This document shows positions 1 to 60,999 of a stretch of DNA of 60,999 nt, piece by piece (within the stretch, counting starts at the first letter, position 1; every line of letters begins with the position of its first letter). This stretch comes from a virus (Duplodnaviria > Caudoviricetes). The position numbers were made by a program, and so were the translations under genes. Below the pieces are notes generated by a model. That model was given only the letters and a program-made list of their open reading frames with translations. It was not told the DNA's origin and ran no database searches. The stretch is from positions 1-60,999 of IMG/VR virus record IMGVR_UViG_3300004281_000002; one strand, given 5' to 3'.

Positions 1-38
1 AAAAAAAGGCCTCTCGCGTGGTCGCGCGAGAGGCCTTT
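1..38 (-). terminator. Intrinsic terminator ending the early-region transcript
   Basis: Perfect inverted repeat AAAGGCCTCTCGCG (5-18) / CGCGAGAGGCCTTT (25-38). The A7 at 1-7 is a U-tract on the minus strand, just downstream of the stop of 57..476. Confidence 0.85.
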
Positions 39-56
39 CGTACGTGCGTAGGCGAG

Positions 57-476
57 CTAGTAGGGCTTCAGGTCGTTCTCGCGCTGCGCGATACCCGCGA
101 GCAGCTGTTGCGCAAAAGCTGAGGGTTTCTCGGCAAGTAGCGCGCACAGGAGTCTCCAGAACTGTGCTCCCCCGTTCACACAGCCGCGGTAGGCGCCCGT
201 ATCGGGGTCGTCGCCCAGGTGGAGCGAGACGATGCCGGTGTTTTCTTTGCCGCTCGCCTTGCGCGTGCCGAGCGTGTTCCAGCCGACCGAGACCTCGCGC
301 AGCGCGCGAGCCGGCTTCTGGGAGCCGAGCGCGTTCGTGAGGCGGGCGTTCTCAGCGCGGAGCGCGATCAGCTGTGCCTGGAGGTCGTCGCTCGCGACGG
401 GCGTCTGCACGGGTGCAGCTGCGGGCGGCGGGGTGAGGCCCGCGACGGAGGCGGGCACGTGAGGGGATTTGGCCAT
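57..476 (-). CDS. Hypothetical protein (139 aa, short coiled coil)
   Basis: ATG preceded by CGCAAGGAG; ends before the terminator; LQAQLIALRAENARL coiled coil. Confidence 0.8.
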   Translation of the reverse strand: MAKSPHVPASVAGLTPPPAAAPVQTPVASDDLQAQLIALRAENARLTNALGSQKPARALREVSVGWNTLGTRKASGKENTGIVSLHLGDDPDTGAYRGCVNGGAQFWRLLCALLAEKPSAFAQQLLAGIAQRENDLKPY

Positions 477-552
477 GGGAAGAGTCTCCTTGCGCCTGGG
501 TGTGTGTGCGGATGCCGGGCTGAGCGGCGCGGTGCCTCAGCGGTCGAGAGCC

Positions 553-561
553 ATCGTAGCA
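553..561 (-). promoter_or_regulatory. Extended -10 promoter candidate (TGcTACGAT)
   Basis: TGn-TAnnnT upstream of 57..476. Palindrome GCCGCC-TGA-GGCGGC lies immediately upstream (565-579). Confidence 0.5.
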
Positions 562-753
562 CGGGCCGCCTGAGGCGGCTTTTGGTCGCGCGCGGTATGC
601 GCGTGGGGAAGAGCGAGCAGGGACAGGCGTGCCCCCGGCCGCGCCTGTGTACGGCAGACGACCGGGGGCATGTTGCTGCGCTCAGGAGTACGTTCTAGGA
701 GTGAATGGGTGGCCTCCTTTCTGCGCGTACCGTAGGGGGCACGCGCGAGGGAA

Positions 754-822
754 TCAGCGAGAGAACGCGATCAGTGCGAGCAAGCAGAGAAGCCAGAGCG
801 CTCGCACGAGAGCGCGTGTCAC
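754..822 (-). CDS. 22-aa hydrophobic peptide (MTRALVRALWLLCLLALIAFSR)
   Basis: Translated by hand. The GTG overlaps the TGA of 819..1235 (GTGA coupling). Single TM-like segment. Confidence 0.5.
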   Translation of the reverse strand: MTRALVRALWLLCLLALIAFSR

Positions 823-1235
823 GGGATGCGGCGCACCGGAACGGGCGTGGTGGCCGCTTCCAGGGTGAGTCGCTCGCGTCCGCGCCATTCGCCCGTGATG
901 AATGCCTGCTCCTCGGTCAGCTGCTGTGGCGTGAACATGGTGTCTGCCGCGGAGACGATTGCCTCTTGCACGTCAGGATCGATGCCGAGCACCTTACCCG
1001 CCAGGTGGTAATCGCCCACGCTGATGCTGTCATACCCGAGAAAGAGCGCCACACACGTGAGCGGGCAGTAGAGCGTGGTGTGGCGGGAGACCGGCTGCCC
1101 CACGTTCGCGTAGAGCGCCTCCTGTGCGGCGTCGCTCGTGGGGCGGATGCGGACCTCGCGGTATTCGGGGTCGCGCACGAACAAGCCGCTCGTGAGCGCC
1201 AGCTGCAATGCCTTCAGAAACTCGAACAGAGTCAT
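819..1235 (-). CDS. Hypothetical protein (138 aa)
   Basis: CGCAAGGAGG RBS; globular composition. Confidence 0.8.
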   Translation of the reverse strand: MTLFEFLKALQLALTSGLFVRDPEYREVRIRPTSDAAQEALYANVGQPVSRHTTLYCPLTCVALFLGYDSISVGDYHLAGKVLGIDPDVQEAIVSAADTMFTPQQLTEEQAFITGEWRGRERLTLEAATTPVPVRRIP

Positions 1236-1299
1236 GGGAGAATGCGCCTCCTTGCGCGTAGGAACGCCGGAGCGCCGCGTGGACGCTCCGGGCTAGGGG

Positions 1300-1539
1300 T
1301 CAGCCTGTGATCGGGCATCCCGAGGCCCGTAACGCCTTCCAGGCGTCTCGGCACGCCGCGGGATTCTCCGGGCACATGATGTACCGCGTGTCGTTCAGGT
1401 CCTGGCACTCACGCCAGTCAGGCATGGGTGCCTCGCTACAGCTGCACGCGTACGCCGCGAGCCACAGCAACAGAGCGATCAGCAGCGCGTAATCGTTCCA
1501 GCTGTTGCCCGCGATGTCGCGCCACTCGCGCGAGCGCAT
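1300..1539 (-). CDS. Small membrane/lipoprotein-like protein (79 aa)
   Basis: Hydrophobic LLIALLLWLAAYAC followed by Cys-rich tail; start coupled to the stop of the upstream gene. Confidence 0.6.
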   Translation of the reverse strand: MRSREWRDIAGNSWNDYALLIALLLWLAAYACSCSEAPMPDWRECQDLNDTRYIMCPENPAACRDAWKALRASGCPITG

Positions 1540-2312
1540 CAGTCCTGCGGGGCGATCACCACGACCGGCTCCGGCCGATCGAGGTACGCGCGCAGCGTCT
1601 CGATGCCCGCTGCCGCCTCCACGTGCTTGATGTCGTGCTCGCGCTGCGTACGCTGCACGTCCCCGAGCGCCACATTCGCCTCGTACTCGTCGTTCTCCGC
1701 GTGCGTCTGCTGCTCGCCCGCGGCAATGCGCCGCTCGCGCGCGGCCTCGACCTCGCCGTCCGCCTTCGCGTATGCCTCCTCGGCCTCCACCTGGCGCCGA
1801 CGCGCGTCCGCCAGCACCGCCTCCGCATTGCTCACGGCAGTCTCGTCCGCCTCACGCTCACGTGCGATCTCGAACTGCCGTCGCGCGAGCCTGCCCATGG
1901 CAACACCGACGCTCTCCCGCGTCACGCGCGAGAGAATCTCCGTCCGCCAGCACTCCATGAGCATCGTCCACGTGACGTTCTCGCTGAGCGTCAACGCCTC
2001 GTCGCCAGGCACGTCGTCATCGTACGGGATGTTGAAGCCGTACGCGCCGCCGTTGCCCAGACGGTGCTTCGAGAGAAACTCGTTGAAGCCTCCGCCGTCA
2101 CGCTCGTTCGCGACGCTGTGCGCGACGCCGTTCATGAAGTCCGTCCGCACGAGCGTGCCGACGATGCAGTGCGCGCCGTCGCTCATGTGGATGTCGCCCA
2201 TGTAGGCGAGCAAGAGGTCCGCCCAGCCGGCCGGCGCATGCGCGTCCAGCCAAGCGGCGCCGCGCGCGACGAACGCCGCGAGCAGCAATTGGAAGTACCG
2301 GGTCAAGTCCAT
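1539..2312 (-). CDS. Hypothetical protein with C-terminal coiled coil (start reassigned to MDLTRY)
   Basis: ACGCAAGGAGG RBS 6 nt before ATG 2312; E/A/R-rich coiled coil. Confidence 0.8.
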   Translation of the reverse strand: MDLTRYFQLLLAAFVARGAAWLDAHAPAGWADLLLAYMGDIHMSDGAHCIVGTLVRTDFMNGVAHSVANERDGGGFNEFLSKHRLGNGGAYGFNIPYDDDVPGDEALTLSENVTWTMLMECWRTEILSRVTRESVGVAMGRLARRQFEIAREREADETAVSNAEAVLADARRRQVEAEEAYAKADGEVEAARERRIAAGEQQTHAENDEYEANVALGDVQRTQREHDIKHVEAAAGIETLRAYLDRPEPVVVIAPQD

Positions 2313-2388
2313 AAACGCCTCCTTGCGTCTGGTTCCCACGTGGTCGCGTGGGGTTAGGCGCGGCAGGGAAGTCCCGCCGCGGAAAGTG

Positions 2389-2399
2389 AGCCTAGCACA
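2389..2399 (-). promoter_or_regulatory. Extended -10 promoter candidate (TGTGcTAGGCT)
   Basis: TGTGn-TAnnnT in the intergenic region upstream of 2312. Confidence 0.5.
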
Positions 2400-2465
2400 C
2401 TCGATTCTCGGGCCAGCGGCGAGCGCGCCGCGCTCAGCGCGCCGCCGCTTCCACGAGACAGACAG

Positions 2466-2615
2466 TCAGTGCCGCAGCCAGTACGCGACGAGCGCCCCGG
2501 CCAGGGCAAATGCGAACAATGCTTGCGCGAGAGTGCGGCGCTCACGCTGGCGCAGCGGATGCTTGAACGGCAGCCGCTGCCGGAGGCGCGGCAGGGGCTT
2601 ATAGTAGAACTTCAC
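2466..2615 (-). CDS. 49-aa basic peptide with C-terminal TM segment
   Basis: Hand translation MKFYYKPLPRLRQRLPFKHPLRQRERRTLAQALFAFALAGALVAYWLRH; GTGA overlap with the upstream stop. Confidence 0.6.
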   Translation of the reverse strand: MKFYYKPLPRLRQRLPFKHPLRQRERRTLAQALFAFALAGALVAYWLRH

Positions 2616-2800
2616 TCGTCATCGTCCTCCTCTCTTGCGAACACGCCAGAAGCTAATGCATCATCCGCGCATGGATCGCAAAACTCGAAGTAGTCGCAAT
2701 CGCCCACGTCGATCCGGCGGATGCGACAGGTCGCGGTGCCTTCGCACGACTCCTTGCCCTCGTGCGTGGGGCAGCCCTTGTCTGCACACTCGCAGTTCAT
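2612..2800 (-). CDS. Small Cys-rich (putative Zn-binding) protein
   Basis: MNCECADKGCPTH...C...FCDPC; GAGG RBS before ATG 2800. Confidence 0.7.
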   Translation of the reverse strand: MNCECADKGCPTHEGKESCEGTATCRIRRIDVGDCDYFEFCDPCADDALASGVFAREEDDDE

Positions 2801-2801
2801 G

Positions 2802-2990
2802 TCACTGCCCCTCGTGGATGGTGAAGCCCTCGGCCTCGAATTGCTTGCGCACGGCGTCCCAATCGTCGCCCAGGAAGTTGGCGTCAAAGCAGCCGTGCGT
2901 AGGCGATTCCGCCGCAGTCACGACCGTCATAGTTTCGACGGTCACGATCAGGCGCGAGCCGTCCTTCACTAGCTCGTATCGCTTCGTCAT
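2802..2990 (-). CDS. Hypothetical protein (62 aa, MTKRYELVK...)
   Basis: ATGA overlap with the upstream gene; tight operon packing. Confidence 0.7.
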   Translation of the reverse strand: MTKRYELVKDGSRLIVTVETMTVVTAAESPTHGCFDANFLGDDWDAVRKQFEAEGFTIHEGQ

Positions 2991-3199
2991 GACCAACTCG
3001 CTTTCTGCTCGAACGGCACGAACGCAGAGCACCACAGCTTGCCCACCACGTACCCCACGTGCCAGCTCGTGCCGTCCTTGCGGTCTACGTACATTTTCGA
3101 GACGTGGCCGCCGCCTAGCTTCTCGCGCAACTCCTTCACGCTGCGCGCGTAGTAGTGGCAGCCGTGCTGATCGATGTAGAGCATCAGCTTGCCTTTCAT
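2987..3199 (-). CDS. Conserved-looking small phage early protein (70 aa)
   Basis: YIDQHG...SKMYVDRKDG...HVGYVVG motif pattern; CGCAAGGAGG RBS. Confidence 0.8.
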   Translation of the reverse strand: MKGKLMLYIDQHGCHYYARSVKELREKLGGGHVSKMYVDRKDGTSWHVGYVVGKLWCSAFVPFEQKASWS

Positions 3200-3564
3200 G
3201 TTGCCTCCTTGCGGGTCAGAACGTGTCGCACGTGCGCTGCGTACCGTCGCTTGCGCCGAATGGCGCCGCGCGCGGCCGGATGCACGAGCGAGCGATGCGG
3301 GATACCTGCGCGCGTGAGCGCTGCCTGCACCTTGCGTCCCATTGCCACGATGGTGACGCCCGATGCCTCATGCTTGCGCAGCCACGCGAACCCACGCCGC
3401 TCGAACAGATTGGCGTACAGGTGATCCTGCGGGTTGATGTTGCAGACTTCCAGTGCGTCGAACAGCGAGCGCCCCGCCAAGCGCCCGTCCTGAAGACGGA
3501 CGCCCATGCGGATTGCCCGTGGCGAGCGCCGCTCTCCGACGAACAGAAAGCAGCGCTGTGCCAT
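3196..3564 (-). CDS. Minimal uracil-DNA-glycosylase-like fold protein (122 aa)
   Basis: LFVGE...IVAMGRKV...LVHPAAR matches the UDG-superfamily motif order (motif A, VALG, HPS/A). Start at MAQRC is coupled to the upstream stop. Confidence 0.6.
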   Translation of the reverse strand: MAQRCFLFVGERRSPRAIRMGVRLQDGRLAGRSLFDALEVCNINPQDHLYANLFERRGFAWLRKHEASGVTIVAMGRKVQAALTRAGIPHRSLVHPAARGAIRRKRRYAAHVRHVLTRKEAT

Positions 3565-3653
3565 CAGTGTCTCTGCCTCGGCCAGAACGACCCCACCGCA
3601 CACACGAGCAAGACTGCCCACGCGAGCCATGCGACCCATAGCTGATCGAGCAT
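3564..3653 (-). CDS. 29-aa TM peptide (MLDQLWVAWLAWAVLLVCAVGSFWPRQRH)
   Basis: Hand translation; fills the gap exactly, with TGATG coupling to the next gene. Confidence 0.6.
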   Translation of the reverse strand: MLDQLWVAWLAWAVLLVCAVGSFWPRQRH

Positions 3654-3655
3654 GG

Positions 3656-3889
3656 CTACGCTGGTGTCCCGTTGCAGAACTTGCAGCTCTTACGGCGCCG
3701 CTTGTGCGTCGCCCGATGCTCCACCAGTAGCTTGCGGTCGCAATACTGACTGAAGTGATTTTGCGGGCACGTGACAAGCGCGTAGCCAGGAACACTCCCG
3801 TCGTAGTGGCAGCCGCACGCCATGCCCAGCTGCCCACGGTCGAGGGACTTGATGCCCTCGTGCAGACTCCCGAGAAAGAGAAATGCCAT
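3656..3889 (-). CDS. Cys/His-rich small protein (77 aa)
   Basis: CGCH, CPQNH, CKFC; CGCAAGGAGG RBS before ATG 3889. Confidence 0.75.
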   Translation of the reverse strand: MAFLFLGSLHEGIKSLDRGQLGMACGCHYDGSVPGYALVTCPQNHFSQYCDRKLLVEHRATHKRRRKSCKFCNGTPA

Positions 3890-3938
3890 ATGCGCCTCCT
3901 TGCGCTGCGGGCTGGTCGGCCCGCGTTGAATTTCGAGC

Positions 3939-3949
3939 ATTGTACCACA
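3939..3949 (-). promoter_or_regulatory. Extended -10 promoter candidate (TGTGgTACAAT)
   Basis: Near-consensus extended -10, ~50 nt upstream of ATG 3889. Confidence 0.65.
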
Positions 3950-4029
3950 CACCGCAAACGAGAAGCGGCGCCCAGCCCCATGAAAGCCAGGCGCCGCTTC
4001 CCCGACAGACAGACAGGCGGGTAGGGCGC

Positions 4030-4134
4030 CTATCTGCGCCGCCGCCAGAACCACCGCCGCCATCCTCCCTTCACCGTCCGCCACCCCACCACACACGCGA
4101 GTATCGCCACGAACATTTGCGCATCAGGACTCAT
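4030..4134 (-). CDS. 34-aa TM peptide with Arg/Trp-rich tail
   Basis: MSPDAQMFVAILACVVGWRTVKGGWRRWFWRRRR; ATGA overlap. Confidence 0.6.
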   Translation of the reverse strand: MSPDAQMFVAILACVVGWRTVKGGWRRWFWRRRR

Positions 4135-4385
4135 GCGCTGGAATCCGGCGTAAACTCGAAATAAAAGCGGGGCTGATGCTGGAATGTAAGTGAGCCCTTC
4201 TGCCCATCCGCTTTCCGCGTGACGATCACGAACGGTGCACCAAAGCCCACGACCGAAAAATCCCGCGTCAGCTCCTGCGTGTTCCACACTTGCCCGTACG
4301 CTGCCTCCAGCTGCTCACGCGTCTGCGGGTTGTTGTTGATTAACTCTGTGAGAATCGCGCGTCCGATCTCCGTGGGGTCAGCCAT
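4131..4385 (-). CDS. Conserved hypothetical phage protein (84 aa)
   Basis: YGQVWNTQELTRDFSVVGFGAPFVIVTRKADGQKGSLTFQHQPRFYF; AAGGAG RBS. Confidence 0.85.
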   Translation of the reverse strand: MADPTEIGRAILTELINNNPQTREQLEAAYGQVWNTQELTRDFSVVGFGAPFVIVTRKADGQKGSLTFQHQPRFYFEFTPDSSA

Positions 4386-4737
4386 TGGCCTTCTCCTTGA
4401 GCCAGGCAGCCACGTACAAGTAGCCAGCTGACCCATGCGTGTCGCCCTGCACGACGCCCTTGTTGTCCACGTATAGCGTGAACGTGTGCGCGTCACGCGT
4501 GGACATCGTGTAATCGCGCAGGAGGTCTGCGGCCTTCGCCATCCACGCCTTGTTCGCCCCACCATTCAGCCACTCGACCAGGCGATGCTTCTCTGCCGGG
4601 TCGCCTTGGCAGTCCTGGCGGTCGTACACGAGGTCCACTGTGCCGTCCTGCGTGACGATCGCCCGGCAGCCCCAGGCTGCCTTTGCGGTCTCGGGTATCA
4701 CGTGGTTCAGCCCGAATGACAGCTTGAGCCCTGCCAT
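4378..4737 (-). CDS. Conserved hypothetical phage protein (~119 aa)
   Basis: AAWGCRAIV...GSAGYLYVAAWL; AGGAG RBS. Confidence 0.8.
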   Translation of the reverse strand: MAGLKLSFGLNHVIPETAKAAWGCRAIVTQDGTVDLVYDRQDCQGDPAEKHRLVEWLNGGANKAWMAKAADLLRDYTMSTRDAHTFTLYVDNKGVVQGDTHGSAGYLYVAAWLKEKANG

Positions 4738-4907
4738 CACCAGCTCTCCTGTGCTTGACGCTCGGCCCAGCGGTCCATTCGGTTCTGGTGCCGCACTTCC
4801 TCGCGTCGCGTACGCTGCCGAGTCATCCTCGGCTGCCCATCTTCGTTGTCGTCCGCCACGTCGAACGTGGCTTCCTCTGCTTCGTGCCTCTTGACTGTGT
4901 TCGCCAT
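4737..4907 (-). CDS. 56-aa charged protein, absent from the ORF track (MANTVKRHEAEE...)
   Basis: Hand translation; ACGCAAGGAGG RBS; TGATG coupling to the next gene. Confidence 0.75.
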   Translation of the reverse strand: MANTVKRHEAEEATFDVADDNEDGQPRMTRQRTRREEVRHQNRMDRWAERQAQESW

Positions 4908-5000
4908 AGGTCCTCCTTGCGTATTAGAAGCCCGTACAGCCCTGCCCTGGCCGAGGGTGTGGTCGCACCCTTGCCCGGCCAGGAACCGGGCTCTACCGGG

Positions 5001-5645
5001 CTATACCGAGGTTTCCGTCCCGTTGGACTGGTCGGCCTCGGGCTTCTCGACCTCGACCAGATGCACATGCGCCTGCACCTGAGCCGCGGTCTCCTGTGCC
5101 TTCACCTTCGCGTCCACCGCCGCCGTCACCTGATCGTGCAGGCTGTTGCCCGCTCCCGTCTTGGGACGCCCGAACCGCGAGCCCAGCTGGAACGGCGCAA
5201 TGTACGCGTTGAATTCCTCCTTGGCCTTCGCCGCGACTGCCTCTGCCTGACGCACAGTCGCGCCCAAGCGCTCAACCTCCGTCGTCTCGTCCTCGGTGAG
5301 CGGACGCAGAGCATCATGGTAATGCGACAGCTCACACTTCTCGGTCGGATTCTCCAGCGTGACCAGGAGCGTATGGTTCTTCGCATGAATCCCGCGGGCG
5401 ATACCCTTGCGCGGACGGTAGTTGGTCACCTGCGTGAACGGAATGGCGACCTTCGCCGCCTGCTCCGCCACCTTCCGCTTCAACCCAGCAATCGCGGCCT
5501 CGTACGTGGCACCGTGCGCGATCGTGGTAGTATACGTCAGGGCATCACTCGGGCGATGCGTGTAGAAAGTGCCGTTGCTGGAGCACGACACGACGTACAT
5601 CTGTCCACGTACCTGCGTGCTACCGATCTTCGTAAAATCTGCCAT
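5001..5645 (-). CDS. Hypothetical protein (214 aa, start MADFTK)
   Basis: ACGCAAGGAGG RBS before ATG 5645. Confidence 0.8.
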   Translation of the reverse strand: MADFTKIGSTQVRGQMYVVSCSSNGTFYTHRPSDALTYTTTIAHGATYEAAIAGLKRKVAEQAAKVAIPFTQVTNYRPRKGIARGIHAKNHTLLVTLENPTEKCELSHYHDALRPLTEDETTEVERLGATVRQAEAVAAKAKEEFNAYIAPFQLGSRFGRPKTGAGNSLHDQVTAAVDAKVKAQETAAQVQAHVHLVEVEKPEADQSNGTETSV

Positions 5646-5666
5646 ATGTCCTCCTTGCGTGTGATA

Positions 5667-5706
5667 TGAAAACGAACGCGGCGGGAGACCCATTCCCCCG
5701 CCGCGT
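5667..5706 (-). terminator. Terminator/attenuator-like hairpin
   Basis: ACGCGGCGGG / CCCGCCGCGT stem (5676-5706) followed on the minus strand by TCGTTTTC. Confidence 0.6.
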
Positions 5707-5757
5707 CCCCTGGCCGCAGACGTGTCGTACCCCGATTTGGCGCCTGCGACCAAGCCC

Positions 5758-5871
5758 TCATGCGGATTGCTTCTGCACTGCGCGCCAACAGCGGAAGCAC
5801 AGCCACTGCGCCAGCACGACATGCCAGCGCACGCTGTCGCTGCTGGGGCACAGATCACAGCTGCGTGCCAT
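5758..5871 (-). CDS. 37-aa zinc-finger-like peptide
   Basis: MARSCDLC...WLCFRCW (two CxxC). Confidence 0.55.
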   Translation of the reverse strand: MARSCDLCPSSDSVRWHVVLAQWLCFRCWRAVQKQSA

Positions 5872-5873
5872 GA

Positions 5874-7031
5874 CTACGCCGCCAGCTGCATCAGCTTGCC
5901 GGACCGGCGCTCCAGGTCCACGCGGGTATCTATCCACGCATAATCTCGTGCGCTCGCCGTCAAGCCCTGCATCAGCGTCCACAGGTTGACGACCTCGCCG
6001 CCCTCCTCGCGCTCCGCGTACGCGATGCCCTGCCTGATCTCGCTCGCCGTGAAGCCGTGCTTCTTGCCGAACTCGATCAGCTTGTCCCGGTCAGGCGCCC
6101 CAGGAATCTCGAACGCCTTGGCCTTCTTGATCTTCGCTTCGAGCGGCGCTGCCGGCGCGTTCACGTACGACTTGAGCGTCGGCCCGGCCTCCGCGATGAA
6201 GCGCTCCGGAGCGTTCAGGCTGTGCCGGATGCGCAGCTCGCAGAGCTGCTCCGCGCCCCAAATTTGGTGATTCCCGCACACGCCCCGGAAAAGGAATGTG
6301 GCGAGTCCAAACGTCGCCGCGCCGACCTCACTGTTCCACGCGTAGAAGCCGCGGTGCAGCTGGTCGCGCTCACTGCCGCCATCCACGATCGAGCCGCCGT
6401 CCACAAAGAACATGAACACGTCCCGGTCCGACGCGTACAGACCGCCACGCTTATGCGTGCCGTCCTTGTGCGTGTCCCACACGAGCGGATTCTCGAACTT
6501 GCCGCCCGTCGCATCCACGATGCGCTCCACGAGGTCCACCACATCGATGTCCCAAATCCGCCCGTAGCTGGCGCTCGTGGCCGCGCGCAGCTCGTACGTG
6601 TCGTCGTCCTCCGCGCCCTCCACATCCGGGACCGGCCACGCCAGCAGCCGCGCGTCCGTGCCGTCCTCGGACGCCTGCTTGGCGAAGCCCTCCTGCAAGC
6701 ACGTCACCGCGGTCGGCATGCTCAGCTCGCGGAGATACGTCGCAGGGGCGTGCGCCCGCTGGCACATCTGGCCAAATGACCAGTGCGTCGGCAGGAAGTT
6801 GAAGGGCGAGTTGGGCGCCCCGAAAAAGATGCCCGGCTTGCCCTCGGTCTGTCCCGGCTTGACGTAGTTGGCGGTCTCCACCGTCAGCTTATCGAGCGGC
6901 ACGTCGAACACGCGCGCGGTGCTACGGCGGCTGTCCACCTTCGCCTTCAAGGCAGCCAGGTTCTCGAACCGCTGGTCGCGTGGCCGCGCGTAATACTGGC
7001 GGTTCGGTTCCACAATCGAAACTTCGCTCAT
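5874..7031 (-). CDS. DUF932-family protein (385 aa)
   Basis: THWSFGQ, SYGRIWD, LYASDRDVFMFFVD, RGFYAWNSEVG, VCGNHQIWG, IRH are DUF932 motifs of mobile elements; ACGCAAGGAG RBS at ATG 7031. Confidence 0.85.
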   Translation of the reverse strand: MSEVSIVEPNRQYYARPRDQRFENLAALKAKVDSRRSTARVFDVPLDKLTVETANYVKPGQTEGKPGIFFGAPNSPFNFLPTHWSFGQMCQRAHAPATYLRELSMPTAVTCLQEGFAKQASEDGTDARLLAWPVPDVEGAEDDDTYELRAATSASYGRIWDIDVVDLVERIVDATGGKFENPLVWDTHKDGTHKRGGLYASDRDVFMFFVDGGSIVDGGSERDQLHRGFYAWNSEVGAATFGLATFLFRGVCGNHQIWGAEQLCELRIRHSLNAPERFIAEAGPTLKSYVNAPAAPLEAKIKKAKAFEIPGAPDRDKLIEFGKKHGFTASEIRQGIAYAEREEGGEVVNLWTLMQGLTASARDYAWIDTRVDLERRSGKLMQLAA

Positions 7032-7228
7032 TGGTCGTCTCCTTGCGTCGGGCTGGGAGGCAATGTCGGCACGGCCCGTTCGTTGCCGATTTCCAAGTCT
7101 AACACAGTCCATTCTCCTGTGAGCGGTGGGCTGCCCTCGCACGTGCACAGCGCATCGTACGGGACAGTCCCACCGTCGTCGGACAGTAGCCGCCCACAGT
7201 GGGCGCAGCTACTCGTTGTCGTCTCCAT
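7028..7228 (-). CDS. Small protein with CxxC (66 aa)
   Basis: CAHCG...CTC; ATGA overlap with the DUF932 start. Confidence 0.5.
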   Translation of the reverse strand: METTTSSCAHCGRLLSDDGGTVPYDALCTCEGSPPLTGEWTVLDLEIGNERAVPTLPPSPTQGDDQ

Positions 7229-8129
7229 CGCTCTCGACCTCGGCCATCTGCACCTGCGTGCCACGCGCTACGTGGAAACGCTGCTCCCAGCTCTTGAGCG
7301 TGCTGCCAATCTGCCGGAGCGAGTCGCGCATCGTGCGCAGTGCCGTCTCGACCAACTGCATCGAGACATCGCCGTCCTGGTACCCTTCGAGCAGCTTCCG
7401 CAGCATGGCACCATTGTGCTGCGACAGCGACCGGAAGCGCGCCCGGATCACGCGCTGGGCCTCGGCGCCCTTCTGGTGCTTCTTCTTCCGCCGACCACCC
7501 ATTTCCTTCCGCAGCTGCTCCTCGTCCACATCGTAGCGCGCTGCCGCCTGCGGAATGTTCAAGCTGCCATCCGTGATCGCTTCCATCGCTTGCTTCAGCC
7601 GCGCGCGGAGCCGTTGCATCTGGATCGTCCTGATGTACTTCTTCGCGAGCGACTGCGGAATGGGCAGAATCTCCGCGATTTTGCCGTAGGGCACCTTCTC
7701 CGCGAGCAGCAGCCGAATCGAGTGCTCGATGTCGTCCCGCGTGGGAGGCTTCGGACCACCCGCGTTCGCTTTGAACGCGAGAGCGATCTCCTGCACAGTG
7801 TCACGGGCCGGCGGCACGACCTTCGCCCGCACAGTCTTCCGATCGAGCAGCGCGCCTGCATCCACGCGATGCCGCCCGTCACGCACGATGCATCCGCTGC
7901 CGTCCTCGTTCGGGTACACCGTGATGGGGTCCAGCTCGACCCCGCCGTCGATCAGCTCGGCCAGCATCAAGGTGTGATCCTGGTCGGGCTTCTCACGCAC
8001 GTAGACAGAGACGTGGAGGTCCGACAGCGGGACTTCCACGGTCTGCCCGATCTTGCCCCAATAGCCGGCCCTCGCGATTACCGGCTTTGGAGCGGCAAGC
8101 AATGCCGCTCGCCGTTTCTCGTTCGCCAT
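7209..8129 (-). CDS. ParB/Srx N-terminal-domain protein with HTH-like C-terminal region
   Basis: LDPITV...IVRDGRHRVDA ParB motif; later NIPQAAARYDVD HTH-like segment; first gene behind a consensus sigma70 promoter. Confidence 0.8.
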   Translation of the reverse strand: MANEKRRAALLAAPKPVIARAGYWGKIGQTVEVPLSDLHVSVYVREKPDQDHTLMLAELIDGGVELDPITVYPNEDGSGCIVRDGRHRVDAGALLDRKTVRAKVVPPARDTVQEIALAFKANAGGPKPPTRDDIEHSIRLLLAEKVPYGKIAEILPIPQSLAKKYIRTIQMQRLRARLKQAMEAITDGSLNIPQAAARYDVDEEQLRKEMGGRRKKKHQKGAEAQRVIRARFRSLSQHNGAMLRKLLEGYQDGDVSMQLVETALRTMRDSLRQIGSTLKSWEQRFHVARGTQVQMAEVESDGDDNE

Positions 8130-8181
8130 AGGTCGTATCCTCCTTGCTAGTTTGCGGTCGCCTTGCTACGACCACGGCTGG

Positions 8182-8210
8182 AAATTAGCACAGCGGCTTT
8201 TCGATGTCAA
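8182..8210 (-). promoter_or_regulatory. Sigma70-type promoter TTGACA-17-TAATTT with TG extension
   Basis: Perfect -35 (8205-8210), 17-nt spacer, TGc-TAATTT (-10 at 8182-8187), AT-rich upstream tract; drives the early operon. Confidence 0.85.
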
Positions 8211-8273
8211 GACTATTTTTTGCCAATAGCAGAATAATCCGAATCACCGAGACAGTCTTGTCGGGTGCCACAA

Positions 8274-8837
8274 TTATTGGGCAGTTATTACCTGCCGGTT
8301 CCAAAATGCTTCTGGCGAGACTTGCATATCCCATACAGCGTCCGCGTACGTCGCTAGGAGCCGCAGGCGCAGCGCGCCGTGTCCGGTGGCTTTCCCACAC
8401 GGCGGTACCTCGTAGCACCCGCGTGGTGGCGTCTCCCGCAGAACAGTGGCTGCTGTCGCAAGCGCCACGAGATGCCCGATCGCAAATGAGGGGCGCTGCG
8501 TCAGACGCAGGGCTCGCCGCCACTTCGACCGTAGCACAGTGCCCGTAACTCCGAGTTTAATCGCACAGAGATAGTCAGCCAGCGCCCAGCTCAGGACAGG
8601 CAGGCGCCCAAATCCTCCACACGACGGACAGGCCCAGGCCCGGTCGCGCGGCACGAAGCGATAGGCCCACTTCCCACAGTAGGAACACGGCATCATCAAC
8701 TTCCCCTGCATCCTACATGCCGTGGGGAACCACCCCTTTGCCGCGTCGCGGATGCGGGCCATGTATTCGGCCCGTTCCCTCCGAGATTCACACTGCTTTA
8801 TTGCCTCCGTGTGCACTCGGGTGAGCGCCTGAACCAT
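8274..8837 (-). CDS. Hypothetical zinc-ribbon protein
   Basis: CSYCG...CPSCGG; start uncertain. Confidence 0.45.
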   Translation of the reverse strand: MVQALTRVHTEAIKQCESRRERAEYMARIRDAAKGWFPTACRMQGKLMMPCSYCGKWAYRFVPRDRAWACPSCGGFGRLPVLSWALADYLCAIKLGVTGTVLRSKWRRALRLTQRPSFAIGHLVALATAATVLRETPPRGCYEVPPCGKATGHGALRLRLLATYADAVWDMQVSPEAFWNRQVITAQ

Positions 8838-9000
8838 CGCCCGGTATGCCAGCGCCACATGCCAGACAGTCGGGACCGTCGCCGGCCATTCGACCCGGGC
8901 ACGGGCGAGCGCCAATGGGAGCCGGCGCAGCCCCCGGTGATCCGACCAGTGCCGACAGGACCGGCAGCGCTGAATGCGCCCGTCCTGGATAGCGCCGTCG

Positions 9001-9031
9001 AGAATGAGAAGGTGCCGCCCCGAGCGGCACC
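9001..9031 (-). terminator. Intrinsic terminator candidate
   Basis: GGTGCCGC / GCGGCACC stem (9011-9031) followed on the minus strand by TTCTCATTCT. Confidence 0.55.
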
Positions 9032-9042
9032 AGACCGCTTGC

Positions 9043-9192
9043 CTAGCGCGAGGTCGCGACGTGCAGCACTTCGGCCAGGGCAATGAAGAACGCCCCGAGC
9101 CAACCAATCTGTACCCGCGGTGCCGGGACGCCAGCCGTGGCGAGCGCGAAGCAAATCAACGCGACGAGCCAACACAGGAAGTCAATGCCCAT
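9043..9192 (-). CDS. 49-aa two-TM membrane protein, absent from the ORF track
   Basis: Hand translation MGIDFLCWLVALICFALATAGVPAPRVQIGWLGAFFIALAEVLHVATSR; TGATG coupling. Confidence 0.75.
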   Translation of the reverse strand: MGIDFLCWLVALICFALATAGVPAPRVQIGWLGAFFIALAEVLHVATSR

Positions 9193-9584
9193 CAGGCACC
9201 CTCTGGTTTGTAGTCCGCGAGCAGCCCTTCGCCCTCGTCCGAGGCGGGAACATTGGTCACCCCGCGGTGCAGCTGAACCAGGACCTTCGGCCCCAAAGCG
9301 AGCGCGATGCGGTCTCGCACCCCCGGCGGGGTATCGGGGTCAGTCAGTCGCCGGGCCAAGTAGCCAAGTGCCATCACCCCCACGTCGGCCAGAGCAACTG
9401 CCAGGTTGGTCTCCTTCGGCAGCTCTTCGAGCGGCTGGTTCTTATAGCGTAGCCACCAGTAGCCCAGGCGCTCGACCTCGGCGTCAGTAGGGATCGGTGA
9501 GCCATTCTGGACCCGACCTACGACCATGAGTGATCGCTTGGAGGAGCGACCAGAACCGCGCGAGCCCTTCTTCGTTCCACCCAT
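9192..9584 (-). CDS. Hypothetical helical protein
   Basis: Plausible composition; tight packing; start uncertain. Confidence 0.6.
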   Translation of the reverse strand: MGGTKKGSRGSGRSSKRSLMVVGRVQNGSPIPTDAEVERLGYWWLRYKNQPLEELPKETNLAVALADVGVMALGYLARRLTDPDTPPGVRDRIALALGPKVLVQLHRGVTNVPASDEGEGLLADYKPEGA

Positions 9585-9900
9585 TACGGCTCCAGGTGCG
9601 GCCACAGGCGACGCCCGCAAGTACCGCAGCGTGAATCGCCCAGGCGCGCTGAATCTTCTCGTGACAGGTCGCGCAGACCGTCACGAGGTTCTCGGGCCAG
9701 TCCCTTCCACTGCGCGAGCGCGGAATCACGTGGTGCACGGTCAGCTGCCGCAGGGAGCGGCACACCACACAGCGCCAGGAGTCGCGCTCGCAGATGTCGG
9801 TACGGAGCAGCCCCCAGGCTACTCGCGATCCTGTTCGACGTACCCGACGCGCGGCCCGGACCAGAGCCGCGTCTGCTGGCGCTGTTGGCGGCGTTCCCAT
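9484..9900 (-). CDS. HNH endonuclease
   Basis: ERDSWRCVVC...LTVHHVIPRSRSGRDWPENLVTVCATCH is a canonical HNH signature; start uncertain. Confidence 0.85.
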   Translation of the reverse strand: MGTPPTAPADAALVRAARRVRRTGSRVAWGLLRTDICERDSWRCVVCRSLRQLTVHHVIPRSRSGRDWPENLVTVCATCHEKIQRAWAIHAAVLAGVACGRTWSRNGWNEEGLARFWSLLQAITHGRRSGPEWLTDPY

Positions 9901-10130
9901 CGCTTGCGTTGAGCCACGACATCGAGCACGTCTACCACGTAGGCGCCGGGGAAGACGGACTTGGCGAGGATCACGTCCTGCCAGACCTGGAGCGGCACCC
10001 ACTTCCGAGAGAGTAGCGGAATCTCGGTCACATGGAAGGCCGGCAGCCACGGGGCCAACCCCGGCGGATAGGGCGTGTCGTAGAGACAGAGCAGCCCTAG
10101 GCCGGGGCTATCGACCCAGCGGATCATCAT
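9819..10130 (-). CDS. Hypothetical protein (103 aa)
   Basis: ATGA overlap with the upstream gene. Confidence 0.6.
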   Translation of the reverse strand: MMIRWVDSPGLGLLCLYDTPYPPGLAPWLPAFHVTEIPLLSRKWVPLQVWQDVILAKSVFPGAYVVDVLDVVAQRKRWERRQQRQQTRLWSGPRVGYVEQDRE

Positions 10131-10450
10131 GCCGCTTTGGCGTTGGCTGGGGCCTTGCTGCGGGCGCGATGGCGGCGCCGCCTACGCTTAGTCGAGGCGA
10201 CCGCAGCAACGCCGCTCGACTTGGGCGGACGCCCGCGCCGCACGACGTGGACCTCCTCGTACTGCGAGCGGAACTCGGTGTCACTTACGGTCTCCTGCGT
10301 GCCATCGGGGTGCGTGAGCAGCCAATCCCCCACGGTCACATGCTGCACTTCCGTGGGGTCGGCTATCTCGTCAGAGGACCCCGAGATCGTCAGCGGTCTC
10401 GTGAATTGGATCGCGTCGACTTCCCGAATCTTGGTCCGAAATCTCGGCAT
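10127..10450 (-). CDS. PGDYG-like small protein with AT-hook-like basic tail
   Basis: EVDAIQFT...VGDWLL...F...YE, then RRGRPPK and RRRRRHR. Confidence 0.7.
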   Translation of the reverse strand: MPRFRTKIREVDAIQFTRPLTISGSSDEIADPTEVQHVTVGDWLLTHPDGTQETVSDTEFRSQYEEVHVVRRGRPPKSSGVAAVASTKRRRRRHRARSKAPANAKAA

Positions 10451-10694
10451 GAGTGTTTCCCTTCTGCTCTGCGGGCGTCGTCCACCCGAGCGTGAGCTGT
10501 GCTGCTTCGATGGTAATGACGACTATCTGCTCTTTTTGCAATAGGGCGAGCGCCTGTGTGCCCTCCGCGTCCACCATGTCGCCCTCGCACTGAAGCTGGA
10601 GGGTGGAATGGACCTCACCGCGATCGTTGAATTTCTGCGTCATTGTCGCCCGCTTGATCGCTGCCCGCCAGGTCAGCTTCGCCTCGTTCGCCAT
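10371..10694 (-). CDS. Hypothetical protein
   Basis: GGGAGG RBS; the C-terminal part overlaps the next gene. Confidence 0.65.
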   Translation of the reverse strand: MANEAKLTWRAAIKRATMTQKFNDRGEVHSTLQLQCEGDMVDAEGTQALALLQKEQIVVITIEAAQLTLGWTTPAEQKGNTHAEISDQDSGSRRDPIHETADDLGVL

Positions 10695-10757
10695 GCCTTC
10701 TGCCTCCCGCGATATGCACGTTGCCGTTCCCGTGCCCGCCGTTTCAGAAACTGCTCC

Positions 10758-11084
10758 TCAGTCTCGCCTCGCAAGAGCACCCCGCACCGTGGACACTTCG
10801 GTCCCGTCCGCTCCTTGACCGCTTTCGGCATCAGTCGTCGGTGTGCTCCACGTCCCCAGGAATTCCTGGCTCACTGCCGTGATCCGCGCCCCCAGCCGGG
10901 GCGAGCCCGTCACCCGGGCTGCCACTTCCAACGCTTCGCTCAGGATGTCCAGCACCCCCGCCGGGAGTGCCATCTGCACCACGAACACGGTCGTCTCCCC
11001 CGTCCCCTGCCGCGCTACCACCCGCATGCCCTTCGGGAGCGGACAACAGAGCGACAGCGGGCGGTCCAGAGTCGGGGCTGCCAT
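10758..11084 (-). CDS. Hypothetical protein (108 aa, MAAPTLDR...)
   Basis: GAGGAGG RBS; overlaps the low-complexity tail of the helicase ORF. Confidence 0.6.
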   Translation of the reverse strand: MAAPTLDRPLSLCCPLPKGMRVVARQGTGETTVFVVQMALPAGVLDILSEALEVAARVTGSPRLGARITAVSQEFLGTWSTPTTDAESGQGADGTEVSTVRGALARRD

Positions 11085-12957
11085 CGTCACCCTCCTCGTA
11101 CTCCAGCTCGGCCACCGGAATGATGTGCCGCTGGTTGGTCGCTTCGAGCGTCTCCAATGCGTATCGTGACACGTCGTGGGCTTCTGGATCACCCGACAGC
11201 GCAAGCACGAGCGCGTCACGCGCCCGGCTGACTGCCACGTAATACAGCCGCCGCTCCTCGCCCTCAGGCTCGCCCCGATGGTGCGGCAGGATGTCCTCCT
11301 CCAAACCGACCAAGAGCACGATCGGCCATTCCAAACCCTTCGCCCGGTGGATGGTGCTCAGCGTGATCGAACCAGCCGCAGTCTCCACCCGCTTCGGATG
11401 GCGCCGGCACTGATCCACGAACGCCACGAATTCCCCGAGCGTGCGCGTGCCCGCGCCTTCCACAAGGCTATCCAGATTCTCGTCCACGTCATTGTCTTCC
11501 GACTCCTCCTGCTCCGCGAGCCCGTCCTTGTGCACCCAATTCCGGTAGCCGACCGGGCCATTGAGCACGTAGTGCAGGATGCCCGCAGCCCGCGTGTCGT
11601 GACTGTAGCGTCGAAGCTGACAGCAGATCGACCACAGCTCGTCCGCCCGCTCACTCATGTAGCGCTGCGACCAGCGGAACGCGCTCGGCCCGCTCGTCTC
11701 CCACTTCGGCCAACCGCCCTGCGCCTGTAATGAATCCAGCCAGACACGTCCTAAGTAACGGGAGGGCCGGTTGTAGATGCGTTCGAGGGATGCCAGCCGA
11801 TCGAGCCCCGCAGCGTACTCCAGGTACGCCATCACGTCCTTGATCTCCGCCCGGTCGTAAAATGAGAAGCCCCCCGCCACCACGTAGGGCACACCGAGCC
11901 CGACGCAGACCGCCTCGCACTCGCCTAGCACAGCATGCGTGCGGCCAAGCACCACCACATCGGTCGGCGGCACCTTGGCCGCCATCAGCAGCCCGAGCGA
12001 CCGCTCGAACGAATGCCGGAGTAACCGTTCCCAGGTGCCACCCACCACGATCGGCAGAATCGGTGTGCCTTCCTCACGCGCCTGCGAGACGTTCACGTGT
12101 TCCTTCTTCCCGTGCAGCACGCGGTTCGCCGTCGTGATGATCTGCCCGCGGCTACGGTAGTTCCGGCTGATCGTGTAGGTGGCAAACGGCGCTTGATCGA
12201 AGCGAGTTTCGAGGGATTCGAGCATGCCGTCCTGCGTGGCTCCACGCCACGTGTAAATCGACTGCCCCGGATCACCCACGATGTAGAGCTGCGTGCTCGC
12301 TCCCACCAGATGTTCGAGGAGGTCCCACTGACACGTGCTCGTATCCTGGGCCTCGTCCACGATCAGGTGCGCGTAGCGCCGGAGCCACTTCTGGTGACGC
12401 CCCGGATCGCTCGCAAGCAGCGCCGTGGGCTGAAGCACGAGGTCGTCAAAGTCCCACAGGCCCTCGTCGTCGTGCAGGATGCGCTCGTACTCGTAGCCGA
12501 CTTCCGCGATGTTCGCCGGATACGCTACCCCGAACGCACGGGCACGGCCGATCTTTGCCTTCACGTACGTGAGTGAGTCGCGGCACCCGGTTGCCTTGAT
12601 CGCACGCAACACCAAGGTGCCCCGCTTGCGGTCGTCCGCGATCGGACGGCCCATGCGCTCGAATTGGAGTATCCGGTAGCCGAGCGAGTGGATGGTACCG
12701 ATCTGCGCGTCGATCGCGGTCGTGCCTACGCGCCGTTTAATCTCCTCCGCGGCGCGCTTGGAGAACGTGACCACGCAGAGGTCACGGGGCGGTACGCCCT
12801 GTGCCTGCACGAGATAACGCACCCGAGCCGCGAGGCACGTCGTCTTGCCCGTACCCGCACCGGCCCGCACACGCACGAAGCGCTCGGGGGCCATCGCGGC
12901 AGCCCGCTGCTCATCGTCGAGTCGAAGATCACTGGTACCGGACATCGGACGCTCCAT
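10831..12957 (-). CDS. UvrD/PcrA-like SF1 DNA helicase
   Basis: AGAGTGKT (Walker A), VTFS, IVDEAQD, VGDPGQSIYTWRGA, NYRS, STIHRAKGLEW, EERRLYYVAVSRAR. Confidence 0.97.
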   Translation of the reverse strand: MERPMSGTSDLRLDDEQRAAAMAPERFVRVRAGAGTGKTTCLAARVRYLVQAQGVPPRDLCVVTFSKRAAEEIKRRVGTTAIDAQIGTIHSLGYRILQFERMGRPIADDRKRGTLVLRAIKATGCRDSLTYVKAKIGRARAFGVAYPANIAEVGYEYERILHDDEGLWDFDDLVLQPTALLASDPGRHQKWLRRYAHLIVDEAQDTSTCQWDLLEHLVGASTQLYIVGDPGQSIYTWRGATQDGMLESLETRFDQAPFATYTISRNYRSRGQIITTANRVLHGKKEHVNVSQAREEGTPILPIVVGGTWERLLRHSFERSLGLLMAAKVPPTDVVVLGRTHAVLGECEAVCVGLGVPYVVAGGFSFYDRAEIKDVMAYLEYAAGLDRLASLERIYNRPSRYLGRVWLDSLQAQGGWPKWETSGPSAFRWSQRYMSERADELWSICCQLRRYSHDTRAAGILHYVLNGPVGYRNWVHKDGLAEQEESEDNDVDENLDSLVEGAGTRTLGEFVAFVDQCRRHPKRVETAAGSITLSTIHRAKGLEWPIVLLVGLEEDILPHHRGEPEGEERRLYYVAVSRARDALVLALSGDPEAHDVSRYALETLEATNQRHIIPVAELEYEEGDDGSPDSGPPAVALLSAPEGHAGGSAAGDGGDDRVRGADGTPGGGAGHPERSVGSGSPGDGLAPAGGADHGSEPGIPGDVEHTDD

Positions 12958-13156
12958 CCGGATCGGACTCCGGGGTTTCTGCGTGCACCCGCGCCAGATA
13001 CTCCTCGGCACTGTTCAGGTGCGTGAGCGCCAGCTGCAACGCCGCGCTCGCTTCGGTCCGGTACGTCCGGGCCTTCGTGTACTCCAGGACTGCCAGACAC
13101 AGGAACGCCGCTGCCGTCGACACGCACAGCGACGCCAGTGCATACACGGTTGCCAT
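12929..13156 (-). CDS. Small N-terminally membrane-anchored protein (75 aa)
   Basis: Hydrophobic N-terminus; GCAAGGAGG RBS. Confidence 0.7.
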   Translation of the reverse strand: MATVYALASLCVSTAAAFLCLAVLEYTKARTYRTEASAALQLALTHLNSAEEYLARVHAETPESDPDGASDVRYQ

Positions 13157-13180
13157 AGTGTTCCTCCTTGCTGCCCAGCC

Positions 13181-14794
13181 CTACGCCGGGCCACCCGCCG
13201 CTGCCGCCATCGTGCGTTCGAGCATCACGCCAAACACCTGGGGGTCGGTAATCACCGAGCGCGCCTGAGCCAACAGCTGACGCAACTCGGGCATCGGAAT
13301 CTGCTCGATCATGTCCACGCCACGGGACTTCGTGAGCAGTAGGATCACCTTGTCCTTCAGGTGTGTCGTCGCGGTCTCTGTCAGCACCGCGTTCAGTAAC
13401 TGCTCCTGCTCCGACCCCGAGGTCAAGGCCGGCTCAGCCGCCTGCGACTCCAACAGGAGAATCAGCTCCGCCCCCTCTGCCTCGTTCATGTACCGCAATT
13501 CGACCGGCTGATTCGACGCGAGCCACGGACGCTGCCGAGCTTCGAGCCACTTGCGCGCGAGGCCCTTCAGCTCCTGGAAGTTGGGCTGTCCTGCCCGGTC
13601 GGTCGTGAGATCACCGAGCCGCTTCAGCTGCGGCTTCGTGATCCCCGCCGTCTTCACCACCGTCACCTTGCCGTCCGGTCCCAGGTGCTCGAAGTAGTGC
13701 ACCATCGCCGGAGGTCCTGCCGGCGGGAGTGGCGTCACCGCAGCCGGCGGCTCGGCTGAAATCGGAGAACTCGGCGCTGACTGGTCCAGCCCGTTACCCT
13801 CGGACGCCGCGTCCGCACCCTTTGCGGTAGGCTCGGACGCCGGCTCCTCCTCAGGCTCGACCTCAGGCTCGGCTTCCGGCTCGACTTCACCAGGCGGCTC
13901 AGGAGCCTCGGGCGCGGGCTGGTCAGGCTCCTGGGCCTCGGGCGGCGGCTGGAGGTCTCTCAAGGCGTCTGCGGGCGCCGCAGGCGGTGGCGTGACCGGT
14001 GGCGTGACCGGTGGCATATCCACCGGATGCTCCTCTACGTGGGTCTCGCCTCGGACCTCGCCTGGCGCATAGGCCCCGAGGATCACGTCGGGGAAGACGG
14101 CGCGCACAGCCTCGGTCGAGCACCGGGCGAGCAACATAGCCCGCGGGTACTTCCGCCAGCTCTCGTCGATCAGCCCAGCCCGCTGAGCATCCGCCAGCGT
14201 ATAGCGGTGCTCCCCCAGATAATCGGGCCGGTCCCCGTCCCCGTAGCGAATCGCCTGAAGCACACACTCCTCGTTCGAGAGTGTCTTCGGCACCAGCAGC
14301 CCGCGCCCGGAGCGCCCGACCAACGCCCGGCACAGCTCGGCCTGCATTTCGATCTTCCCCTCGGGCGTCCAGTACAATCCCTGGACCGACTCCGTGGGAC
14401 CGATCCCCAACTCCATCCCGCGCACCAGCAGGATCGTCAGCTGCACTTCCGTGAGATCACGTCCGAGCCCACCCACCTTAAAGAGCCGGGCCATGTCCTG
14501 GAGGTTGCTCATCATCTGGACTGCCCGTTCGATCGTCGGCTGTGACGGGCGCTTCGCCGCGCGCACGCGCGCCATCTTCGCCTTCGCTTCCTTCGTCCCC
14601 GCGTGCTGCGAGGGGTCCTCACCCGGTGCCGTCACCAGGGTCTGTTGCTTTGGTCGTCGTGGCATTTTCGGTTTCTTCTCCTTCCGCCGGCTCATGTCCC
14701 GGCACGCCTTGCACTCCACCCGCCCGGTCGGACGCGTGTACGTGCCCACCCGCTCCAAATCGTGGCCTCGGCTACAAACAGTGTGTACATCCAT
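13181..14794 (-). CDS. RecT/Red-beta-like ssDNA annealing protein with N-terminal Zn ribbon and Pro/Glu-rich linker
   Basis: GMELGIGP...YTLADAQRAGL...WRKYPRAMLLARC...FPDVILGAY. N-terminal CSRGH...CKAC. Start MDVHT is coupled (TAATG) to the exonuclease stop. Confidence 0.8.
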   Translation of the reverse strand: MDVHTVCSRGHDLERVGTYTRPTGRVECKACRDMSRRKEKKPKMPRRPKQQTLVTAPGEDPSQHAGTKEAKAKMARVRAAKRPSQPTIERAVQMMSNLQDMARLFKVGGLGRDLTEVQLTILLVRGMELGIGPTESVQGLYWTPEGKIEMQAELCRALVGRSGRGLLVPKTLSNEECVLQAIRYGDGDRPDYLGEHRYTLADAQRAGLIDESWRKYPRAMLLARCSTEAVRAVFPDVILGAYAPGEVRGETHVEEHPVDMPPVTPPVTPPPAAPADALRDLQPPPEAQEPDQPAPEAPEPPGEVEPEAEPEVEPEEEPASEPTAKGADAASEGNGLDQSAPSSPISAEPPAAVTPLPPAGPPAMVHYFEHLGPDGKVTVVKTAGITKPQLKRLGDLTTDRAGQPNFQELKGLARKWLEARQRPWLASNQPVELRYMNEAEGAELILLLESQAAEPALTSGSEQEQLLNAVLTETATTHLKDKVILLLTKSRGVDMIEQIPMPELRQLLAQARSVITDPQVFGVMLERTMAAAAGGPA

Positions 14795-15678
14795 TAGTCG
14801 TCCCATCCCGTGAAGAGATCGATCAGCTTGGGGTCTACCCGCGTGAGCCGCTGGTCCCGCTCGGTGGACGCCGCCGCGTAGCAGAGCGGCACCATCTCGC
14901 ACGTGCCCATCCGAAAACACGCCCGCGGGTTCTGCCAGAACTGCCCCTGCTTGATCGCTTTGTCGATCGCGATGGCCGACGCGAGAAACTGATCCGTCAC
15001 GTGCTCCGGACGGCGCGGCACGAGCAGCCACTGAATGCGCGGATTCGACCCCCGGATCATGCGGCACAGCCCGAGCTGCGCTACCACGCGTCCGTGGGCT
15101 TCCTGGGCCAGCTGGTAGCCCGTCAGCTGCGGGTCCAGCTCCACGGACAGGGGCGGGATGTCCCGGTCCCCCGTCTTGAAGTCGAGCACGGTGGGCAGGT
15201 AGTCGCTAAAGAGGTCCTGGCGCACGTGGCAGTAGAGATCGGGAATCGACAGCTCCTCCACCTGGGGTGCCAAGAAGAACCGGATGTCCTCCTGCGTGAA
15301 CATCTGCCCCGGCTCCGGCACCAGGATGCGCTCCCGAATCTCGGGCACAATCACCTTCGCGAGCGCCGTGCCCTGCTCCCCGAGCGCCTCGAACGTCACC
15401 CGCGTCGACCACTCGATCGTGGTCGGGTCAAGCCAGTACCAGGCGCCTTGGAACAGACGCACGGCTTCGGCGGAGTCCGTGACCAGCCCCGCCGCGATGC
15501 ACGTGGCGAGGTTCTCGAAGATGCGTCCGAACACCCACTGTCCCTTGTCGTACTTCGGGCGCCAGCCTTGCAGGTAGTGCAGCAGCCATTTGTAGGGACA
15601 CGTCATGTACGTGTCCCGCTGCGAACAGCTGCGCCGGAAATCGTAGTTCGGTTCGTTAAGAAACGCGCTTGCCATCAT
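14794..15678 (-). CDS. PD-(D/E)XK exonuclease (RecB/AddB/Cas4-like, 4-Cys)
   Basis: CPYKW, IPDL, VLDFKTG, QLTGY and C-terminal C-x5-C-x5-C; adjacent to the RecT-like gene. Confidence 0.85.
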   Translation of the reverse strand: MMASAFLNEPNYDFRRSCSQRDTYMTCPYKWLLHYLQGWRPKYDKGQWVFGRIFENLATCIAAGLVTDSAEAVRLFQGAWYWLDPTTIEWSTRVTFEALGEQGTALAKVIVPEIRERILVPEPGQMFTQEDIRFFLAPQVEELSIPDLYCHVRQDLFSDYLPTVLDFKTGDRDIPPLSVELDPQLTGYQLAQEAHGRVVAQLGLCRMIRGSNPRIQWLLVPRRPEHVTDQFLASAIAIDKAIKQGQFWQNPRACFRMGTCEMVPLCYAAASTERDQRLTRVDPKLIDLFTGWDD

Positions 15679-16171
15679 GGTCCCAATCCTCCTTGCGTCC
15701 GTAGTCTGCGATCAGGAGCGCTTCCGCGGCGCCCTCCTGCGACGCCTTGAGTGCTCCCACCTTGGGCCAGCGCTCCTGCACCATCAGGCGCGAGGCCCGC
15801 TTGTCCTGCTTGAGTAACCCCTGTGCCCGCTTCCACACCACCGGGTAGACCCAGCGGATGGGCAGGTTCATCCCGACCAGCATGCCGTGCCACAGCCCGA
15901 CGCCGTATCCCGTCTTGTAGACCGCCATCGCATGCTGCCCTGGTCGCGTGCCCCCGCGCTCGATCCAGACGGCACGGACTCCCTGTGCCTTCCAGGTGGC
16001 GAGGTAGGTCCAGGCCACGGCGAGATCGTATTCGTGCTGCTGCCGCTTGCCGTTCTGCACCACCGTGGCCGGCATGGTGCACAGCTCGATCCAGTCGGGG
16101 TCGCTCACACTGAGCACGCCAAATCCCCCCGAAATCCCTGGATCGATTCCGATGATTAAATCCTTCGGCAT
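15656..16171 (-). CDS. RuvC-like Holliday junction resolvase
   Basis: IIGIDPGISGG, VWIE, PVVWKR, AEALLIA. Confidence 0.9.
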   Translation of the reverse strand: MPKDLIIGIDPGISGGFGVLSVSDPDWIELCTMPATVVQNGKRQQHEYDLAVAWTYLATWKAQGVRAVWIERGGTRPGQHAMAVYKTGYGVGLWHGMLVGMNLPIRWVYPVVWKRAQGLLKQDKRASRLMVQERWPKVGALKASQEGAAEALLIADYGRKEDWDHDGKRVS

Positions 16172-16181
16172 TTATGGTGGA

Positions 16182-16211
16182 GTTTTATCACAAATGCCGG
16201 GGGAATTTCAA
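16182..16211 (-). promoter_or_regulatory. Sigma70-like promoter for the recombination operon (TTGAAA-18-TAAAAC)
   Basis: TTGAAA (16206-16211) and TGaTAAAAC (-10 at 16182-16187), just downstream of the terminator and ~10 nt before the RuvC-like ATG. Confidence 0.55.
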
Positions 16212-16217
16212 TGCCCC

Positions 16218-16253
16218 ACAAAAAGAAGGGGCCAGCCCGACCAGGCTGGCCCC
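16218..16253 (-). terminator. Intrinsic terminator (3' end of the candidate sRNA)
   Basis: GGGGCCAGCC / GGCTGGCCCC 10-bp stem (16228-16253) followed by TTCTTTTTGT on the minus strand. Confidence 0.85.
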
Positions 16254-16315
16254 ACGCAAGGAGACCTCGGGTATCACCCCGAGCACGGATCGACCTATGG
16301 CGAAGCGGACCCGTT
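16218..16315 (-). ncRNA. Candidate trans-acting antisense sRNA (anti-RBS / anti-start-codon)
   Basis: Three hairpins. The first hairpin presents UUCGCCAUAGGUC(G) and the linker GUCUCCUUGCGU is single-stranded. Both are complementary to translation-initiation regions of phage early/middle genes. Confidence 0.65.
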
Positions 16316-16348
16316 ACCCCTCCTCATACCACAGATCGAAGGTCGGGG

Positions 16349-16621
16349 CTAGGGCTTCCCCCGCCAGGGGTTTACTTCGTCCCACGGGGCATCGGGGGCG
16401 GGGGAACGGCGGGGGGCGGGGCGCCGGGGTCGTTGCTGGGGGTATTGGGCACGAAGCCAGCGGTGTTCGAGCCGACGCCGCCAGCCCTTGGGTGGCGGCC
16501 AGGACACACCCCACTCGGCCAGCAAGGCTCGGGAGAAGCCCGAGTTGGCGGTGCTCCGAGCCTTGATCTCCTCGGGGCTCACCAGTGGCAGTCCCCGTTT
16601 CGTACGGAGCCGGGGTTCCAT
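16349..16621 (-). CDS. Small conserved phage protein (WGVSWPPPKGW motif)
   Basis: EEIKARSTANSGFSRALLAEWGVSWPPPKGWRRRL; GAGG RBS. Confidence 0.75.
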   Translation of the reverse strand: MEPRLRTKRGLPLVSPEEIKARSTANSGFSRALLAEWGVSWPPPKGWRRRLEHRWLRAQYPQQRPRRPAPRRSPAPDAPWDEVNPWRGKP

Positions 16622-16624
16622 GCC

Positions 16625-17311
16625 TCATGCCCTATACGCCTGTGCCTGTGTTGCCGACAAGAGCATCTCTGTGTGCCCGTTCCGCTGCCGGGTCAGCCAA
16701 TGCCCCAGGCAGCCCCGGCGCACCCGGCGCCAGCGGCGGGGGAGGGGAGCCGTAAGCATGCTCGTACGCTCGATCGTAGTCATGCTGGTCATGCTCAGAT
16801 CGACTCGATCGACTCTATCGACTCTATCGACTCTATCGACCGTAAGAGTAGAACGCTGAGACGCTCGTGTGTCCGTGCCCTCCGGGCACTTGGTATCGCA
16901 AGATTCCAGGGCGATCTTGCGATACGGTCCATCGATCTTGCCATACGGTCCAGGCAGGTACCAGTGCTCCACGCCGAACTGCCCGGACTTGTTGTAGTAT
17001 TCCCGGCGCTCCCAGCCGGTGCCAGCGTAGAGCACGCGGCGTTTCAGCCGGGGAGCGTAGGTACTGATCGACCCTCGTGGCAGCCGGATCACGTAAACCG
17101 GCTTTACCCCACGCTGCCAGGTGTAACGCCCGACCTCGATCCGGTGCTCCTGCCTGAGCCGCTGGATCGCCCACTGCACCGTGCGCTCCGGCATCCCGAG
17201 CGTGGCGCCGATCTGCCCACTCGCCAGGGAGATCGCCGTGCCGTCCTGCTCCCGGATGCGCTCAGCCAGGTACGCCAGCACCGCCTCCGCCGCCTTCGAC
17301 TGCTTGACCAT
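16625..17311 (-). CDS. Putative replication initiator (N-terminal winged HTH; internal DNA repeats)
   Basis: SLASGQIGATLGMPERTVQWAIQRLRQEHRIEV wHTH; GGGAGAGG RBS at ATG 17311; tandem and direct repeats in the 3' half, as in lambda O-type genes. Confidence 0.65.
   Translation of the reverse strand: MVKQSKAAEAVLAYLAERIREQDGTAISLASGQIGATLGMPERTVQWAIQRLRQEHRIEVGRYTWQRGVKPVYVIRLPRGSISTYAPRLKRRVLYAGTGWERREYYNKSGQFGVEHWYLPGPYGKIDGPYRKIALESCDTKCPEGTDTRASQRSTLTVDRVDRVDRVDRVDLSMTSMTTIERTSMLTAPLPRRWRRVRRGCLGHWLTRQRNGHTEMLLSATQAQAYRA
16799..16840. repeat. 9-bp tandem repeat ATCGACTCT x ~4.7
   Basis: atcgactcg atcgactct atcgactct atcgactct atcgac; encodes (VDR)n. Confidence 0.95.
16893..16952. repeat. 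Iteron-like repeats ATCTTGCSATAC (two direct, 21-bp period; one inverted)
   Basis: CGATCTTGCGATACGGTCCA (16912-16931), CGATCTTGCCATACGGTCCA (16933-16952), and an inverted GTATCGCAAGAT (16893-16904). Confidence 0.85.
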
Positions 17312-17361
17312 GCCTCTCCCTTCCACTTGCGGAGGGGCGCGGAGGCTGCTATTGGCGTATT

Positions 17362-17450
17362 CACGATCTGCCTCTGCCCTACGGGGCCCAGCCTCGCGGC
17401 GCCACCACCGCCGTACAGCCGCCCGGTTCGCGCCGGGCGGTTTCGTTTCT
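17362..17450 (+). ncRNA. Candidate counter-transcribed RNA opposite the initiator leader
   Basis: Plus-strand TTGCGG-17-TATTGG (17327-17355) and a plus-strand terminator CCGCCCGG/CCGGGCGG + TTTCGTTTCT (17419-17450), with no credible plus-strand gene between them. Confidence 0.45.
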
Positions 17451-17611
17451 AGCTCATGAACGCTCCATAGCAGAATTACGTGCTCTTGACGAATCCCGTG
17501 GTAGTTGGCACAGGGAATCTCGGGGCACCCGCGGTCCACACCCGCGCCGGGAGCTGCCAGCCTAGTAGGGGCTAGGCAGCTCCCACCCACCGCGTGCTAC
17601 AAGGGTTTTCC

Positions 17612-17905
17612 ATGCCACGGGCAGAAGGCGTGCGCTGCCGCAACTGCGGCGTGCACATCCTCTGGGGCCGGCACCGCGACGCCGATCGCTGGGTCTCGCT
17701 CGAACCGCACCTGGATGGTACCTGGGTCCGCGACGAGCACAAGGTCTGCTGGAAGATCGGCGTGGACGAGCAGACCACGCTGCCGCGCTACGTCCCGCAT
17801 ATGTTCCTCTGCGCCAAGCACAAGAAGGCCGCGAACGCCGACGAGCGGAAGCCCGTGAAGCCGCGAGCAATGCAGCTCGATCTCGCGTTGCCGACGAAGC
17901 GCTAG
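17612..17905 (+). CDS. Small Zn-finger protein (97 aa), possibly near-leaderless
   Basis: CRNCGVHILW...YVPHMFLC pattern typical of phage Zn-ribbon proteins; TGcTACAAG just upstream. Confidence 0.75.
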   Translation: MPRAEGVRCRNCGVHILWGRHRDADRWVSLEPHLDGTWVRDEHKVCWKIGVDEQTTLPRYVPHMFLCAKHKKAANADERKPVKPRAMQLDLALPTKR

Positions 17906-18615
17906 TAGGGACCGGCGATCAGGAACTTGCGGACCAGCTCGCGGAACGGGCCGTCCTGCTGCCCGAGCCAGGTGAGCACGTCCGCCATCACGTCGGGAGC
18001 GATCCGCGAGTCCCTGGTGTTGTAGCAGCCACCCCAGCAGGGATCGAACGTGACCTGGGCATCGATCCGCGAGGCCCACGAGAGCACGAACAGCTCCGCG
18101 TGCACGGTGCGCAGCTGCTGAATGGCTTCCGTCCAGCTCTCCCCGAGCGCGAGCCAGCGCTCCTCGACCTCGGCTGGCATCACGGAGTCCGGGTAGCTGT
18201 CCGCAATCGTTGCCAGCTGGTCGTCAATCTGGCAGAGCACCGCGATGCACTGGCGGTGAATCTCCTCGACCTCCTGGCGCCGGAACCGCATCTGCTCCCG
18301 GAGCAGCGTGCTCAGCCGGTCACTCACCCGCGGTGGAGGCGGCAGCTGCTTGCCGGCGAAGTGCATGCCCGTGACCTCGCGCGGCAGCGCAGGCGATGGT
18401 GGCGGCGAATCATCCAGGCTGAGCGCCTGCATGAGCCCCCTCACTCCGCCGCCACCACAGCCCGCGAAGCAGTACCACTTCTCCGCGTCGTAGCTGAATG
18501 CCGTCACGTTGTCGCCCTTGTGAATCGGGCAGCGCGTGCGGAAGCCGCTGCCCTCACGGTGCCCCAGGTCCCAGCCGACGCGCGTGAGCACGTCAGCGAT
18601 CGTCGTCTCGTCCAT
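17902..18615 (-). CDS. CHC2 zinc-finger (primase Zn-binding domain) protein without a TOPRIM domain
   Basis: CPIHKGDNVTAFS...WYCFAGCGGGG; helical C-terminus. Confidence 0.85.
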   Translation of the reverse strand: MDETTIADVLTRVGWDLGHREGSGFRTRCPIHKGDNVTAFSYDAEKWYCFAGCGGGGVRGLMQALSLDDSPPPSPALPREVTGMHFAGKQLPPPPRVSDRLSTLLREQMRFRRQEVEEIHRQCIAVLCQIDDQLATIADSYPDSVMPAEVEERWLALGESWTEAIQQLRTVHAELFVLSWASRIDAQVTFDPCWGGCYNTRDSRIAPDVMADVLTWLGQQDGPFRELVRKFLIAGPY

Positions 18616-18805
18616 CGTCGTCGTCCCCTTCGGTCACGCCTGCGAGCCGGGCCAGCTCGTCGCGGATGACGCCGTAGAGGTAGCGCTCGATTTGCTGCGC
18701 CGTCGCCATGCCGGCGCGGCCCCGCTCCTTCCCGAGTCCGAGCCGCGCCTCGTGCGAGACCACGACGGAGAGATCGAGTCGGAGCGGGTCAGCCTTCCGT
18801 CTCAT
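18593..18805 (-). CDS. Hypothetical protein (70 aa)
   Basis: Fills the operon gap; plausible composition. Confidence 0.5.
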   Translation of the reverse strand: MRRKADPLRLDLSVVVSHEARLGLGKERGRAGMATAQQIERYLYGVIRDELARLAGVTEGDDDDGRDDDR

Positions 18806-18820
18806 CGAGGTCCACGGACA

Positions 18821-19078
18821 TCAGCCACTGCCCTTGGGCCGGGCCAGTTCGTCCGCGGTCCCAGCCTCTAGCCGTTCGATGAACTCGCGCAGCATCTTCA
18901 CCATGTCGGCCCGGTCGGCGTTGCTGATCCACGTGGCCTCGGGTCCCTGGAACGCAAAGATCAGCAGGGCAAAGCCGAAGCCACCCTTCTCACGGCATAC
19001 GCTGCCGATGATCGAGCCGATCTCTCGCGCCATCCTGTCCATCGTCGCCAGAAGAGCGTCGTCGAGCTGCTCACGCAT
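18821..19078 (-). CDS. Conserved small phage protein (85 aa)
   Basis: GFGFALLIF...WISNADRADMVKMLREF; GAGGAG RBS. Confidence 0.8.
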   Translation of the reverse strand: MREQLDDALLATMDRMAREIGSIIGSVCREKGGFGFALLIFAFQGPEATWISNADRADMVKMLREFIERLEAGTADELARPKGSG

Positions 19079-20594
19079 CCGTCTCCTCCTCGCGGAGCGC
19101 AGCGGCTTTGAGCGGCCAGGTCCACTGCACCACGCGTTGATGGTTCCCACACGCCACCCGCCCGAATCGGGCACCAAGCCTAGATAGCTCCTGGTGGTAG
19201 CGATCGTCCAGATGGTTCGTCTCCGTGATATGGGCTAGCTCGTGAATGAGCACCCGGTGCAGCTCGTCTTGGTGGTGCCACTGGAGCCGCCCGAGGTTCA
19301 GCACGAGCACGGCATCTTCGCCGCACGCGGCGATCACCGTCCACGCCCGGTCCCGAAAGCACTTGACCGTCACGTGCCGATCGACCAGCTCGTTGGCGAG
19401 CCACGTGGCGTACTCAATCAGCACCTGCTCCTCGGGCGAGAGCTGATCCTGTGTCAGTTCGTTAAGCTGTTTGCCCTCTCCCGGTATCGTACTGATGGCG
19501 GTCGGCGTGCCGGTCACCTTGCCAGCGGGCAGGAGCACCGTCGTCTTGCGCACGTTCTCCCACTCGCCCTTGGACATGGAGCCGCCGTGCACGACGGTGT
19601 ACCCTTCGGCCATCGCCCGCATGCTGGCCTCCGGGTCCGAGGGATCGTAGGCCACCGAGCGCTCCCCGAAGCGCAGCTTCGCCAGGTGCTTGGTGGCGTA
19701 CTCGTGGCACTCGGGGTCCGCCGCCGCCTGCCGCACCCACGGCTCCGTCGCCTGCTCCACGGTGGTGAGCTGCTCGTACAGGTGGTTCAGGAGCACGACC
19801 CCCAGCTTTCGAAGGAAGCTCGGGGTGACGTTCTCGCGGTCGAGCGTGAGTGGGACTTTCTGCGCCACGTCCACGTGCCACGGGAAGCTGGTCGCGCAGA
19901 CCGGAATGCCCATTTCGTAGAGCCACGCCCCGGTCAGCTGCTCGTAGCAGAGCACGCTCGCCTTGCGCACTGTGGCGTGGAGCAACCCATCCCCCTTGTC
20001 AACTTCGGTTGGCAGCGACACGCTGTCTGCCCCCCCGATCAGGCGGGGGCGATTGATCGGTTCTTCCGCGCCTTGGATGGTCAGCGTGGTCGGAATGGCG
20101 GGCGGGGGAATCAGGTGCCGGGCGGCCTCGACCAGCTGAGTCGTGACTGCCTTGGTCGCCATCAGGCGAAGGTTGACCTCGGTGCCCAGCGTGGTCCGCC
20201 GGTTGCCGTTGTACTCACGCGTGCCGTTAGGCCGGAAGTAGATCGTGCCCGCCACGGTCGTCACGCGAGCCGAGTTGGCACACGAGATCGCCAGCTTCTC
20301 GCCCAGGTTGAAGCGTCCGCGCTTGGTCACGTCGCTCTTCTTCTCGGAGGGCGCGAAGAGCGTGTAGAGATCGGACAGCTCCTTCACGCCCGCGAAGGCG
20401 TTGTCCGTGACGGTCAGTTCGAGCATGCCTTTGTCGTCCACGATCGTGATGCTCACGTGCTTCACCCCAGGAGCATCCCACGCGTTCTGCACCAGCTCGT
20501 GCACGATGAAGCCGTAGCCCCGGCGTGCGAGCAGCTGGCGCAGTCCGTTGGGATCGATCGTGAACCACTGCGCGGCCTTGTGTTTGACTGCCAT
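19071..20594 (-). CDS. GHKL (HATPase_c) ATPase fused to a C-terminal HExxH zincin-like domain
   Basis: ELVQNAWDA (N box), TDNAFAG, RGRFNLGEK (G boxes); C-terminal LIHELAH...H. Confidence 0.85.
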   Translation of the reverse strand: MAVKHKAAQWFTIDPNGLRQLLARRGYGFIVHELVQNAWDAPGVKHVSITIVDDKGMLELTVTDNAFAGVKELSDLYTLFAPSEKKSDVTKRGRFNLGEKLAISCANSARVTTVAGTIYFRPNGTREYNGNRRTTLGTEVNLRLMATKAVTTQLVEAARHLIPPPAIPTTLTIQGAEEPINRPRLIGGADSVSLPTEVDKGDGLLHATVRKASVLCYEQLTGAWLYEMGIPVCATSFPWHVDVAQKVPLTLDRENVTPSFLRKLGVVLLNHLYEQLTTVEQATEPWVRQAAADPECHEYATKHLAKLRFGERSVAYDPSDPEASMRAMAEGYTVVHGGSMSKGEWENVRKTTVLLPAGKVTGTPTAISTIPGEGKQLNELTQDQLSPEEQVLIEYATWLANELVDRHVTVKCFRDRAWTVIAACGEDAVLVLNLGRLQWHHQDELHRVLIHELAHITETNHLDDRYHQELSRLGARFGRVACGNHQRVVQWTWPLKAAALREEETDA

Positions 20595-20596
20595 AG

Positions 20597-20905
20597 TTAC
20601 CTCCTTGCGAGTCCAGTTTGCGGGCGCCGCTGCCGGCGCCCGTGCTCCTCAATGAGCATTGTCCACGTGAAGCACACCACCGTCCGCCACCGCATGTTCC
20701 ACACGAACGTGGCGGCGACGGGCGGGATGGGCTCCTGGTCGAGCGCTGCTTGAATCTGCTTCCACTCCCGCGCGACCAGCGCATCGCCCCGGATAGGAAA
20801 GACCATTTCCAAAAGTGCCCACCAGTACGGCACAAGCACTGCGTAGGGATCGCCCTCGGAAGGGATTGGTTCCGACCAATCGACGCATGAGTCGTACGGC
20901 TCCAT
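20597..20905 (-). CDS. Hypothetical protein (102 aa)
   Basis: TAATG coupling with the upstream gene. Confidence 0.6.
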   Translation of the reverse strand: MEPYDSCVDWSEPIPSEGDPYAVLVPYWWALLEMVFPIRGDALVAREWKQIQAALDQEPIPPVAATFVWNMRWRTVVCFTWTMLIEEHGRRQRRPQTGLARR

Positions 20906-21666
20906 TACACCGGCACGTCCCATGGGTCGGGCTCACCCGGGGCTGGCTCGGCAGCCACGGTGGTCCCGAACACGGGCGCGACGTAACGAATGTCCATGCG
21001 ATCGACGTACTCTGCGATCGGGCGGTACATATCGACCTTCTGCCCGAACGTGAATACCGGCTCCCACCACCCCACGCCTTGCGGCTTCTTGTATTCAGAC
21101 GTGAGAATCAGCTCGTAGTCCGCGATGGTCTGCACGCCCCGATCGGTATATGCCTTCCCGAGTGCCTGCGCTTTGTTGAGTGCCGTCTTGCGGCAGAGGA
21201 ACCACGCCGGCTGCACAGGCACACTCGATTCCGGTGCAGGCACGAGCACGAGCAAGAGCAGCGCGATGCCATCTGCACACGGCGGCGGCACGCGCTTCCC
21301 GCCGACGCCATCCTTCCACTGTCCATAGGGGCAGTGCGGGCAGGACTCGGAGCGCGGCTGCTGTACCCCGGTGTGCGGGACCGCGCCATCCGCCGACGCA
21401 CACACGGTGCGCGTCTGCCGCCCCTCGCCCTCCGTGAGCGTGCGGTAGTGGTGCCCACGCACGACCACGATCGGGACCTCGCTAAACACCTGGCCCCCGG
21501 TCAGCTTATACTGCCCCTGACGCCCGATGTCGTTCGGTCCTGGATTGTGAATCAGCTGGAGTCGGGGCACATCGATGCCCAGCTCCCGTGCCGTGAAGCC
21601 CTCCATGCCGAGCGGCTTCTTCACCTGGAACAATCGCTGCGGTTCGTATGGAATTAAATCACCCAT
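20905..21666 (-). CDS. Putative Zn-binding single-stranded DNA-binding protein
   Basis: PRLQL...CASADG...CPHCPYGQW...PPC pattern of phage SSB-like proteins; acidic/Pro tail; first gene of the replication operon. Confidence 0.55.
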   Translation of the reverse strand: MGDLIPYEPQRLFQVKKPLGMEGFTARELGIDVPRLQLIHNPGPNDIGRQGQYKLTGGQVFSEVPIVVVRGHHYRTLTEGEGRQTRTVCASADGAVPHTGVQQPRSESCPHCPYGQWKDGVGGKRVPPPCADGIALLLLVLVPAPESSVPVQPAWFLCRKTALNKAQALGKAYTDRGVQTIADYELILTSEYKKPQGVGWWEPVFTFGQKVDMYRPIAEYVDRMDIRYVAPVFGTTVAAEPAPGEPDPWDVPV

Positions 21667-21686
21667 ATTCCCTCCTTCGTTCCTCT

Positions 21687-21715
21687 ATGATATAACAATC
21701 GCCGTTCAAAATCAA
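21687..21715 (-). promoter_or_regulatory. Sigma70 promoter TTGATT-17-TATCAT
   Basis: AT-rich divergent intergenic region; hexamers at 21710-21715 and 21687-21692. Confidence 0.7.
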
Positions 21716-21725
21716 GTGGCTGATA

Positions 21726-22178
21726 ATGTGGCTGAATTTTGACGAATTATTTGCCGTTGCCGATCTCCATGTTAACAGACTCGATCCTCGGCGCCGGCTC
21801 TTGATGTTCGATGTCTATTACCCGCTGTACTTTGACAGGCAGGGCTGGCCGATTCCGGATGCTCCAGACTGCCCGGCCGCCATCAGATGGGCGCAGCTCT
21901 GCTACGACCGGGACTACAAGATCGTGCAGCAGGATTTGCTGCACGACGGCGGGATGCTGAGCACTATATGGATAGGACTCGATCAGGGGTGGGGATTCGG
22001 ACGGCCCTTGATCTTCGAGACCATGCGGTTTGTCGGCATCGAGGGCGAGAGCAAGCAGTTTCCCGATCCCACCGACAACATGGAGCGCACCGAGTGTCTC
22101 CGCTACAGCACCGAGGAAGAGGCGCATGCGATGCACAACGCCATCTTGCGTGCCATCCAGCGGGAGGAATACCAATGA
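21726..22178 (+). CDS. Conserved phage hypothetical protein (true start may be downstream)
   Basis: YFDRQGWPI...STIWIGLD...PLIFETM...RYSTEEEA...H motif series. Confidence 0.8.
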   Translation: MWLNFDELFAVADLHVNRLDPRRRLLMFDVYYPLYFDRQGWPIPDAPDCPAAIRWAQLCYDRDYKIVQQDLLHDGGMLSTIWIGLDQGWGFGRPLIFETMRFVGIEGESKQFPDPTDNMERTECLRYSTEEEAHAMHNAILRAIQREEYQ

Positions 22179-22714
22179 GCCGATTCAGTCGTCAACGCCG
22201 CCGCCGGCCCGCGCGTCAGGGACGCATCGAGGCTGAGCGCCACAGCGACGGCGTGTACGCGATCACGTTCGAGATTGCCCCCAAGAATGCGAGCCAAGAG
22301 GGCGCGCTCGAATGGATGCTCCAGAAGCTGACCTCGGAGCTGGGCGTCGAGGTCGCTATCAAGCGCAGCGAGGGCATCGCGGCCGTGCGCCACAAGGACG
22401 CAGAGCAGCTCACCCGCTGGGTGGATTTGACGATCCGGCTGATGATCTCGTGGCTGGGTCGGCGTGGCCTCGATCAGTTCGAGACGGACCTCAGCGCATC
22501 TGCCGCGCCACACGCCGAGCATGCCCCCGCAGACCCGCCCCAGCCCCCGGACCTCCAAAGGTCCGAATCGGACCTCCCGGCGGTCCCACCGGACCTCGAC
22601 CCGGCAGCGGACGCATTCCTGGCGGCAGGGCTCCTACGGCGCCCGCCCCGGCCGCCGCGCGCCCAGCATTCACCCGAGCCAGATCAGCCTGCCGAGCCGC
22701 CTCGTCCCCGCTGA
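22175..22714 (+). CDS. Hypothetical protein (179 aa)
   Basis: GGAGG RBS and ATGA overlap; its 3' end overlaps the convergent minus-strand gene. Confidence 0.7.
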   Translation: MSRFSRQRRRRPARQGRIEAERHSDGVYAITFEIAPKNASQEGALEWMLQKLTSELGVEVAIKRSEGIAAVRHKDAEQLTRWVDLTIRLMISWLGRRGLDQFETDLSASAAPHAEHAPADPPQPPDLQRSESDLPAVPPDLDPAADAFLAAGLLRRPPRPPRAQHSPEPDQPAEPPRPR

Positions 22715-23099
22715 GGCCGCCGAGGGCGCCCCCTGCGGCGCCAGCTGCGGTTTCGAGCCCACCAGCTTGTGCGGGCTGGCGTCCATAGCGTAGGGTCGCT
22801 CCGGTGGGCGTGGCCCCGGTCGCCATGAAGTTCTGCAACGCAGCATTGCGTGCCTCGTCGTTGCCTGGAATCCGGTTCTCGATCCGCTGCTGAAGTTGCG
22901 GGCGGCTCGCCAGGTAGTCCTGAGCGGTGCCTGCCTGCGCGGCTTGCAGGAAGCGGCCCCGCTGGAGCGGGTTGAGTCCGAGCCCGAGTCCGAGCCGGCC
23001 AGCACGCGGGGCACCAGGATTCATGGGCGCAGCCCCTGCGCCGGCTGCCGGTCCCGGTGCGCCGCCCGGCGGCGGTCCGTATGCTCCTCCAGGTCCCAT
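22491..23099 (-). CDS. Gly/Ala/Pro-rich protein, last gene of the late operon
   Basis: GGAGGT RBS; low-complexity sequence like the neighbouring internal virion proteins. Confidence 0.65.
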   Translation of the reverse strand: MGPGGAYGPPPGGAPGPAAGAGAAPMNPGAPRAGRLGLGLGLNPLQRGRFLQAAQAGTAQDYLASRPQLQQRIENRIPGNDEARNAALQNFMATGATPTGATLRYGRQPAQAGGLETAAGAAGGALGGLSGDEAARQADLARVNAGRAAAGAGAVGALPPGMRPLPGRGPVGPPGGPIRTFGGPGAGAGLRGHARRVARQMR

Positions 23100-23102
23100 G
23101 AG

Positions 23103-23276
23103 TTACCTCCCCTGGCGGGCGCTGCCGCGCCCACCGCGTCCACCGTCCGAGCGGCCCAGGCCAGGCGGACGGGCTTTGGTCTTCGTGAGCGCACGCTGCG
23201 CCCTGATCTTGGCGACAGGTCTCATAGCAGGCGGCTTCCAGGTGGCCGGCGGTGGCATGGTCGGTGGTCCGTTCAC
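23103..23276 (-). CDS. Small basic Pro/Arg/Gly-rich protein
   Basis: GGAGG followed by GTG (MNGPPTMPPP...GGRGGRG). Confidence 0.5.
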   Translation of the reverse strand: MNGPPTMPPPATWKPPAMRPVAKIRAQRALTKTKARPPGLGRSDGGRGGRGSARQGR

Positions 23277-23298
23277 GGATGCCCTCCAGACGCACACA

Positions 23299-23365
23299 GG
23301 CGGCCCAGGAGCCTCGGGACGAAGGAGGTCAGGTCCTGACCCATAACCCTGGCTCCTGGGCCGCC
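23299..23365. repeat. 15-bp perfect inverted repeat enclosing an inner hairpin
   Basis: GGCGGCCCAGGAGCC (23299-23313) / GGCTCCTGGGCCGCC (23351-23365), with inner GTCAG-GTC-CTGAC. Confidence 0.85.
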
Positions 23366-23385
23366 AGACGAGGCTGCTGGCTCGT

Positions 23386-23907
23386 TCATGGGATCGTGTC
23401 CGGTGGTGGCGCGATCAGCTGGGGCGGGACGTATTCGGGGCTGAGTGGATTCATCGTCGTCGGACGCCCGATCGTGACGCTCCCAAGATACAGGGTCACC
23501 GTGAAGTTGCGAGCCAGGTTCGTCAGCGCCGTGTTCAGGGTGTGGGCCATGAGCCCGAGGCACTGGACCTGTTGGTAGCGGAAGAACACGGTCAAGTCGA
23601 TCAGCGGTCCCGTCACCCGGCTGATCGAGTTGTCGCCCCGGCAAAGACCCATGACCGGATTGGTCTGCTGGTTCCCCTGCTCGTCGTAGAGCACGATCGG
23701 GTTGCCCTTGGTATCGAGCATCGCAATCCCGACCTCGGCATTCTGGAGTTCCGCGGTGAGCTGCGCGGTGACGCTCTGATCGTACATCGTGACCAGCTTC
23801 GGCGGAACCGAGAGCACGCTCACGCTCGCCAGCGCATACGCCGCGGGCAGATCGTCCCCTACGAACTTCGTGGGGAACGGGATGAGCACGACCTGGAAGC
23901 GGGACAT
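23386..23907 (-). CDS. Hypothetical (possibly structural) protein, 173 aa
   Basis: TGATG coupling; beta-rich composition. Confidence 0.75.
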   Translation of the reverse strand: MSRFQVVLIPFPTKFVGDDLPAAYALASVSVLSVPPKLVTMYDQSVTAQLTAELQNAEVGIAMLDTKGNPIVLYDEQGNQQTNPVMGLCRGDNSISRVTGPLIDLTVFFRYQQVQCLGLMAHTLNTALTNLARNFTVTLYLGSVTIGRPTTMNPLSPEYVPPQLIAPPPDTIP

Positions 23908-24185
23908 CAGTGTAGTTTATCTGGGTCCGCAGGGAACGGCGCACGATGTTCCTTCTCCGCCGGATGACCGGGATACTCTGGCGTCGTGTCCTGGAAGAGC
24001 ATCGGCTGGCCCTCGGTGATCCGGGTAGGCTGCCGACCCTGGAGCGGCCCGAGCATCAGGTCGATCACGTTGACGGCTTCGTTCGGATTGTCCAGCGGCA
24101 GCTCGGGTACGGGGCTGTGCGGGAAGCGTGCGACGAATTGCTCGCGCACCATGTTGTAGCGCTCGATCAGGTCCTGGGGAATCAT
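23907..24185 (-). CDS. Hypothetical protein, 92 aa
   Basis: ATGA overlap with the giant virion protein gene. Confidence 0.75.
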   Translation of the reverse strand: MIPQDLIERYNMVREQFVARFPHSPVPELPLDNPNEAVNVIDLMLGPLQGRQPTRITEGQPMLFQDTTPEYPGHPAEKEHRAPFPADPDKLH

Positions 24186-27100
24186 CGTGGCTCACCCTCT
24201 CCGAAGATACCCGGCGCGTGCTCCGGAACCTTCTCGCCGGCCTCGCGACCCAGCACCCGGCGCAAGGTCTCCGACTTCACGCTAGGCGGCAAGCCCTTGA
24301 ACTTCAGGTAGCGCATGTACTCTTCGAGGTCGTCCAGGTCCTCCCGGATTTGCTCGCGCTCCTTGTCGTCCTTGGCGGCTTTCAGCTCTCGGAGCAGTTC
24401 GTCATGCTGATCGGACAGCGTGAACGCTTTACCTGGGGTCAGGTTCGAGTCCTCGTTGTTCTTGAGCCAGGCTTCGAGCGCATCTCCCGTGCCCCCGTTG
24501 AGGATGTCATGCAGCGCCTGGTTGAGATCGTAGGTCTGTACCTGCTGCTCGCCCAGCACCTGATGCGCCTCGCGGGCTATGGCTTTCGATTCCTTGGAGT
24601 CGGTCTGGAACACCATCGCCCGCATCGGGTTGAACCACTCCGCGAAGAAGTCCTGGATGCGCTTGCGCCACGGACCGCCGCCCGAGCCGATCACCCTGTC
24701 GAGCCAGGTCGGGTCCTGGCGGATGGCCCGGTCGGTGAAGTGGAGAATGCGATCGAGCGCCGGCATGGCTTTGCTCGCCAGGTACTGTGCCTGCGCCCAT
24801 ACGCGGCGTTTGGGGTCTGCCATCAGCTTCTCGGGTACGATCGGCTCGCCCGTCCGTGGGTCCTTGTTCGTGACCACGCCCTCGAAGGCTTGGCCGATCG
24901 GGCTCAGGTCGAGGATGTCCTTGAAGAATGTCTCGCCAATGTGAATGGCAGTGGCAGCGGCATCCGACCAGTTGAGATATGCCAGCTTGTCACTCTCCCT
25001 GTTCTTCCAGCGGGCAATCGCTTCCTCCATTTGCGGGATTTGCACGATGTTGAAAAAGAGATCGGCGCCCGTGGGGAAGACGATGGAGATATGCTGGTCC
25101 GGGTCCTTGCCGTACGGCAGCGTGATGTGCCACAGGAACATCTTGGTCCAGCTGCTCACGTTGCGCTCGGTGTCCCGGTGCAGGATATTGTTCCAGTAAA
25201 ACATCGCGGCAGCGGGAATGCCGTGCTTGAGCAGCGCCTCGATCGGATGCTTGGTCATGTACCGCGCCTGGTATTCCATCGTGCGGTGGTACCACGTGAT
25301 GAACGGCAGGTACCACCGGCGGAGCACTTGCTGATAACCCTCGGAGACACCCTGCGGGTCCACGAAGGTATTGCGCACGATCACGCCCAGCTGGTCCTCC
25401 GGCTCCAGCCCTTCGATCGGAAATACCTTGGAGTGTAGCTCCTCGCCGCGCATGATCTTGTCGTAATTCCGCATCGTCAGCGCGGCGCGTGGCCACAGCT
25501 CCATCGTGTTCGCCATCTTGTTTAGCGCCTCGGGCCAATTGAGCGGATTGGCCCAGAAGCGGGCGCGCTCTGTCGGCGTCATATTCCGCAGCTTGGCTGC
25601 CAGCTCGCGGCCCTCCTTGCCGTACCACGTCGAGCCGGAGCCAGCGCGCTGCTCGTCCATGATCCGCTTGATCTCACGCTCGTACGGCGTCATTCGCTCC
25701 AGGCTGCGGAAGAGCACGTGGTTTAATGTCGGGAATTTGAGAGCGTAATACAGGCCCGTCGCGTCCTGGAAATAATACTGGACGAAGTCCCCGAACGTGT
25801 TGGCCGCGCGGGTGCCTAAGCCGCCCGCAGCGACCATCGTTTTCTTCCACCACGACGGGTACTGGCGGTTGAAGCGAATCATCTTCCGGATGTTCGCGTT
25901 GTAGGCGTCGCGCTCGTAATATTTGACCGTCTCCTCCGGAATCAGATAGATCGGCGCGTCCTGACGGAGAATGAAGTCCGCAGCGGCAGCGGCTTCGTCG
26001 GATGGTGGTGTCCAGCCATCGTAGTAGAAGCGGCGCCAGCGGAAAACTTGGTAACGTTGCCCATCGATGTTCCGGACCTCGCCATCGGGCAGCTCGTTCT
26101 CCGTGAGCACCCGCCCGCTGCTGTCCGTGAAGTGCTCGGCCCACTTCTCGGGGTTGGCACGTAGCTCGGGCAGCTTGTCGTAGACCGGGAGCGTGGCCGC
26201 CGCCCGGTCCTCGATCGACCACGCCACGCGGCGGCGGAAGAAGTCCCGCTCGATCGCCTCCCGATAGGCGAAGTTGATCGACTTCTCGGAGCCGATCGCC
26301 TTCTTCGTCCAGGCTCGGAAGGGCTCACGGGCGGCGCGAGGCAATGCCCCCAGGTTCTTCCCGAGCATGTCGGAGAAGTTCTCGACCTCATGGGGGAAGT
26401 AGCGCCCCTCACGCGCGAGCAGCTCGGCGGGCAGGTGGCCGCGGGCAATGTCCTGCTGGAGGTACCAGCGGTGCATGTCGGTATCGCGGCGGAGAAATTC
26501 CTGCACGTCGGGGTGATCGCCCTCCCGGTCCATCAGCTCCTTCAGGTCGGCCTTCAGCTCGTCGGTCGAGCGGTTGAGCGGCTGCGGCTGGCGCTTCTCG
26601 AACGCTTCGAGCATGAGCCGGGCACGACGGAAACGCTTGATCGCCGTGCGCAGCTCGCGTCGCGGGCCTTCCTGCGCGGCCTCCACGGCGTCGCCTGCGG
26701 TCTGCAAGCGCTTACGTGCCCGCTCGATCTGCTTCGACGTGCCCACGGGCTCCTGGCTCCGACGCACCATGTCCTCCAGAATGGCGATCTTGCCGGCCAC
26801 CTTCTCGGCATCGGAGGGCGGGTCGGAAAGCCGGCGATGGCCGAAGGGCTGGAGGATTTGGGCGGCATCCTCCTGTGCCTTCTCCATCGCGTCCTCGCGG
26901 TCCTGCATCGCCTTGCGGCGCTCGACTGCGACCTTCGGCCACTTCTTCAGATCGGGTGGTGTCACCGCCATGAATTCCCGCGCTCGGTTGAAGAATTCCT
27001 TGTAGGGCTCCGCACGTCGCGCGAACCAACCCGGTGTCTCTTTCCGCCGCTCCATCAGCGCGTCTAGCTCGGGGTCACGGTGGATGGTCGGATCGACCGG

Positions 27101-27301
27101 GCGCTTGCTCGGCGGCACAGGACCGAAGCCCACACGCAGCGTGCCGCCACCACGCCAGGGCAGGTTGTCCTTGATGTCTTTCTCCTTCGCCTTGATGGCG
27201 TCGGCGTCGTCTCCGAATACGAGCTGCCGCCCGCGCCGCTCCCAGCTCGCGGCGTCCATGCCGTAGACCCACTTCTTGATCGCGGGGTCGCGCACGTACA
27301 C
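24182..27301 (-). CDS. C-terminal half of a giant internal virion/polyvalent protein (LPD38-like region)
   Basis: Frame is open upstream of the GTG to ~27520. W...WHITLP...ISIVFP segment resembles LPD38. Likely one gene with 27403..32199. Confidence 0.8.
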   Translation of the reverse strand: MYVRDPAIKKWVYGMDAASWERRGRQLVFGDDADAIKAKEKDIKDNLPWRGGGTLRVGFGPVPPSKRPVDPTIHRDPELDALMERRKETPGWFARRAEPYKEFFNRAREFMAVTPPDLKKWPKVAVERRKAMQDREDAMEKAQEDAAQILQPFGHRRLSDPPSDAEKVAGKIAILEDMVRRSQEPVGTSKQIERARKRLQTAGDAVEAAQEGPRRELRTAIKRFRRARLMLEAFEKRQPQPLNRSTDELKADLKELMDREGDHPDVQEFLRRDTDMHRWYLQQDIARGHLPAELLAREGRYFPHEVENFSDMLGKNLGALPRAAREPFRAWTKKAIGSEKSINFAYREAIERDFFRRRVAWSIEDRAAATLPVYDKLPELRANPEKWAEHFTDSSGRVLTENELPDGEVRNIDGQRYQVFRWRRFYYDGWTPPSDEAAAAADFILRQDAPIYLIPEETVKYYERDAYNANIRKMIRFNRQYPSWWKKTMVAAGGLGTRAANTFGDFVQYYFQDATGLYYALKFPTLNHVLFRSLERMTPYEREIKRIMDEQRAGSGSTWYGKEGRELAAKLRNMTPTERARFWANPLNWPEALNKMANTMELWPRAALTMRNYDKIMRGEELHSKVFPIEGLEPEDQLGVIVRNTFVDPQGVSEGYQQVLRRWYLPFITWYHRTMEYQARYMTKHPIEALLKHGIPAAAMFYWNNILHRDTERNVSSWTKMFLWHITLPYGKDPDQHISIVFPTGADLFFNIVQIPQMEEAIARWKNRESDKLAYLNWSDAAATAIHIGETFFKDILDLSPIGQAFEGVVTNKDPRTGEPIVPEKLMADPKRRVWAQAQYLASKAMPALDRILHFTDRAIRQDPTWLDRVIGSGGGPWRKRIQDFFAEWFNPMRAMVFQTDSKESKAIAREAHQVLGEQQVQTYDLNQALHDILNGGTGDALEAWLKNNEDSNLTPGKAFTLSDQHDELLRELKAAKDDKEREQIREDLDDLEEYMRYLKFKGLPPSVKSETLRRVLGREAGEKVPEHAPGIFGEGEPR

Positions 27302-27402
27302 GTCACCGTTGCGACGGATGGAATACTCCCGCCCGTTTTTATCGGTCCCGATGACGTAGTGCTCGGGCTCGGCCTTGGGGGTCGGGGCTGCCGGCTCAGG
27401 CG

Positions 27403-30400
27403 TTACCGGCGCCCCTTCGGAGGGCGGGGTGGTTTCTCGGGTGGCGGTTCTCCCCGACGCAGCGCAGCCAGCTGCTCCTTGAGCGTCTGGCCTTCCTTCG
27501 TGCGTAACGTGCGCTTCGCTTCACCGAGGATGACCTTGGCACCCTTTGCCGGTCCCTTCGGTGGCGGCGCCTCTTCCCCCGGCTTGACGAACTTCTTGGC
27601 CTCCGGGTCCCATACCTGCTCCGGTTCTTCCAGTGCCAGCGGCTTGTCCCGCCGCATGACGTGGGTCACGTCCTCAGGGTGAATCCAGGTCGTGCCACCG
27701 CGCTCGTTGGTCAGCCCGATCAGGTTGTTCTTCCCGATCCACCGGGAGACCTGGCCTGTGCCCTTGATACCATCGGGTCGGGTGTACCGGACAAATTCCC
27801 CCTGGAGGTCATTGTGGAGTTTGCGTGCTTGCGTGTATTTGACCGGCTGCTCAGGCGATTCGCCGGGCTTAAACGGTGTTGGTTCCGCTCCCCGTACGCG
27901 AGGAGGCGCGGCGGCGCCAGGTGCAGTCTCTGCCCGCTGCTTCCCACGCAGCTCGTTCACCTGATCGGCTAGGTAGCGGCGTGCGGCATCCTTGTCCGCG
28001 GTCGGAATGTCCACCTTGTCGAGCGCGGTGTCGAGATCGTGCAGGCGGTTGAGTCGCTGCTCGACCGTCTCGCCCGGTGTCGATGGCGCGTTCGCATCCA
28101 CCCAGGCACGCATGCGCTCCTGGTAGCTCTTGTCCTGTGGTGGAGCTGGCTCGGCGGCGCGCTCCTCGGCGGTCCGTATCTTGCGCGGGAGAATCTTCTC
28201 GCCCGGCTCAGCCACGCGTTTGCCGATTGGTGGAGGCGCCGCCTTGCCCTCGTACTTGTCCCGAATGGTCCGGAGCTGCTTCTCTGCCCAGGCATCGGGC
28301 ACCCGCTTGTCGTTCCGCCACTCGACCACCTTGTCCCGGAGCGTACGGAAGAAGTCCGTGCGCTGCTCGGGCGTCGTCGTATCCGGCAAGTGCTGCCTGA
28401 CCAGTCCTTCGATGTCGAGGTCAGGCGGTGCAGGTGGCTCGGGAGCCGTGGCTGGCGGCTTCTCGACGGGCGGCTTGCGGCCCGGCGGCGGCGGCGGGGC
28501 CTCACCTTTTGGGCGTCCGCGGGCTTCTCCTTCTAGGCGGTCCAGCTCGTCCAGGTGGCGCTGCGCCCACGTGTTGCTCACCTTGCCCGCGTCCTGCCAC
28601 TCCTGAATCTTTCCCCGGATTCCCTTGATCGCCGTGATGCGTCCGCCGCCGATCTTCTTGATCTGATCGAGCAGCCACGTGCGCGCCTTCTGGTCCGCTT
28701 CGGGTGGTGCCTTGGCCGCAGCTTCCTCGGCAGGAGCTGGCCGCTCCTCACGGGTGCGGCGGAGAATTTCCTTCGTCGGTGTCGGGGGCTCGCCACCCTT
28801 GGCACGGCGGGCTTCCATCCACGTCTTGAGGCGCGGCGGCACGGGCTTCTGCGCAGGCGCCGCCGCGTGTCCTTGGAACGTCGTAAGGTACGTCCGGAGG
28901 TCGCCAGCAGACTTTCCCTTTTCCAGTGGCTCTTCCCCACGACCCGGAGCGCCCTCTCGCGTGTGCAGCCAGCCCCCATTCGGCCAGACCGTGAGCGTGT
29001 GGCCTGGATAATCAGGGTGCGTGTATTCCTTGACACCCCGCTCGTTCGTGCTCTCCAGCTTCCAGCCGAATGCCACAGCAGGATTCCGCCGTGGGGGCGG
29101 TCCCTCCTCGGGCGGTGGTCCTTCGGGCGGTGGCGCCTTCTCTGCCGGTGCACGCTCGCCGGCTTCCGTGAGCATCTCACGGAGCACACGGTCCATCGCT
29201 GGGAACGCTGGATGCTCGGCGTTTACCCGCTTGTTGAGCGCCAGCAGCTCGCGCAGCTTCTCTGCGCGCGTGCCTTCCATGTCCCGGAGGTGATCTTCGA
29301 TATCGACTCGCAGCTGGCGATCGGCTGCTTTCACATTCTCGGGTCGTGCAGCTAGCTCCCCGAGCGGCGTAGCTTTCACAGGCTCTGTGGGCGGTGGTGG
29401 TTCCTCGGGTGCCTTCCTTGCAGCCTTGATCTCAGCGTCTAGCCGGATCACTTCGTCACTGACACTCCCAGCTTCCGCAATCGCGTTCGGTGTGGGGTTG
29501 CGGTAGAGCGTCTGAAGCCGTGCAACCAGCTCATCACGTTGCCGCTGGAGCCGCTCGATTTCTGGCGGCACGGCAGCGCGGGTTGGCGGTGCGCCCTCCT
29601 CGGGCGGTGCTGCGCCACCGGGCGGAGGAGGTGGCGGTGGGGGTCCTTCCCCACCAGCCGGGGGCGGCGGTGGACCACCCTCGCCACCCGGTGGCTTCCG
29701 TCCGCGACGCCCACGCACTGGAGGCGCCTCGGCCGGAGGTCCTTCGGCACCAGCGCCGGGAGGTAGCCCGAGCAGCTGGTGCGCCTGATCCATCAGCGCA
29801 TCGGCTTCGGCATGCTTGCCCTGCTCCATCAGCGCCGCTGCGCGGGCGAGAATCTCCTGGACCTGGGTATTGGCTCCGGCCTTCGCGGAGGTCTCTGCGG
29901 ATGGCACTCCTTCGCCACCAGGCGCCTCAGGAGCCACGGGAGGCGGTGGAGGAGGCCCGGCACCTTCAGGCGGCGGCGGCGCGGCTTCTGCGGCTCCTGG
30001 CGCAGCCGGCGCTGCGGGAGGCGGCGGAGCTATTGGTGGTGGCGGTGGCGGTGGGGGCGCTCCACCCCCCGCTGTAGGAGGGGGTGGCGGGGGTACACCA
30101 CCTGGGGGTGGAGCGCCGCCAGCGGCAGGCGCTACGGGTGGCGGTGGTGGCGGCGGTGGCGGCGGCGGCTGTCCGCCAGCGGGTGGCTCCTCGGGCGCGA
30201 GCGTCGACACGGCCAAGTCCTGGAGCCGGCCTTCCTCGTCCGCCTGCGCAATCTCGTCCTCGGAGAGGCCGGGAAAGTCCTTCTCGTAGAGCAGCCAGCC
30301 CGTCTTGCCCTGGTAGACATCCAGCCACGGGTAGCGCTGTACGAGGCGCTCCAGGAACGCCTGCACGCCACCTTCGCCTGCGGCCTCGGGCGGCATGAAC

Positions 30401-32199
30401 GCAGCGCTCTGCACGCCAGTCAGGAGGTCCGCGACGTTCTTCGGAACGTTCGGCAAGTCTTCGAGCAGGTTGATCGAGCGGTCTAGCTCACCCGCGTAGG
30501 CTTGCCCGTTTACCGCATCACGGATCGCTTCTGCGGCGTTCTGGATTTCGCCCTGAATCTCGGGATCGATGCCGCCCTGCGCGATCTTCTCCTGCGCAAC
30601 CTGCCACGCGAGCTGCACGCGCTGTTGCTGCTCGGGTGGCAGCTGGCCGGTTGGTATCCCTGCCGCAGCGCCTTCCTGCTTGATCTCCGGTGCGACCTCC
30701 GGCGGGACACCCTCGATTCCAGTGTCGCCCACTGCGGGGCCAGTCGGAGGCGGCGGCGCTCCTGGTGGCGCACCAGGCGGTGCGGTGGGTGGCGCAGGCG
30801 GCGCAGGCGGCGGTGGCTGCTCACCAGGACCACGGATCGGGTGATCGATCACAGACTGCACGAGGAACGGCGTCCACGGCTTCCCGAGCTGCTTCGCAAT
30901 CTGCTCGGCAGTCATCGCAGGCACGGCGGGATTCCCGAACGGATCGGCAGGACGGCCCGTCGCCATGCGCTTGATCTGCGTCATGAAGCCGCGCTGATCG
31001 GCCCAGCGCATGAACGTCTCGTCCGGGGCGACCATGCCCTCGAAGCCAGGAGGCGCGACAGTCGGTGCTGCCTCTGCCTTGGGAGCGCCCTCGCCGGCAC
31101 CAGGAGTCTGCTGCGCCGTCTCGTTCTCAGGCGCCGCGGATGTGGCGTCAGGCTTAGGTTCCTCGATCGTCCAGCCCGGCTTGATCCGGGTGATCGCTTC
31201 CGCGTCCGCGCGCCGCGTGCCCGGCGTCCGCTTCCCTTGCGGACTCACCAGCGTCACCACATCGTCGGGACCACCACCACCAGGTGGCGGCTCGACGGTC
31301 ACTGTGGGCGGACGCTCTCCAGGAGGCGCACCGGGCGGAGCAGGCGGCCCACCACGAGGACCTCCAGGCGGCCCACCGCCCGGTGGTCCTGGAGGTCCCG
31401 GTGGTCCCGGTGGCTCTCCGCCTCGGCGGAAATGAAGTGCCTCGAACGGCGCTCCGTAGATCACGCCCTGTGCCGCACCACGTCCCGTCGCCCGGATGAT
31501 GCGTCCAGCTCGCGTCGTGCCGGGCTCCGGCGGATGCGTCGGAGCGATCTCCTCCTCGGTACCCGCCGCGCCGCCCGCGCCAGCCCCATAGCCCGCGAGC
31601 CGGGCGATGGCACCGACGCCTTTCTGCACGAGTGGGGCCGCTTCCCGTGTGACGTAGCGCGCACCACGGCCTGCGAGCCCACCCGTGAGCAGCGAGGCGC
31701 CGCCAATGACGGCTTCCTTGCCGCCCTCGCTGATGATCTTCTCGACCTCGGCCTTGTCGAGCGGGCGGCCTTCGTCTTGCGCCTTCTCGTATTCTTCGAG
31801 CATGCGGTCGGCAGCGGCGGTGCCGACCCAGCCAGCCACCGGATTGAACATGCCGACCGTCAGCGGCAGCGCGCCGTGTCCCGCGATCTCACCGAAGGTG
31901 CTCATGTAGCCCTTCGGCTTCCAGCGCTCGACCTCTTGCGGGATGCCGTGGCCCGTGAAGTAGCGGTACGCAGCGCGGCCTACACCGGAGCGTTCGAGTC
32001 CGGTGACGAAGCCCGAGACGAGTCCCTGATCCTCGTCCCCACCATCGCCACCCTGATCGCCAGTATCGATGCCGCGGGCTTCCGCCGCAGCCTCCCACGC
32101 TGCCCGTGTGTCCTGCCAGTCCTGACTGTCTTCACTCAGCCCCTTCGACCGGAGCCGGTTCTCGATCGTAGACCACGGGGCGAGCTGCTGATCTGCCAT
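27403..32199 (-). CDS. N-terminal half of a giant Pro-rich internal virion (ejection) protein
   Basis: 1598-aa ORF; position after the SLT protein; long poly-Pro tracts; TGATG coupling at the start. Confidence 0.8.
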   Translation of the reverse strand: MADQQLAPWSTIENRLRSKGLSEDSQDWQDTRAAWEAAAEARGIDTGDQGGDGGDEDQGLVSGFVTGLERSGVGRAAYRYFTGHGIPQEVERWKPKGYMSTFGEIAGHGALPLTVGMFNPVAGWVGTAAADRMLEEYEKAQDEGRPLDKAEVEKIISEGGKEAVIGGASLLTGGLAGRGARYVTREAAPLVQKGVGAIARLAGYGAGAGGAAGTEEEIAPTHPPEPGTTRAGRIIRATGRGAAQGVIYGAPFEALHFRRGGEPPGPPGPPGPPGGGPPGGPRGGPPAPPGAPPGERPPTVTVEPPPGGGGPDDVVTLVSPQGKRTPGTRRADAEAITRIKPGWTIEEPKPDATSAAPENETAQQTPGAGEGAPKAEAAPTVAPPGFEGMVAPDETFMRWADQRGFMTQIKRMATGRPADPFGNPAVPAMTAEQIAKQLGKPWTPFLVQSVIDHPIRGPGEQPPPPAPPAPPTAPPGAPPGAPPPPTGPAVGDTGIEGVPPEVAPEIKQEGAAAGIPTGQLPPEQQQRVQLAWQVAQEKIAQGGIDPEIQGEIQNAAEAIRDAVNGQAYAGELDRSINLLEDLPNVPKNVADLLTGVQSAAFMPPEAAGEGGVQAFLERLVQRYPWLDVYQGKTGWLLYEKDFPGLSEDEIAQADEEGRLQDLAVSTLAPEEPPAGGQPPPPPPPPPPPVAPAAGGAPPPGGVPPPPPPTAGGGAPPPPPPPPIAPPPPAAPAAPGAAEAAPPPPEGAGPPPPPPVAPEAPGGEGVPSAETSAKAGANTQVQEILARAAALMEQGKHAEADALMDQAHQLLGLPPGAGAEGPPAEAPPVRGRRGRKPPGGEGGPPPPPAGGEGPPPPPPPPGGAAPPEEGAPPTRAAVPPEIERLQRQRDELVARLQTLYRNPTPNAIAEAGSVSDEVIRLDAEIKAARKAPEEPPPPTEPVKATPLGELAARPENVKAADRQLRVDIEDHLRDMEGTRAEKLRELLALNKRVNAEHPAFPAMDRVLREMLTEAGERAPAEKAPPPEGPPPEEGPPPRRNPAVAFGWKLESTNERGVKEYTHPDYPGHTLTVWPNGGWLHTREGAPGRGEEPLEKGKSAGDLRTYLTTFQGHAAAPAQKPVPPRLKTWMEARRAKGGEPPTPTKEILRRTREERPAPAEEAAAKAPPEADQKARTWLLDQIKKIGGGRITAIKGIRGKIQEWQDAGKVSNTWAQRHLDELDRLEGEARGRPKGEAPPPPPGRKPPVEKPPATAPEPPAPPDLDIEGLVRQHLPDTTTPEQRTDFFRTLRDKVVEWRNDKRVPDAWAEKQLRTIRDKYEGKAAPPPIGKRVAEPGEKILPRKIRTAEERAAEPAPPQDKSYQERMRAWVDANAPSTPGETVEQRLNRLHDLDTALDKVDIPTADKDAARRYLADQVNELRGKQRAETAPGAAAPPRVRGAEPTPFKPGESPEQPVKYTQARKLHNDLQGEFVRYTRPDGIKGTGQVSRWIGKNNLIGLTNERGGTTWIHPEDVTHVMRRDKPLALEEPEQVWDPEAKKFVKPGEEAPPPKGPAKGAKVILGEAKRTLRTKEGQTLKEQLAALRRGEPPPEKPPRPPKGRR

Positions 32200-34331
32200 C
32201 AGACGAATCCTCGTGGCTGCTCGGACGAGATCATGCCCTGGCGCATCAGCGGCACCGCGGGTTTTGGCTTGCGGATGATTCGACCATTGCGGTCTACCTG
32301 GGTGCCATCGGGCAGAGTGCCGCTCAGGTCCTTCCCGCCTCTCCTGGGCGGCAGCGTCGTGCTCGTGCTGGACGGCGTGGTCGTGCCCGTCGTCGTCGTG
32401 GACGAGGAGCCTTCTTGGCCCTCGAACAATGGCACAGCAGGCTTCGGCGGCTTGCCGCCACGTGCCTCACGCCCGCCTAGGCGGTGTAAGTCGCCGCGCC
32501 TCGGCGGCGGTCCTTTCGGCGGCGCTTTGGGCTTGGGCTGTTCGCCTTCGCCTTCTCGCGGAGGCTCGCCTGCCTCGGCTTCGCCAGACTCACGGGGCCG
32601 TTCACGAGGTTGCGGTGCCTGACCCGTGCGCTGCCGCTCGTATTTCGCACGCCGGATGAGCACTCGATCAACATAGCCCCCCGGCTCTTGCTCAAAATCA
32701 GCATCCGCATTGTCGGGACCACCGTTGTACGCTCCGAGTGCCAGGCGCACCTTGTCAGGCCGATCTCCGAATCGGCGCAGATGTTTCTCCAGCAGCGCGG
32801 CGCCATGCTCGATAGACGATGGCACATCGAACGGGTCAGCCAGACCTTCCTCCCGCGCCGTATCGTCCATGAATTGCATCGGTCCCTTCGCGCCCTTGGG
32901 ACTCACCGCGTGTGGGTTGAATCGCGATTCTTCTTCCATGACCGCTTGCAGCAGTCCGGGATACTGCTTCAGAATCGGATGACGCTCCTCGGCAGCGGCA
33001 AACTGCGGATCGAGCGGATTCACGAAGCCTCGTGGCGGCGTCGGGATGGGATCGCTCACGTGCGGGAAGCGGTAGCCACCAGAGCCAGGTCCTTCTCGCT
33101 CCAAATCCTCGGGCTTCGTCTCGACCCGTGGCGTAGTCGGATGGCGCTCGTAGAACGGCTCGTGGCGTGGCAGCTTGCCTTCGGCTTCCAGCCGCGCCCG
33201 CAGTTTGTCGGCCATCGCGGTCACCATCGGATCGGGCGGGTGGCCGCCATAACCCATGCGCGACAAGTCTTCGAGTGCGTCGTACAGCCGCGCCTGCTCC
33301 TCCGGCGTCGCGGCTTGCATGAAGCGGTCGTAGATTTTGAGGACCTCGGGCTCGGACTTATACATCGCGATGCCGTGCAGCACGGCGACCGCTCTCGCCG
33401 CCGGGCCGTTCGGGTCCTTCGCCGCTTCGAGTTCGAGCCCCGCCATCGTCGCCCCGACCGTCTTGCCGAAGCCAGGCGGGTAGCGCTCGAACGCCCCAGG
33501 CGGCATGTTGCGGGTGAGTGCCGGCGCGATGCTGTGATAGAACTTCTCGGGGTCGCGCAGCGAGGGCACGAATTGCCCGAACATGCCGAGGTTCTTCGCC
33601 TCGCGGGCTTCTTCCTCGCTGAAGCCGACTTCCTTCGCGTGCTCTTCCCGGAACCAGTTTTGGTACGGATCGGGCACACCGATGATGTTCCCCAGGTGAT
33701 GCGCAAACCGACTCGATCCCAGCTCGCCCAATGCGGAGAGCGCCTTCCGCGGCAGCGCCTTCACGTACGACAGCGCGCTGTTCTCGGGTGTGTCGGGTGT
33801 CTGCGCCGTGCCGCTCGGCGGCGGCGTGTTGGCATCCTTCGTGGCCGGCGGCCCCGCATTGGTCGTGTTGACTTGCGTGGGCAGCGCCGGCTTCGAGCCC
33901 GCGGGCTGCTTCGAGGGCACCACGTCCTGCTTATTCGTGCCGGGGCTCGCCTCGCCCGTCGAGCTAACGGGCTTGTAAAGCGGCCCCTCTGATTGCTGCT
34001 CGACGTTCCCGCTCTGCCCGCTCGACGGCTTGACACTATAGTCCGTCTCGTCGTGCACTTGCGTGTCGGCCTTCTGCACGTTCGCGCTCGTGTCCGAGCT
34101 AGGCGGCGTCTGCTGCAAGCGGGCTTCCTGTGCCGCTTGATCGGCTTTGTACTGCTGGCGGAGCGCCTCGTCCTCCTGCTCCTGGCTGCGCATCCAGCTG
34201 CCGAGCGCTCCAATGCCGTAGCCGATGTTCGTCATCGCACCGATGCGGCTCTGCCCACGCGCCAGATTAACGCGTGCTAGCTCGCCCAGCGCGGTGACAT
34301 CTTCCTCCCAAGGAATCGCAACGTTCGCCAT
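32199..34331 (-). CDS. Internal virion protein with soluble lytic transglycosylase (SLT) domain
   Basis: AVMEEESRFNPHAVSPKGAKGPMQFM...ALGAYNGGP. Confidence 0.9.
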   Translation of the reverse strand: MANVAIPWEEDVTALGELARVNLARGQSRIGAMTNIGYGIGALGSWMRSQEQEDEALRQQYKADQAAQEARLQQTPPSSDTSANVQKADTQVHDETDYSVKPSSGQSGNVEQQSEGPLYKPVSSTGEASPGTNKQDVVPSKQPAGSKPALPTQVNTTNAGPPATKDANTPPPSGTAQTPDTPENSALSYVKALPRKALSALGELGSSRFAHHLGNIIGVPDPYQNWFREEHAKEVGFSEEEAREAKNLGMFGQFVPSLRDPEKFYHSIAPALTRNMPPGAFERYPPGFGKTVGATMAGLELEAAKDPNGPAARAVAVLHGIAMYKSEPEVLKIYDRFMQAATPEEQARLYDALEDLSRMGYGGHPPDPMVTAMADKLRARLEAEGKLPRHEPFYERHPTTPRVETKPEDLEREGPGSGGYRFPHVSDPIPTPPRGFVNPLDPQFAAAEERHPILKQYPGLLQAVMEEESRFNPHAVSPKGAKGPMQFMDDTAREEGLADPFDVPSSIEHGAALLEKHLRRFGDRPDKVRLALGAYNGGPDNADADFEQEPGGYVDRVLIRRAKYERQRTGQAPQPRERPRESGEAEAGEPPREGEGEQPKPKAPPKGPPPRRGDLHRLGGREARGGKPPKPAVPLFEGQEGSSSTTTTGTTTPSSTSTTLPPRRGGKDLSGTLPDGTQVDRNGRIIRKPKPAVPLMRQGMISSEQPRGFV

Positions 34332-35248
34332 CAGTACGCCGCCCACGGAATGGTGGACGTGACAAGTCCTGCCGGCTGCTCAGAGAGCACGCGCTGTGCC
34401 CACGCGCGTTTCGCCGGATCGGCCAGGACGCCAGAGGCGAGCAATCCCTTGTTCGCCGGATCGGAATACGCCCCCATCGCCTGGCCCGTGAAGCCGCCGC
34501 CAGTTGATGCTGGCAGGCCCGTGCCGCCACCACCACCGCCACCACCGCCGCCACCCGAGGTCATGCTGCCTGCTTCCCGCCGGGCGAGTCCACCCAGCAT
34601 GGAGCCCCAGCTGTTCGTGTTGCCACCACCCGTGCCCATAAAGCCATGCATGAAATCGCCGCCGAAACTCGACGCGCCAGGACCACCGGCTCCGGCTGCC
34701 GCTGAGCTGGCCCCTGCTTCGGAGCCAGCCGCGGCAGCCTCTCCAGCACCCGCACCAGCAGCACTGCCGGCTCCCGCTCCTGCCGCCGCTCCACCCATGC
34801 CGTACGTTGCTGCCATCCGGACCAGCACGCCCACCGAATGCGCGAGGGACGATTCCGCCTGTGCTTGGCGCACGTCCCGTTGCATGTTGGCGATCGCTGC
34901 TCGATCCGTGGTGTTCCACACCCGAGAGCCGGGCGCCCCCTGTCCAGTAGGTCGAGGCACTTGGCCGCTCGTTCCACCAGGAGCGGGCGGCGTCTGTGTC
35001 TGTGGGGGGCCTTGATCCGAAGCCGCCGACGCCCTCGCGAGCTGCGCCAGTGCTCCGGAATGCGCTGCATCTGGTAAGCCGGTCGGCTTCTGCGGTGTTG
35101 GCGGGAATAGCTCCTGCCGTTCCGGCCTGTCGATACTGGTCGACGGACTCTCGAACGTGATGTCCGAGGGCACGTCCGGTTGACCCAGGCTGTGCAGGTA
35201 TTGCCGCTCCTGCGTATCGGGGCTCGTGAAGAGATCGAAGAAGCCCAT
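34331..35248 (-). CDS. Gly/Ala-rich internal virion (ejection) protein
   Basis: Composition and position typical of podovirus DNA-pilot proteins; TGATG coupling. Confidence 0.7.
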   Translation of the reverse strand: MGFFDLFTSPDTQERQYLHSLGQPDVPSDITFESPSTSIDRPERQELFPPTPQKPTGLPDAAHSGALAQLARASAASDQGPPQTQTPPAPGGTSGQVPRPTGQGAPGSRVWNTTDRAAIANMQRDVRQAQAESSLAHSVGVLVRMAATYGMGGAAAGAGAGSAAGAGAGEAAAAGSEAGASSAAAGAGGPGASSFGGDFMHGFMGTGGGNTNSWGSMLGGLARREAGSMTSGGGGGGGGGGGTGLPASTGGGFTGQAMGAYSDPANKGLLASGVLADPAKRAWAQRVLSEQPAGLVTSTIPWAAY

Positions 35249-36327
35249 CAGCCCTTCCCCGTGAGACCACCAGCCAAGCCACCGATGATGCCGCCAGTGA
35301 TCTCCAAGCCGCTCGGCTTCGCGGCTGCCGCTGCCTTGCGGGCGTCCTCGCGAGCCTGTGCCGCTTGCCGCTGGCCCTCGGTGTACGTCACGTCGAATTG
35401 CCGCTGGTTCTCACTGAGGGCTGCAAGGTCGGTTAGGCCGGTCTGAATCTGGCCGGCACGCGTCACGTCCGCGTTGATGTTCTGCTCACGGGCGCGCTCT
35501 TGCGTGCCCATGACTCCCGCAGCCTGGTTCTCCCAATCCATTTGCCGCTGGATGTCTGCGAGCGTGGTCTGCCGGCCCGCTTCTGCGAGGCCGGCTTCCT
35601 CCTGCGCCGTGAGCCCCGCCATGCGACCCGCGGCGACGCCCGAGCGTGGATCGATCCCCGCTGCCGCTTCCCGCGACGCTTCGTCCTGCTCCGCCTGGAG
35701 CGCTCGCGCCTTGAGCGGCGTTGCCTGCTCGTTGAAGACAGTCTCCTTCTCCGCAGGCGTGAGACCCGTCACCTGGCCCGTCACCGGATCGATGTGCTTC
35801 CCAACCGTCTGCTGCCACGCGGTGCCCTGTGGCGTGACTTCAGGGTGATAGTTCACGATCGGCTGGCCCGTGGTCGGATCGTACTGCTGGCCCATGTAGC
35901 CAGTCATTGTGTCCTGAGCCTGCTGATAGCCCAGGTCCTTCGATGCCTGGCGCAAGAACGCCATCTTGCGGAATGCCGGTCCCTGGCCCTGGAGCATGCG
36001 GCCAATGAACCGCGCCGGATGCTTCACGTACTTGAGCGCACCGGGCGGCAGATTCAGCGCTTGCTCAGCTGCCGCAGACTGCCCTGCAATCGCCCCTTGC
36101 CGCGCTTGTTTCACACTCGCGCGAAGTGCCGGGCCACGCAGTCCTTGAGCACGTCCTGCTTGCCGCGCCGCCTTCGCTGCCTCCGCGGGATTCTGACCGG
36201 GCAGTCCGAAGGCCGACGGATACTTCCCGTCCTTTGGCGTACCCTGCCACCAATCTCCGGTGCCGCCGCCCCCACCGCCTCCACCACCACGTGCGCGGGC
36301 AGCTATCTGCTTTGTCTTTTTCGCCAT
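35248..36327 (-). CDS. Internal virion (ejection) protein, Gln/Ala-rich
   Basis: Ends GGIIGGLAGGL; follows the nozzle gene. Confidence 0.7.
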   Translation of the reverse strand: MAKKTKQIAARARGGGGGGGGGTGDWWQGTPKDGKYPSAFGLPGQNPAEAAKAARQAGRAQGLRGPALRASVKQARQGAIAGQSAAAEQALNLPPGALKYVKHPARFIGRMLQGQGPAFRKMAFLRQASKDLGYQQAQDTMTGYMGQQYDPTTGQPIVNYHPEVTPQGTAWQQTVGKHIDPVTGQVTGLTPAEKETVFNEQATPLKARALQAEQDEASREAAAGIDPRSGVAAGRMAGLTAQEEAGLAEAGRQTTLADIQRQMDWENQAAGVMGTQERAREQNINADVTRAGQIQTGLTDLAALSENQRQFDVTYTEGQRQAAQAREDARKAAAAAKPSGLEITGGIIGGLAGGLTGKG

Positions 36328-36334
36328 CGCGGCC

Positions 36335-38899
36335 TCACGGATTCGGCACGTTGATTATGGTGGGACGAGCATCGACGTACTTGAATCTCCGCCAGACCGC
36401 TTGCACCGGCAATGTCTGGAACCAGTACGTCCAGCCGAGAATGCGATAGTAGGAGTTCAGGTCCTGCTCCTTGAAGACCCACTCGTGATGATGCCCGGGC
36501 GCACTGATAAGCGCAGAGACGGTATCGAATGCCGGCACGGGCACGCCCATGAGATCGATCTGATTCGAGTCCATCGTGCCGACGCCCTGCACGAAGGAGA
36601 GATTGACCGTGAACGGTCCCACCATCCAGTCGGTCCCGACGACGAACCACGGCGCCGCCGCATTCATCTGCTGCACCTGGAGATCGATCGCACGGCCCCG
36701 TGCTGCAATGCCCCGCCCTGCCGGGCTCAGCCGCAATGGTCCCATCCGCACGCCCATCGCCTTGCAGCCATAATCCGCCTGCCCGATGTCGAGCTGTGCG
36801 ACGTAACCCCCATCGATCCCGACGAAGTTCGCGCTGTCCACGTGGGCACCAGGGGACCAGTAGAAGTTCACGACACCACGGAAAACCGCCGGGTCATAGC
36901 GGGCAATGCACGAGCAGCGTGGACCGGAAGGTGGCAGCGGCATGGGAGCATCGTCTGGCGTGCTCGCAATCCATTGCATCCAGCCGAACGGCTCACCCTC
37001 GACGCTCGACTCGAATTGGAGCACGAGACAGCGCATCGTGGTTTCCCAAAAGCGGACTTGCCGCTTGGCACGGAAGTAGACACCATGCCCCACGCGCTGC
37101 TCCACACTGTTGTCGTATTGCGCTTGCACCAGCTCATCGATCGGCAAGGAGAGCCGCTGCGACTTGAATCCTTCCGCCTGCCCTTGAAAGCGATTCAACT
37201 CGTAGATGGCTTCCTGACCCCGGTAGATCACTTCGTCATGGTCGATCACGATTTGCCGTTGTGTCCGACACCCACACGCCGTCTGGTCCTGACGGAAGTG
37301 CAGCGGCTCGATCTTGATGTCCGGTGGAATGCCAGTGATGCGCCAGACCGAGCGCTCCTTGAAGACCAGCACGGAATCGAAGAAGGACGCGATGCCCGTC
37401 AGCACGTCACCGTCGTCATAGGCCACAAAGATTTGGTTGTTGATCGGCCAGCTCTCCCCCTTGAGTCGGCCCGTCGCCAGATCAGGCTGGTCGGAATAGT
37501 TCACCGCATTGGCGACACGATCGATCCCGATGAGCCGGTTTGCCTGACCCCAAATGGTCAGGATCGAGATGTTCGACGGAATGCAGTTATCGAGGAGGTC
37601 GCGCATCTGTGTGCCGAGTCCCTCGTCTGCGGTGTAATCGTAGACCACCACCGTGCTACCCGCACCAGGATTCGTGATCGTGCTGGAGGGCGCGGCAGTC
37701 GGACTCCCGACCAAAACGTTGAGCACACGGTACCACGCACCACCACCATTCATGCTCGTCCGGTACACACGCACCTGATCGCACTGCGGATCGGGAGAGC
37801 CGGGAATGGTCAGCGACGCACCGTTATTCGGTGCGGTGCCAATCACCACCGCAGCTTCCGGACCACCCTCGGATTCCTGGCCCGTCTTGGAATTGTAGTA
37901 ACGCGTGCGGTACTTGTAGGTCTGCCCGGAGACAAGTCCGCTGGCAGGCGTAGTGACAACGTTCCCGGCGGAAGCAGTCGCGCTTTGATAAGGCGGCCTG
38001 AGACCCATGCGCCAGCCCTTCACTGGCGAGCCGATAGTCAGCGGAGTGTCCTGACGCATGGCAATCGCCGTAGTCGGCCATTTATGTCCCGCGCCGTCTT
38101 GCTGAAGTCCGCCGGTCATGTAGGTCATATTCCCGTACTGCACGAATTCGGGAGGCGGATCAGCGAGACCCGTGTGCAAGGATGACAGGGTAACCTGCTG
38201 CCCAACCGTGGGCACGGCTGGTAACGCAGGCGAAAACGCAAAGACACCCAGGTAGCTGCCCGTGATCTGCACGCTGTAAGACACGCCTGCAAAGGTGATC
38301 CAATCCCCTACCGAGATAGCCTGTGGCGTCGAGAATGCCGCCGCGCTCGGATTGCCAGCATAGGCCGTCGCCACAGTCACGACGGGGAAGTTCAACGTCG
38401 GGGCGATAGGGGTCTGCCCGGCGAGTATCTTGTAAGGCTGGCAGTTCACCGCAGCCCACAGCGTCATGTCGCCGTTGCGGAATACACCCTGGAAGAGCGT
38501 TTGAATTTCAGCTGGTGCCGGGAAGCCCTGAATCACCTGGGTGCCAATCGCCGTATTGCTCGCGGTCGGCGCATCGAGCCCAGGCGAAATCTGAAGTGTC
38601 TTCGCGCCGTGACTCACGACCGTATGCACGGTCGAGAGGATGTAGACCGACTGTCCATTCACGAAGCCATTGCCGTCGTTCACTGCCAGCGTGGTCGCTC
38701 CCGATACGGCGGGCGCGGTGAGGAACGTGGCATAGCCGTTCACCAGCTGCGAGCCGCCGCGCTTCCCGAGTGCACCACCGTAAGCATCGATGTTGTCGAG
38801 TGCAGCAAAATAGGAGAGGTCGTCCAGCTCCATCTGGCGACGTGCGAGGAGTCCCTTGAAGTCGGGACCACCCTGGATTTTCGCCCAATCGATCGACAC
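36335..38899 (-). CDS. Tail nozzle / head-closure protein (P22 gp10 / T7 gp12-like position)
   Basis: 854 aa, beta-rich; N-terminal FKGL...DNID...GALGKRGG; DGDVLTGI...LVFKERSVWRITG beta-propeller-like segment. Confidence 0.75.
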   Translation of the reverse strand: MSIDWAKIQGGPDFKGLLARRQMELDDLSYFAALDNIDAYGGALGKRGGSQLVNGYATFLTAPAVSGATTLAVNDGNGFVNGQSVYILSTVHTVVSHGAKTLQISPGLDAPTASNTAIGTQVIQGFPAPAEIQTLFQGVFRNGDMTLWAAVNCQPYKILAGQTPIAPTLNFPVVTVATAYAGNPSAAAFSTPQAISVGDWITFAGVSYSVQITGSYLGVFAFSPALPAVPTVGQQVTLSSLHTGLADPPPEFVQYGNMTYMTGGLQQDGAGHKWPTTAIAMRQDTPLTIGSPVKGWRMGLRPPYQSATASAGNVVTTPASGLVSGQTYKYRTRYYNSKTGQESEGGPEAAVVIGTAPNNGASLTIPGSPDPQCDQVRVYRTSMNGGGAWYRVLNVLVGSPTAAPSSTITNPGAGSTVVVYDYTADEGLGTQMRDLLDNCIPSNISILTIWGQANRLIGIDRVANAVNYSDQPDLATGRLKGESWPINNQIFVAYDDGDVLTGIASFFDSVLVFKERSVWRITGIPPDIKIEPLHFRQDQTACGCRTQRQIVIDHDEVIYRGQEAIYELNRFQGQAEGFKSQRLSLPIDELVQAQYDNSVEQRVGHGVYFRAKRQVRFWETTMRCLVLQFESSVEGEPFGWMQWIASTPDDAPMPLPPSGPRCSCIARYDPAVFRGVVNFYWSPGAHVDSANFVGIDGGYVAQLDIGQADYGCKAMGVRMGPLRLSPAGRGIAARGRAIDLQVQQMNAAAPWFVVGTDWMVGPFTVNLSFVQGVGTMDSNQIDLMGVPVPAFDTVSALISAPGHHHEWVFKEQDLNSYYRILGWTYWFQTLPVQAVWRRFKYVDARPTIINVPNP

Positions 38900-38951
38900 T
38901 ACGCAGCCTTCTTCCAGCGAAGCCGTTTCAGGAACGCCGGCCAGAGCGAAC

Positions 38952-39911
38952 TCATCCCAAACCCCACAAGCCAGAATCGAGCGACTCGCTATTCTGGCCC
39001 GAGAGCGGTTCGAGGTCCTGCATCAGCTCGGACTTGAGCAGCTGAGCCTTCTGAAGCCAGCTAGAGGCTTCCGTATCGTTGACGGCTCGGAGGTACATGG
39101 AGATCGCGTAGAACAGCAGCATGTCCTGGTGCTCGGCCACGATCGGATCGATGATCTCGGTCAGGTTCACCAGGCGCGGCGGGCGGTACTGGTACCAGAG
39201 CTGCCCGGTGGTATCCTGGGTCGGCGGATTGGCGCAGCGGATGATGACCCGGCGAAGTGCCGTGACCGTGAGCGCCGTTGGGACCGTTGTGGTAATCGCC
39301 GGATTGAGTGCCAGCGCCGTGCCACTCGCTGTCGTGACCACTCCGTAGTATGGCTCCGTGAGAGTGGGCTGTGGCGTCGCAGCAACCGTGCTCATGATGC
39401 TACGAGCCGGCAACGGAAGCGTGACGAACGTGCCCGCCGGGAAGTTCGTGATGTCCTGCACATTCACGTGGAAATTCAGTGGCGGCGTCCCTCCAGTCGT
39501 CGTGGTCGTCAGACCGGGGAATTTACCTTGAAGCACGTCGTAGAGGATCGTGTTAAACGTGCCCGTCTGCTGCATCAACTCGGCGGCTTCGTACTCGCTA
39601 TGATAGAGCGCCCGGTAGCGGAAGAGGATAGCGGTGTTCCGCCCGCTCTGCTGCGCCGTCAGCCGGGTAGGACGGAGCAGCGGCGGGTCGAGCAGTGAGA
39701 CATCTACCTCACGCGTGTTGGCCTTGAGCGTAAAGTTGTTCACGTAAGAGGCAAACATCTCGGAGCGCACGGAGGCAATCGCCCGGATGGTCTCCTTGTA
39801 GCCGAAGTTCAAGGCCCCAACGATCTCGCCGTCGTACGCCGGGCGTGAGTGGTCCGTCACCGCACGGAGCGCGGTGTAGAGATCGTTCACGCTGGTGAAC
39901 GGCACGCCCAC
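38952..39911 (-). CDS. Head-tail adaptor-like protein
   Basis: Helical termini (ALNFGYKE; EHQDMLLFYA); immediately upstream of the nozzle gene. Confidence 0.65.
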   Translation of the reverse strand: MGVPFTSVNDLYTALRAVTDHSRPAYDGEIVGALNFGYKETIRAIASVRSEMFASYVNNFTLKANTREVDVSLLDPPLLRPTRLTAQQSGRNTAILFRYRALYHSEYEAAELMQQTGTFNTILYDVLQGKFPGLTTTTTGGTPPLNFHVNVQDITNFPAGTFVTLPLPARSIMSTVAATPQPTLTEPYYGVVTTASGTALALNPAITTTVPTALTVTALRRVIIRCANPPTQDTTGQLWYQYRPPRLVNLTEIIDPIVAEHQDMLLFYAISMYLRAVNDTEASSWLQKAQLLKSELMQDLEPLSGQNSESLDSGLWGLG

Positions 39912-40114
39912 TAGCGGCGACCGACGTTACGCCCGAAGCGCGGATAGGCCCGCGGGAACGTGTCTGTGCTCTCGCGTTGCGCGTAATCCCGAGTGAGTGG
40001 CGGCTGCTGATCGACTGGCGGCTTCGCACTCGCGCCCCCACGGCTCGCAATCCTTCCGATCGTCTTGACGAGCCCACGGCCACCCTTGCTGTCATCGCCC
40101 ATGACGTTTGCCAT
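39911..40114 (-). CDS. Small basic protein (67 aa)
   Basis: TGATG coupling. Confidence 0.65.
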   Translation of the reverse strand: MANVMGDDSKGGRGLVKTIGRIASRGGASAKPPVDQQPPLTRDYAQRESTDTFPRAYPRFGRNVGRR

Positions 40115-40323
40115 CAGCGCTTCACCAGGCGACCGAACATCCGCTTGCCGCCGCCGTGCTCGAAGTTCGAGGGACCGCCGCCGCCCTTGCGGAAGGCAGA
40201 CGACGCACGCGGATTGATGTCCCGCTTCATGATCGGTCCCGCCATGCCGCCGCCACCGTTGCCCCCGCTGGACGATGTGTTTCCTGCCGTGGGCGCCATC
40301 GGCGCCGCATAGCCCTTGCTCAT
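40114..40323 (-). CDS. Small basic Gly-rich protein (69 aa)
   Basis: GAGGAG RBS. Confidence 0.65.
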   Translation of the reverse strand: MSKGYAAPMAPTAGNTSSSGGNGGGGMAGPIMKRDINPRASSAFRKGGGGPSNFEHGGGKRMFGRLVKR

Positions 40324-40472
40324 TTCCGTGCTCCTCCTCGGTTCAGAGTCCGCTCCGGTCGCTTGAGAAATTTCTTCTCCTCACGCTCCGCCTCCGCGTG
40401 CGTCTTGCCTTTCTTCATGAGGTTCATTTCGAGGCGTTCGGCCGCTTCGATCTTCTCGGATACATCGGTCAT
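40320..40472 (-). CDS. 50-aa charged protein, absent from the ORF track (MTDVSEKIEAAER...)
   Basis: Hand translation; fills the gap with an ATGA overlap. Confidence 0.6.
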   Translation of the reverse strand: MTDVSEKIEAAERLEMNLMKKGKTHAEAEREEKKFLKRPERTLNRGGARK

Positions 40473-41090
40473 TCAGCCCCCGATCCCCAGCCGAGCTTGC
40501 ATCCGCTGCTCTTCCATGTGCTGGCGCCACTCGTCCGTCGCCGTGCTCGGCGCCTCGTTCAGCTCGTACTCACGCTCAGGTATCTCGGAGACATCCGCGA
40601 TCGGTCGAGTCCCGTACTCCCGAATTGCCTCCGAGACACTTCGCGTGGCAGGCCCGGGTTGGAATTCATGCATGTGGTCGAGCATGATCCGCACCCTGTC
40701 GTTGTCTTCCTTGCTGATATCGGTCCCATACACATCACCGCTCTCCGTGATCCTCACCCGACCTGAGCGCGCGAGGTCATTCAGTGTAGCGTCCGCCGCA
40801 TCCAGGTACTCTTGCGGCGAGTTGAAATCGTAGGGGTTGGTAGCTCGATCCAGTCCGCTAAGACCACGGTCACTTGCACGGGCGATCCGGGCTTGCCGGT
40901 CGTGCTCGTGTTGCGCAAGTTCACCCAAAGTCTCCCCGCGGCGGCGTCCGAGCACCTCCGGGCGCACCTCCGGACCAGCAATCGGAGGCTTATCACTGCC
41001 CTCCGCAGGCACGTCGGCCATCCCGAAGTCCGTTGGATCAGGAGCCGGCTCATCGCTGCCTGCTGCCGGTGAGCGCTGCGGCCATGCCAT
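40473..41090 (-). CDS. Acidic hypothetical protein (205 aa)
   Basis: Start abuts the upstream stop. Confidence 0.7.
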   Translation of the reverse strand: MAWPQRSPAAGSDEPAPDPTDFGMADVPAEGSDKPPIAGPEVRPEVLGRRRGETLGELAQHEHDRQARIARASDRGLSGLDRATNPYDFNSPQEYLDAADATLNDLARSGRVRITESGDVYGTDISKEDNDRVRIMLDHMHEFQPGPATRSVSEAIREYGTRPIADVSEIPEREYELNEAPSTATDEWRQHMEEQRMQARLGIGG

Positions 41091-41267
41091 CTAGCGTCGT
41101 ACCTGTCGACCCTTCGCCCGTGCCGGCAGCCCCTTGCGCGGCGTCGACGCAAAGTCCCGGAGCTGCTTGATGCTCATGTCGGGATCACCAGCACGCGGAT
41201 GCCCGGCTTTCGCCCGGGCATACGCCGCGCCCATGAACATTTGCTGACTAGCGGATACGGACGGCAT
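41091..41267 (-). CDS. DUF3008-like small protein (58 aa)
   Basis: MPSVSASQQMFMGAA...MSIKQLRDFASTPRKGLP matches the DUF3008 pattern. Confidence 0.8.
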   Translation of the reverse strand: MPSVSASQQMFMGAAYARAKAGHPRAGDPDMSIKQLRDFASTPRKGLPARAKGRQVRR

Positions 41268-41658
41268 GCCGCACCTTCCAATCCTTCCAGCGCTTGCCCG
41301 GCTGACGCTGGTAGCATAGCGAACAGAGACCGCCTCCCAAATGCTTACGATCAGTCGTTCCGCATTCCCGACATGCCATGTGCTGCTTTGTCCAAGTTGA
41401 AATACGATGATGCATCGCAACGTGCGCGCCGGCTGTCATCAATTCCAGATTCCCCGGCTCATTATTCAATGTATTTTCGTCCCGATGGTGCACGATCTCC
41501 CCGGACCGCAATGGACGGCCTAAGAGTGCCTCCATTACAACACGGTGCTCATAACGCCACCGACGATGCCCAGCGACCTTGATCGTCCAATAGGCAATCC
41601 CCTGCCGCGATGTCTGCAAGCGCCGCTGCCCAAGAGGAGCACGGGTGCCAGTTGGCAT
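41248..41658 (-). CDS. HNH homing endonuclease (HNH_3 type)
   Basis: YEHRVVMEALLGRPL...EIVHHRDENTLNNEPGNLELM...H; C-terminal CREC/CSLC; visibly lower GC. Confidence 0.9.
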   Translation of the reverse strand: MPTGTRAPLGQRRLQTSRQGIAYWTIKVAGHRRWRYEHRVVMEALLGRPLRSGEIVHHRDENTLNNEPGNLELMTAGAHVAMHHRISTWTKQHMACRECGTTDRKHLGGGLCSLCYQRQPGKRWKDWKVRHAVRIR

Positions 41659-41659
41659 C

Positions 41660-41887
41660 TTAGCGCCCCATCGATCGCGAGATCGGACGGATCGTGAACG
41701 GGCGCGTCCAGCGCTCCTTGTTCTGCTCTTCGAGCTGCTGGCTGCGCTCGTTCTCGCGCTCGAAGCCCCGCGCCTCCCGCTCGTCCTGGGTCAAGTTCCG
41801 ATCCGGTGACTGCTTGTCGATCCAGGTACGACCCTCAGTATAGTCCTGCTCACCAGCCGAGGGCTTTATGATGATGATATCCGGCAT
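41660..41887 (-). CDS. Hypothetical protein (75 aa)
   Basis: GAGGAG RBS. Confidence 0.65.
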   Translation of the reverse strand: MPDIIIIKPSAGEQDYTEGRTWIDKQSPDRNLTQDEREARGFERENERSQQLEEQNKERWTRPFTIRPISRSMGR

Positions 41888-41956
41888 TTACGTCTCCTCG
41901 GAGGCGTCCATGGTTTGTCCCGTGGGCGTCCGCGGGAATCGAGATCGTCGCTGCGT

Positions 41957-42142
41957 TCAACGACGGTGAAAGCTACGCAGGGTCCGGGCGAGGTTTGCTT
42001 GCCTCTTGGTCTGCGTGGACGCTCCCGAACTCTTTGCGAGTACCTTGCTGGCATACGCCTGCGTCCCCATGCCTGCGGCCTTCGCCTTCCGCGTGAACGC
42101 ACCGGGGCGCTTGATCGCCCCGGCTATCCACTTGTCCGCCAT
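41957..42142 (-). CDS. Small basic phage protein (KWIAGAIKRPGA...ANLARTL)
   Basis: Recurrent basic motif in podovirus head clusters; AAGGAG RBS. Confidence 0.8.
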   Translation of the reverse strand: MADKWIAGAIKRPGAFTRKAKAAGMGTQAYASKVLAKSSGASTQTKRQANLARTLRSFHRR

Positions 42143-42145
42143 GGG

Positions 42146-42322
42146 TTACTCCTTCGGTTCGGACTCCGTGACCGGCGGCGGTGGCTCCTCGGGCTTGGCA
42201 TTGGGATCGAAGCCCTCGGGTGGCGGCGGATTGGTCAGACCGCTCGGCGCACGGCCCGGATCGGGCGGCGGCTGCTCGGCCAGCTTCTCGTCCTTCTCGT
42301 CCTCCATTACGCTACCCTCCAT
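42146..42322 (-). CDS. 58-aa Pro/Glu-rich protein
   Basis: Hand translation MEGSVMEDEKDEKLAEQPPPDP...EPKE; fills the gap. Confidence 0.55.
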   Translation of the reverse strand: MEGSVMEDEKDEKLAEQPPPDPGRAPSGLTNPPPPEGFDPNAKPEEPPPPVTESEPKE

Positions 42323-42871
42323 CTAGACGCCTGTGTCCGTGAGTGGCAGCCCGTCCGGAATGAGCGGGGCGACCGCGGGGCTGATACCGAAGCCCAGCAG
42401 CTCCTTCGCCGCGACATCCTCGATCGTGGGCCGGTGCAGCACTTGCTTCGCCGGCTCGCCCAGCAGCTCGGCGTCGAGGGCAGACAGCTCCACCTGTAAC
42501 GCCTTCAGCTCCTTCAGGGCTTCCCGGTGCACACGTCGCGGCATGAGGATACCCTCGTTGCCGGCCCGGCGCCGCGCGTTCTCCTCACGGAAGTTGTTGA
42601 TGAAAAAGTCGAGCCATGCCATGCGCTGGCTCTTCGCCTCAATCAGCACGTCAGCCAGGACGCCATCCGACTTCAGCTCGATCAGCCCCTGCTGTGCCCA
42701 GGCTTCCAAGATCACGTCGGCATCGTCATCGGTAAGCTGAGTGCCCTGGTACGGCTCCAGCACCAGCGTCCGTGGCGGCCACACCGCTTCCGTCGCCGCG
42801 ATCACGCTCGGCTTCTTGCCCCGGACTTTCACCAGGACGGGCCTCTGGATGCCGCTCACGATCGTTCGCAT
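42323..42871 (-). CDS. Hypothetical protein (182 aa, MRTIVSG...)
   Basis: AAGGAG RBS. Confidence 0.75.
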   Translation of the reverse strand: MRTIVSGIQRPVLVKVRGKKPSVIAATEAVWPPRTLVLEPYQGTQLTDDDADVILEAWAQQGLIELKSDGVLADVLIEAKSQRMAWLDFFINNFREENARRRAGNEGILMPRRVHREALKELKALQVELSALDAELLGEPAKQVLHRPTIEDVAAKELLGFGISPAVAPLIPDGLPLTDTGV

Positions 42872-43400
42872 CGGGTACTCCTTCAGGCACTGTGACCGAG
42901 CGCACGGGCCGCACACCCCACAAGATGTCCGACACCTGGCTGGCGAAGACACGATCGTGCTGGATGCAGTCCCACACGTCGCCCTGTGCGATGCTCCGTG
43001 CCCGGCGCAAAGCATCCGCCCGTGCGTCTAACATTTGCCGCCAGTCGCGCAGTCCGCAATTCCGGCGGTAGTAGTCCATGCGCTCCAGCTTCTTGACAAT
43101 CCGTGAATCGAGGGACCGATAGGTGCCGTCGTCGTCCACGACGTAGCAGACAAGTTTGCGCGCCACGAGCGCATTGCGCGCGGTCTCCACACAGTCCCAC
43201 CGGCTGACGACGTATCCCATCTTCGCAGCATCGAGCTGGAGTGCCGTCGCCAGCCGGTCGACTTCCTCCTCCGGATTGCCCTCGACCTGGAGATCATGGA
43301 AGACTGCCCAGCGACACTGCGGCTCGACCCAGGCAATCGACAGCCCACGGTCGATCCGCTTGAGCGCGGCAGCGATCGTGCGATCCGGAGCGTACTGCAT
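42726..43400 (-). CDS. Hypothetical phage protein (MQYAPDR...)
   Basis: ALKRIDRGLSIAW...YRSLDSRIVKKL pattern; follows the upstream stop by 1 nt. Confidence 0.7.
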   Translation of the reverse strand: MQYAPDRTIAAALKRIDRGLSIAWVEPQCRWAVFHDLQVEGNPEEEVDRLATALQLDAAKMGYVVSRWDCVETARNALVARKLVCYVVDDDGTYRSLDSRIVKKLERMDYYRRNCGLRDWRQMLDARADALRRARSIAQGDVWDCIQHDRVFASQVSDILWGVRPVRSVTVPEGVPDANDRERHPEARPGESPGQEAERDRGDGSGVAATDAGAGAVPGHSAYR

Positions 43401-43401
43401 G

Positions 43402-43743
43402 TCAGGTTGAGACGCGGAACCCCGCAGTCGGGACGCGTTGCGTCTGGCGCTGGGGACCGGGACCGATGTTCCCCGCGATGTCGCCCGGCGGCACGGTGAA
43501 GCCAGAGCCGCCGGCTTGCGCGCCCGTGGCAAACGTGCCCGAGAACGTCTTGGCCGTGTTCTTGTTGAGGCCAGTCGCTGCGGTGATGTCGGCGGACTCC
43601 AGCACCGTCGTACTCGCCGTGAAGCCGGAGCCGCAGAGCGAGTTGATGATCTGGTTCAGGTAATTCCACTCGACTTGCAACCCCTTCTCGAACATGATCC
43701 AGCGGAGCCGATCGTCCATGTATTGCCGAAGTGTCATGCCCAT
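43402..43743 (-). CDS. Putative head-associated protein B (113 aa)
   Basis: AGGAGG RBS; shares the TLxxYxDDxxWxxFEKGL motif with its neighbour. Confidence 0.7.
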   Translation of the reverse strand: MGMTLRQYMDDRLRWIMFEKGLQVEWNYLNQIINSLCGSGFTASTTVLESADITAATGLNKNTAKTFSGTFATGAQAGGSGFTVPPGDIAGNIGPGPQRQTQRVPTAGFRVST

Positions 43744-43752
43744 GGCAGCCTC

Positions 43753-44028
43753 CTATGGAGGGGTAAGTGGGCTCATGCCCGGCGAGCCCAGGCGCGAGTA
43801 CGTCGGCGGCTGCCGGATCACCGTGCCCGCGGCCGACCTGTAGCTGTACCGCCCATCGATCGGCCCGAGCATGGAGAGCTGCGGGTTGTTGGAGTTCTGC
43901 GAGAGCAGGTACAGCTCGCCCCATATGGTCATCAAGCCCTTCTCGAAGAAGAGCCACTTCTTGTCGTCCAGGTACGCCTGGAGGGTCGTGAGCGCGAGCC
44001 CTGGCGGTCCTGGATTCGGTGTCGCCAT
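43753..44028 (-). CDS. Putative head-associated protein A (91 aa)
   Basis: AGGAGG RBS; directly downstream of the capsid gene. Confidence 0.7.
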   Translation of the reverse strand: MATPNPGPPGLALTTLQAYLDDKKWLFFEKGLMTIWGELYLLSQNSNNPQLSMLGPIDGRYSYRSAAGTVIRQPPTYSRLGSPGMSPLTPP

Positions 44029-44037
44029 GAACGCCTC

Positions 44038-45363
44038 CTACGCTGCTACGACATAGTTGGGGTCAATGATCCCGCCAACGATCTTGGCGTTCGAGTTGGC
44101 TTGCGTGGTGCCGAGGTTGCAGATCACGCGCATGTAGCCGTAGAACACGTCGCCTGCCGCCAAGCTGTCGTGCTTCAGGATGCCGCCCGTCTGCTCCACG
44201 AAGGCGAGATCGAACAGCCCGAACTTCTGGATCGAATCGTCGTTCAGGAAGATGACCTGGCCGTCCGGGCAATCGACATCTACGAGGAAGTCACGCCCAT
44301 TGTATTCGAGCGTCTGGAAGCCACCGTCCAGCTTCAAGTCGGTGAAGCGCTTTTGCGGCACCAGCACCTGGAGGTAGCGCTCCCGCATGTTGTAGCTGCC
44401 GATCACGGTGGTGATCCGGCGGCCCGACGAGACCTCGGGCAAGTCCATCCCGAGCTGCATCATCGGCAGCGTGATGTCGCCCCCGCCCGCGTTCAGAATC
44501 TTCGCGCGCCAGAGCGGGTTCGCGACCCGATCGATGTCCTGGAGGACGTTCGCGCCTGGATCGTTCACGCCGTCGTCCACGATCGAGCCGAGGCCAGTGA
44601 TCTCCGCCCCGATCGCCTTGTGCCGCACGATCATGTCCCCGACCGCGATGCCGGTGATGCCCGACGCCGGGCTGATGACGCCCGCGGCGTTGGACAGCTG
44701 GATGGTCGGCGGCGAAGTCGACGTGTCGATCCGGCTGATCGTGTACCGCTTCTGGTAGTACGTGCCCGCCGCATCGCCTTGGTCGGAGTCTCCGACGTTC
44801 CCTGCCGTGCCGCTGCGCAGGGTCACGCCGTCCGCGCCCGACACCACGTTGACTTGCATGCCGACGCGCAAGAACTTCACCTGATCGACGGCGATGCCCG
44901 CCGCCGCAAACGTCGCGCCGGTCGGGATGGTGGCGCGCACGCCGGTCCCGTCCAGGTACGACTGCATGTTCAGGTCCTTCAGCATCATTTCCGTGAGGGA
45001 CCGCATCTTGTCGGTCAGCGTGTTTACGAACGCATTGACGTTTCCCTTGCCCTTTTCGATGTCCGGGCCGGTGATATCGAATGTGCCGTAAATGAACTTG
45101 TGACGGACGCGAGCCGTCACGTCCACGTTGAGGATGGGCTCCGGCAGCGAGATTCTGTAGCCACGAGCACCGACCGACTGTGTGTTCACCATGCGAGCGG
45201 GGAATTCGTACGAGTTACCGCCGAACCGCACACCGCTCTCCCCGAACCGCTTGTAGAGCATCGCGGCCAGGTTCTGCTGCTGCTCGACCCCTTCACCGAA
45301 CACCGTCTTCAAGATGGCGGATAGTTCGGATATGTTGTCGATTACCGCAGGGGGCTGGGCCAT
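44038..45363 (-). CDS. Major capsid protein (441 aa)
   Basis: Portal-scaffold-capsid order; LKDLNMQSYLDGTG, EITGLGSIVD, IDR..NPLWRA, LDGGFQTLEYNG, VDVDCPDG. Confidence 0.9.
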   Translation of the reverse strand: MAQPPAVIDNISELSAILKTVFGEGVEQQQNLAAMLYKRFGESGVRFGGNSYEFPARMVNTQSVGARGYRISLPEPILNVDVTARVRHKFIYGTFDITGPDIEKGKGNVNAFVNTLTDKMRSLTEMMLKDLNMQSYLDGTGVRATIPTGATFAAAGIAVDQVKFLRVGMQVNVVSGADGVTLRSGTAGNVGDSDQGDAAGTYYQKRYTISRIDTSTSPPTIQLSNAAGVISPASGITGIAVGDMIVRHKAIGAEITGLGSIVDDGVNDPGANVLQDIDRVANPLWRAKILNAGGGDITLPMMQLGMDLPEVSSGRRITTVIGSYNMRERYLQVLVPQKRFTDLKLDGGFQTLEYNGRDFLVDVDCPDGQVIFLNDDSIQKFGLFDLAFVEQTGGILKHDSLAAGDVFYGYMRVICNLGTTQANSNAKIVGGIIDPNYVVAA

Positions 45364-45378
45364 ACAACTGTCCTCCCG

Positions 45379-46359
45379 CTATTCGTTCTTCCAGCCCAGC
45401 TGATTCTTCAAGCGCTCCTCCAAGATCGACTTCGTGCTGCGGTCCAGCGCCCCCTTAGCGCCCGCGGCTGCCACCACGGGCGAGCCGCCTGGCATCGGCG
45501 GCAGGCTCTTGGCGTCTGCCAGCTTGCCGTTGCGCCAGGTGTTGAGCTGTTGGTTCAGCCGTTCCTGGAGCGGACCGGCCCATTCCGCGAACACGTACGG
45601 GACCTCGCTCATGTCGAGCGTGGGATACTTCCGCGCCACCGCCAGCACGTACTCCCGTGCCGATGGGAGCCACGAATGATCCAGCTCGTGCTCCGCGAGC
45701 AGCCCTTTCAGCTGCTCGACCAGCTGGACATCCGTGTTGCTCAGGCGGGCGTTGGTCTCCGCCTCGGTGCGAGCCGCCCGGTCCGACTCGTACATGGACC
45801 GGAGCTGGCGAACTTCCTGCGCGAGTCCCGTGTCTGCGGGCGCCGCCTGCGGCTGGCCATTGCGACCAGCACGGCCAGCGGCTGCTGCCCGTGCCCGCAT
45901 GTTGCCGGCGCGCTCGAAGAGTTGCTCAGCTAGATCAGGGTTTTCGTCTATGAGTTGCTCCAGAACATCGTAGTCGTTCTTGGTCTGGAGTAGCTCCTGG
46001 TTCTGCTGGGTGAGTTGGGCGATTTGGCCGTTCACTCGTTCCAGCTCGCCTGCGTGCGCCCGCCGGGTGTTGGTCAGGTCAGTCTGCACCTCCCGGAACT
46101 TCCGCCACGGGACATGGTGCTCCTGCACTGCCTTCCCAGGTTGCCCCTCACCCCCTTCGGTCGCCGGAGCGGCCGGCGGTCCCGAGGGCTGCGCAGAAGT
46201 GCCTTCTGTGCGGCCTCCCGTGCCCGGAGCGCCCTCCGAGCCCTTGGGGGTAGGGGTGCCCTGCTGTGAGCTACCTCCCGCGCCTCCTGGGGCGCCTGGT
46301 GCACTAGCCGGTGCTCCAGGGGTCCCGGTCGGCTGGGAATCAACAGCTGCGGCGCCCAT
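45379..46359 (-). CDS. Capsid scaffolding protein
   Basis: Disordered N-terminus, VPWRKFREV motif, coiled coil; lies between portal and capsid. Confidence 0.8.
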   Translation of the reverse strand: MGAAAVDSQPTGTPGAPASAPGAPGGAGGSSQQGTPTPKGSEGAPGTGGRTEGTSAQPSGPPAAPATEGGEGQPGKAVQEHHVPWRKFREVQTDLTNTRRAHAGELERVNGQIAQLTQQNQELLQTKNDYDVLEQLIDENPDLAEQLFERAGNMRARAAAAGRAGRNGQPQAAPADTGLAQEVRQLRSMYESDRAARTEAETNARLSNTDVQLVEQLKGLLAEHELDHSWLPSAREYVLAVARKYPTLDMSEVPYVFAEWAGPLQERLNQQLNTWRNGKLADAKSLPPMPGGSPVVAAAGAKGALDRSTKSILEERLKNQLGWKNE

Positions 46360-46430
46360 CGAACAGACTCCTCACGCGCCCGCTGTGGCGGGGCGCTCGC
46401 CCACGAGGGAACGGTATGGGCATCCCTCGA

Positions 46431-48749
46431 TCACCCAGCCCCTGGCTGTGGGGCAGTTGGTCCAGCTCCAGTTGTCATCTGTTTCTGAGCATTTGCAATC
46501 AAAGACTCGACGCCAGCCGCTTTGGCCTCCGCCGCGCCTTGAATGATCTGGTCCATCTTCTGCTCCGCCGTCTGATCGGCGGCGTCCTGCGCCTGCTGCT
46601 GCGCCTGCTGATGCGCCTGCACATGGGCCTGGTAGGCTTGTTGGGCGGCAGGCGGCAACGAATCGAAGCCCGGGTCCTTCATTCGTGACTGGTGCTCATG
46701 GAGATGCACGTCGTGGTCGTCCACGGGCGTGAGCTGCACCGGGCCGCCGTCGTCCATCGTCGCGTTCTCCTTCTTCGCGCGCCGTTGGTCCGGGCCGATG
46801 TCAGTATCCCAGCCCTCAATCCCGAGCTGCTCGATCAGCTTCTGCTGTGACACCGGGCTGTCAGGCTTGATGATGCCGGCCTCGATCGCGTCCATGATCG
46901 CCTGCTGTCGCGCCGACTGCGAGCGCCAGATCAGCGTCCCTGGATCGACCGTCACGTCCGTGTTGCCACGGAGATCAGAGCCCTGGAATTCCTGCGCCTG
47001 GTACTCGTTGCCGATGCCGAGCACCTTCACGATCCGTGGCTCACGATAATAACGCTGCGCGAGCAGCAGTTTCTTCCGGTCGCGGTCCGCAACCCAGCGG
47101 CCCCAGCGCCGCAGCCGCGGAATCGTGACCTCCTCGCGGGCCTCCTTGGCGAAGTTCATGGCGATTCCGGAGCGCGTGCCAGCGGGCGCCTGCTGCGCGG
47201 CCATGGAGGCGGCATCCTGCGCGAGTTGATCCATCGACTGGATCGCCTGCTGCCGCTCCTCCATGATCTGCGCCGGCAGCGGCGTGCCCGGAACGACCTG
47301 GGGCGCTGCACCCACCCCGACGAAGTTGTAGAGCACCGTAGCGCCAGGCCGCATGTGCTGGCGGGCCGGATCGAGCCCGCTGCCCTTGGGCGCCAGAATC
47401 CACGGCGAGAGCATGGTCTTGCGGTTCAGAATCACCTGGGCATCGATCCCGTTGACGCGCTTTTGCAAAGGCACCATGTCCTCGGCGGGTGTGCGGCCAG
47501 CAAAGCGTCCCGGGACCACATCGTAGCGAAATTCCGTATAGTTGAAATCTCCGGTGGGAACACCGTGCTCATCGGTGATTGGAAGCGGGCCGCGGTGCAG
47601 AAGCACGCCATTGGCAATGACCGCGAAAAGGCCCTGTGGATATTTCTGCGATGGCTTTTCCTGGTACTTCCGCAGCACGGCTCCATGCTTGAAGAACTGC
47701 GTCGCGCCATAATGGGCTGTTCCTTGAATCGAGGGACCGACGAGCGCCAGCAGGGACGACTCGTAGAAGTTGAGCTGGTCGATTCCCTCCTCGGAGCCGA
47801 CGTACGGACCGAGGTCAGGATAGTTCTCGTCTATCCAGTCAAGATCGGCGTAGAGCGCTTCCCCGCACCAGCGCGCTTCCTTCAGCTTGGCCGCCTTCGG
47901 GTCCCAATAAAAGTTCATGAGCATGCGGACCCGCGACTCGATCTCGCCCTCGGGGATGGTATCGATCGCCGGTTGCCCATCCTCGCCCATGACCGGCTGG
48001 AGTCTAGAGGTCGTGATCGGCGTGCCATCCGGCCAGGTGCGCTGGCGCTCTCCGAGTGCCATGTCGAGCCCGCCACACTGCGGGCACGGCAGGCTCACGT
48101 TCTCGGGCGGCGCCGTTGCGGGACACGTCGGGCATTGTGCCAACTGCTCCATCACCGGATTGCGTACCACCTGCATCTGCGGCACGACGTTCACGCGCCC
48201 GGCTTGCGGATTGAACCAGTCCTCCGCGATCACGGTCCCGGTGAGTGCCGAGATCAGAGACGCCATGTCGCGCAGCTCGTCCTCGTCGGTCACGTCGTAG
48301 AAGCGGCCAACCAGCTTCTCCGCCACCTTCGCCGCCATGAAGTCCTGCGGCTCGTTGGTATTGGGCCGCACCCGCCCTTGCGGCTGGGACCGGGCCAGTC
48401 CCGCCTGCATGATTCCCACCCGCGGCCCGATCAGATTCGTCACTGGCGTCGGGAACCACGACGGCGCGTTCCAGCGCTGGAAGCGCCGCTGCGTCTCGGA
48501 ATACTCGATCCACTGGATGCCACAGTACATGGCGATCGTCTCGAACATCTGGCGTTCGAGCGCCCAGCGAGTATTGTCCCGGCCGGTGTACTGAATCCGG
48601 TCCTGGACCCGCTGGATGATCTCCTTTTCCTCGGGCGTCGGCTGATAGCCCGTGAGCGGTTTCCGCGGCTCGCTGCTCGGCGTCTGCGCCGACCCGCGCT
48701 CGACGCCCGTGTTCGTGGGCGCCGGAGGAAAGACGTTCTCTAACGCCAC
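46431..48749 (-). CDS. Portal protein (772 aa) with internal zinc ribbon
   Basis: MYCGIQW, VTNLIGP, VRPNTNEPQD, LQKRVN, RSGIA, DDHDVHLHEH; podoviral portal pattern. Confidence 0.9.
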   Translation of the reverse strand: MALENVFPPAPTNTGVERGSAQTPSSEPRKPLTGYQPTPEEKEIIQRVQDRIQYTGRDNTRWALERQMFETIAMYCGIQWIEYSETQRRFQRWNAPSWFPTPVTNLIGPRVGIMQAGLARSQPQGRVRPNTNEPQDFMAAKVAEKLVGRFYDVTDEDELRDMASLISALTGTVIAEDWFNPQAGRVNVVPQMQVVRNPVMEQLAQCPTCPATAPPENVSLPCPQCGGLDMALGERQRTWPDGTPITTSRLQPVMGEDGQPAIDTIPEGEIESRVRMLMNFYWDPKAAKLKEARWCGEALYADLDWIDENYPDLGPYVGSEEGIDQLNFYESSLLALVGPSIQGTAHYGATQFFKHGAVLRKYQEKPSQKYPQGLFAVIANGVLLHRGPLPITDEHGVPTGDFNYTEFRYDVVPGRFAGRTPAEDMVPLQKRVNGIDAQVILNRKTMLSPWILAPKGSGLDPARQHMRPGATVLYNFVGVGAAPQVVPGTPLPAQIMEERQQAIQSMDQLAQDAASMAAQQAPAGTRSGIAMNFAKEAREEVTIPRLRRWGRWVADRDRKKLLLAQRYYREPRIVKVLGIGNEYQAQEFQGSDLRGNTDVTVDPGTLIWRSQSARQQAIMDAIEAGIIKPDSPVSQQKLIEQLGIEGWDTDIGPDQRRAKKENATMDDGGPVQLTPVDDHDVHLHEHQSRMKDPGFDSLPPAAQQAYQAHVQAHQQAQQQAQDAADQTAEQKMDQIIQGAAEAKAAGVESLIANAQKQMTTGAGPTAPQPGAG

Positions 48750-48752
48750 CGA

Positions 48753-49202
48753 TCAGCGTCCGTAAAAATCACACACCATATAGACGCTGGTCGCAATCGC
48801 GCCCGTCGCCTCCGTGCCCGCCGTCGTCCAAATACGAAACTTGACCAGCTTACCGGTCACATCCGACGTGGTGATGACTTCACCACCATTGCTGACCCAG
48901 CAGTTGCCATACTGAATCGTGGTCAGCCCGAGCACGCCGAGCGCAGCACTAGTCAGCGTGTCACCGCCGCTCGTATACGTGCCACCATCGGAACGGAGAT
49001 CGGCACGCACCGTAGTGAGTGTACCGGCCGTGTTCCGCGCCACGCACGCGGGGTTTGCCCCCGGACTGGCGATGACACAGCAGCCCGAAGGCGTGGCCGC
49101 CGCCGTACAGTCCGATGCCTTGGTCACGGTCCAGCTGATGGCCGCTTGCGCCGCGACTGCCCAGCCGAGGAACAGTGCGGCCCCGAGTAGACGCTTCATC
49201 AC
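48753..49202 (-). CDS. Secreted-type protein with signal peptide (149 aa)
   Basis: MKRLLGAALFLGWAVAAQA signal; CTAAATPSGCC; YTSGG. Confidence 0.75.
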   Translation of the reverse strand: MMKRLLGAALFLGWAVAAQAAISWTVTKASDCTAAATPSGCCVIASPGANPACVARNTAGTLTTVRADLRSDGGTYTSGGDTLTSAALGVLGLTTIQYGNCWVSNGGEVITTSDVTGKLVKFRIWTTAGTEATGAIATSVYMVCDFYGR

Positions 49203-49555
49203 GACTTCCCTCCTCCGATCATCTCGCCAAGTTTATCCATGGCGCGATCGACTTCTTCCGCCGGGACCGCTCGCCCGGCCTCGTCCAGATAGACTGCTCC
49301 GGTCGCCAGCTTTTGCCACTCCGCCTGGGAGACCAGCTTCCCCGCGACCTCGACCCACACGTTTCCTTGCGCGTCTACGACGGTGTTGATCGGCGCGCTT
49401 AGCGTCTGTCCAGCTGCCGGCACGCCAGAGAACGCTTGGTACGCTGGTGGGGACAAGGCCGCCATGAGGCGGTCCATCAACTTTTCCCGCTCCGCCCGCA
49501 CGGTCGCCAACTCCTCCCGGAGCACTTGACACGTCGGGCATGCACCGTTCTCCAT
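49199..49555 (-). CDS. Hypothetical protein with CxxC and coiled coil
   Basis: CPTCQVLREEL; ATGA overlap downstream. Confidence 0.7.
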   Translation of the reverse strand: MENGACPTCQVLREELATVRAEREKLMDRLMAALSPPAYQAFSGVPAAGQTLSAPINTVVDAQGNVWVEVAGKLVSQAEWQKLATGAVYLDEAGRAVPAEEVDRAMDKLGEMIGGGKS

Positions 49556-49700
49556 CAATCAGCCCTCGCAGCTCGGCATCGATCTCGCGAAGGTCATTCG
49601 CCGCATCCGAGACCCCATGCCAGTCCTCATCCCGAATCTTCGCTTCCAGGTACCAGCGCGTTGCATCCCGCAACTGCGTCAAATGTTCATGTCTTGTCAT
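49233..49700 (-). CDS. Hypothetical protein (MTRHEHL...); only the N-terminal ~50 aa look convincing
   Basis: YLEAKIRDEDWHGVSDAANDLREI motif; the rest overlaps the next gene. Confidence 0.5.
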   Translation of the reverse strand: MTRHEHLTQLRDATRWYLEAKIRDEDWHGVSDAANDLREIDAELRGLIDGERCMPDVSSAPGGVGDRAGGAGKVDGPPHGGLVPTSVPSVLWRAGSWTDAKRADQHRRRRARKRVGRGRGEAGLPGGVAKAGDRSSLSGRGRASGPGGRSRSRHG

Positions 49701-49821
49701 TCTTCCCGATCTTCGTCGGCGGCTCCGGTGATGCCTCAATCGCCTTCGTCATCTGCCCATGCATCACCCAGCCGGCGATTGCTCCAATCGCGAACGACAC
49801 GATGACATACAGCACAGTCAT
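49687..49821 (-). CDS. 44-aa single-TM protein in the lysis module
   Basis: MTVLYVIVSFAIGAIAGWVMH; GGGAG RBS. Confidence 0.6.
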   Translation of the reverse strand: MTVLYVIVSFAIGAIAGWVMHGQMTKAIEASPEPPTKIGKNDKT

Positions 49822-49843
49822 GGCCGATACTCCCGTCGCATCA

Positions 49844-50413
49844 TCACACAGGACTGCTTGCGTCGTGCAAGATCGCATTGGCAAACTTGTAGGCAATACC
49901 CTGAATGGTGTTCGCTTGGTCCAAGCCGTTGACAATCTTTCGTGCGTTGTAAAAGTCCGTCTGTGTGTCGTTGAGATATTTCGGCAACCCCACGCCAGTA
50001 AAATCCCCATCGCGCATGCCACCGAAAATAATGTCAGTCGCCACCTGGAGATCGAGTGCCGTATCCGCAACCTTGACCAGCTGCCCATTGAGTTTCAGCT
50101 TGTCGTCCTGCTTCTGGTAGTTCTGGTACCACGTAAGCTGCACGAAGCCACGCCCGTAATAGATTTGATTGTACGGGCCATCCGGCACCCCGTAGGGCTT
50201 CCCCTGCCCCTTGCCGTACTCCGCGATAGGCTGCATGGTCTGCGCCGTCTCCCAAAACGTGGTCGCCAGAAGATACGCGGTCCACCGATCATCCCAGCCG
50301 AGCATCTCGGCATTGTCGAGCAGTGCCGTTTGCCCGTCCACTTGCGGCTGATTCATGGAGCCCGAGAACAAGGAACCACGCACGGAGTCGAAATAGTATT
50401 TCCGAATAATCAT
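49844..50413 (-). CDS. Endolysin, glycoside hydrolase family 19
   Basis: AYLLATTFWET, YYGRGFVQLTWYQNY, ARKIVNGLD. Confidence 0.92.
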   Translation of the reverse strand: MIIRKYYFDSVRGSLFSGSMNQPQVDGQTALLDNAEMLGWDDRWTAYLLATTFWETAQTMQPIAEYGKGQGKPYGVPDGPYNQIYYGRGFVQLTWYQNYQKQDDKLKLNGQLVKVADTALDLQVATDIIFGGMRDGDFTGVGLPKYLNDTQTDFYNARKIVNGLDQANTIQGIAYKFANAILHDASSPV

Positions 50414-50425
50414 AATGGCTCCTTC

Positions 50426-50716
50426 TCACTCCTTGGGTGCTTTGCAGTATTCCAGTTTCTCGAGCAGCTTCGTGGACATTTCACTCTGCCGTTGCACGGC
50501 AGCAACGAATTGCTCCTGCATCGAAGTCAGGAGCTGTGTGCGCTTGATTTCGTTGTCCTCGATATTGTCCAGCGTGGCGCCGAGCCGAAACAGCACGAAC
50601 CAGAGCAAGATGCCAGCAAAGACCGTCGGCACACCGAGCTGCGTCGTGACCGAGATCAAGGGCGCCAACCAGGACGGCTGTGCAACCGGCTCAGTCACGG
50701 GACCGTCCCGAGACAT
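50426..50716 (-). CDS. Holin candidate (96 aa)
   Basis: [18 protein letters not shown] plus coiled coil; immediately upstream of the endolysin. Confidence 0.65.
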
Positions 50717-51333
50717 TGGACGACCGCTGTCAGGCTCAGCGTGGTATGCATGGCGAAATTATCGGTCACAATGAACTGGATGATGTAGCTCTGCGGTGGC
50801 TCGTTCGTTGGCCGATCGTTGAGCAGTGCGAGCTGATGAATGTCCTGAAATTGTGAAATCTCCACCGTGTACCCGCCCCCGGTGACCTGCTCGCCAGGGG
50901 CACACGACGCAATCGCCGTCACTAAATCGCCTTTGAGCAAGCGTCTGGTAAAATTGGTCGTTGCTGTCTGTGTGGTGATCGTCACACTCCCGCTGCCCGA
51001 TTCCCCGGTCGGGCCGGTCGGACCAGTCGGTCCCGGCGGCCCAGGCACACCCTGAAGGCCAGGCGTGCCCATCGCACCAGGGGTACCAGGCGCCCCAGGA
51101 ACACCAGGGAGCCCCGGAGAACCCGGTGGACCGAGCGGGCCAGGCTCGCCCCTGGCCCCTGGCGTTCCTGGGGCCCCCGATGGCCCCTGTGGTCCCGTTG
51201 ATCCCGTTGGTCCTGCTGGGCATAGATGGCACTTTCTCAACAGGTGCAGAGGAACGTTAATGCATTGCGTTCCAGCCGACGCCCACCACGGGAGAGACGC
51301 CAGCAGGACGAATGCCATCGTGATCGAGCGCAT
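50695..51333 (-). CDS. Collagen-like (Gly-X-Y) protein with signal peptide
   Basis: >20 contiguous GXY triplets; C-terminal [14 protein letters not shown] domain. Confidence 0.9.
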
Positions 51334-52144
51334 AGGTTCCTGCTACGAACACCATAAACCCGTGTGGCAGTGGTGCTCGAATCCCGAACGCCAAATCGAA
51401 CGTGTGTCCGTCGCCGTAGGTCACATCGAACAGAGAGAGGGAATTCTGTAGTCCCTTGCTGCCAAGAAACTCAAAGACGAGCGCGACCGGGCCAACGAGC
51501 GCCGAGGCCCCAACGCCATAGCTCACACCGGATTGATTCAGGTATGACAGGTCCAACTCACCCGCCGCCCGCGCGTTGAGCTGCATCCGCTTGCCGATGG
51601 GCCACGAAGCCGCCACGCCAGGCGTCAGCCAGTACGTGTCGAGGCCAAACCCCCGGCTCGAATCACCAGTCGGAAAGATCGCCTTCAACGTCAACGCGAG
51701 ATTAGGATGGAATTGATACTTCAGGCGTGCGCTCAGATCGCTCACCCCCGCCGCCGAGAACGTGGTGCGCCCAACGAATGGCCCGATGCGGACATGCACA
51801 TCCACGTCCTCTTGAATGACGGGTATCACCAGACTCGCGTCCAGATGGTCGGTGATGCCGTAGCTCGCCGCCACAACCATGATGGTCGTCCGCACGTCAA
51901 AGTGCACGCTTGTCTGCGCCCGCGGAGCAGCATGCAGCTGAAGCACACCGGTCTCAGCCAGCGCGTTCGTATTGAGATTGCCCTGCCCAATGGTGTCCGG
52001 GTGGTCTAGGAAGATCGGCCCCAAGGGCTCCTCGCTGGAATCAATCACCCCATCCATGTTCGCAGGCGAGGTCGGAGACAACACCGCGCTCTCCTCGATG
52101 TTCTGGAGGCAAAGCGGAAACACGAGCGCTGCCGGATGCATCAT
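51257..52144 (-). CDS. Outer-membrane beta-barrel, MetA-pathway/COG4313 transporter-like
   Basis: [39 protein letters not shown], alternating beta strands, terminal aromatic (VGVGW). Confidence 0.7.
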
Positions 52145-53109
52145 GGCGTCGCTCCCAAGCCCCCTTTCCACTGATCGAGCGACTTGCCATTACTCGTCAC
52201 AGTGAAGCCAGGAACGCCACCCGTCGCCATCGTTGTGACCGTCTGTGGCGTGCCACGATTCGTCCACGCAATGCCGTCCTTCGAGGAGTAGCACTGGAAG
52301 GTTTGCGCGCCCGAGCGCGTGATCGCCACCCAATCCCCCGACGAGAACGCCGAGGCGGTACGATTCTGCTCGGTGAGTGAGGCCCCGCTATCAGCCACCT
52401 GGAACGAGAGCCAGCCCTGGTTCAGAATGCAGCAGGCGGCATCCTGGGCCGCCGGGACGACCAGGCACGCCCCGACCATGGACCCGGTGTCTCCGCTCGC
52501 CCAAATGACCTGTCCTTCAGCGTAGCTGTCATTCTGAGGCTGAGCTGCATTCCAGACAGCCAGTCCAACCGTCCCCACCTGCCCCGTCGCCGCATTGCTC
52601 GTGATGACCGGCGCGATGGAGTAGAACGTGAGCGGGGTTGTCCATGATGCACCGAGCGCCGGTCCTGCACGGTTGAAGACATCGCTCACCGGCCACGCCA
52701 CCGTGGTTGTGCTGGTCGTGCTGGCGGTCGTGGATGTGGTGCTGGTCGGACCAATCGTAGTCGTGGTCGGAACGGTTGTCGTGCTTATCGGAACGGTCGT
52801 AGTCGTCGGCGGGACGGTCGTGGTGCTGGACGGCGACGGAGGAATCGGTGCGAACACCTGCGATGTGAGCTGCGCCGGCCCCATGTCCCCATTCACCGTT
52901 GGTCCCCGATCCGGCACCATAGGCGAAGTCATCTTCTCCCCCACTTCCGCCCCTTGCCCAACCGGGTACGCAATCGCCGGCCCTTCGCCCCGCGCGTACG
53001 TCGAAGCCAGCACGAGCAGCCAAATGAGCCAGACGAGTATTCCCACCGTCAGCGGGCTAGACAGCGCATCATAGAGCCACTGACGGGCGCTGTGAGACCG
53101 ATACTTCAC
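52141..53109 (-). CDS. Membrane-anchored protein with Thr-rich stalk and beta-sandwich head
   Basis: N-terminal TM; STTTVPPTTTTVP... stalk; SDVFNRA..LGASW head start. Confidence 0.8.
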   Translation of the reverse strand: MKYRSHSARQWLYDALSSPLTVGILVWLIWLLVLASTYARGEGPAIAYPVGQGAEVGEKMTSPMVPDRGPTVNGDMGPAQLTSQVFAPIPPSPSSTTTVPPTTTTVPISTTTVPTTTTIGPTSTTSTTASTTSTTTVAWPVSDVFNRAGPALGASWTTPLTFYSIAPVITSNAATGQVGTVGLAVWNAAQPQNDSYAEGQVIWASGDTGSMVGACLVVPAAQDAACCILNQGWLSFQVADSGASLTEQNRTASAFSSGDWVAITRSGAQTFQCYSSKDGIAWTNRGTPQTVTTMATGGVPGFTVTSNGKSLDQWKGGLGATP

Positions 53110-53513
53110 TGAATCTCAGGTCCGAGAAAATAATCCACGTTCACGCTGCACGTGGTGCAGGCAGTCACGTTGATCCGGTAGTCACAAGCAGGATAGACCG
53201 TGTTCAACGCCGCCGACGCACCCGCCGCCATCACGGTCGAGCTGTTCGCCACCAGCGCCCACGTGGTGGTCGGCCCATTGCAGTTGATCTCCAGCTGCGC
53301 GGTCGAAGTCCCGGCACCTCCCGTGTTCGTCATCATCACAACCAGCGTCCGGTATTTCCCGCGTCCGATCCGCAGGATATTCGCGGACACACCCGTCGCG
53401 GTCTGCGCCGTGACGACGTTGCCGGTTGTAGCGAGCGACGTGTCAATGATCGCCGCCGTCGCTGTTCCCACCAGTAACCACAGTCCCAGAATCGTGCACC
53501 ACAGCCGTCGCAT
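53106..53513 (-). CDS. Secreted-type protein with signal peptide (135 aa)
   Basis: MRRLWCTILGLWLLVGTATA signal; Thr-rich beta protein. Confidence 0.8.
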   Translation of the reverse strand: MRRLWCTILGLWLLVGTATAAIIDTSLATTGNVVTAQTATGVSANILRIGRGKYRTLVVMMTNTGGAGTSTAQLEINCNGPTTTWALVANSSTVMAAGASAALNTVYPACDYRINVTACTTCSVNVDYFLGPEIQ

Positions 53514-53670
53514 GGTTCGCCTCCATCATCTCTCGCGCTAGGGCCAACGCACCCTGCAACCGTTCGATGAGGATGGTCGCTTGCCGTAACCCGAGCCGAA
53601 GATTATCTCGCCGCGCAATCTGCTCGTTCAGCTGCGCTTCGAGTTCCTTCATTCGCACGTCCATATCCAT
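53443..53670 (-). CDS. Small coiled-coil protein (possible fibre chaperone)
   Basis: MDMDVRMKELEAQL...ERLQGAL; TGATG coupling. Confidence 0.65.
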   Translation of the reverse strand: MDMDVRMKELEAQLNEQIARRDNLRLGLRQATILIERLQGALALAREMMEANHATAVVHDSGTVVTGGNSDGGDH

Positions 53671-54413
53671 CAGATCACCTGTGCCGACAGTCGGAGTCGT
53701 GTGCCTACTGGTGGTGTTGTACCTATCCATGCCTCTGCCAGAATCTGCGATGCACGCAGCTCGGTCGGCGTCCCTGAGTCAGTCACCCAGACCTCGGCCA
53801 CGTCCTGGGACGCTCGGAGAGCGGTCGGGGGCTGGTTCTGCATCCAGACCTCGGCCACCGCCTGCGAGACCCGGAGCGGCGGCTGATCGACGCTCCAAAC
53901 CTCGGCTACGTCCTGGCTCGCGTAGAGTCCGGTGAACACGTTATCGACCAGCACATCGATGGCATAGTAGGAGCCGGAGAATGAGCTGGTCGGATACCCG
54001 GTCCCGGTGCCCGCGATGGCATAGCCAATCTGGGTCATCACATAGGCACCGCCACTGCCGATCGTCTTGCCGACGAACGACGTGTAGGCCTGGTAGTTGG
54101 CTGTGTTATGGGAAACGCAGACGCGATAGACGAGGTTGGCCGTCAAGGCGATCGGGGTCGAAAGGGTGAGGGACTGCCAGCCCGAAGCGGTCTCACCCGA
54201 AAAGGCTTGCTGGCCGACCTGGGCCTGCGTATCGGTGCGGTAGATGGTCGCAGTGTGGGTGCCGGTGTCGGTAGAGAGCTTGTTGAAGTAGACCCCTTTG
54301 AGCGTGTTGCCCGCGACCGTGGTGTAGAAGTCGCAGCCCAGGTTGAAGGGGCCGTTCACCTGCGAGGACGGATTGGGAGGCGCCCCGGGCTGGAAGAAGG
54401 AGCCGTCGGCCAT
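53670..54413 (-). CDS. DUF4082-like domain plus four ASQxVAEVW repeats (tail-associated)
   Basis: NLGCDF...GVYFNK...GTHTATIY...FSGETASGWQ...YAIDV. Confidence 0.75.
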   Translation of the reverse strand: MADGSFFQPGAPPNPSSQVNGPFNLGCDFYTTVAGNTLKGVYFNKLSTDTGTHTATIYRTDTQAQVGQQAFSGETASGWQSLTLSTPIALTANLVYRVCVSHNTANYQAYTSFVGKTIGSGGAYVMTQIGYAIAGTGTGYPTSSFSGSYYAIDVLVDNVFTGLYASQDVAEVWSVDQPPLRVSQAVAEVWMQNQPPTALRASQDVAEVWVTDSGTPTELRASQILAEAWIGTTPPVGTRLRLSAQVI

Positions 54414-54414
54414 C

Positions 54415-55896
54415 TTAGAGCGTCACTCGCTGGCCGATTTGGAGCGCAGTCAGGGCGGCGAGCGTCCAGGTGGCGCCGGTGTTGGGATCGACCGCATCGA
54501 CCCGCGCCAGATAGGTCCAGGTCGACGACACCGCCGTATCGACCCCCGCGACTTCGGTGGCCCCGGACTTGACACGCACCTGACCTTGCCGCGTCCCGGC
54601 GTCGCTCTTCCTGATGTAGACCTTGGAGACGACGCCCAAGATGGCGAAGGGGGTCACCGGAAGCGGCCCGACCGTGTAGAGGTCTTCGTCGTTCACGTTG
54701 CTGGAGGCGACATAGTCGGTGTCGCCGTTGGCGAGGGCCTCGGAGACCGAATAGACGTTCCCCGAGAGCGTCAAGAGGCTGTAGGGTTGCGCGGTGGCGC
54801 CCGTCGGTGTGGCCGGATTCGGGAAGCCCGAGGCATAGGTGCGGCTCTGGGTGTAGTACGCGCCGGTGCTGGAACTGGCGAAGACGGGTAACGAGATGTT
54901 GTGATTGAGCGCAAAGTAGTAGGTGATCCCCTGCGCGAGCGCCGGGCCAGCGGCAAAGGTGAAATCGGTCGCTCCCGATGGGTTGGTCACGACAGCGGAC
55001 GTCCCGAGCAGCGCACCCGGCGCACCCGCGCTGCCCGTGCTGTCGTACAGTGCTGCCTGCATGTTTCCAGTCAGCGCCCCGAGCGTCAGCGTCGCCTTGG
55101 TGACGACGCCACTCCTGGTCGGGGTGAATCCCGTGAAGCGCACCGTGTCGGACGCATAGCTCACGTTGCTGCTACTGGAGCCTCCCGCGACGGTCCCGGT
55201 CGCCGCAGGGATGGGGGCGAACTGCTTCTGCGCAGTGTCCGCCATGGCCGGGACGCAGATGGCACGGCAGTCCCCGACCCAGGTGTTCGGCGCGGCGCCG
55301 CTACCCGAGAAGAACAGCAGATCGTCAGCCACCTGGTTCAGATTGGCTGCCGCACCCCCGAAGACGATCACGTTGGCGTAGTTGTTCGCCGTGCCGCCCC
55401 GGCTGTTGAGTCCGGTCGCGACGAAGGTGTCCGACACCGCGCCATTCTTCCGCACGCGCAGCTCGCCGGCACTGCCATCGATCACCACCTTCACCTGGAA
55501 ATGGGTCCAGACGTCCTGGGCGAAGGCAGCAGAATAGGTAGCGAGCACGGTACCAGTCTGAATCCCACTCTTGAGGACGATGTTACCACTCGACTCGAAG
55601 ACGATGGTGCATTGCGCCGTCGCGCCATCACGGTAGGTGATGTAATATTCGGGGCTCGTGCCCGAGAGCGCGGCGTAGCGGTAGTAGGCCATCGCGACGT
55701 AGAGCGTGGACTCGTTGGAGGGAATGGTCTTGGTGAAGTAGATTCCCGGCGTGGCCGCAGCCTTGAGCGCCTGCCCGGTCCCGAAGCGACCAGCCTGGAA
55801 TCCGTTGGTCCCAGGGCCGTAGCTATCCCACACGCTGCGTGCCAGGTCCGCAGCGGTGGAGTAGTAGTCGAAGCCATCGGCCACGATCCATGCCAT
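54415..55896 (-). CDS. Tail fibre / virion structural protein (493 aa)
   Basis: ADGFDYY N-terminus; ConA-like core; DPNTGATWT C-terminal motif. Confidence 0.75.
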   Translation of the reverse strand: MAWIVADGFDYYSTAADLARSVWDSYGPGTNGFQAGRFGTGQALKAAATPGIYFTKTIPSNESTLYVAMAYYRYAALSGTSPEYYITYRDGATAQCTIVFESSGNIVLKSGIQTGTVLATYSAAFAQDVWTHFQVKVVIDGSAGELRVRKNGAVSDTFVATGLNSRGGTANNYANVIVFGGAAANLNQVADDLLFFSGSGAAPNTWVGDCRAICVPAMADTAQKQFAPIPAATGTVAGGSSSSNVSYASDTVRFTGFTPTRSGVVTKATLTLGALTGNMQAALYDSTGSAGAPGALLGTSAVVTNPSGATDFTFAAGPALAQGITYYFALNHNISLPVFASSSTGAYYTQSRTYASGFPNPATPTGATAQPYSLLTLSGNVYSVSEALANGDTDYVASSNVNDEDLYTVGPLPVTPFAILGVVSKVYIRKSDAGTRQGQVRVKSGATEVAGVDTAVSSTWTYLARVDAVDPNTGATWTLAALTALQIGQRVTL

Positions 55897-57884
55897 CAGA
55901 GCAACCCCCGTATCGTCCAGGTCGGATCACCGACACCGCTTGCCGAGACGACCTCGATCAGATCACCGACATGGATCGTCACCGGCGTCGGGAACGTGAA
56001 TCCTCCTGTAGTCGCACCCGACACCCAATGAATCGTCCCAACCACCACCCCGTTCACCTGAATGTTGAAATCGACCGTGCCGCCCGGTGCCGTCTTGCAC
56101 AGTGCCCAACTGCCACCAAGGCCACCAGGAAGCGTGAACGCATAGACCGCCACCCAGGACCCGATGACACCGCTCGATGGCGAGAGCCCTGCGACCGCGC
56201 CTGCCAGCAGGTACGAGGAATTCGTCCCGACGCCCGCCTCCGCATCCTCCTCCAGCAGCACGGAAGAATACTCCAAATAATACGAGATCGGATACGTTGA
56301 TACAGTCGTCTCGCTCGCGTTGTTGAAATTGCGGCACTGAATAATCAGCTGATGCGACGCCCCAACCGCAAGGTTCTGCCACGGCAAAAAGAACGGGACC
56401 TCGATCGGGCCAGTCACCCCATTCGCGTCCGCCGGCTCGAACAACTGGAATTGCCGCCGCAACGTCTTAATCAGGACGCCATCGAGATAAAAGTACACGC
56501 TCACGAAACAGTGATGCAGCACATCCACGGTCGGATTGGTTATCGTATTGAGGAAGAACCCCTGCACCGCTCCGATGAAGTGCCCCCGTCCCGTCGCCAG
56601 CGGCGTGAAGTTCACCGTGTGGAAGTTTGTCGTCGCGTTCGGAATCAGGTAATACGGCGCCCAAAACTCATCGAGAATCTTCGCCATCGGATCGCGGGCG
56701 ATGCGCAGCGCGGTCTGATACGCGTTCGTCACCAGGCCCTTCGCGTTCACCGTGAACGTCGGCAGATGCGTCATGTCGCCGTACGTTCCGGGGGGCACAG
56801 GCGGCACCAGATCGGGGAGACTCAGGTTCGGGTAGATGCCGATGATCGTCGGACCGGTGTTCGGCCCGACTCCCGCGATTCCCGTCGCGAAATCGATCGC
56901 GACGTTCGCCGCCACGGAGAGCCGGCCATCCACCAGCACCGTGTAGGCTGGGACACGGAGGCTATCACCGTAGTTCCCCGGCACCACACCCGTCGCATTG
57001 AGCGGATTCCCCGGCGTCCCTGGCTGCGCTCCGGCGCCGTCCAGATTCACCCAGGCGGTGGCGTTGCGGCCCTGGAAATGGCCGCCTGCGTACTGGATCG
57101 TCCCGACGAGCGTCGAGAGCGCCGGCCCGACCACGATCCCCGCGTCAAGCTGCAAGCGCTCCACGAACGAGGACGGAACCGCTCCGGGCGCATGGAGCGC
57201 CATCACGCCCGCCGCGGTCAGCTCCGCCACTTCCCCGCTCGGACTGCTCCAGGTGACGCCGCCACTCGGCGCATAGGCGCTGAGCACGGTCGGGCTCGCC
57301 ACGAAGCGCGCGGTGCGAGCGTTATTCAGATAGAGCGACGCACCGTCATTCAGCCTGACGTTGCGGCCCGCAGTGAAGGGCCACAACTCATTGAGGCTGG
57401 CGCTCTCCAGCCAGTAGCCGATCGTGGTGTCGGGAGGAGAACCAGGAGGAAGATCAGTCGGAGCGGGAGCACCGCCGATCGTCACCCACTTGGTGCCATC
57501 GTAGAACTGGAGCGCCGTCCCGGTCCATTGGAGCGTGCCAGCCACCGGGAAGATCGACCCAATCGGCTTGAGCATGAGACCGACGACTTCGACCCCGTTC
57601 GGCCCTTCGATGTGCAGCCGATTCCCGGTGCTGATCGACAGACCACCCGGCACCCCGAGCGAGACGCCCCGGCCAGCACTCAGCGGCTGGAGCGCAGTAC
57701 CCGTGTCTTGCCAGTATTGCGTGCCCCCACCACCCCCTGCGCCCCCTGGCTGCCAGCTGAAATTCCCCGTGGCGTCGGACGTGATGACGTAACCCGACTG
57801 CGCTCCCGTGGGCATCTGGAACGCATCGCTGATGACCCGGTGGAAGCGGTGCTCGTCCCAATCGTGGATGACGCGATGGGACAT
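55896..57884 (-). CDS. Tail fibre-like protein (662 aa)
   Basis: GYVITSDATGNFSWQ; two GxYGD...PxYTVxxxG fibre repeats. Confidence 0.75.
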   Translation of the reverse strand: MSHRVIHDWDEHRFHRVISDAFQMPTGAQSGYVITSDATGNFSWQPGGAGGGGGTQYWQDTGTALQPLSAGRGVSLGVPGGLSISTGNRLHIEGPNGVEVVGLMLKPIGSIFPVAGTLQWTGTALQFYDGTKWVTIGGAPAPTDLPPGSPPDTTIGYWLESASLNELWPFTAGRNVRLNDGASLYLNNARTARFVASPTVLSAYAPSGGVTWSSPSGEVAELTAAGVMALHAPGAVPSSFVERLQLDAGIVVGPALSTLVGTIQYAGGHFQGRNATAWVNLDGAGAQPGTPGNPLNATGVVPGNYGDSLRVPAYTVLVDGRLSVAANVAIDFATGIAGVGPNTGPTIIGIYPNLSLPDLVPPVPPGTYGDMTHLPTFTVNAKGLVTNAYQTALRIARDPMAKILDEFWAPYYLIPNATTNFHTVNFTPLATGRGHFIGAVQGFFLNTITNPTVDVLHHCFVSVYFYLDGVLIKTLRRQFQLFEPADANGVTGPIEVPFFLPWQNLAVGASHQLIIQCRNFNNASETTVSTYPISYYLEYSSVLLEEDAEAGVGTNSSYLLAGAVAGLSPSSGVIGSWVAVYAFTLPGGLGGSWALCKTAPGGTVDFNIQVNGVVVGTIHWVSGATTGGFTFPTPVTIHVGDLIEVVSASGVGDPTWTIRGLL

Positions 57885-57887
57885 CGC

Positions 57888-58259
57888 CTAAAAGCCGGTC
57901 TCCAGCTCCACGCCCATCACCTCGACCGACGCCCCGGCCCCGTTCGTGATGGCGGCAGCGAGCCAGTCGAGCATCGCGCAGTAGGTGAACGTGCCCGGCG
58001 CCGTGATCGGGTCGGAGAGCGGCGCGCCCACCGCGACCAGCGCGCCCACGGGCGCCAGCTCCCCGTTCCAAGCATAGAGCTGGATCGAGGTCGAGCCCGG
58101 CGTGAAGCCCGGACTGACCGTCACCGTGAACGGCGTGACACCCTGCATGCGCGCCCACGGGCCGTCCTGCGTGCCCGTCACGGCTCGCAGCAGGGTGGCC
58201 CGGATGACGTTCCGGCTCTTCTCGAACGACGGGACAGCCAGCCCAACGGCTCGGGGCAT
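57888..58259 (-). CDS. Hypothetical structural protein (123 aa)
   Basis: AGGAGG RBS; beta-rich. Confidence 0.75.
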   Translation of the reverse strand: MPRAVGLAVPSFEKSRNVIRATLLRAVTGTQDGPWARMQGVTPFTVTVSPGFTPGSTSIQLYAWNGELAPVGALVAVGAPLSDPITAPGTFTYCAMLDWLAAAITNGAGASVEVMGVELETGF

Positions 58260-58268
58260 AGGAGCCTC

Positions 58269-58538
58269 CTAGTGGCGCTTGGCGGCGTGAGTGGATGGTT
58301 TGGCCTTCGCCGGATGCTCCGGCTGCTCCTGAGGCACGGGAGACGCCTTCGCGGCCCCTCCTGGCTGTAGGCTCGCCAGGTGCGCCTCGTGCGCCTTCAC
58401 CTCCTCGGCCCACCGTGCCCGCTCCTCGGCATGCGCGGTGAGCAGCTGGTCGAGCGCCGCACGCGCCTTCGCGATCTCCTCCTGGAGATCAGCCAGCGTC
58501 ACCTTGGCGTTATGGGTCGCCACCGGATCGTCGCTCAT
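58269..58538 (-). CDS. Coiled-coil protein (89 aa)
   Basis: GGAGGT RBS; ATGA overlap. Confidence 0.75.
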   Translation of the reverse strand: MSDDPVATHNAKVTLADLQEEIAKARAALDQLLTAHAEERARWAEEVKAHEAHLASLQPGGAAKASPVPQEQPEHPAKAKPSTHAAKRH

Positions 58539-58984
58539 GCGACCTCCACCTCGGGCTGCTGCCGGCGCACGAAGTGCCGGCGCAGGATGCGGTCGTTGAA
58601 CGTGAACTGGACCTTGGGGGTCGCCGGCAGCACCCGCAATGCCACGAGGAGCGCTTCCCGCACGGAGTCTACGTCAAGATGCGGGAAGCCGTACGCCATC
58701 GCCTGCTGGAACGGCACGCGATATGCATAGGCAGAGACCCCTCGCGCGCTCAGCCAGGCGACCAGCTCGCGCCGCTCCAACTCGCGCTCCGGGGTCTGCC
58801 GGTTCCGACGCACCGAGCGGACGTAGCGCCCGACACACTGGAGGGCGTCGAGCAGGACGGCCCGGTAGAGCCGCGCAGCCGGCGTGCCCATGTCCACCAC
58901 GTGGAGGTCCCGCCACTGCACCGGCACGATGCTCTCCGGGTCCCCATCCCCATACGCCTCGCGCGCCACCCCCACCCGGTGCAT
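58535..58984 (-). CDS. Hypothetical protein (149 aa, MHRVG...)
   Basis: RLYRAVLLDAL...AWL...F...LDVDSVREAL pattern; start uncertain. Confidence 0.65.
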   Translation of the reverse strand: MHRVGVAREAYGDGDPESIVPVQWRDLHVVDMGTPAARLYRAVLLDALQCVGRYVRSVRRNRQTPERELERRELVAWLSARGVSAYAYRVPFQQAMAYGFPHLDVDSVREALLVALRVLPATPKVQFTFNDRILRRHFVRRQQPEVEVA

Positions 58985-58992
58985 CGCCCACG

Positions 58993-59202
58993 CTACCGGG
59001 GACGCCGTGCCCGCCGCACGAGCGGGCGCGGCCCGGAGAGCACGACCGCACCGCGGAAGCCCTTGGCGAACTTCCGCCCCTCCGGGTCCAGCTTCTGCCG
59101 CGGATAGCGCGGCTTCATGAGCGTCGACAGCTCGCTGATGTTGTCCGCAACCGGTGGCGACACCATCGGCTGCGGCCGATCCGGGACCTTCATCGATCCC
59201 AT
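58993..59202 (-). CDS. 69-aa basic protein containing a copy of the capsid N-terminal peptide
   Basis: PPVADNISELSTLMK vs capsid PPAVIDNISELSAILK; AAGGGA upstream. Confidence 0.55.
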   Translation of the reverse strand: MGSMKVPDRPQPMVSPPVADNISELSTLMKPRYPRQKLDPEGRKFAKGFRGAVVLSGPRPLVRRARRPR

Positions 59203-59508
59203 CGCCGCAGTCCCTTCCGGTCCTGGCGCGCGAGCACCCGCTCCTCAGTCGCAGAGCGCGGCTCGACAGAGCGCTGCGGGACGAGCCGTGGCCCCTGCAT
59301 CTGGCGCAAGTGCCGCTCCGGCTTGCGCCCGGGAATGGGGTTGGGCGCCCGCACGGACAAGCGTCTACCATACGGAGACCGCAAGAAAAAGGGGAGAGCG
59401 CACAGCCCGCATCTTTCCGTGAATGGATGCGGGCCTAGAAGCAAGATGCAGACGCGACTGAACCCGCGACCCGTCTACGGACGAGCCTACGCGACTCCGA
59501 TCCTTTTC

Positions 59509-60999
59509 CTACCAGGGCCATTCAGGCATCTCGTCCAGGCCCTGCTCCCACGGCTCGTCCGCCAAGTGCACGTTGTCCTCGCCGCGCCGATCCGGCGTGC
59601 CGACTGCGTACTCACCCCAGCTCGATCCCTTGCCGTGCTTCAAACGCTGCAGATCGCGCTCGACGCCTTCCCACGCATCCTTGGTCATCGCATTCGGATA
59701 GACCGGCCGCGCTCCACGCTCCGCGAACTGCTCAGGCACGTGACGCGGCGGCAGCCCGGTCTGCAGCATCGGATACTCGGTGTGCACCCGGAAGGCGATC
59801 ATGCACGCCACCGCGAGGTCGTCGTGCGTGAGTCCTTCCGCACGCCCACCAAACTCCGCGTACTGGAATTCGAGCAGCTCAAGAACGGTCGCCGGGTCAC
59901 GCACGAGTATCTCCTGCTCGCTCAAGCCGTGACGGAGATTGTCGATCAAGAGTGGTCGCGTCCGGTACGAGGTCGACCAACCGTAGAAGTTCGTGACGGC
60001 ATGAGTCACCTTGTCGACGCGCTGCCAGACGTAGATGCGCGGATACTGCCGCGTCTTCAGCTCCTCGACTACCGAGAAACCATGCCCGCTGTTCAGCTCG
60101 GGCGCGACGACCGCCTCATTATAGTAGCGGCCGAGACCGTCGAGCACCTGCGCGAACGGAATCGGCGGCAGATGCCCGTGCCAGACCGCCACGACCTCTC
60201 CCACCGTCCGGCTGAACACCACCGCCGCCGCCGGGTCGCCACCTTCCTGTCCACCCGAAGGGTCGGCCCCGATCGTGTACTCATGGTCCGGGACCGGCCG
60301 CCGGTAGATGCGCAGCCGCCCACCCCGGAGCGCCGTCGCCTGATTCGTCGCCGTCGACCATTCACCCTCGAACCGCTCGCTCGCTTCCCGGAGCATCGCC
60401 TCGTGCATCGGAATGAGCACGCTGCGCGGGAATGCGGGCAGCCCCGACACGATGAACGCCTCCGCCGCCGTGATCGGGTACTCCTGATTGAAATACTCGA
60501 CCTGGCCGGCACACTGCGTCTGAATCACGTACCGCCGCCACCAGCACTGTTGCGGTGTCAACCCGAACTTCGCCACCACCTCCTGCTCGTCCGGCTCCAG
60601 CTCAAGCCGCCCATCATGCGGAATCGGCAGCTGGTACTCCTCGATCATCGGCCACCCGATAAACACCGGAGTGAAGCCGCTGATCCCCTCTTCCGCCCTG
60701 AGCCACTCGGCATGGAAGCTGTTGCCCATGCCGCGAGCCGTGCTCTCGATCACCACACCCGACTGCGGCGTCGGCGGCACCGCCTGAAGCGTGGCAACCA
60801 GCGTCTGCGCCGCGTTCGGAAACGCCGCATATTCGCTGAGATGCACCCACTGTAAGGTCACGCCACGCCCACCCTCCGTCGACCCCACACCCGCCGTCGC
60901 ACACGTGATCGTCGAGCGCAGCTGTAACTCCCCGTCATCACACCGAATGGCGTCCAGCACCAGCTCGTCCCGCCGAGCCACACCGAACTTGATCGGCAA
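59509..60999 (-). CDS. terL: Terminase large subunit (5' end outside the window)
   Basis: GRG.T...VHLSE (Walker B), IESTARG (coupling motif), FNQEYP, IGADPSGG, APELN, HDDLAVA (RNase H-like nuclease). Confidence 0.95.
   Translation of the reverse strand: MPIKFGVARRDELVLDAIRCDDGELQLRSTITCATAGVGSTEGGRGVTLQWVHLSEYAAFPNAAQTLVATLQAVPPTPQSGVVIESTARGMGNSFHAEWLRAEEGISGFTPVFIGWPMIEEYQLPIPHDGRLELEPDEQEVVAKFGLTPQQCWWRRYVIQTQCAGQVEYFNQEYPITAAEAFIVSGLPAFPRSVLIPMHEAMLREASERFEGEWSTATNQATALRGGRLRIYRRPVPDHEYTIGADPSGGQEGGDPAAAVVFSRTVGEVVAVWHGHLPPIPFAQVLDGLGRYYNEAVVAPELNSGHGFSVVEELKTRQYPRIYVWQRVDKVTHAVTNFYGWSTSYRTRPLLIDNLRHGLSEQEILVRDPATVLELLEFQYAEFGGRAEGLTHDDLAVACMIAFRVHTEYPMLQTGLPPRHVPEQFAERGARPVYPNAMTKDAWEGVERDLQRLKHGKGSSWGEYAVGTPDRRGEDNVHLADEPWEQGLDEMPEWPW

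Follow-up and report, generated by a model that had tools for sequence, protein, structure and literature searches.

A candidate RNA of a soil phage that mirrors start sites, and its best predicted partner, the start region of gene 7209..8129

Trans-acting small RNAs (sRNAs) that occlude ribosome-binding sites (RBS), some of them through C/U-rich seeds complementary to the Shine-Dalgarno (SD) sequence, form a known general class. In phages P1 and P7, the c4 antisense repressor RNA of the immI region pairs over the RBS of the phage's own mRNA; c4 is processed out of a transcript that also holds its target, and it acts on a single site downstream. To our knowledge, only a few of the small RNAs encoded by phages are understood, and hardly any of those in uncultivated soil phages. 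A further relevant system is found in Cluster K mycobacteriophages, where Pope et al. 2011 (PMC3203893) describe Start-Associated Sequences (SAS), 13-bp copies of GGGATAGGAGCCC with up to two mismatches located 3-7 bp upstream of many starts. According to that report and PMC12699233, the motifs lie in the non-structural half of the genome together with a single inverted copy situated off gene starts, and the latter source still described SAS function as unverified in 2025. The candidate described here shares features with the first two systems: like RBS-occluding sRNAs, it is a short structured RNA with a Rho-independent terminator and a single-stranded seed against the SD/AUG of several mRNAs, and like c4, its exposed segments are complementary to the RBS of the phage's own mRNA.

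The window, that is, the whole stretch of DNA analysed, is an entire IMG/VR virus record of 60,999 bp with 64.8% GC and a CheckV completeness of 97, in which nearly all genes lie on the minus strand. Among the sequencing runs listed, the phage matched soil-metagenome DNA contigs only, and no RNA run. Four runs (X1, X2, X5 and X6) carry an identical genotype over window positions 4000-20000 on long contigs without differences; no sequence difference was found at three sites in that range, and these runs therefore offer no natural variants for covariation. On one run contig, 62.8 kb long, window 4000-20000 falls at 36.6-52.6 kb, which points to a probable circular permutation of the record with respect to that contig. 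Searches of the phage collection by blastn with 15600-17000 and 7000-9200 gave no match, and viral_contigs yielded no close relatives with the RuvC protein, the protein of 7209..8129 or two exact sRNA patterns. A tRNA search of the window was negative, and an endolysin search of the Atlas for a host clue returned GH19 clusters, mostly viral.

The candidate RNA lies downstream of a 90-aa gene (16349..16621) and is followed by the RuvC gene (15656..16171). Its parts are as follows:

16222..16318, minus strand: candidate sRNA of about 95 nt
16313-16286, minus strand: hairpin 1, with the loop CGCCAU (16302-16297) inside UUCGCCAUAGGUCG (16304-16291)
16283-16266, minus strand: hairpin 2 of the candidate sRNA, from the predicted fold
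16265-16254, minus strand: stretch GUCUCCUUGCGU, single-stranded in the predicted fold
16253-16228, minus strand: terminator hairpin followed by a U-run, the 3' end of the candidate sRNA
16323..16331, minus strand: weak extended -10-like motif TGGTATGAG, 20 nt upstream of CGCCATAG

The predicted fold has an energy of -49.4 kcal/mol (z -3.6), and none of 200 shuffles was as good. The terminator comprises an 11-bp stem with nine GC pairs plus TTCTTTTT, at 16253-16219. The -10-like copy in the window ends in G and does not fit the pattern TGNTANNNT. Rfam returned no match at the gathering score in the whole window; the best sub-threshold families were anti-hemB and mmgR (E 0.27 and 1.7), which scored 15.4 bits (gathering score 49.5) and 13.9 bits (gathering score 41). 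Two observations concern the neighbouring genes. RuvC lacks a Shine-Dalgarno sequence and is preceded, about 14-16 nt before the start codon, by a conserved TGTGATAAA (window 16172-16200; 9975-10002 and 9976-10002 in the relatives L015 and L017), a hint of a promoter from which the RuvC mRNA would start, with a very short leader or none, right after the sRNA terminator. On the other side, the HTH-like gene 16625..17326, a member of the operon ending at the sRNA, contains about 4-5 tandem copies of a GTCGATAGA-like 9-nt repeat at 16800-16850 (minus strand).

Relatives of the locus were sought through RuvC, and alignment A1 of this protein retrieved 35 metagenome loci, the closest four at 55% (L015 and L017), 57% (L016) and 51% (L018) identity. 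In all four, CGCCATAG and, after a gap of 5-10 nt, (G)TCTCCTTGCA lie between the preceding stop codon and RuvC; each carries a hairpin presenting CGCCAU, the complement of AUGGCG, together with the anti-SD stretch CUCCUUGC. The pattern GCCATAG-N(3-33)-CTCCTTGC occurs in 5 of 49 loci, namely the window's own and these four, and CUCCUUGC and CGCCAUAG are invariant in all five sequences. A GC-rich terminator with a T-run and a stem of 12-15 bp follows the element in L015, L016 and L017, and L018 has a GC hairpin without a clear U-run. The gene upstream of the element varies: in the window it encodes the 90-aa protein, whereas L015-L017 have a zinc-ribbon protein there and L018 the HTH protein. 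Eleven more distant RuvC loci (L019-L029) are without the element, and in them RuvC abuts or overlaps the upstream gene. The RuvC alignment found only loci of at most 32% identity in viral_contigs and none in genome_contigs. A RuvC homologue of 54% identity (P0004) was seen on a contig of about 63 kb.

The predicted structure recurs along with the motifs. RNAalifold on the MAFFT alignment (A2) gave a poorly supported 5' consensus with a positive covariation term; the window's hairpin 2 is an insertion that misaligns hairpin 1, and we therefore used separate folds and an alignment of hairpin 1 only (A3). The folds leave the anti-SD seed single-stranded and the loop exposed, with CGCCAU in a hexaloop in four of the five sequences when these are folded separately. 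In the inner stem of hairpin 1, 90% of the alignment cells pair, compared with 28-50% in slid controls; one pair appears as GC, AU and CG, and among the four distinct sequences the covariation score was reached by 31 of 500 shuffles. Upstream, TGNTANNNT stands 15-25 nt before CGCCATAG in the four relatives and in none of 52 other loci, and TGCTAYNNT stands 19-21 nt before it in the same four (4 of 56 loci), the window's TGGTATGAG being a weaker version. From these comparisons, the sRNA locus looks real, and we conclude that selection apparently maintains a structured RNA element in which an anti-AUGGCG loop is combined with an anti-SD stretch. In the same genomic spot across a phage clade, a compact RNA would thus mirror an entire RBS, SD and AUG alike.

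The predicted partners of this RNA are start sites on the minus strand; they are listed here with the gene and the promoter-like site that belong to the first of them:

8122..8147, minus strand: translation initiation region of gene 7209..8129, the predicted sRNA pairing site, with 14 + 4 + 7 bp and a 1-nt bulge at 8136
7209..8129, minus strand: target gene of 306 aa, weakly 'ParB-like' (phrog_1033)
8182..8210, minus strand: promoter-like site seen by eye, TTGACA (8210-8205), a 17-nt spacer ending in TGC, and TAATTT (8187-8182)
7021..7048, minus strand: start site of gene 5874..7031 (phrog_1362, weak DUF932), ranking second genome-wide
4900..4923, minus strand: start site of the small ORF 4737..4907 (56 aa), where 24 contiguous nt pair with the two sRNA modules (13 + 11)
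15671..15698, minus strand: start site of the PD-(D/E)XK exonuclease gene 14794..15678, with the 10-nt seed match ACGCAAGGAG

At the first of these sites the plus strand reads TTCGCCATAGGTCG-T-ATCC-TCCTTGC, so the 14 nt, the 1-nt bulge and the blocks of 4 and 7 nt given in the preliminary description are exact to the letter; the sequence is unique in the window at up to three mismatches. Its placement at a start region also holds: the minus-strand reading, GCAAGGAGGATACGACCTATGGCGAA, contains an AAGGAGG SD, a 10-nt spacer and an ATG, which is the true start of the minus-strand gene 7209..8129 (CAT on the plus strand at 8127-8129; AUG 8129-8127). The SD occupies 8145-8139 (plus-strand CCTCCTT at 8139-8145) within the extended motif GCAAGGAGG. 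Other parts of that description fared less well. The label 'ParB-like' agrees with one weak PHROG match (residues 29-122 to phrog_1033, E 1.8e-7), but searches of Pfam (E<=0.01) and of PDB sequences (E<=0.1) gave nothing for the protein. A promoter-like site can be recognised by eye, about 50 nt upstream of the AUG, as TTGACA-17-TAATTT with a TGC extension, but a consensus promoter scan did not call it because the -10 hexamer matches at 3 of 6 positions only; the designation 'first early gene', built on this site, was a guess. So was the idea of polarity on an early operon, which is not needed since the second gene of the unit, 5874..7031, has a strong match of its own.

Some observations bear on the surroundings of this gene. 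A strong terminator-like hairpin (15 pairs, 11 of them GC) follows gene 5874..7031 at window 5674-5708 on the minus strand, so the promoter-like site near 8200 would drive a two-gene unit; the two best predicted sRNA partners are the start sites of both genes in this unit. Adjoining the promoter-like site on its upstream side, at about 8280-8700 on the minus strand, is a probable zinc-ribbon gene (MMPCSYCGKW...CPSCGG) that the codon-based gene caller missed. A CSYCG zinc-ribbon gene also stands directly upstream of the sRNA in L015-L017.

Co-folding pairs sRNA positions 15-28 with 8122-8135, AUCC with 8137-8140 and UCCUUGC with 8141-8147, so that in the predicted complex both sRNA modules pair with one continuous mRNA stretch. 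The ddG is -29.5 kcal/mol (-29.2 to -29.5 across scorings), with hairpin 2 and the terminator intact; the flanks of the 14-mer lie largely within the stem of hairpin 1 and would have to be freed, which speaks against pairing. Among 3,047 tiled 60-nt windows of minus-strand RNA (mean -7.2, sd 3.6), 8122-8147 ranks first, and it is also first by ddG among the scored start-site windows. By prediction, the site is thus the top partner of the candidate RNA in the whole genome. The runners-up are 7000-7079 (-28.1), the exonuclease start (-25.5), window 40880 (-25.2) and the small ORF (-24.1). At 7021..7048, the match consists of a 12-nt anti-SD segment, ACGCAAGGAGAC, and partial anti-start pairing, at the second gene of the 7209..8129 unit. 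Most of the best 10 tiled windows overlap gene starts, as judged by reading the listed coordinates, the windows at 40880 and 51400 being without a matched start. When complements of at least 10 nt to the 92-nt RNA are ordered by length, start sites take the first three places (14, 13 and 12 nt), and one other 12-nt complement lies within a coding region. Energies from duplexfold did not discriminate among targets and were set aside.

Our main reading, to which we assign a probability of roughly 0.4, is that this phage RNA blocks access to the SD and AUG of a set of non-structural genes of the same phage and that 8122-8147 is its strongest site here. A conserved RNA of about 95 nt would be transcribed from 16318 to 16222 on the minus strand. 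Its first module, the hairpin loop CGCCAU with its flanks, is complementary to AUGGCG and surroundings, and its second, the single-stranded CUCCUUGCGU, to the extended SD ACGCAAGGAG of non-structural genes. On the 7209..8129 mRNA the duplex would span roughly -18 to +8, with hairpin 2 extruded in a three-way junction, and would keep the 30S subunit off the mRNA and so lower translation of 7209..8129. Similar start sites, those of 5874..7031, 4737..4907, 14794..15678 and 5001..5645, might be repressed as well. Production of the RNA, its pairing in vivo and repression through that pairing are steps that we infer. Taken by parts, we consider it somewhat probable that the RNA is a functional anti-start-site element, and hold only tentatively that 8122-8147 is a genuine target overall. 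A wider form of the model, in which the extended SD ACGCAAGGAG, in many cases with (C)UAUGGC after it, labels the non-structural genes as a class and one antisense 'master' copy serves as a global translational switch, is rather unlikely; if true, the sRNA could, for example, shut off translation of early and middle genes. The main reading amounts to a concrete model, open to test, of how a phage might control a class of its genes through RNA, and its practical value here is a ranked target list headed by 8122-8147, together with the limits of the match statistics.

Those limits follow from the start sites themselves. The motif GCAAGGAG has 14 copies on the minus strand and two on the plus strand; 12 of the 14 stand just before gene starts, all within 1-20.6 kb, the non-structural half, and one of the two plus-strand copies is the sRNA locus. 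In its extended form, (A)CGCAAGGAG(G), the SD motif occurs at 12 gene starts between 493 and 20608 on the minus strand and at none beyond 21 kb, and the other minus-strand copies, at 25620 and 2757, are not at a start. A standard 16S 3' end would leave the three bases ahead of AAGGAG unpaired, and the motif therefore looks like a class-specific start-associated motif. The relatives have the same start-motif layout.

Since GCAAGGAG precedes 12 gene starts, the anti-SD part of the match is generic, and its use as specific evidence in the preliminary description was overstated. The same family of sequences undoes the argument from two independent matches: the two best 'targets' are near-copies that share GACCTATGGCGAAC, 14 nt, with each other. 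More generally, identical blocks of 10-16 nt recur among the start sites of the GCAAGGAG class, reaching at least 14 nt in 4 of 10, and the 14-nt block falls within this range. An exact copy of the 14-mer lies on the minus strand in the sRNA locus (16291-16304), and a copy with one mismatch at 4900-4913; at up to two mismatches there are three matches, compared with 0.27 expected, and none of 100 shuffles reached three. Significance was assessed with 5000 dinucleotide shuffles of the 92-nt RNA and of a 59-nt core. The probability of a perfect complement of at least 14 nt to any of 74 start-site windows was 0.0018 for the full RNA and 0.0006 for the core, whereas against the whole minus-strand transcriptome it was 0.040 and 0.025. 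The statistics are thus weaker than the preliminary description claimed, and genome-wide the 14-mer is only marginally significant. Three other minus-strand segments elsewhere also have complements of at least 14 nt to some start-site window. If the RNA is viewed as an inverted member of the start-site family, its match to one member over 14 nt is ordinary.

This family resemblance leads to the first competing explanation, in which the RNA is real but its anti-SD action is generic, with the neighbouring exonuclease start or the GCAAGGAG class at large as its conserved partner. The complement of the RNA would itself belong to the start-site family, the match to 7209..8129 would be unselected, and the 14 nt would be a by-product; we judge this unlikely, though more probable than the other alternatives. 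In the available flanks of the relatives no homologue of 7209..8129 was found, as the contigs end before that gene, and the flanks of the anti-start loop differ from those of the window; the longest complements in the available relative DNA are at the RuvC start in L016 (12 nt) and the start of the HTH gene in L015 and L017 (9 nt). The exonuclease start, just downstream of RuvC, ranks 2, 2, 1 and 3 by ddG in the four relatives, which places it among the top three partners in 4/4 (with -25.5 in the window); it is the only predicted target recurring in all relatives and the only cross-genome signal. A compensatory difference also links it to the seed: the window pairs G with C (sRNA ..UUGC-G, exonuclease C-GCAAGG), and L015, L016 and L018 pair A with U (..UUGC-A, T-GCAAGG). 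That start sites share blocks of up to 16 nt without any RNA link is equally in keeping with such a regulator. On the other hand, the covariation is a single evolutionary event, the first SD copy in L017 has diverged, and the window's exonuclease site, at -25.5 kcal/mol in the tiled scan, reaches only -13.3 when 71 nt are used, a sign that the ranking is context-dependent. A role limited to the SD would moreover leave the conserved CGCCAU loop unexplained.

The element might instead act in cis, as the 3' end of the upstream mRNA (16625..17326, 16349..16621) or of a read-through product, pairing with a start site within that molecule or simply stabilising the 3' end, rather than as a diffusible sRNA. 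Its position between a stop codon and a terminator suits this explanation, as do the weak promoter-like motif in the window and, in L015 and L017, a directly upstream gene start, GCAAGGAGGCT-CTATGGC, that is complementary to both modules. The start sites of the window's upstream genes are without a match, however, and the element stays in place in relatives while the upstream gene differs; a conserved -10-like motif precedes it in the four relatives, and the strong terminators argue against read-through. We regard a cis role as improbable.

A similarly low probability attaches to the absence of any RNA function, with an inverted relic copy of a start site lying beside a terminator and a match that reflects common descent or chance. 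The complement of the RNA does equal the start site of the small ORF plus a 26-nt hairpin insertion, and both the marginal genome-wide significance of the 14-mer and the three other equally long start-site complements elsewhere are compatible with a relic. Such a remnant would hardly be expected to keep two short motifs in place at 51-57% RuvC identity while the surrounding non-coding DNA and the upstream gene changed, nor to accumulate stem changes that preserve pairing.

Slightly less probable still is a protein-bound start-associated site, recognised by a phage or host protein, of which GCAAGGAG and its surroundings would be the regular form and the inverted copy another DNA or RNA site. 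The motif is confined to the non-structural half and is longer than standard anti-SD pairing, and for the Cluster K sequences PMC3203893 leaves the choice between an RNA and a protein partner open. A protein site has no need, however, for an anti-start loop, a covarying stem or a terminator context, and the orientation is strictly antisense in 5/5 genomes. Finally, the plus-strand GCAAGGAGA ... ATGGCG at 16256-16302 is very unlikely to be the real start of a small gene: an SD-to-ATG spacing of 11-12 nt would be usable in the relatives, but it is 33 nt in the window, the ORFs from the inverted ATG (89, 80, 80, 49 and 44 aa) share no sequence across the five genomes, the window ORF has the worst codon score of these (LLR -35.0 compared with -4.3 for the sense gene) with GC2 above GC3, and the 90-aa sense protein of 16349..16621 recurs letter for letter on four contigs and has two partial homologues.

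Cluster K offers the nearest parallel in layout. Within 25000-60835 of Mycobacterium phage Anaya there are 16 plus-strand SAS copies and one minus-strand copy; the latter falls in a 385-nt non-coding gap whose sense strand reads GCGCGG-CCTCCTATCC-CCGCGC, where CCTCCTATCC forms the apical loop of a long hairpin (region fold z -5.4). The inverted SAS of K1 lies at 34871-34883 of locus L050 (Anaya, record 59870-59882), with L051-L056 as the further loci considered; it falls in a 10-nt loop closed by a 6-bp stem without mismatches (GCGCGG/CCGCGC), on top of a longer hairpin. Conservation of this region extends to 182 records of Mycobacterium phages; seven aligned phages keep the stem and have a C/U-rich but varying loop, and in other subclusters the loop is likewise C/U-rich but different. 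By analogy, an antisense-copy logic might explain the single inverted SAS of Cluster K, for which this hairpin is a lead, not a demonstration. A word search of the open-access literature, judged by titles and abstracts, found no antisense RNA against start-associated motifs, which is not proof of absence. The inverted-copy model offers an experiment on why some phages carry repeated start motifs in one orientation together with a single inverted copy.

The likeness to the SAS is an analogy of layout only, in motifs before non-structural starts and a single inverted copy. The motif itself is different, GCAAGGAG(G) in the window and the 13-mer GGGATAGGAGCCC in Cluster K, and the 13-mer is not enriched in the window, with 2 matches at two mismatches compared with 1.89 expected. 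No extended inverted-repeat element was seen in the window. Unlike c4, the candidate has its best sites 8-11 kb away, in other transcription units, and several of them, and it has no Rfam match. Compared with RBS-occluding sRNAs in general, the candidate is phage-encoded and directed at genes of the phage itself, and it has two parts, an anti-AUG loop and an anti-SD stretch, which jointly reflect a complete start site.

Follow-up and report, generated by a model that had tools for sequence, protein, structure and literature searches.

A conserved element on the minus strand of an uncultured soil phage, located between a 90-aa gene and the gene for a RuvC-like Holliday junction resolvase, is with high confidence a functional RNA. 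We cautiously favour the reading that it is a real, conserved and new trans-acting small RNA (sRNA) directed against translation start sites and repressing several phage genes; silencing of all twelve genes preceded by the motif GCAAGGAG is unproven. The window, that is, the whole stretch of DNA that was analysed, corresponds to an entire IMG/VR virus record (60,999 bp; estimated completeness 97%), with the G+C content of ~65%. Judging by ORF calls, the minus strand carries nearly all plausible genes of this 61-kb phage and is the sense strand here. Thus, the element is intergenic between two minus-strand genes and antisense to nothing, and the label "antisense" used in the initial annotation had to be dropped. 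The genes transcribed after the element encode an exonuclease, a RecT-like protein, a helicase, an HNH endonuclease, a ParB-like protein, and a DUF932-like protein; as these include replication and recombination genes, the element heads the replication and recombination arm. A search for tRNA and tmRNA genes yielded none. DNA contigs from four sequencing runs are identical to the window; among the listed runs that contain the phage, none is recorded as RNA.

Structure of the RNA unit

The minus strand of 16218-16333 comprises an extended -10 box, hairpin 1, hairpin 2, the single-stranded linker GUCUCCUUGCGU, and a strong intrinsic terminator (Table 1). The box, both hairpins and the linker had been described in the initial annotation, and all are confirmed at the same positions; the terminator with its U-tract is also present, its stem having 11 pairs instead of the 10 claimed. 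The terminator is one of the two strongest in the first 20 kb, according to the terminator scan. Judged by sequence alone, the unit is bounded by a promoter and a terminator, as expected of a trans-acting sRNA unit (50-300 nt). The predicted start of the RNA is at approximately 16314-16316, and the predicted length is ~97-99 nt in the window and ~75-100 nt in the relatives described below. When folded from the predicted start, the RNA forms exactly the three hairpins that had been proposed, with the linker and, in particular, GGUCUCCUUGCGU unpaired (-49.4 kcal/mol, z -3.6; as good a fold was seen in 0 of 200 shuffles).

The -10 hexamer of the window, TATGAG, is without the usual final T that is present in the relatives. 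Boxes of the class TGTGnTAnnnT have five copies in the window, all five on the minus strand and upstream of early genes (2389-8538), and we read them as the probable early promoters of the phage. Two further helices were considered and rejected. The closing stem GAGGAGG/UCUCCUU of the first fold has no counterpart in the relatives and is located before the start predicted for the RNA. A helix between the -10 box and CGCCAUAG, suggested by RNAalifold, fits the relatives L019 and L016 and does not fit L017 (3/9) or the window (6/9); the match of the -10 box region to the promoter class of the phage also counts against it. This helix is retained solely as a possible way of masking the loop in read-through transcripts.

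Table 1. Features of the RNA unit, adjacent genes, and candidate target sites in the window
Feature	Position	Strand	Evidence or details
Extended -10-like promoter box TGTGGTATGAG, hexamer TATGAG	16323..16333	-	Sequence
Hairpin 1, stem ACGGGUC/GAUCCGU (16314-16308 / 16291-16285), 16-nt loop (16307-16292)	16285..16314	-	Folds
Apical hexaloop CGCCAU of hairpin 1, complement of AUGGCG; invariant block CGCCAUAG	16302-16297; 16302-16295	-	Folds, covariation
Hairpin 2, CUCGGG-GUGAUA-CCCGAG	16266..16283	-	Fold
Single-stranded anti-Shine-Dalgarno linker GUCUCCUUGCGU; invariant block UCUCCUUGC (16264-16256)	16254..16265	-	Alignment, predicted unpaired
Intrinsic terminator, 11-bp stem (9 G-C; 16253-16228), then U tract TTCTTTTT	16218..16253	-	Terminator scan
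P0002, 90-aa gene upstream of the element	16349-16621	-	ORF
RuvC-like Holliday junction resolvase, downstream of the element	15656-16171	-	phrog_1770, E 1e-27
RuvC start unit: TTGAAA (16211-16206), TGTGATAAAAC (16192-16182), ATG at 16171	16169..16211	-	Sequence
Exonuclease start, ACGCAAGGAG...AUGAUGGCA	15676..15698	-	10 Watson-Crick pairs with the linker; site present in 5/5 loci; phrog_1218, phrog_69
Start of the ParB-like gene (7209-8129), GCAAGGAG and CGACCUAUGGCGAA	8122..8147	-	14 nt complementary to the hairpin 1 loop; phrog_1033
Start of the DUF932-like gene (5874-7031), ACGCAAGGAGAC	7029..7048	-	12/12 with the linker
Start of the 56-aa gene (4737-4907), ACGCAAGGAG then GACCUAUGGCGAA adjoining	4900..4922	-	10 + 13 nt complementary to the linker and loop
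Start of gene 57-476, CGCAAGGAGAC	484..494	-	11 nt
Other GCAAGGAG start sites	begin at 20608, 13171, 5658, 3903, 3212, 2326, 1255	-	Motif scan

Conservation in related loci

A search with the RuvC alignment yielded 33 metagenome loci. In the four closest ones (L016-L019), RuvC is 51-57% identical to that of the window and the unit is located upstream of RuvC in all four. The comparison set thus comprises the window and these four loci, i.e. five sequences, of which four are distinct; all come from soil metagenomes, and a single campaign is the likely source of some. Invariance across the alignment is confined to two blocks, CGCCATAG (8 nt) and TCTCCTTGC (9 nt). Among 101 ungapped columns, the invariant runs have lengths 9 and 8, and both runs were obtained in 0 of 100,000 column permutations; the flanking DNA and the rest of the alignment are 36-59% identical. 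A TGnTAnnnN box is found 19-21 nt upstream of CGCCATAG in all five loci, the hexamers of the relatives being TACGGT, TACACT, and TATGGT. A G+C-rich stem follows the linker in all four relatives, and a T run follows in three, L019 being without it. Hairpin 2 is a part of a ~21-22 nt insertion confined to the window, with gaps at this place in all four relatives.

The gene upstream of the unit varies, being similar to P0002 in the window, L016 and L018 and different in L017 and L019, and RuvC always follows. Since the unit travels with RuvC while the upstream gene varies, it is not simply the 3' UTR of one gene. In more distant RuvC loci (L020-L030), this place is occupied by overlapping genes with no such element. 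In all five loci, the RuvC start codon has a second TGnTAnnnN box 8-13 nt ahead of it and no Shine-Dalgarno sequence. Judging from this promoter geometry, RuvC is probably near-leaderless, with a predicted leader of a few nucleotides, and would therefore escape an RNA directed against the Shine-Dalgarno sequence.

Other searches did not extend this set. A search of viral contigs with P0001 found nothing; with P0002, one distant locus was found (L002), which is without the element. The RuvC alignment retrieved from viral contigs only relatives of 32% identity or less. Pattern scans of viral and genome contigs for both blocks produced hundreds of chance matches among those listed, mostly ordinary gene starts in reverse orientation, and stricter patterns produced 4 and 3 low-G+C chance matches and no further members, in a search where the window's own record may have been masked. 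Copies of CTCCTTGC in L024, L026, L039, and at 37151 of the window lie within coding sequence and are not homologues.

Block 1 tops a hairpin in every lineage, with the loop CGCCAU in three lineages and a slightly larger one in L017. Pairing is kept in 18 of the 20 cells for the five base pairs that support the loop, compared with 30-55% in slid controls, and three of the five pairs are compensatory; the covariation score of this stem was reached by 4 of 500 shuffles. The covariation of hairpin 1 in the four sequences lends modest support to the predicted structure. G-U pairs account for six of the paired cells; on the plus strand these would read A-C, and hence they fit the minus-strand RNA only, in agreement with the direction of the promoter box and the U tract. 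In all five RNAs, the loop is predicted to be unpaired with a probability of 0.90-0.99 and the linker with one of 0.74-0.97, the whole-RNA means being 0.35-0.44. The element thus has the conserved accessible seed characteristic of trans-acting sRNAs, in the form of two invariant blocks predicted to be unpaired.

Start-site motif and complementary sites

When reverse-complemented, the two invariant blocks read as a translation start, GCAAGGAGA ... CUAUGGCG, that is, a Shine-Dalgarno sequence, a start codon, and an alanine codon. Allowing for at most two mismatches, the 12-mer ACGCAAGGAGAC has 17 copies in the window (11 on the minus strand and 6 on the plus strand) compared with 6.25 expected, and none of 100 shuffles reached 17. 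Its perfect copies are found only at 16254-16265 on the plus strand and at 7037-7048, at the DUF932-like gene, on the minus strand. The initial annotation had noticed no copy in the opposite orientation other than the linker; this holds for the perfect 12-mer, and the 9-nt core is also found in this orientation at 37144-37152, inside a coding region. Its other observations on complementarity are borne out: the linker is the reverse complement of the start motif, with 12 of 12 nt at the DUF932-like gene and 11 nt at gene 57-476; GCAAGGAG precedes twelve starts; and the loop of hairpin 1 is complementary to the starts of the genes at 8129 and 4907 over 14 and 13 nt, respectively.

On the sense strand, GCAAGGAG has 14 sites, 12 of them before start codons, 11 of which are located at 493-15696 and one at 20608; none was found before start codons in the structural half (21-61 kb). 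With a start list from a crude custom ORF caller, edited manually (16628, 16117, 15601, 15350, and 5068 dropped; 16621, 16171, 15678, 13156, 4907, and 3888 added), the motif is present at 11 of ~27 starts downstream of the element and at 1 of ~50 elsewhere (Fisher p 1.8e-5). The 63-nt RNA body has 38 exact complements of at least 9 nt on the sense strand, compared with 22 on the control strand. This excess is confined to nucleotides 13-26 and 52-63 of the sRNA, and every such site is a start region; in addition to the sites detailed in Table 1, start regions of eight further genes match the RNA over 9-10 nt.

The relationship between the motif and the element extends to other loci. Ten GCAAGGAG starts are found in 20.2 kb of the four loci with the sRNA, compared with three in 63.8 kb of the eleven RuvC loci without it, and the antisense copy is retained in each of the four relatives with the GCAAGGAG start motif, as would be expected if the two were linked in the way originally suggested. 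As CUCCUU is complementary to any strong Shine-Dalgarno sequence and AUGGC is a common start, a part of this complementarity is generic. Beyond AAGGAG, the motif continues in the 5' direction with a GC dinucleotide, to which an invariant GC in the RNA corresponds; every lineage has it in both the starts and the RNA. This dinucleotide would fall outside the stretch that usually pairs with typical 16S 3' ends.

Target prediction

We cofolded the RNA with 77 start regions. Seven downstream genes came at the top, the best being 8129 (-32.8 kcal/mol). The median cofold gains were -12.7 kcal/mol for the downstream starts (n=27) and -8.5 kcal/mol for the rest (n=50; Mann-Whitney p 0.0037), and none of 30 body-shuffled sRNAs reached either the real minimum or the real difference of the medians. 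Six starts had values of -19 kcal/mol or lower with the real RNA, a count equalled or exceeded in 2 of 30 shuffles. The predicted duplexes consist of two parts, the linker pairing with positions approximately -20 to -6 and the loop side of hairpin 1 with -6 to +8, and hairpin 2 is kept. A duplex scan with the linker alone did not separate the targets from the G+C-rich background.

Thus, energy-based prediction separates only a handful of starts from the background, namely 8129, 7031, 15678, and 4907. This leaves the sRNA interpretation of the initial annotation, with one RNA acting on a dozen dispersed genes, in part supported: comparison of the relatives points to a conserved, selected minus-strand unit whose blocks, predicted to be unpaired, match the starts, and the energies favour few targets. 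In the five loci, the sRNA would form 10, 10, 8, 13, and 10 Watson-Crick pairs with its own exonuclease start, the mean being 10.2 compared with the cross-locus mean of 9.0, and hence intermolecular covariation is weak. Immediately 5' of GCAAGGAG, the exonuclease start of the window has C, facing G in the sRNA, and the exonuclease starts of L016, L017, and L019 have U, facing A.

Proposed mechanism and alternative explanations

We propose that the sRNA would be transcribed independently, from its own extended -10 promoter to its own terminator, and would present two accessible sequences, the hexaloop CGCCAU, complementary to AUG followed by the alanine codon GCG, and the single-stranded UCUCCUUGC, complementary to the extended Shine-Dalgarno sequence GCAAGGAGA. 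These could pair in trans with initiation regions of phage mRNAs carrying GCAAGGAG(A/G)-N5-14-AUGGC(G/A), and such pairing, by covering the ribosome-binding site and the start codon, would lower translation. The best-matched candidate sites are those of the exonuclease gene just after RuvC and of the ParB-like, 56-aa, and DUF932-like genes, and the other GCAAGGAG starts would be weaker targets.

A narrower reading is that the RNA, or its sequence within read-through transcripts of the upstream operon, is a local regulator of the adjacent recombination operon alone, pairing with the exonuclease start ~560-620 nt downstream, and that the resemblance of the other ten starts is a by-product of a strong consensus. 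No target other than the exonuclease start is available for comparison in all five loci, and 9-17 contiguous positions of this start pair with the locus's own sRNA; the adjacency of the sRNA, RuvC and exonuclease is conserved with the upstream gene being variable, and at most of the twelve starts the complementarity is just 8-10 nt. However, the longest matches in the window are distant ones, at 8129 (14 nt), 4907 (13 + 10 nt), and 7031 (12 nt), and a strong terminator followed by a distinct promoter for RuvC suggests that the RNA is transcribed separately from the operon. We regard this reading as rather unlikely. We find it quite improbable that the element is simply a structured terminator or insulator whose blocks have a role other than mRNA pairing, such as stabilizing the RNA or binding a protein of the host or the phage. 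Such a role would suit its location exactly at the border of two operons and the strength of its terminator, one of the top two in the first 20 kb, but termination does not require an invariant hexaloop or an invariant unpaired 9-mer, each of the two blocks is complementary to a start site and predicted to be accessible, and a conserved promoter box precedes them.

The RNA could also be aimed at host mRNAs with strong AAGGAG sites and AUGGCG starts, the matches in the phage being incidental or tolerated, and the blocks do match generic bacterial start regions in many genomes. However, the phage starts and the RNA have the GC 5' of AAGGAG in common in every lineage, and we give this explanation a very small chance. 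Least of all do we expect the plus strand to be the functional one, with the blocks being the ribosome-binding site and start of a small gene, possibly a type I toxin silenced by the minus-strand RNA. In the relatives, one does see GCAAGGAGA-N10-11-ATGGCG, with the spacing within the range of real genes of this phage, followed by ORFs of 44-89 aa (89, 80, 49, 80, and 44 aa in the five loci). However, these five ORFs share only Met-Ala, their pairwise local scores (17-32) being as low as those of unrelated frames, and they run antisense through P0002, a conserved minus-strand gene with a homologue elsewhere. The window has 31 nt between GGAG and ATG. Moreover, the six G-U cells become A-C mismatches, the promoter box and the T tract point the opposite way, and a plus-strand promoter is not seen. 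Plus-strand translation, named at the outset as an observation that would speak against an sRNA, is thus not indicated by the ORFs, which are not conserved.

Comparison with known RNA families and systems

A scan of the whole window with Rfam covariance models found no family at the gathering score, C4 and IsrK included. At E-values up to 10, the region 16100-16450 matched mir-5429 and suhB/mmgR alone, and neither C4 nor IsrK; both matches are weak and were rejected. The match to mmgR/suhB (RF00519), anti-Shine-Dalgarno sRNAs of alpha-proteobacteria, has 13.9 bits (E 2.4) compared with the gathering score of 41, and hence the element is not a member of this family; the alignment rests solely on the CCU-rich stretch and the terminator.

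Several phage systems resemble the element in part. The c4 RNA of P1/P7 serves lysogenic immunity; its target is a single operon (icd-ant), from whose own transcript it is excised. It pairs around the ribosome-binding site of one mRNA via loop sequences, as described in PMC12197685. Similar to c4, the element would be a phage-encoded structured small RNA with exposed sequences for the ribosome-binding site region and a predicted block of translation. Unlike c4, it has its own promoter and terminator, many candidate targets, and no Rfam match. Further, neither the tyrosine integrase (PF00589) nor the serine recombinase (PF00239) family was found in the phage, which makes the comparison with P1/P4 immunity RNAs in the initial annotation a loose one. 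The sar RNA of P22 is genuinely cis-antisense, being transcribed opposite a single gene, ant. A review (PMC12197685) describes it as a small RNA of the phage that occludes a ribosome-binding site; by contrast, no gene lies opposite the phage RNA here. The sRNAs of PAK_P3 have no start-site targets in the available account of them (PMC4933390). In a literature search with thin coverage of subscription journals, we found nothing of this kind, that is, no phage sRNAs acting on start regions of early genes. Few phage-encoded sRNAs have known targets, and those described in the sources available act on one gene or on host genes.

In T4, early-mRNA initiation regions are recognized by the translational repressor RegA and by RegB, an endoribonuclease cutting within GGAG, and translation of many early mRNAs is thereby shut down at once. 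The likeness is that one phage factor would serve many early initiation regions, the difference being that the T4 factors are proteins and a base-pairing RNA is proposed here. RoxS/RsaE are bacterial multi-target sRNAs with anti-Shine-Dalgarno seeds. Like them and mmgR/suhB, the element has an unpaired pyrimidine-rich anti-Shine-Dalgarno stretch before a Rho-independent terminator and several putative mRNA targets. It differs from the bacterial anti-Shine-Dalgarno sRNAs in being encoded by a phage, in having a second seed, for the start codon, and in that the candidate targets are the phage's own genes. What is new here is best read as an anti-Shine-Dalgarno base-pairing sRNA that is phage-borne, two-seeded, and aimed at a start-associated motif system.

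Start-associated sequences of Cluster K mycobacteriophages

The closest parallel, suggestive and not established, is provided by the start-associated sequences (SAS) of Cluster K mycobacteriophages. SAS is a 13-nt asymmetric motif with a Shine-Dalgarno core that extends beyond the pairing with 16S rRNA and is found in one orientation (Pope et al. 2011, PMC3203893). The copies number 11-19; all belong to the non-structural arm and precede a start codon by 3-7 nt. That paper does not decide between an RNA and a protein as the binder of SAS (PMC3203893). Papers of 2024 and 2025 still call the role of SAS unknown, and the accessible text of neither mentions a small RNA (PMC11373665, PMC12699233). 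Here, too, an asymmetric motif with a Shine-Dalgarno core is found a few nucleotides before starts, in one orientation, and confined to the non-structural arm. However, the motif is GGGATAGGAGCCC in Cluster K and GCAAGGAG here, and the phages are unrelated; moreover, the reverse copy here is a part of a compact promoter-to-terminator unit with a second, anti-start-codon seed. The capsid protein of our phage is ~25% identical to those of Arthrobacter and Microbacterium phages, and blastn of 15600-17000 against the phage collection gave no DNA match. Given these observations and the different motif, the system is an analogue of the SAS system and not a member of it.

We searched for a reverse copy in Adephagia (L291). 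Its genome has 16 forward copies of SAS and one reverse copy, located in the 432-bp gap between genes 92 and 93. The reverse copy is the 10-nt apical loop CCUCCUAUCC of a long hairpin on the sense strand, with a second hairpin adjoining; the region has z of -6.6, and none of 200 shuffles folded as well. Late transcription appears to start between genes 92 and 93 of Adephagia (PMC11373665, a 2024 paper), and hence the hairpin may lie in the late leader.

A bolder and decidedly speculative reading, which we advance tentatively, is that the element is an RNA-only counterpart of T4 RegA/RegB: it would copy both surfaces with which the initiating ribosome reads mRNA, namely the 16S anti-Shine-Dalgarno sequence and the CAU anticodon, occlude an entire family of start-associated sequences, and shut the replication and recombination arm as one block, with the leaderless RuvC escaping, and the start-associated sequences of actinobacteriophages would be sRNA operators, the lone reverse copy of K1 being the regulator. 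If a phage RNA does read a shared start-site motif, this would be a new layer of temporal control and a testable answer to the question of why some phages keep an extended non-ribosomal motif before some early genes. The dual seed, with a loop for the start codon and a single strand for the Shine-Dalgarno sequence, would also be a simple natural design for orthogonal translational repressors.

The hairpin region of Adephagia is present in 137 phage records. Five of nine aligned representatives (Adephagia, CrimD, Anaya, Peanam, and Amelie) have an anti-SAS loop; the loops of Ekdilam and DarthP match only in part, and those of ShedlockHolmes and SirPhilip are unrelated. Since the loop is anti-SAS only in K1-type phages, the parallel is real for K1 and not general. 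Ekdilam, the one non-K1 genome scanned, has kept 17 forward copies of the same SAS.

Candidate promoters and the end of the early arm

The motif TGTGNTANNNT occurs five times in the window, against 1.27 expected. All five copies (Table) lie on the sense strand and within the intergenic gaps of the early arm, that is, the replication and recombination genes downstream of the proposed small RNA. These sites are probably early promoters of the phage. At the far end of the arm, a hairpin followed by a T run is probably its final terminator.

In the window and the four soil-metagenome relatives carrying the small RNA unit (L016-L019), the RuvC-like gene has a TGnTAnnnN promoter box of its own, located 8-13 nt 5' of the start codon, and a Shine-Dalgarno sequence is absent before the gene in all five loci. 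From this promoter geometry, the gene is predicted to be the first of the recombination operon and to be near-leaderless.

Features of the window and of the Adephagia locus
Feature	Coordinates	Strand	Remarks
TGTGNTANNNT copy 1	2389-2399	-	early-arm gap
TGTGNTANNNT copy 2	3939-3949	-	early-arm gap
TGTGNTANNNT copy 3	7096-7106	-	early-arm gap
TGTGNTANNNT copy 4	8182-8192	-	early-arm gap; TTGACA farther upstream
TGTGNTANNNT copy 5	8528-8538	-	early-arm gap
Putative early-arm terminator	5-34	-	G+C-rich hairpin, then T run; extreme end of early arm
RuvC-like gene promoter/start region	16169-16211	-	TGnTAnnnN box, no Shine-Dalgarno
507-aa protein gene	19071-20594	-	weak GHKL-type ATPase match (HATPase_c), below cut-off
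Possible 103-aa gene	17594-17905	+	low G+C at codon position 2; weak DUF6083/zinc-ribbon match below cut-off
Reverse-oriented SAS, single copy, K1	L291 46600-46740 (Adephagia record 58599-58739)		10-nt apical loop of hairpin

Reverse SAS in Cluster K1

The Adephagia hairpin carrying the reverse-oriented start-associated sequence (SAS) in its apical loop is very stable (z -6.6) and is placed in the gap between genes 92 and 93, where, according to PMC11373665, late transcription appears to begin. The region is present in 137 records; among nine aligned representatives, the loop is anti-SAS in K1-type phages only.

Genes upstream of the proposed small RNA

The 90-aa product of the adjacent gene P0002 (16349-16621, minus strand) had no family match in Pfam or PHROG; it is 45% identical over 60 aa to a distant viral contig, L002, and shares the motif WGV(S/P)WPPPKGW with L002 3001-3174. 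The gene at 16625-17311 (minus strand) contains about four in-frame repeats of a 9-nt unit at about 16790-16840, translated as VDRVDRVDRVDRVD. Among the genes upstream of this RNA, the 507-aa protein gene alone has a GCAAGGAG start site.

A possible gene on the plus strand is opposite to the rest of the otherwise one-directional genome. Within it, 40 nt (17748-17787) match, at ∼85%, many short metagenome contigs of raised depth.

Follow-up and report, generated by a model that had tools for sequence, protein, structure and literature searches.

Several described systems resemble the locus reported here, each in part. In phage T4, the CTS, a short N-terminal tag, sends small and often basic proteins (IPI-III and Alt) to the scaffolding core and loads them into proheads, and these internal proteins end up inside the head together with the DNA, according to the sections of PMC3012670 that deal with them. 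The present locus has a small basic protein with a short N-terminal stretch that may serve as such a tag. This stretch differs from the CTS in being a copy of the N-terminus of the major capsid protein (MCP) itself, and it stands on only one protein besides the MCP. The two systems also differ in that no phage prohead protease was recognized here: a Pfam scan of 54 window proteins, which remote homologues could escape, returned 0 protease families.

A second precedent is provided by phage 80alpha, in which the capsid protein, the scaffolding protein and the host protein L27 share an N-terminal sequence, and the host Prp cleaves both capsid and scaffold. As far as the sections of PMC5744158 on this leader extend, other phages place the same motif on non-homologous proteins, and a role with a common chaperone has been proposed as well. 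Here, too, one conserved sequence opens both the MCP and another protein of the head module, in 11 of 11 records that cover both regions. The second protein is, however, a polybasic peptide of 57-69 aa rather than a scaffold, and the F|A cleavage site given in those sections of PMC5744158 does not occur, there being no F-A dipeptide in residues 1-36 of the small open reading frame (ORF) or residues 1-24 of the MCP.

The interface between scaffold and capsid offers further points of comparison. In SaPI1, CpmB has a C-terminal end similar to that of the 80alpha scaffold and uses it to compete with that scaffold, and a docking element of the scaffold/capsid interface is thereby reused on a small protein. 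The present locus would be the mirror image of that case, as the scaffold end is copied in CpmB and the capsid side of the interface is copied here. In P22, a C-terminal helix-turn-helix of the scaffold binds D14, E15 and E18 of the coat N-arm helix (PMC9965877), and in 80alpha a C-terminal helix-and-hook of the scaffold binds the N-arm helix alpha1 (PMC5644958), in the parts of these two accounts devoted to the contact. The stretch copied here is also the start of an acidic N-terminal amphipathic helix, the target of the scaffold C-terminus in those phages; it has no sequence relation to either, and its binding to the scaffold is suggested by analogy. Finally, the portal-vertex protein of P74-26 is a small accessory head protein with an N-arm at the inner face of the MCP and at the DNA near the portal. 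It has a globular domain and, in the passages of PMC12407722 on its structure, is not described as MCP N-arm-like, whereas the small protein described here is predicted to be disordered.

Neither a short N-terminal tag nor a shared leader is new in itself. A copy of the tip of the MCP N-arm on a protamine-like peptide was not met in the literature: full-text searches, the partial coverage of which is no proof of novelty, returned no account of a small basic protein that carries a copied MCP N-terminus.

A small polybasic gene in a podovirus-like genome

The window, that is, the whole stretch of DNA analysed, comprises 60,999 bases at ~65% G+C and carries nearly all of its genes on the minus strand. 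In the direction of that strand, the order is the large terminase (TerL), the small ORF, several genes of no known kind, a DUF4082 protein, a collagen-repeat tail fibre, an endolysin-like protein, the portal, a scaffold-like protein, the MCP, and large virion proteins, one of them with an SLT transglycosylase domain. This is the layout of a podovirus-like phage with a separate scaffold. A related record classed as complete measures 65.9 kb and has direct terminal repeats.

TerL (59509..60999, minus strand; phrog_2, E 4.3e-17) lies directly upstream of the operon that contains the small ORF. Its frame reaches the last base of the window, and the terminase profile matched over the C-terminal two thirds only; the record probably lacks the 5' end of this gene, and contigs with an identical small protein reach 63.2 kb. 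The head module consists of the portal protein (772 aa, 46431..48749, minus strand; phrog_156, E 4.7e-15, with a weak P22_portal match), the scaffold-like protein (326 aa, 45379..46359, minus strand) and the MCP (441 aa, 44038..45363, minus strand; phrog_14242, major head protein, E 5.6e-45), and no protease gene intervenes among the three. The scaffold-like protein has no family match in Pfam or PHROG and is named from its composition and its position between portal and MCP.

Other regions of the genome deserve brief mention. Proteins of 1598 aa (27403..32199, minus strand; no Pfam or PHROG match) and 1039 aa (24182..27301, minus strand; a sub-threshold LPD38 match only) adjoin the internal virion protein with the SLT domain (32199..34346), and these two are probably ejected core proteins. 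In the replication region, a 507-aa protein (19071..20594, minus strand) has a weak, sub-threshold match to GHKL ATPases (HATPase_c).

The small ORF (58993..59202, minus strand; 69 aa with the stop included) is a coding, conserved gene. The GC content of its three codon positions is 0.70/0.54/0.88, and the GC3 signal enters its frame at about 59200 and leaves it at about 58990, so that the frame switches at both ends. The sequence GGAAGGGA stands 8 nt upstream of its ATG. Nine bases past its stop codon, at 58984, lies the ATG of a 149-aa gene (58535..58984, minus strand), which is delimited by the GC3 frame switch near 58990 and by its sequence, and has no family match in Pfam or PHROG. Three close homologues of the small ORF share 65-79% identity with it, and an exhaustive profile search of 1.84 billion representatives returned 16 proteins at E<=1e-3, all of them 48-66 aa long, with no longer or fused form among them. 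When sub-alignments of the small proteins were used as queries, two viral loci and four metagenome loci were recovered, all belonging to close relatives. The preliminary description had named presence in related phages as a check, and the coding GC3, the close homologues and the 16 representatives support a real, conserved gene.

The most constant property of the family is its charge. The protein of the window has a pI of 11.8 and a net charge of +11, and all 21 aligned family members fall between +10 and +13, at pI 11.3-12.0; in the C-terminal half, each of the 21 has 7-12 Lys and Arg residues and 0-2 Asp and Glu residues. This polybasic, Pro/Gly-rich part (58996..59094, minus strand; alignments A3 and A4) contains the best-conserved columns of the family, KF.KG[FH]R....G.RPL.R..[KR]R, in keeping with the earlier remark that the remainder of the ORF is rich in Arg and Lys. 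The protein is predicted to be disordered throughout, as its AlphaFold2 (AF2) model (pLDDT 65.8, pTM 0.18) has two helices of four residues each and is otherwise unstructured. The model stored in the ESM Atlas has a pLDDT of 0.37, which makes its structural neighbours meaningless, and no usable neighbour of the protein was obtained there. There was also no match among 50,697 cultured-phage records.

Because of its size and its place between TerL and the portal, the small ORF was compared with gpW of lambda, the gene of which lies between TerL and portal too. No Pfam family matched at E<=0.01 and no PHROG family matched, which places the protein outside the curated lambda gpW head completion family; with 0 Pfam matches, a gpW-like or ribosomal-protein-like identity was ruled out.

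Directly upstream of the small ORF is a second tiny, conserved basic ORF of ~54 aa (59190..59354, minus strand), which starts with GTG in the window and with ATG in the relatives L011 and L022. Its stop overlaps the start of the small ORF by 13 nt, which suggests translational coupling. Residues 2-20, i.e., the 19 past the start codon, are identical in L011, while about ten of the codons differ synonymously; no likeness to other sequences of the window was detected (best E 0.008). The spacer between TerL and this tiny ORF (59355..59508, minus strand) contains a terminator-like hairpin at 59467-59448 and, in a comparison with the L011 and L022 upstream regions, a block conserved in three relatives, which reads ..CCCTTTT.. 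followed by CTATGGTAGA about 15 nt before the upstream ORF. The block may be a late promoter or a leader; a sigma-70 scan found nothing.

The match to the start of the major capsid protein

Residues 16-30 of the small ORF (59113-59157) read PPVADNISELSTLMK, and the MCP, the gene of which lies 13.8 kb away, starts with MAQPPAVIDNISELSAILK. This likeness had been described beforehand, and the positions, letters and codons proved to be as stated. The DNISELS motif is encoded by GAC AAC ATC AGC GAG CTG TCG in the small ORF and by GAC AAC ATA TCC GAA CTA TCC in the MCP gene; five of the seven codons differ, all of them synonymously, and the earlier conclusion, that the peptides are alike without any recent copying of the DNA, is upheld. 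Part of the difference reflects biased codon use early in the MCP gene, where GC3 is 0.72 in codons 1-25 (45289..45363) versus 0.88 elsewhere and ATA, GAA and CTA are used. Such a low early GC3 is as expected if selection for weak mRNA structure acts on a highly expressed gene.

The similarity was evaluated by several comparisons. Pairwise BLASTP of the small ORF against the MCP gave 12 of 19 identities (E 1e-4); when all 1164 six-frame ORFs of the window were searched, the MCP was the best non-self match, at a marginal E of 0.031. A capsid-free profile of the small-ORF family also found the MCP N-terminus as its best non-self match (E 0.0021; next 0.34), and in the reverse direction a profile of four MCP N-termini found the small ORF at E 2.8e-6 (next 4.5). 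In hhalign, 21 small proteins aligned with 35 MCPs at 95.3% and E 2.2e-8 over 23 columns that begin at MCP residue 1, with no homology past residue 23. The preliminary description had spoken of a motif of the N-terminal arm. That motif is indeed shared, but the homology is wider and extends over residues 1-23 of the MCP in full, counted from its start codon. In the window, residues 13-36 of the small ORF, MVSPPVADNISELSTLMKPRYPRQ (59095..59166, minus strand), are homologous to MCP residues 1-24 (45292..45363, minus strand) by hhalign, BLASTP and the two-way profiles.

A joint profile of the motif found two places in the window only, the MCP and the small ORF (next best E 0.53). Other explanations of the likeness itself were considered and rejected. 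The two-way profiles, hhalign and the recurrence across records rule out chance similarity, and the joint profile detected no third carrier of the motif, be it scaffold, portal or internal proteins, in the window. A duplicated translation-initiation cassette was also ruled out: in five of five lineages, the 45-nt stretches that precede the two start codons resemble each other no more than shuffled sequences do.

The alignment in the window begins at Met13 of the small ORF. Close relatives have no Met at this position, which makes Met1 the likelier start. The clade of the window thus has an extension of 10-12 residues before the copy, whereas in most family members the copy stands at the very N-terminus.

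The copied region of the MCP can be placed on a structural model. No match to the MCP sequence was found in the PDB; its AF2 model (pLDDT 79.3, pTM 0.76) gave 181 Foldseek matches at E<=0.001, the best of them to phage capsids (A-1(L), Mic1, SU10 and HK97) with a probability of 1.00. Together with phrog_14242, these capsid matches assign the MCP to the HK97 fold. Residues 1-7 of the model have a pLDDT below 50 and a helix spans residues 11-32, so that the copy takes in the flexible tip together with the opening turns of the N-arm helix. When the hhalign columns are mapped onto this model, the copied residues lie within the helical N-terminal arm, and the amphipathic helix bears acidic residues, D9 and E13 in the MCP and D20 and E24 in the small ORF.

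The motif is well kept among capsid proteins. In the 35 aligned MCPs, K19 is invariant (35/35) and D9 is conserved in at least 90%; in the small family, K30, which ends the motif, is likewise conserved in at least 90%. Among 79 MCP homologues, DNISE is exact in 47, D(H/Q)ISE occurs in 10 and DNVSE in 3; 5 are fragments without the N-terminus, and 14 have a diverged motif or none. The latter 14 have at most 46% identity, with the exception of P0080 at 55%. Among the variants P0085-P0097, N-termini such as DNASELQ, DIASEIG and DLATEVG occur. As a separate observation, the sole MCP relative in 185,579 species genomes (69% identity) is on L033, a 3.1-kb contig of a Gemmatimonadota metagenome-assembled genome. 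This is a weak hint at Gemmatimonadota as the host phylum, and the contig could be a binning artefact.

The main rival reading is a shared N-terminal leader for a common protease, of host or phage, or for a chaperone. The mature products would then be an MCP that begins near residue 20 and a basic peptide of ~40 residues. The 80alpha precedent fits such a leader, and so do the sharp limits of the homology, which runs from the initiator Met to column 23 and no further, and the motif-ending Lys in both families (K19 and K30); a removable leader would also tolerate the extension of 10-12 residues in the window's clade. Against it stand the 0 protease families in the 54 Pfam-scanned proteins, with none encoded between portal, scaffold and MCP, and the absence of the F-A dipeptide of the Prp site. 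Moreover, the copy runs into the modelled N-arm helix (residues 11-32), which is a structural element in solved capsids. On this evidence, a common leader is judged unlikely, and it is still to be taken seriously as a competitor.

Pairing of the two genes and drift of the copy

Each of the 11 related records that reach far enough upstream of the MCP contains both genes (the window, the L011/L007 contig, G001, G002, G003, L005, L008, G006, G007, G009 and G010); these records represent nine distinct pairs, in which the small ORF and the MCP are 4.0-17.5 kb apart. When profiles of the small family (A2, A4) were run against 10 related records, all 10 yielded the MCP N-terminus, at E 3.4e-7 to 5.2e-4 per record. 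Eight MCP-bearing fragments, with 0.4-7.6 kb of sequence before the MCP gene, yielded no small ORF. Four of these have ~5 kb there, enough for a compact layout like that of L005 to be visible, so that in them the layout is the long one or the small gene is absent. Two candidates with divergent MCPs, P0097 and P0093, led to no viral contig, and a third, P0087, led to L042, a 9.6-kb fragment that has 1.4 kb upstream of the portal and no small ORF there.

The two copies of the motif differ in how tightly they are held. The MCP has DNISELS[AT][IL][LM]KTV[FY] in nine of nine pairs, whereas the small protein has, pair by pair, DNISELS, DNVSELA, DNISETA, AGISELA, QNISELA, DNVSELA, ENVSELA, QDASVGS and QEPSEMG. 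The check for covariation that had been proposed is uninformative as a result, since the MCP motif is invariant in these pairs and the small-protein copy varies alone. The L004/L005 and L008 lineages have degenerate copies (QDASVGS, QEPSEMG) while the MCP there keeps DNISELS. In 13 of 15 further representatives, all below 50% identity, an N-terminal ..[IVLP]S[ES].. ..LK is kept near residue 8, in the register of the MCP; in the other two, P0012 and P0019, the copy is absent, and their starts may be miscalled.

These patterns bear on the age of the copy. The survival of the motif in 13 of 15 representatives, the unrelated untranslated regions (UTRs) and the synonymous codons indicate that the copy is old and has long been under purifying selection at the peptide level; this selection is deduced from synonymous codon differences and protein conservation only. 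In other words, motif retention and unlike UTRs suggest a copy that is old, confined to the coding part, and less tightly held than the MCP original.

The same patterns can be read as the relic of an old duplication of a 5' end, from capsid to small gene or the reverse, with no partner shared with the MCP and with the helix retained for some general benefit, for example to solubility or expression, or as a simple amphipathic helix. The homology does begin exactly at the start codon; the small copy drifts while that of the MCP does not, and is lost or degenerate in some members; and the best-conserved columns of the family are in the basic part rather than in the copy. However, a relic would not readily account for the persistence of the motif in 13 of 15 representatives below 50% identity, and neither the UTRs, which have no trace of a duplication, nor the synonymously different codons of the motif speak for it. 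A mere relic thus appears quite unlikely.

Gene order adds a further element. In L005, TerL is followed by tRNA-Thr, the small ORF, a single short gene, the portal, the scaffold and the MCP, and the small ORF lies ~0.4 kb upstream of the portal, which makes the small gene part of the head module. The spacing between small ORF and MCP in L008 is 4.2 kb, as in L005, and judged by this spacing its small ORF is probably also ~0.4 kb upstream of the portal. Relative to L005 (2465..2830), the lineage of the window has ~9 kb inserted between the small-ORF operon and the portal (48753..57884, minus strand). This insert holds a 662-aa and a 493-aa protein, the DUF4082 protein, the collagen-repeat tail fibre and the endolysin-like protein. 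The tRNA-Thr gene of L005 (2014..2084, plus strand; anticodon CGT) is between TerL and the small ORF, and the window is without any tRNA gene.

The place of the small gene between TerL and portal, so close to the latter in L005, would fit a surrogate of the N-arm, i.e., a copy that binds where the N-arm tip of a neighbouring MCP would, for instance at the portal vertex, where a penton and its arms are lacking. The ring of DNA that encircles the portal would be contacted by its basic tail. In P74-26, the N-arm of the portal-vertex protein passes through an aperture and pairs with the P-domain of the MCP, and its Lys2 enters the minor groove of the DNA, in the structural passages of PMC12407722; in P22, maturation converts the N-arm helix into a loop that reaches into the neighbouring subunit, in the part of PMC9965877 on this transition. 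However, only the first 23 residues are copied here and not the whole arm, and the P74-26 protein has a globular domain whereas the small protein is predicted to be disordered throughout. Such a surrogate is considered distinctly improbable.

A candidate docking peptide for the scaffold

The scaffold itself evolves quickly, falling to 26-36% identity in lineages in which the MCP remains at 63-71% (alignment A8). Its C-terminal end is conserved (..D...........L....GW), with D306, L317, G322 and W323 among 13 invariant or nearly invariant columns. When scaffold residues 200-326 (A8) and the small protein (A4) were modelled as a complex, the score was 0.00 in a run without controls, which speaks neither for nor against binding.

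The reading to which the evidence tentatively leans, as a possibility and by analogy with described phages, is that the copied residues are a docking tag for the partner of the MCP N-arm, probably the scaffold, and serve to load a DNA-binding peptide into the procapsid. The 23 residues would act as a docking or address peptide, recognized during procapsid assembly by whatever recognizes the start of the MCP N-arm. By analogy with P22 and 80alpha, this partner would be the scaffolding protein, with its conserved C-terminal end as the site of contact. In this way, the polybasic tail would become enclosed in the procapsid and would stay with the packaged DNA, either to neutralize charge or to be ejected alongside it. 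The partner, the incorporation into heads and the DNA binding of the small protein are inferred. A related formulation, in which a free-standing, scaffold-binding copy of the N-arm tip is an address label or competitor by which a protamine-like DNA-binding peptide rides the scaffold sites into the procapsid, is rather doubtful.

The restriction of the MCP-homologous stretch to residues 1-23, from the initiator Met, favours the docking tag, and so do the two-way profile matches, the recurrent pairing of the genes, selection on the peptide, the conserved scaffold end, the gene position, the charge and disorder of the small protein and the CTS precedent. The eight MCP-bearing fragments with no small ORF found count against it, and so does the drift of the small copy, as a peptide that binds the same site would be expected to be equally tightly held, and this copy is less conserved than the MCP original and is degenerate or missing in some members. 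The 10-12 extra residues before the copy in the window's clade imply that a free N-terminus in register is not required. Moreover, the presence of the motif on only two proteins of the window means that the copy is not a general cargo tag.

A peptide able to dock onto the scaffold could also act on assembly itself, competing with the MCP for the scaffold and setting the timing of nucleation or of scaffold release; alternatively, it could be a defence decoy that titrates a host sensor of the capsid N-terminus. Assembly is known to be redirected when proteins compete for one scaffold/capsid interface, the title of PMC5644958 naming competing scaffolding proteins (SaPI1, 80alpha), and the peptide is small and, if translationally coupled in a late operon, probably abundant. 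The polybasic tail would have no role in either version, however, and nothing in the data points to a defence context; all records examined have the gene in the head module. Regulator and decoy taken together are very improbable. Of the functions proposed in the preliminary description, head targeting and a shared processing site are the two best candidates, whereas the decoy is without support.

If the docking tag is correct, the capsid side of the scaffold/capsid interface would be reusable as an address label, which would complement the CTS of T4 and the scaffold-tail copies of satellites. The copy would then mark a family of protamine-like internal peptides in uncultured, podovirus-like soil phages of ~61-66 kb, and it would supply a natural 23-residue peptide for loading cargo into HK97-fold particles. 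If the shared processing leader is correct instead, the principle of 80alpha and Prp would be extended to an unrelated group of phages and would point to a new protease. Either way, a family without a home in Pfam or PHROG gains a specific hypothesis within reach of co-expression experiments.
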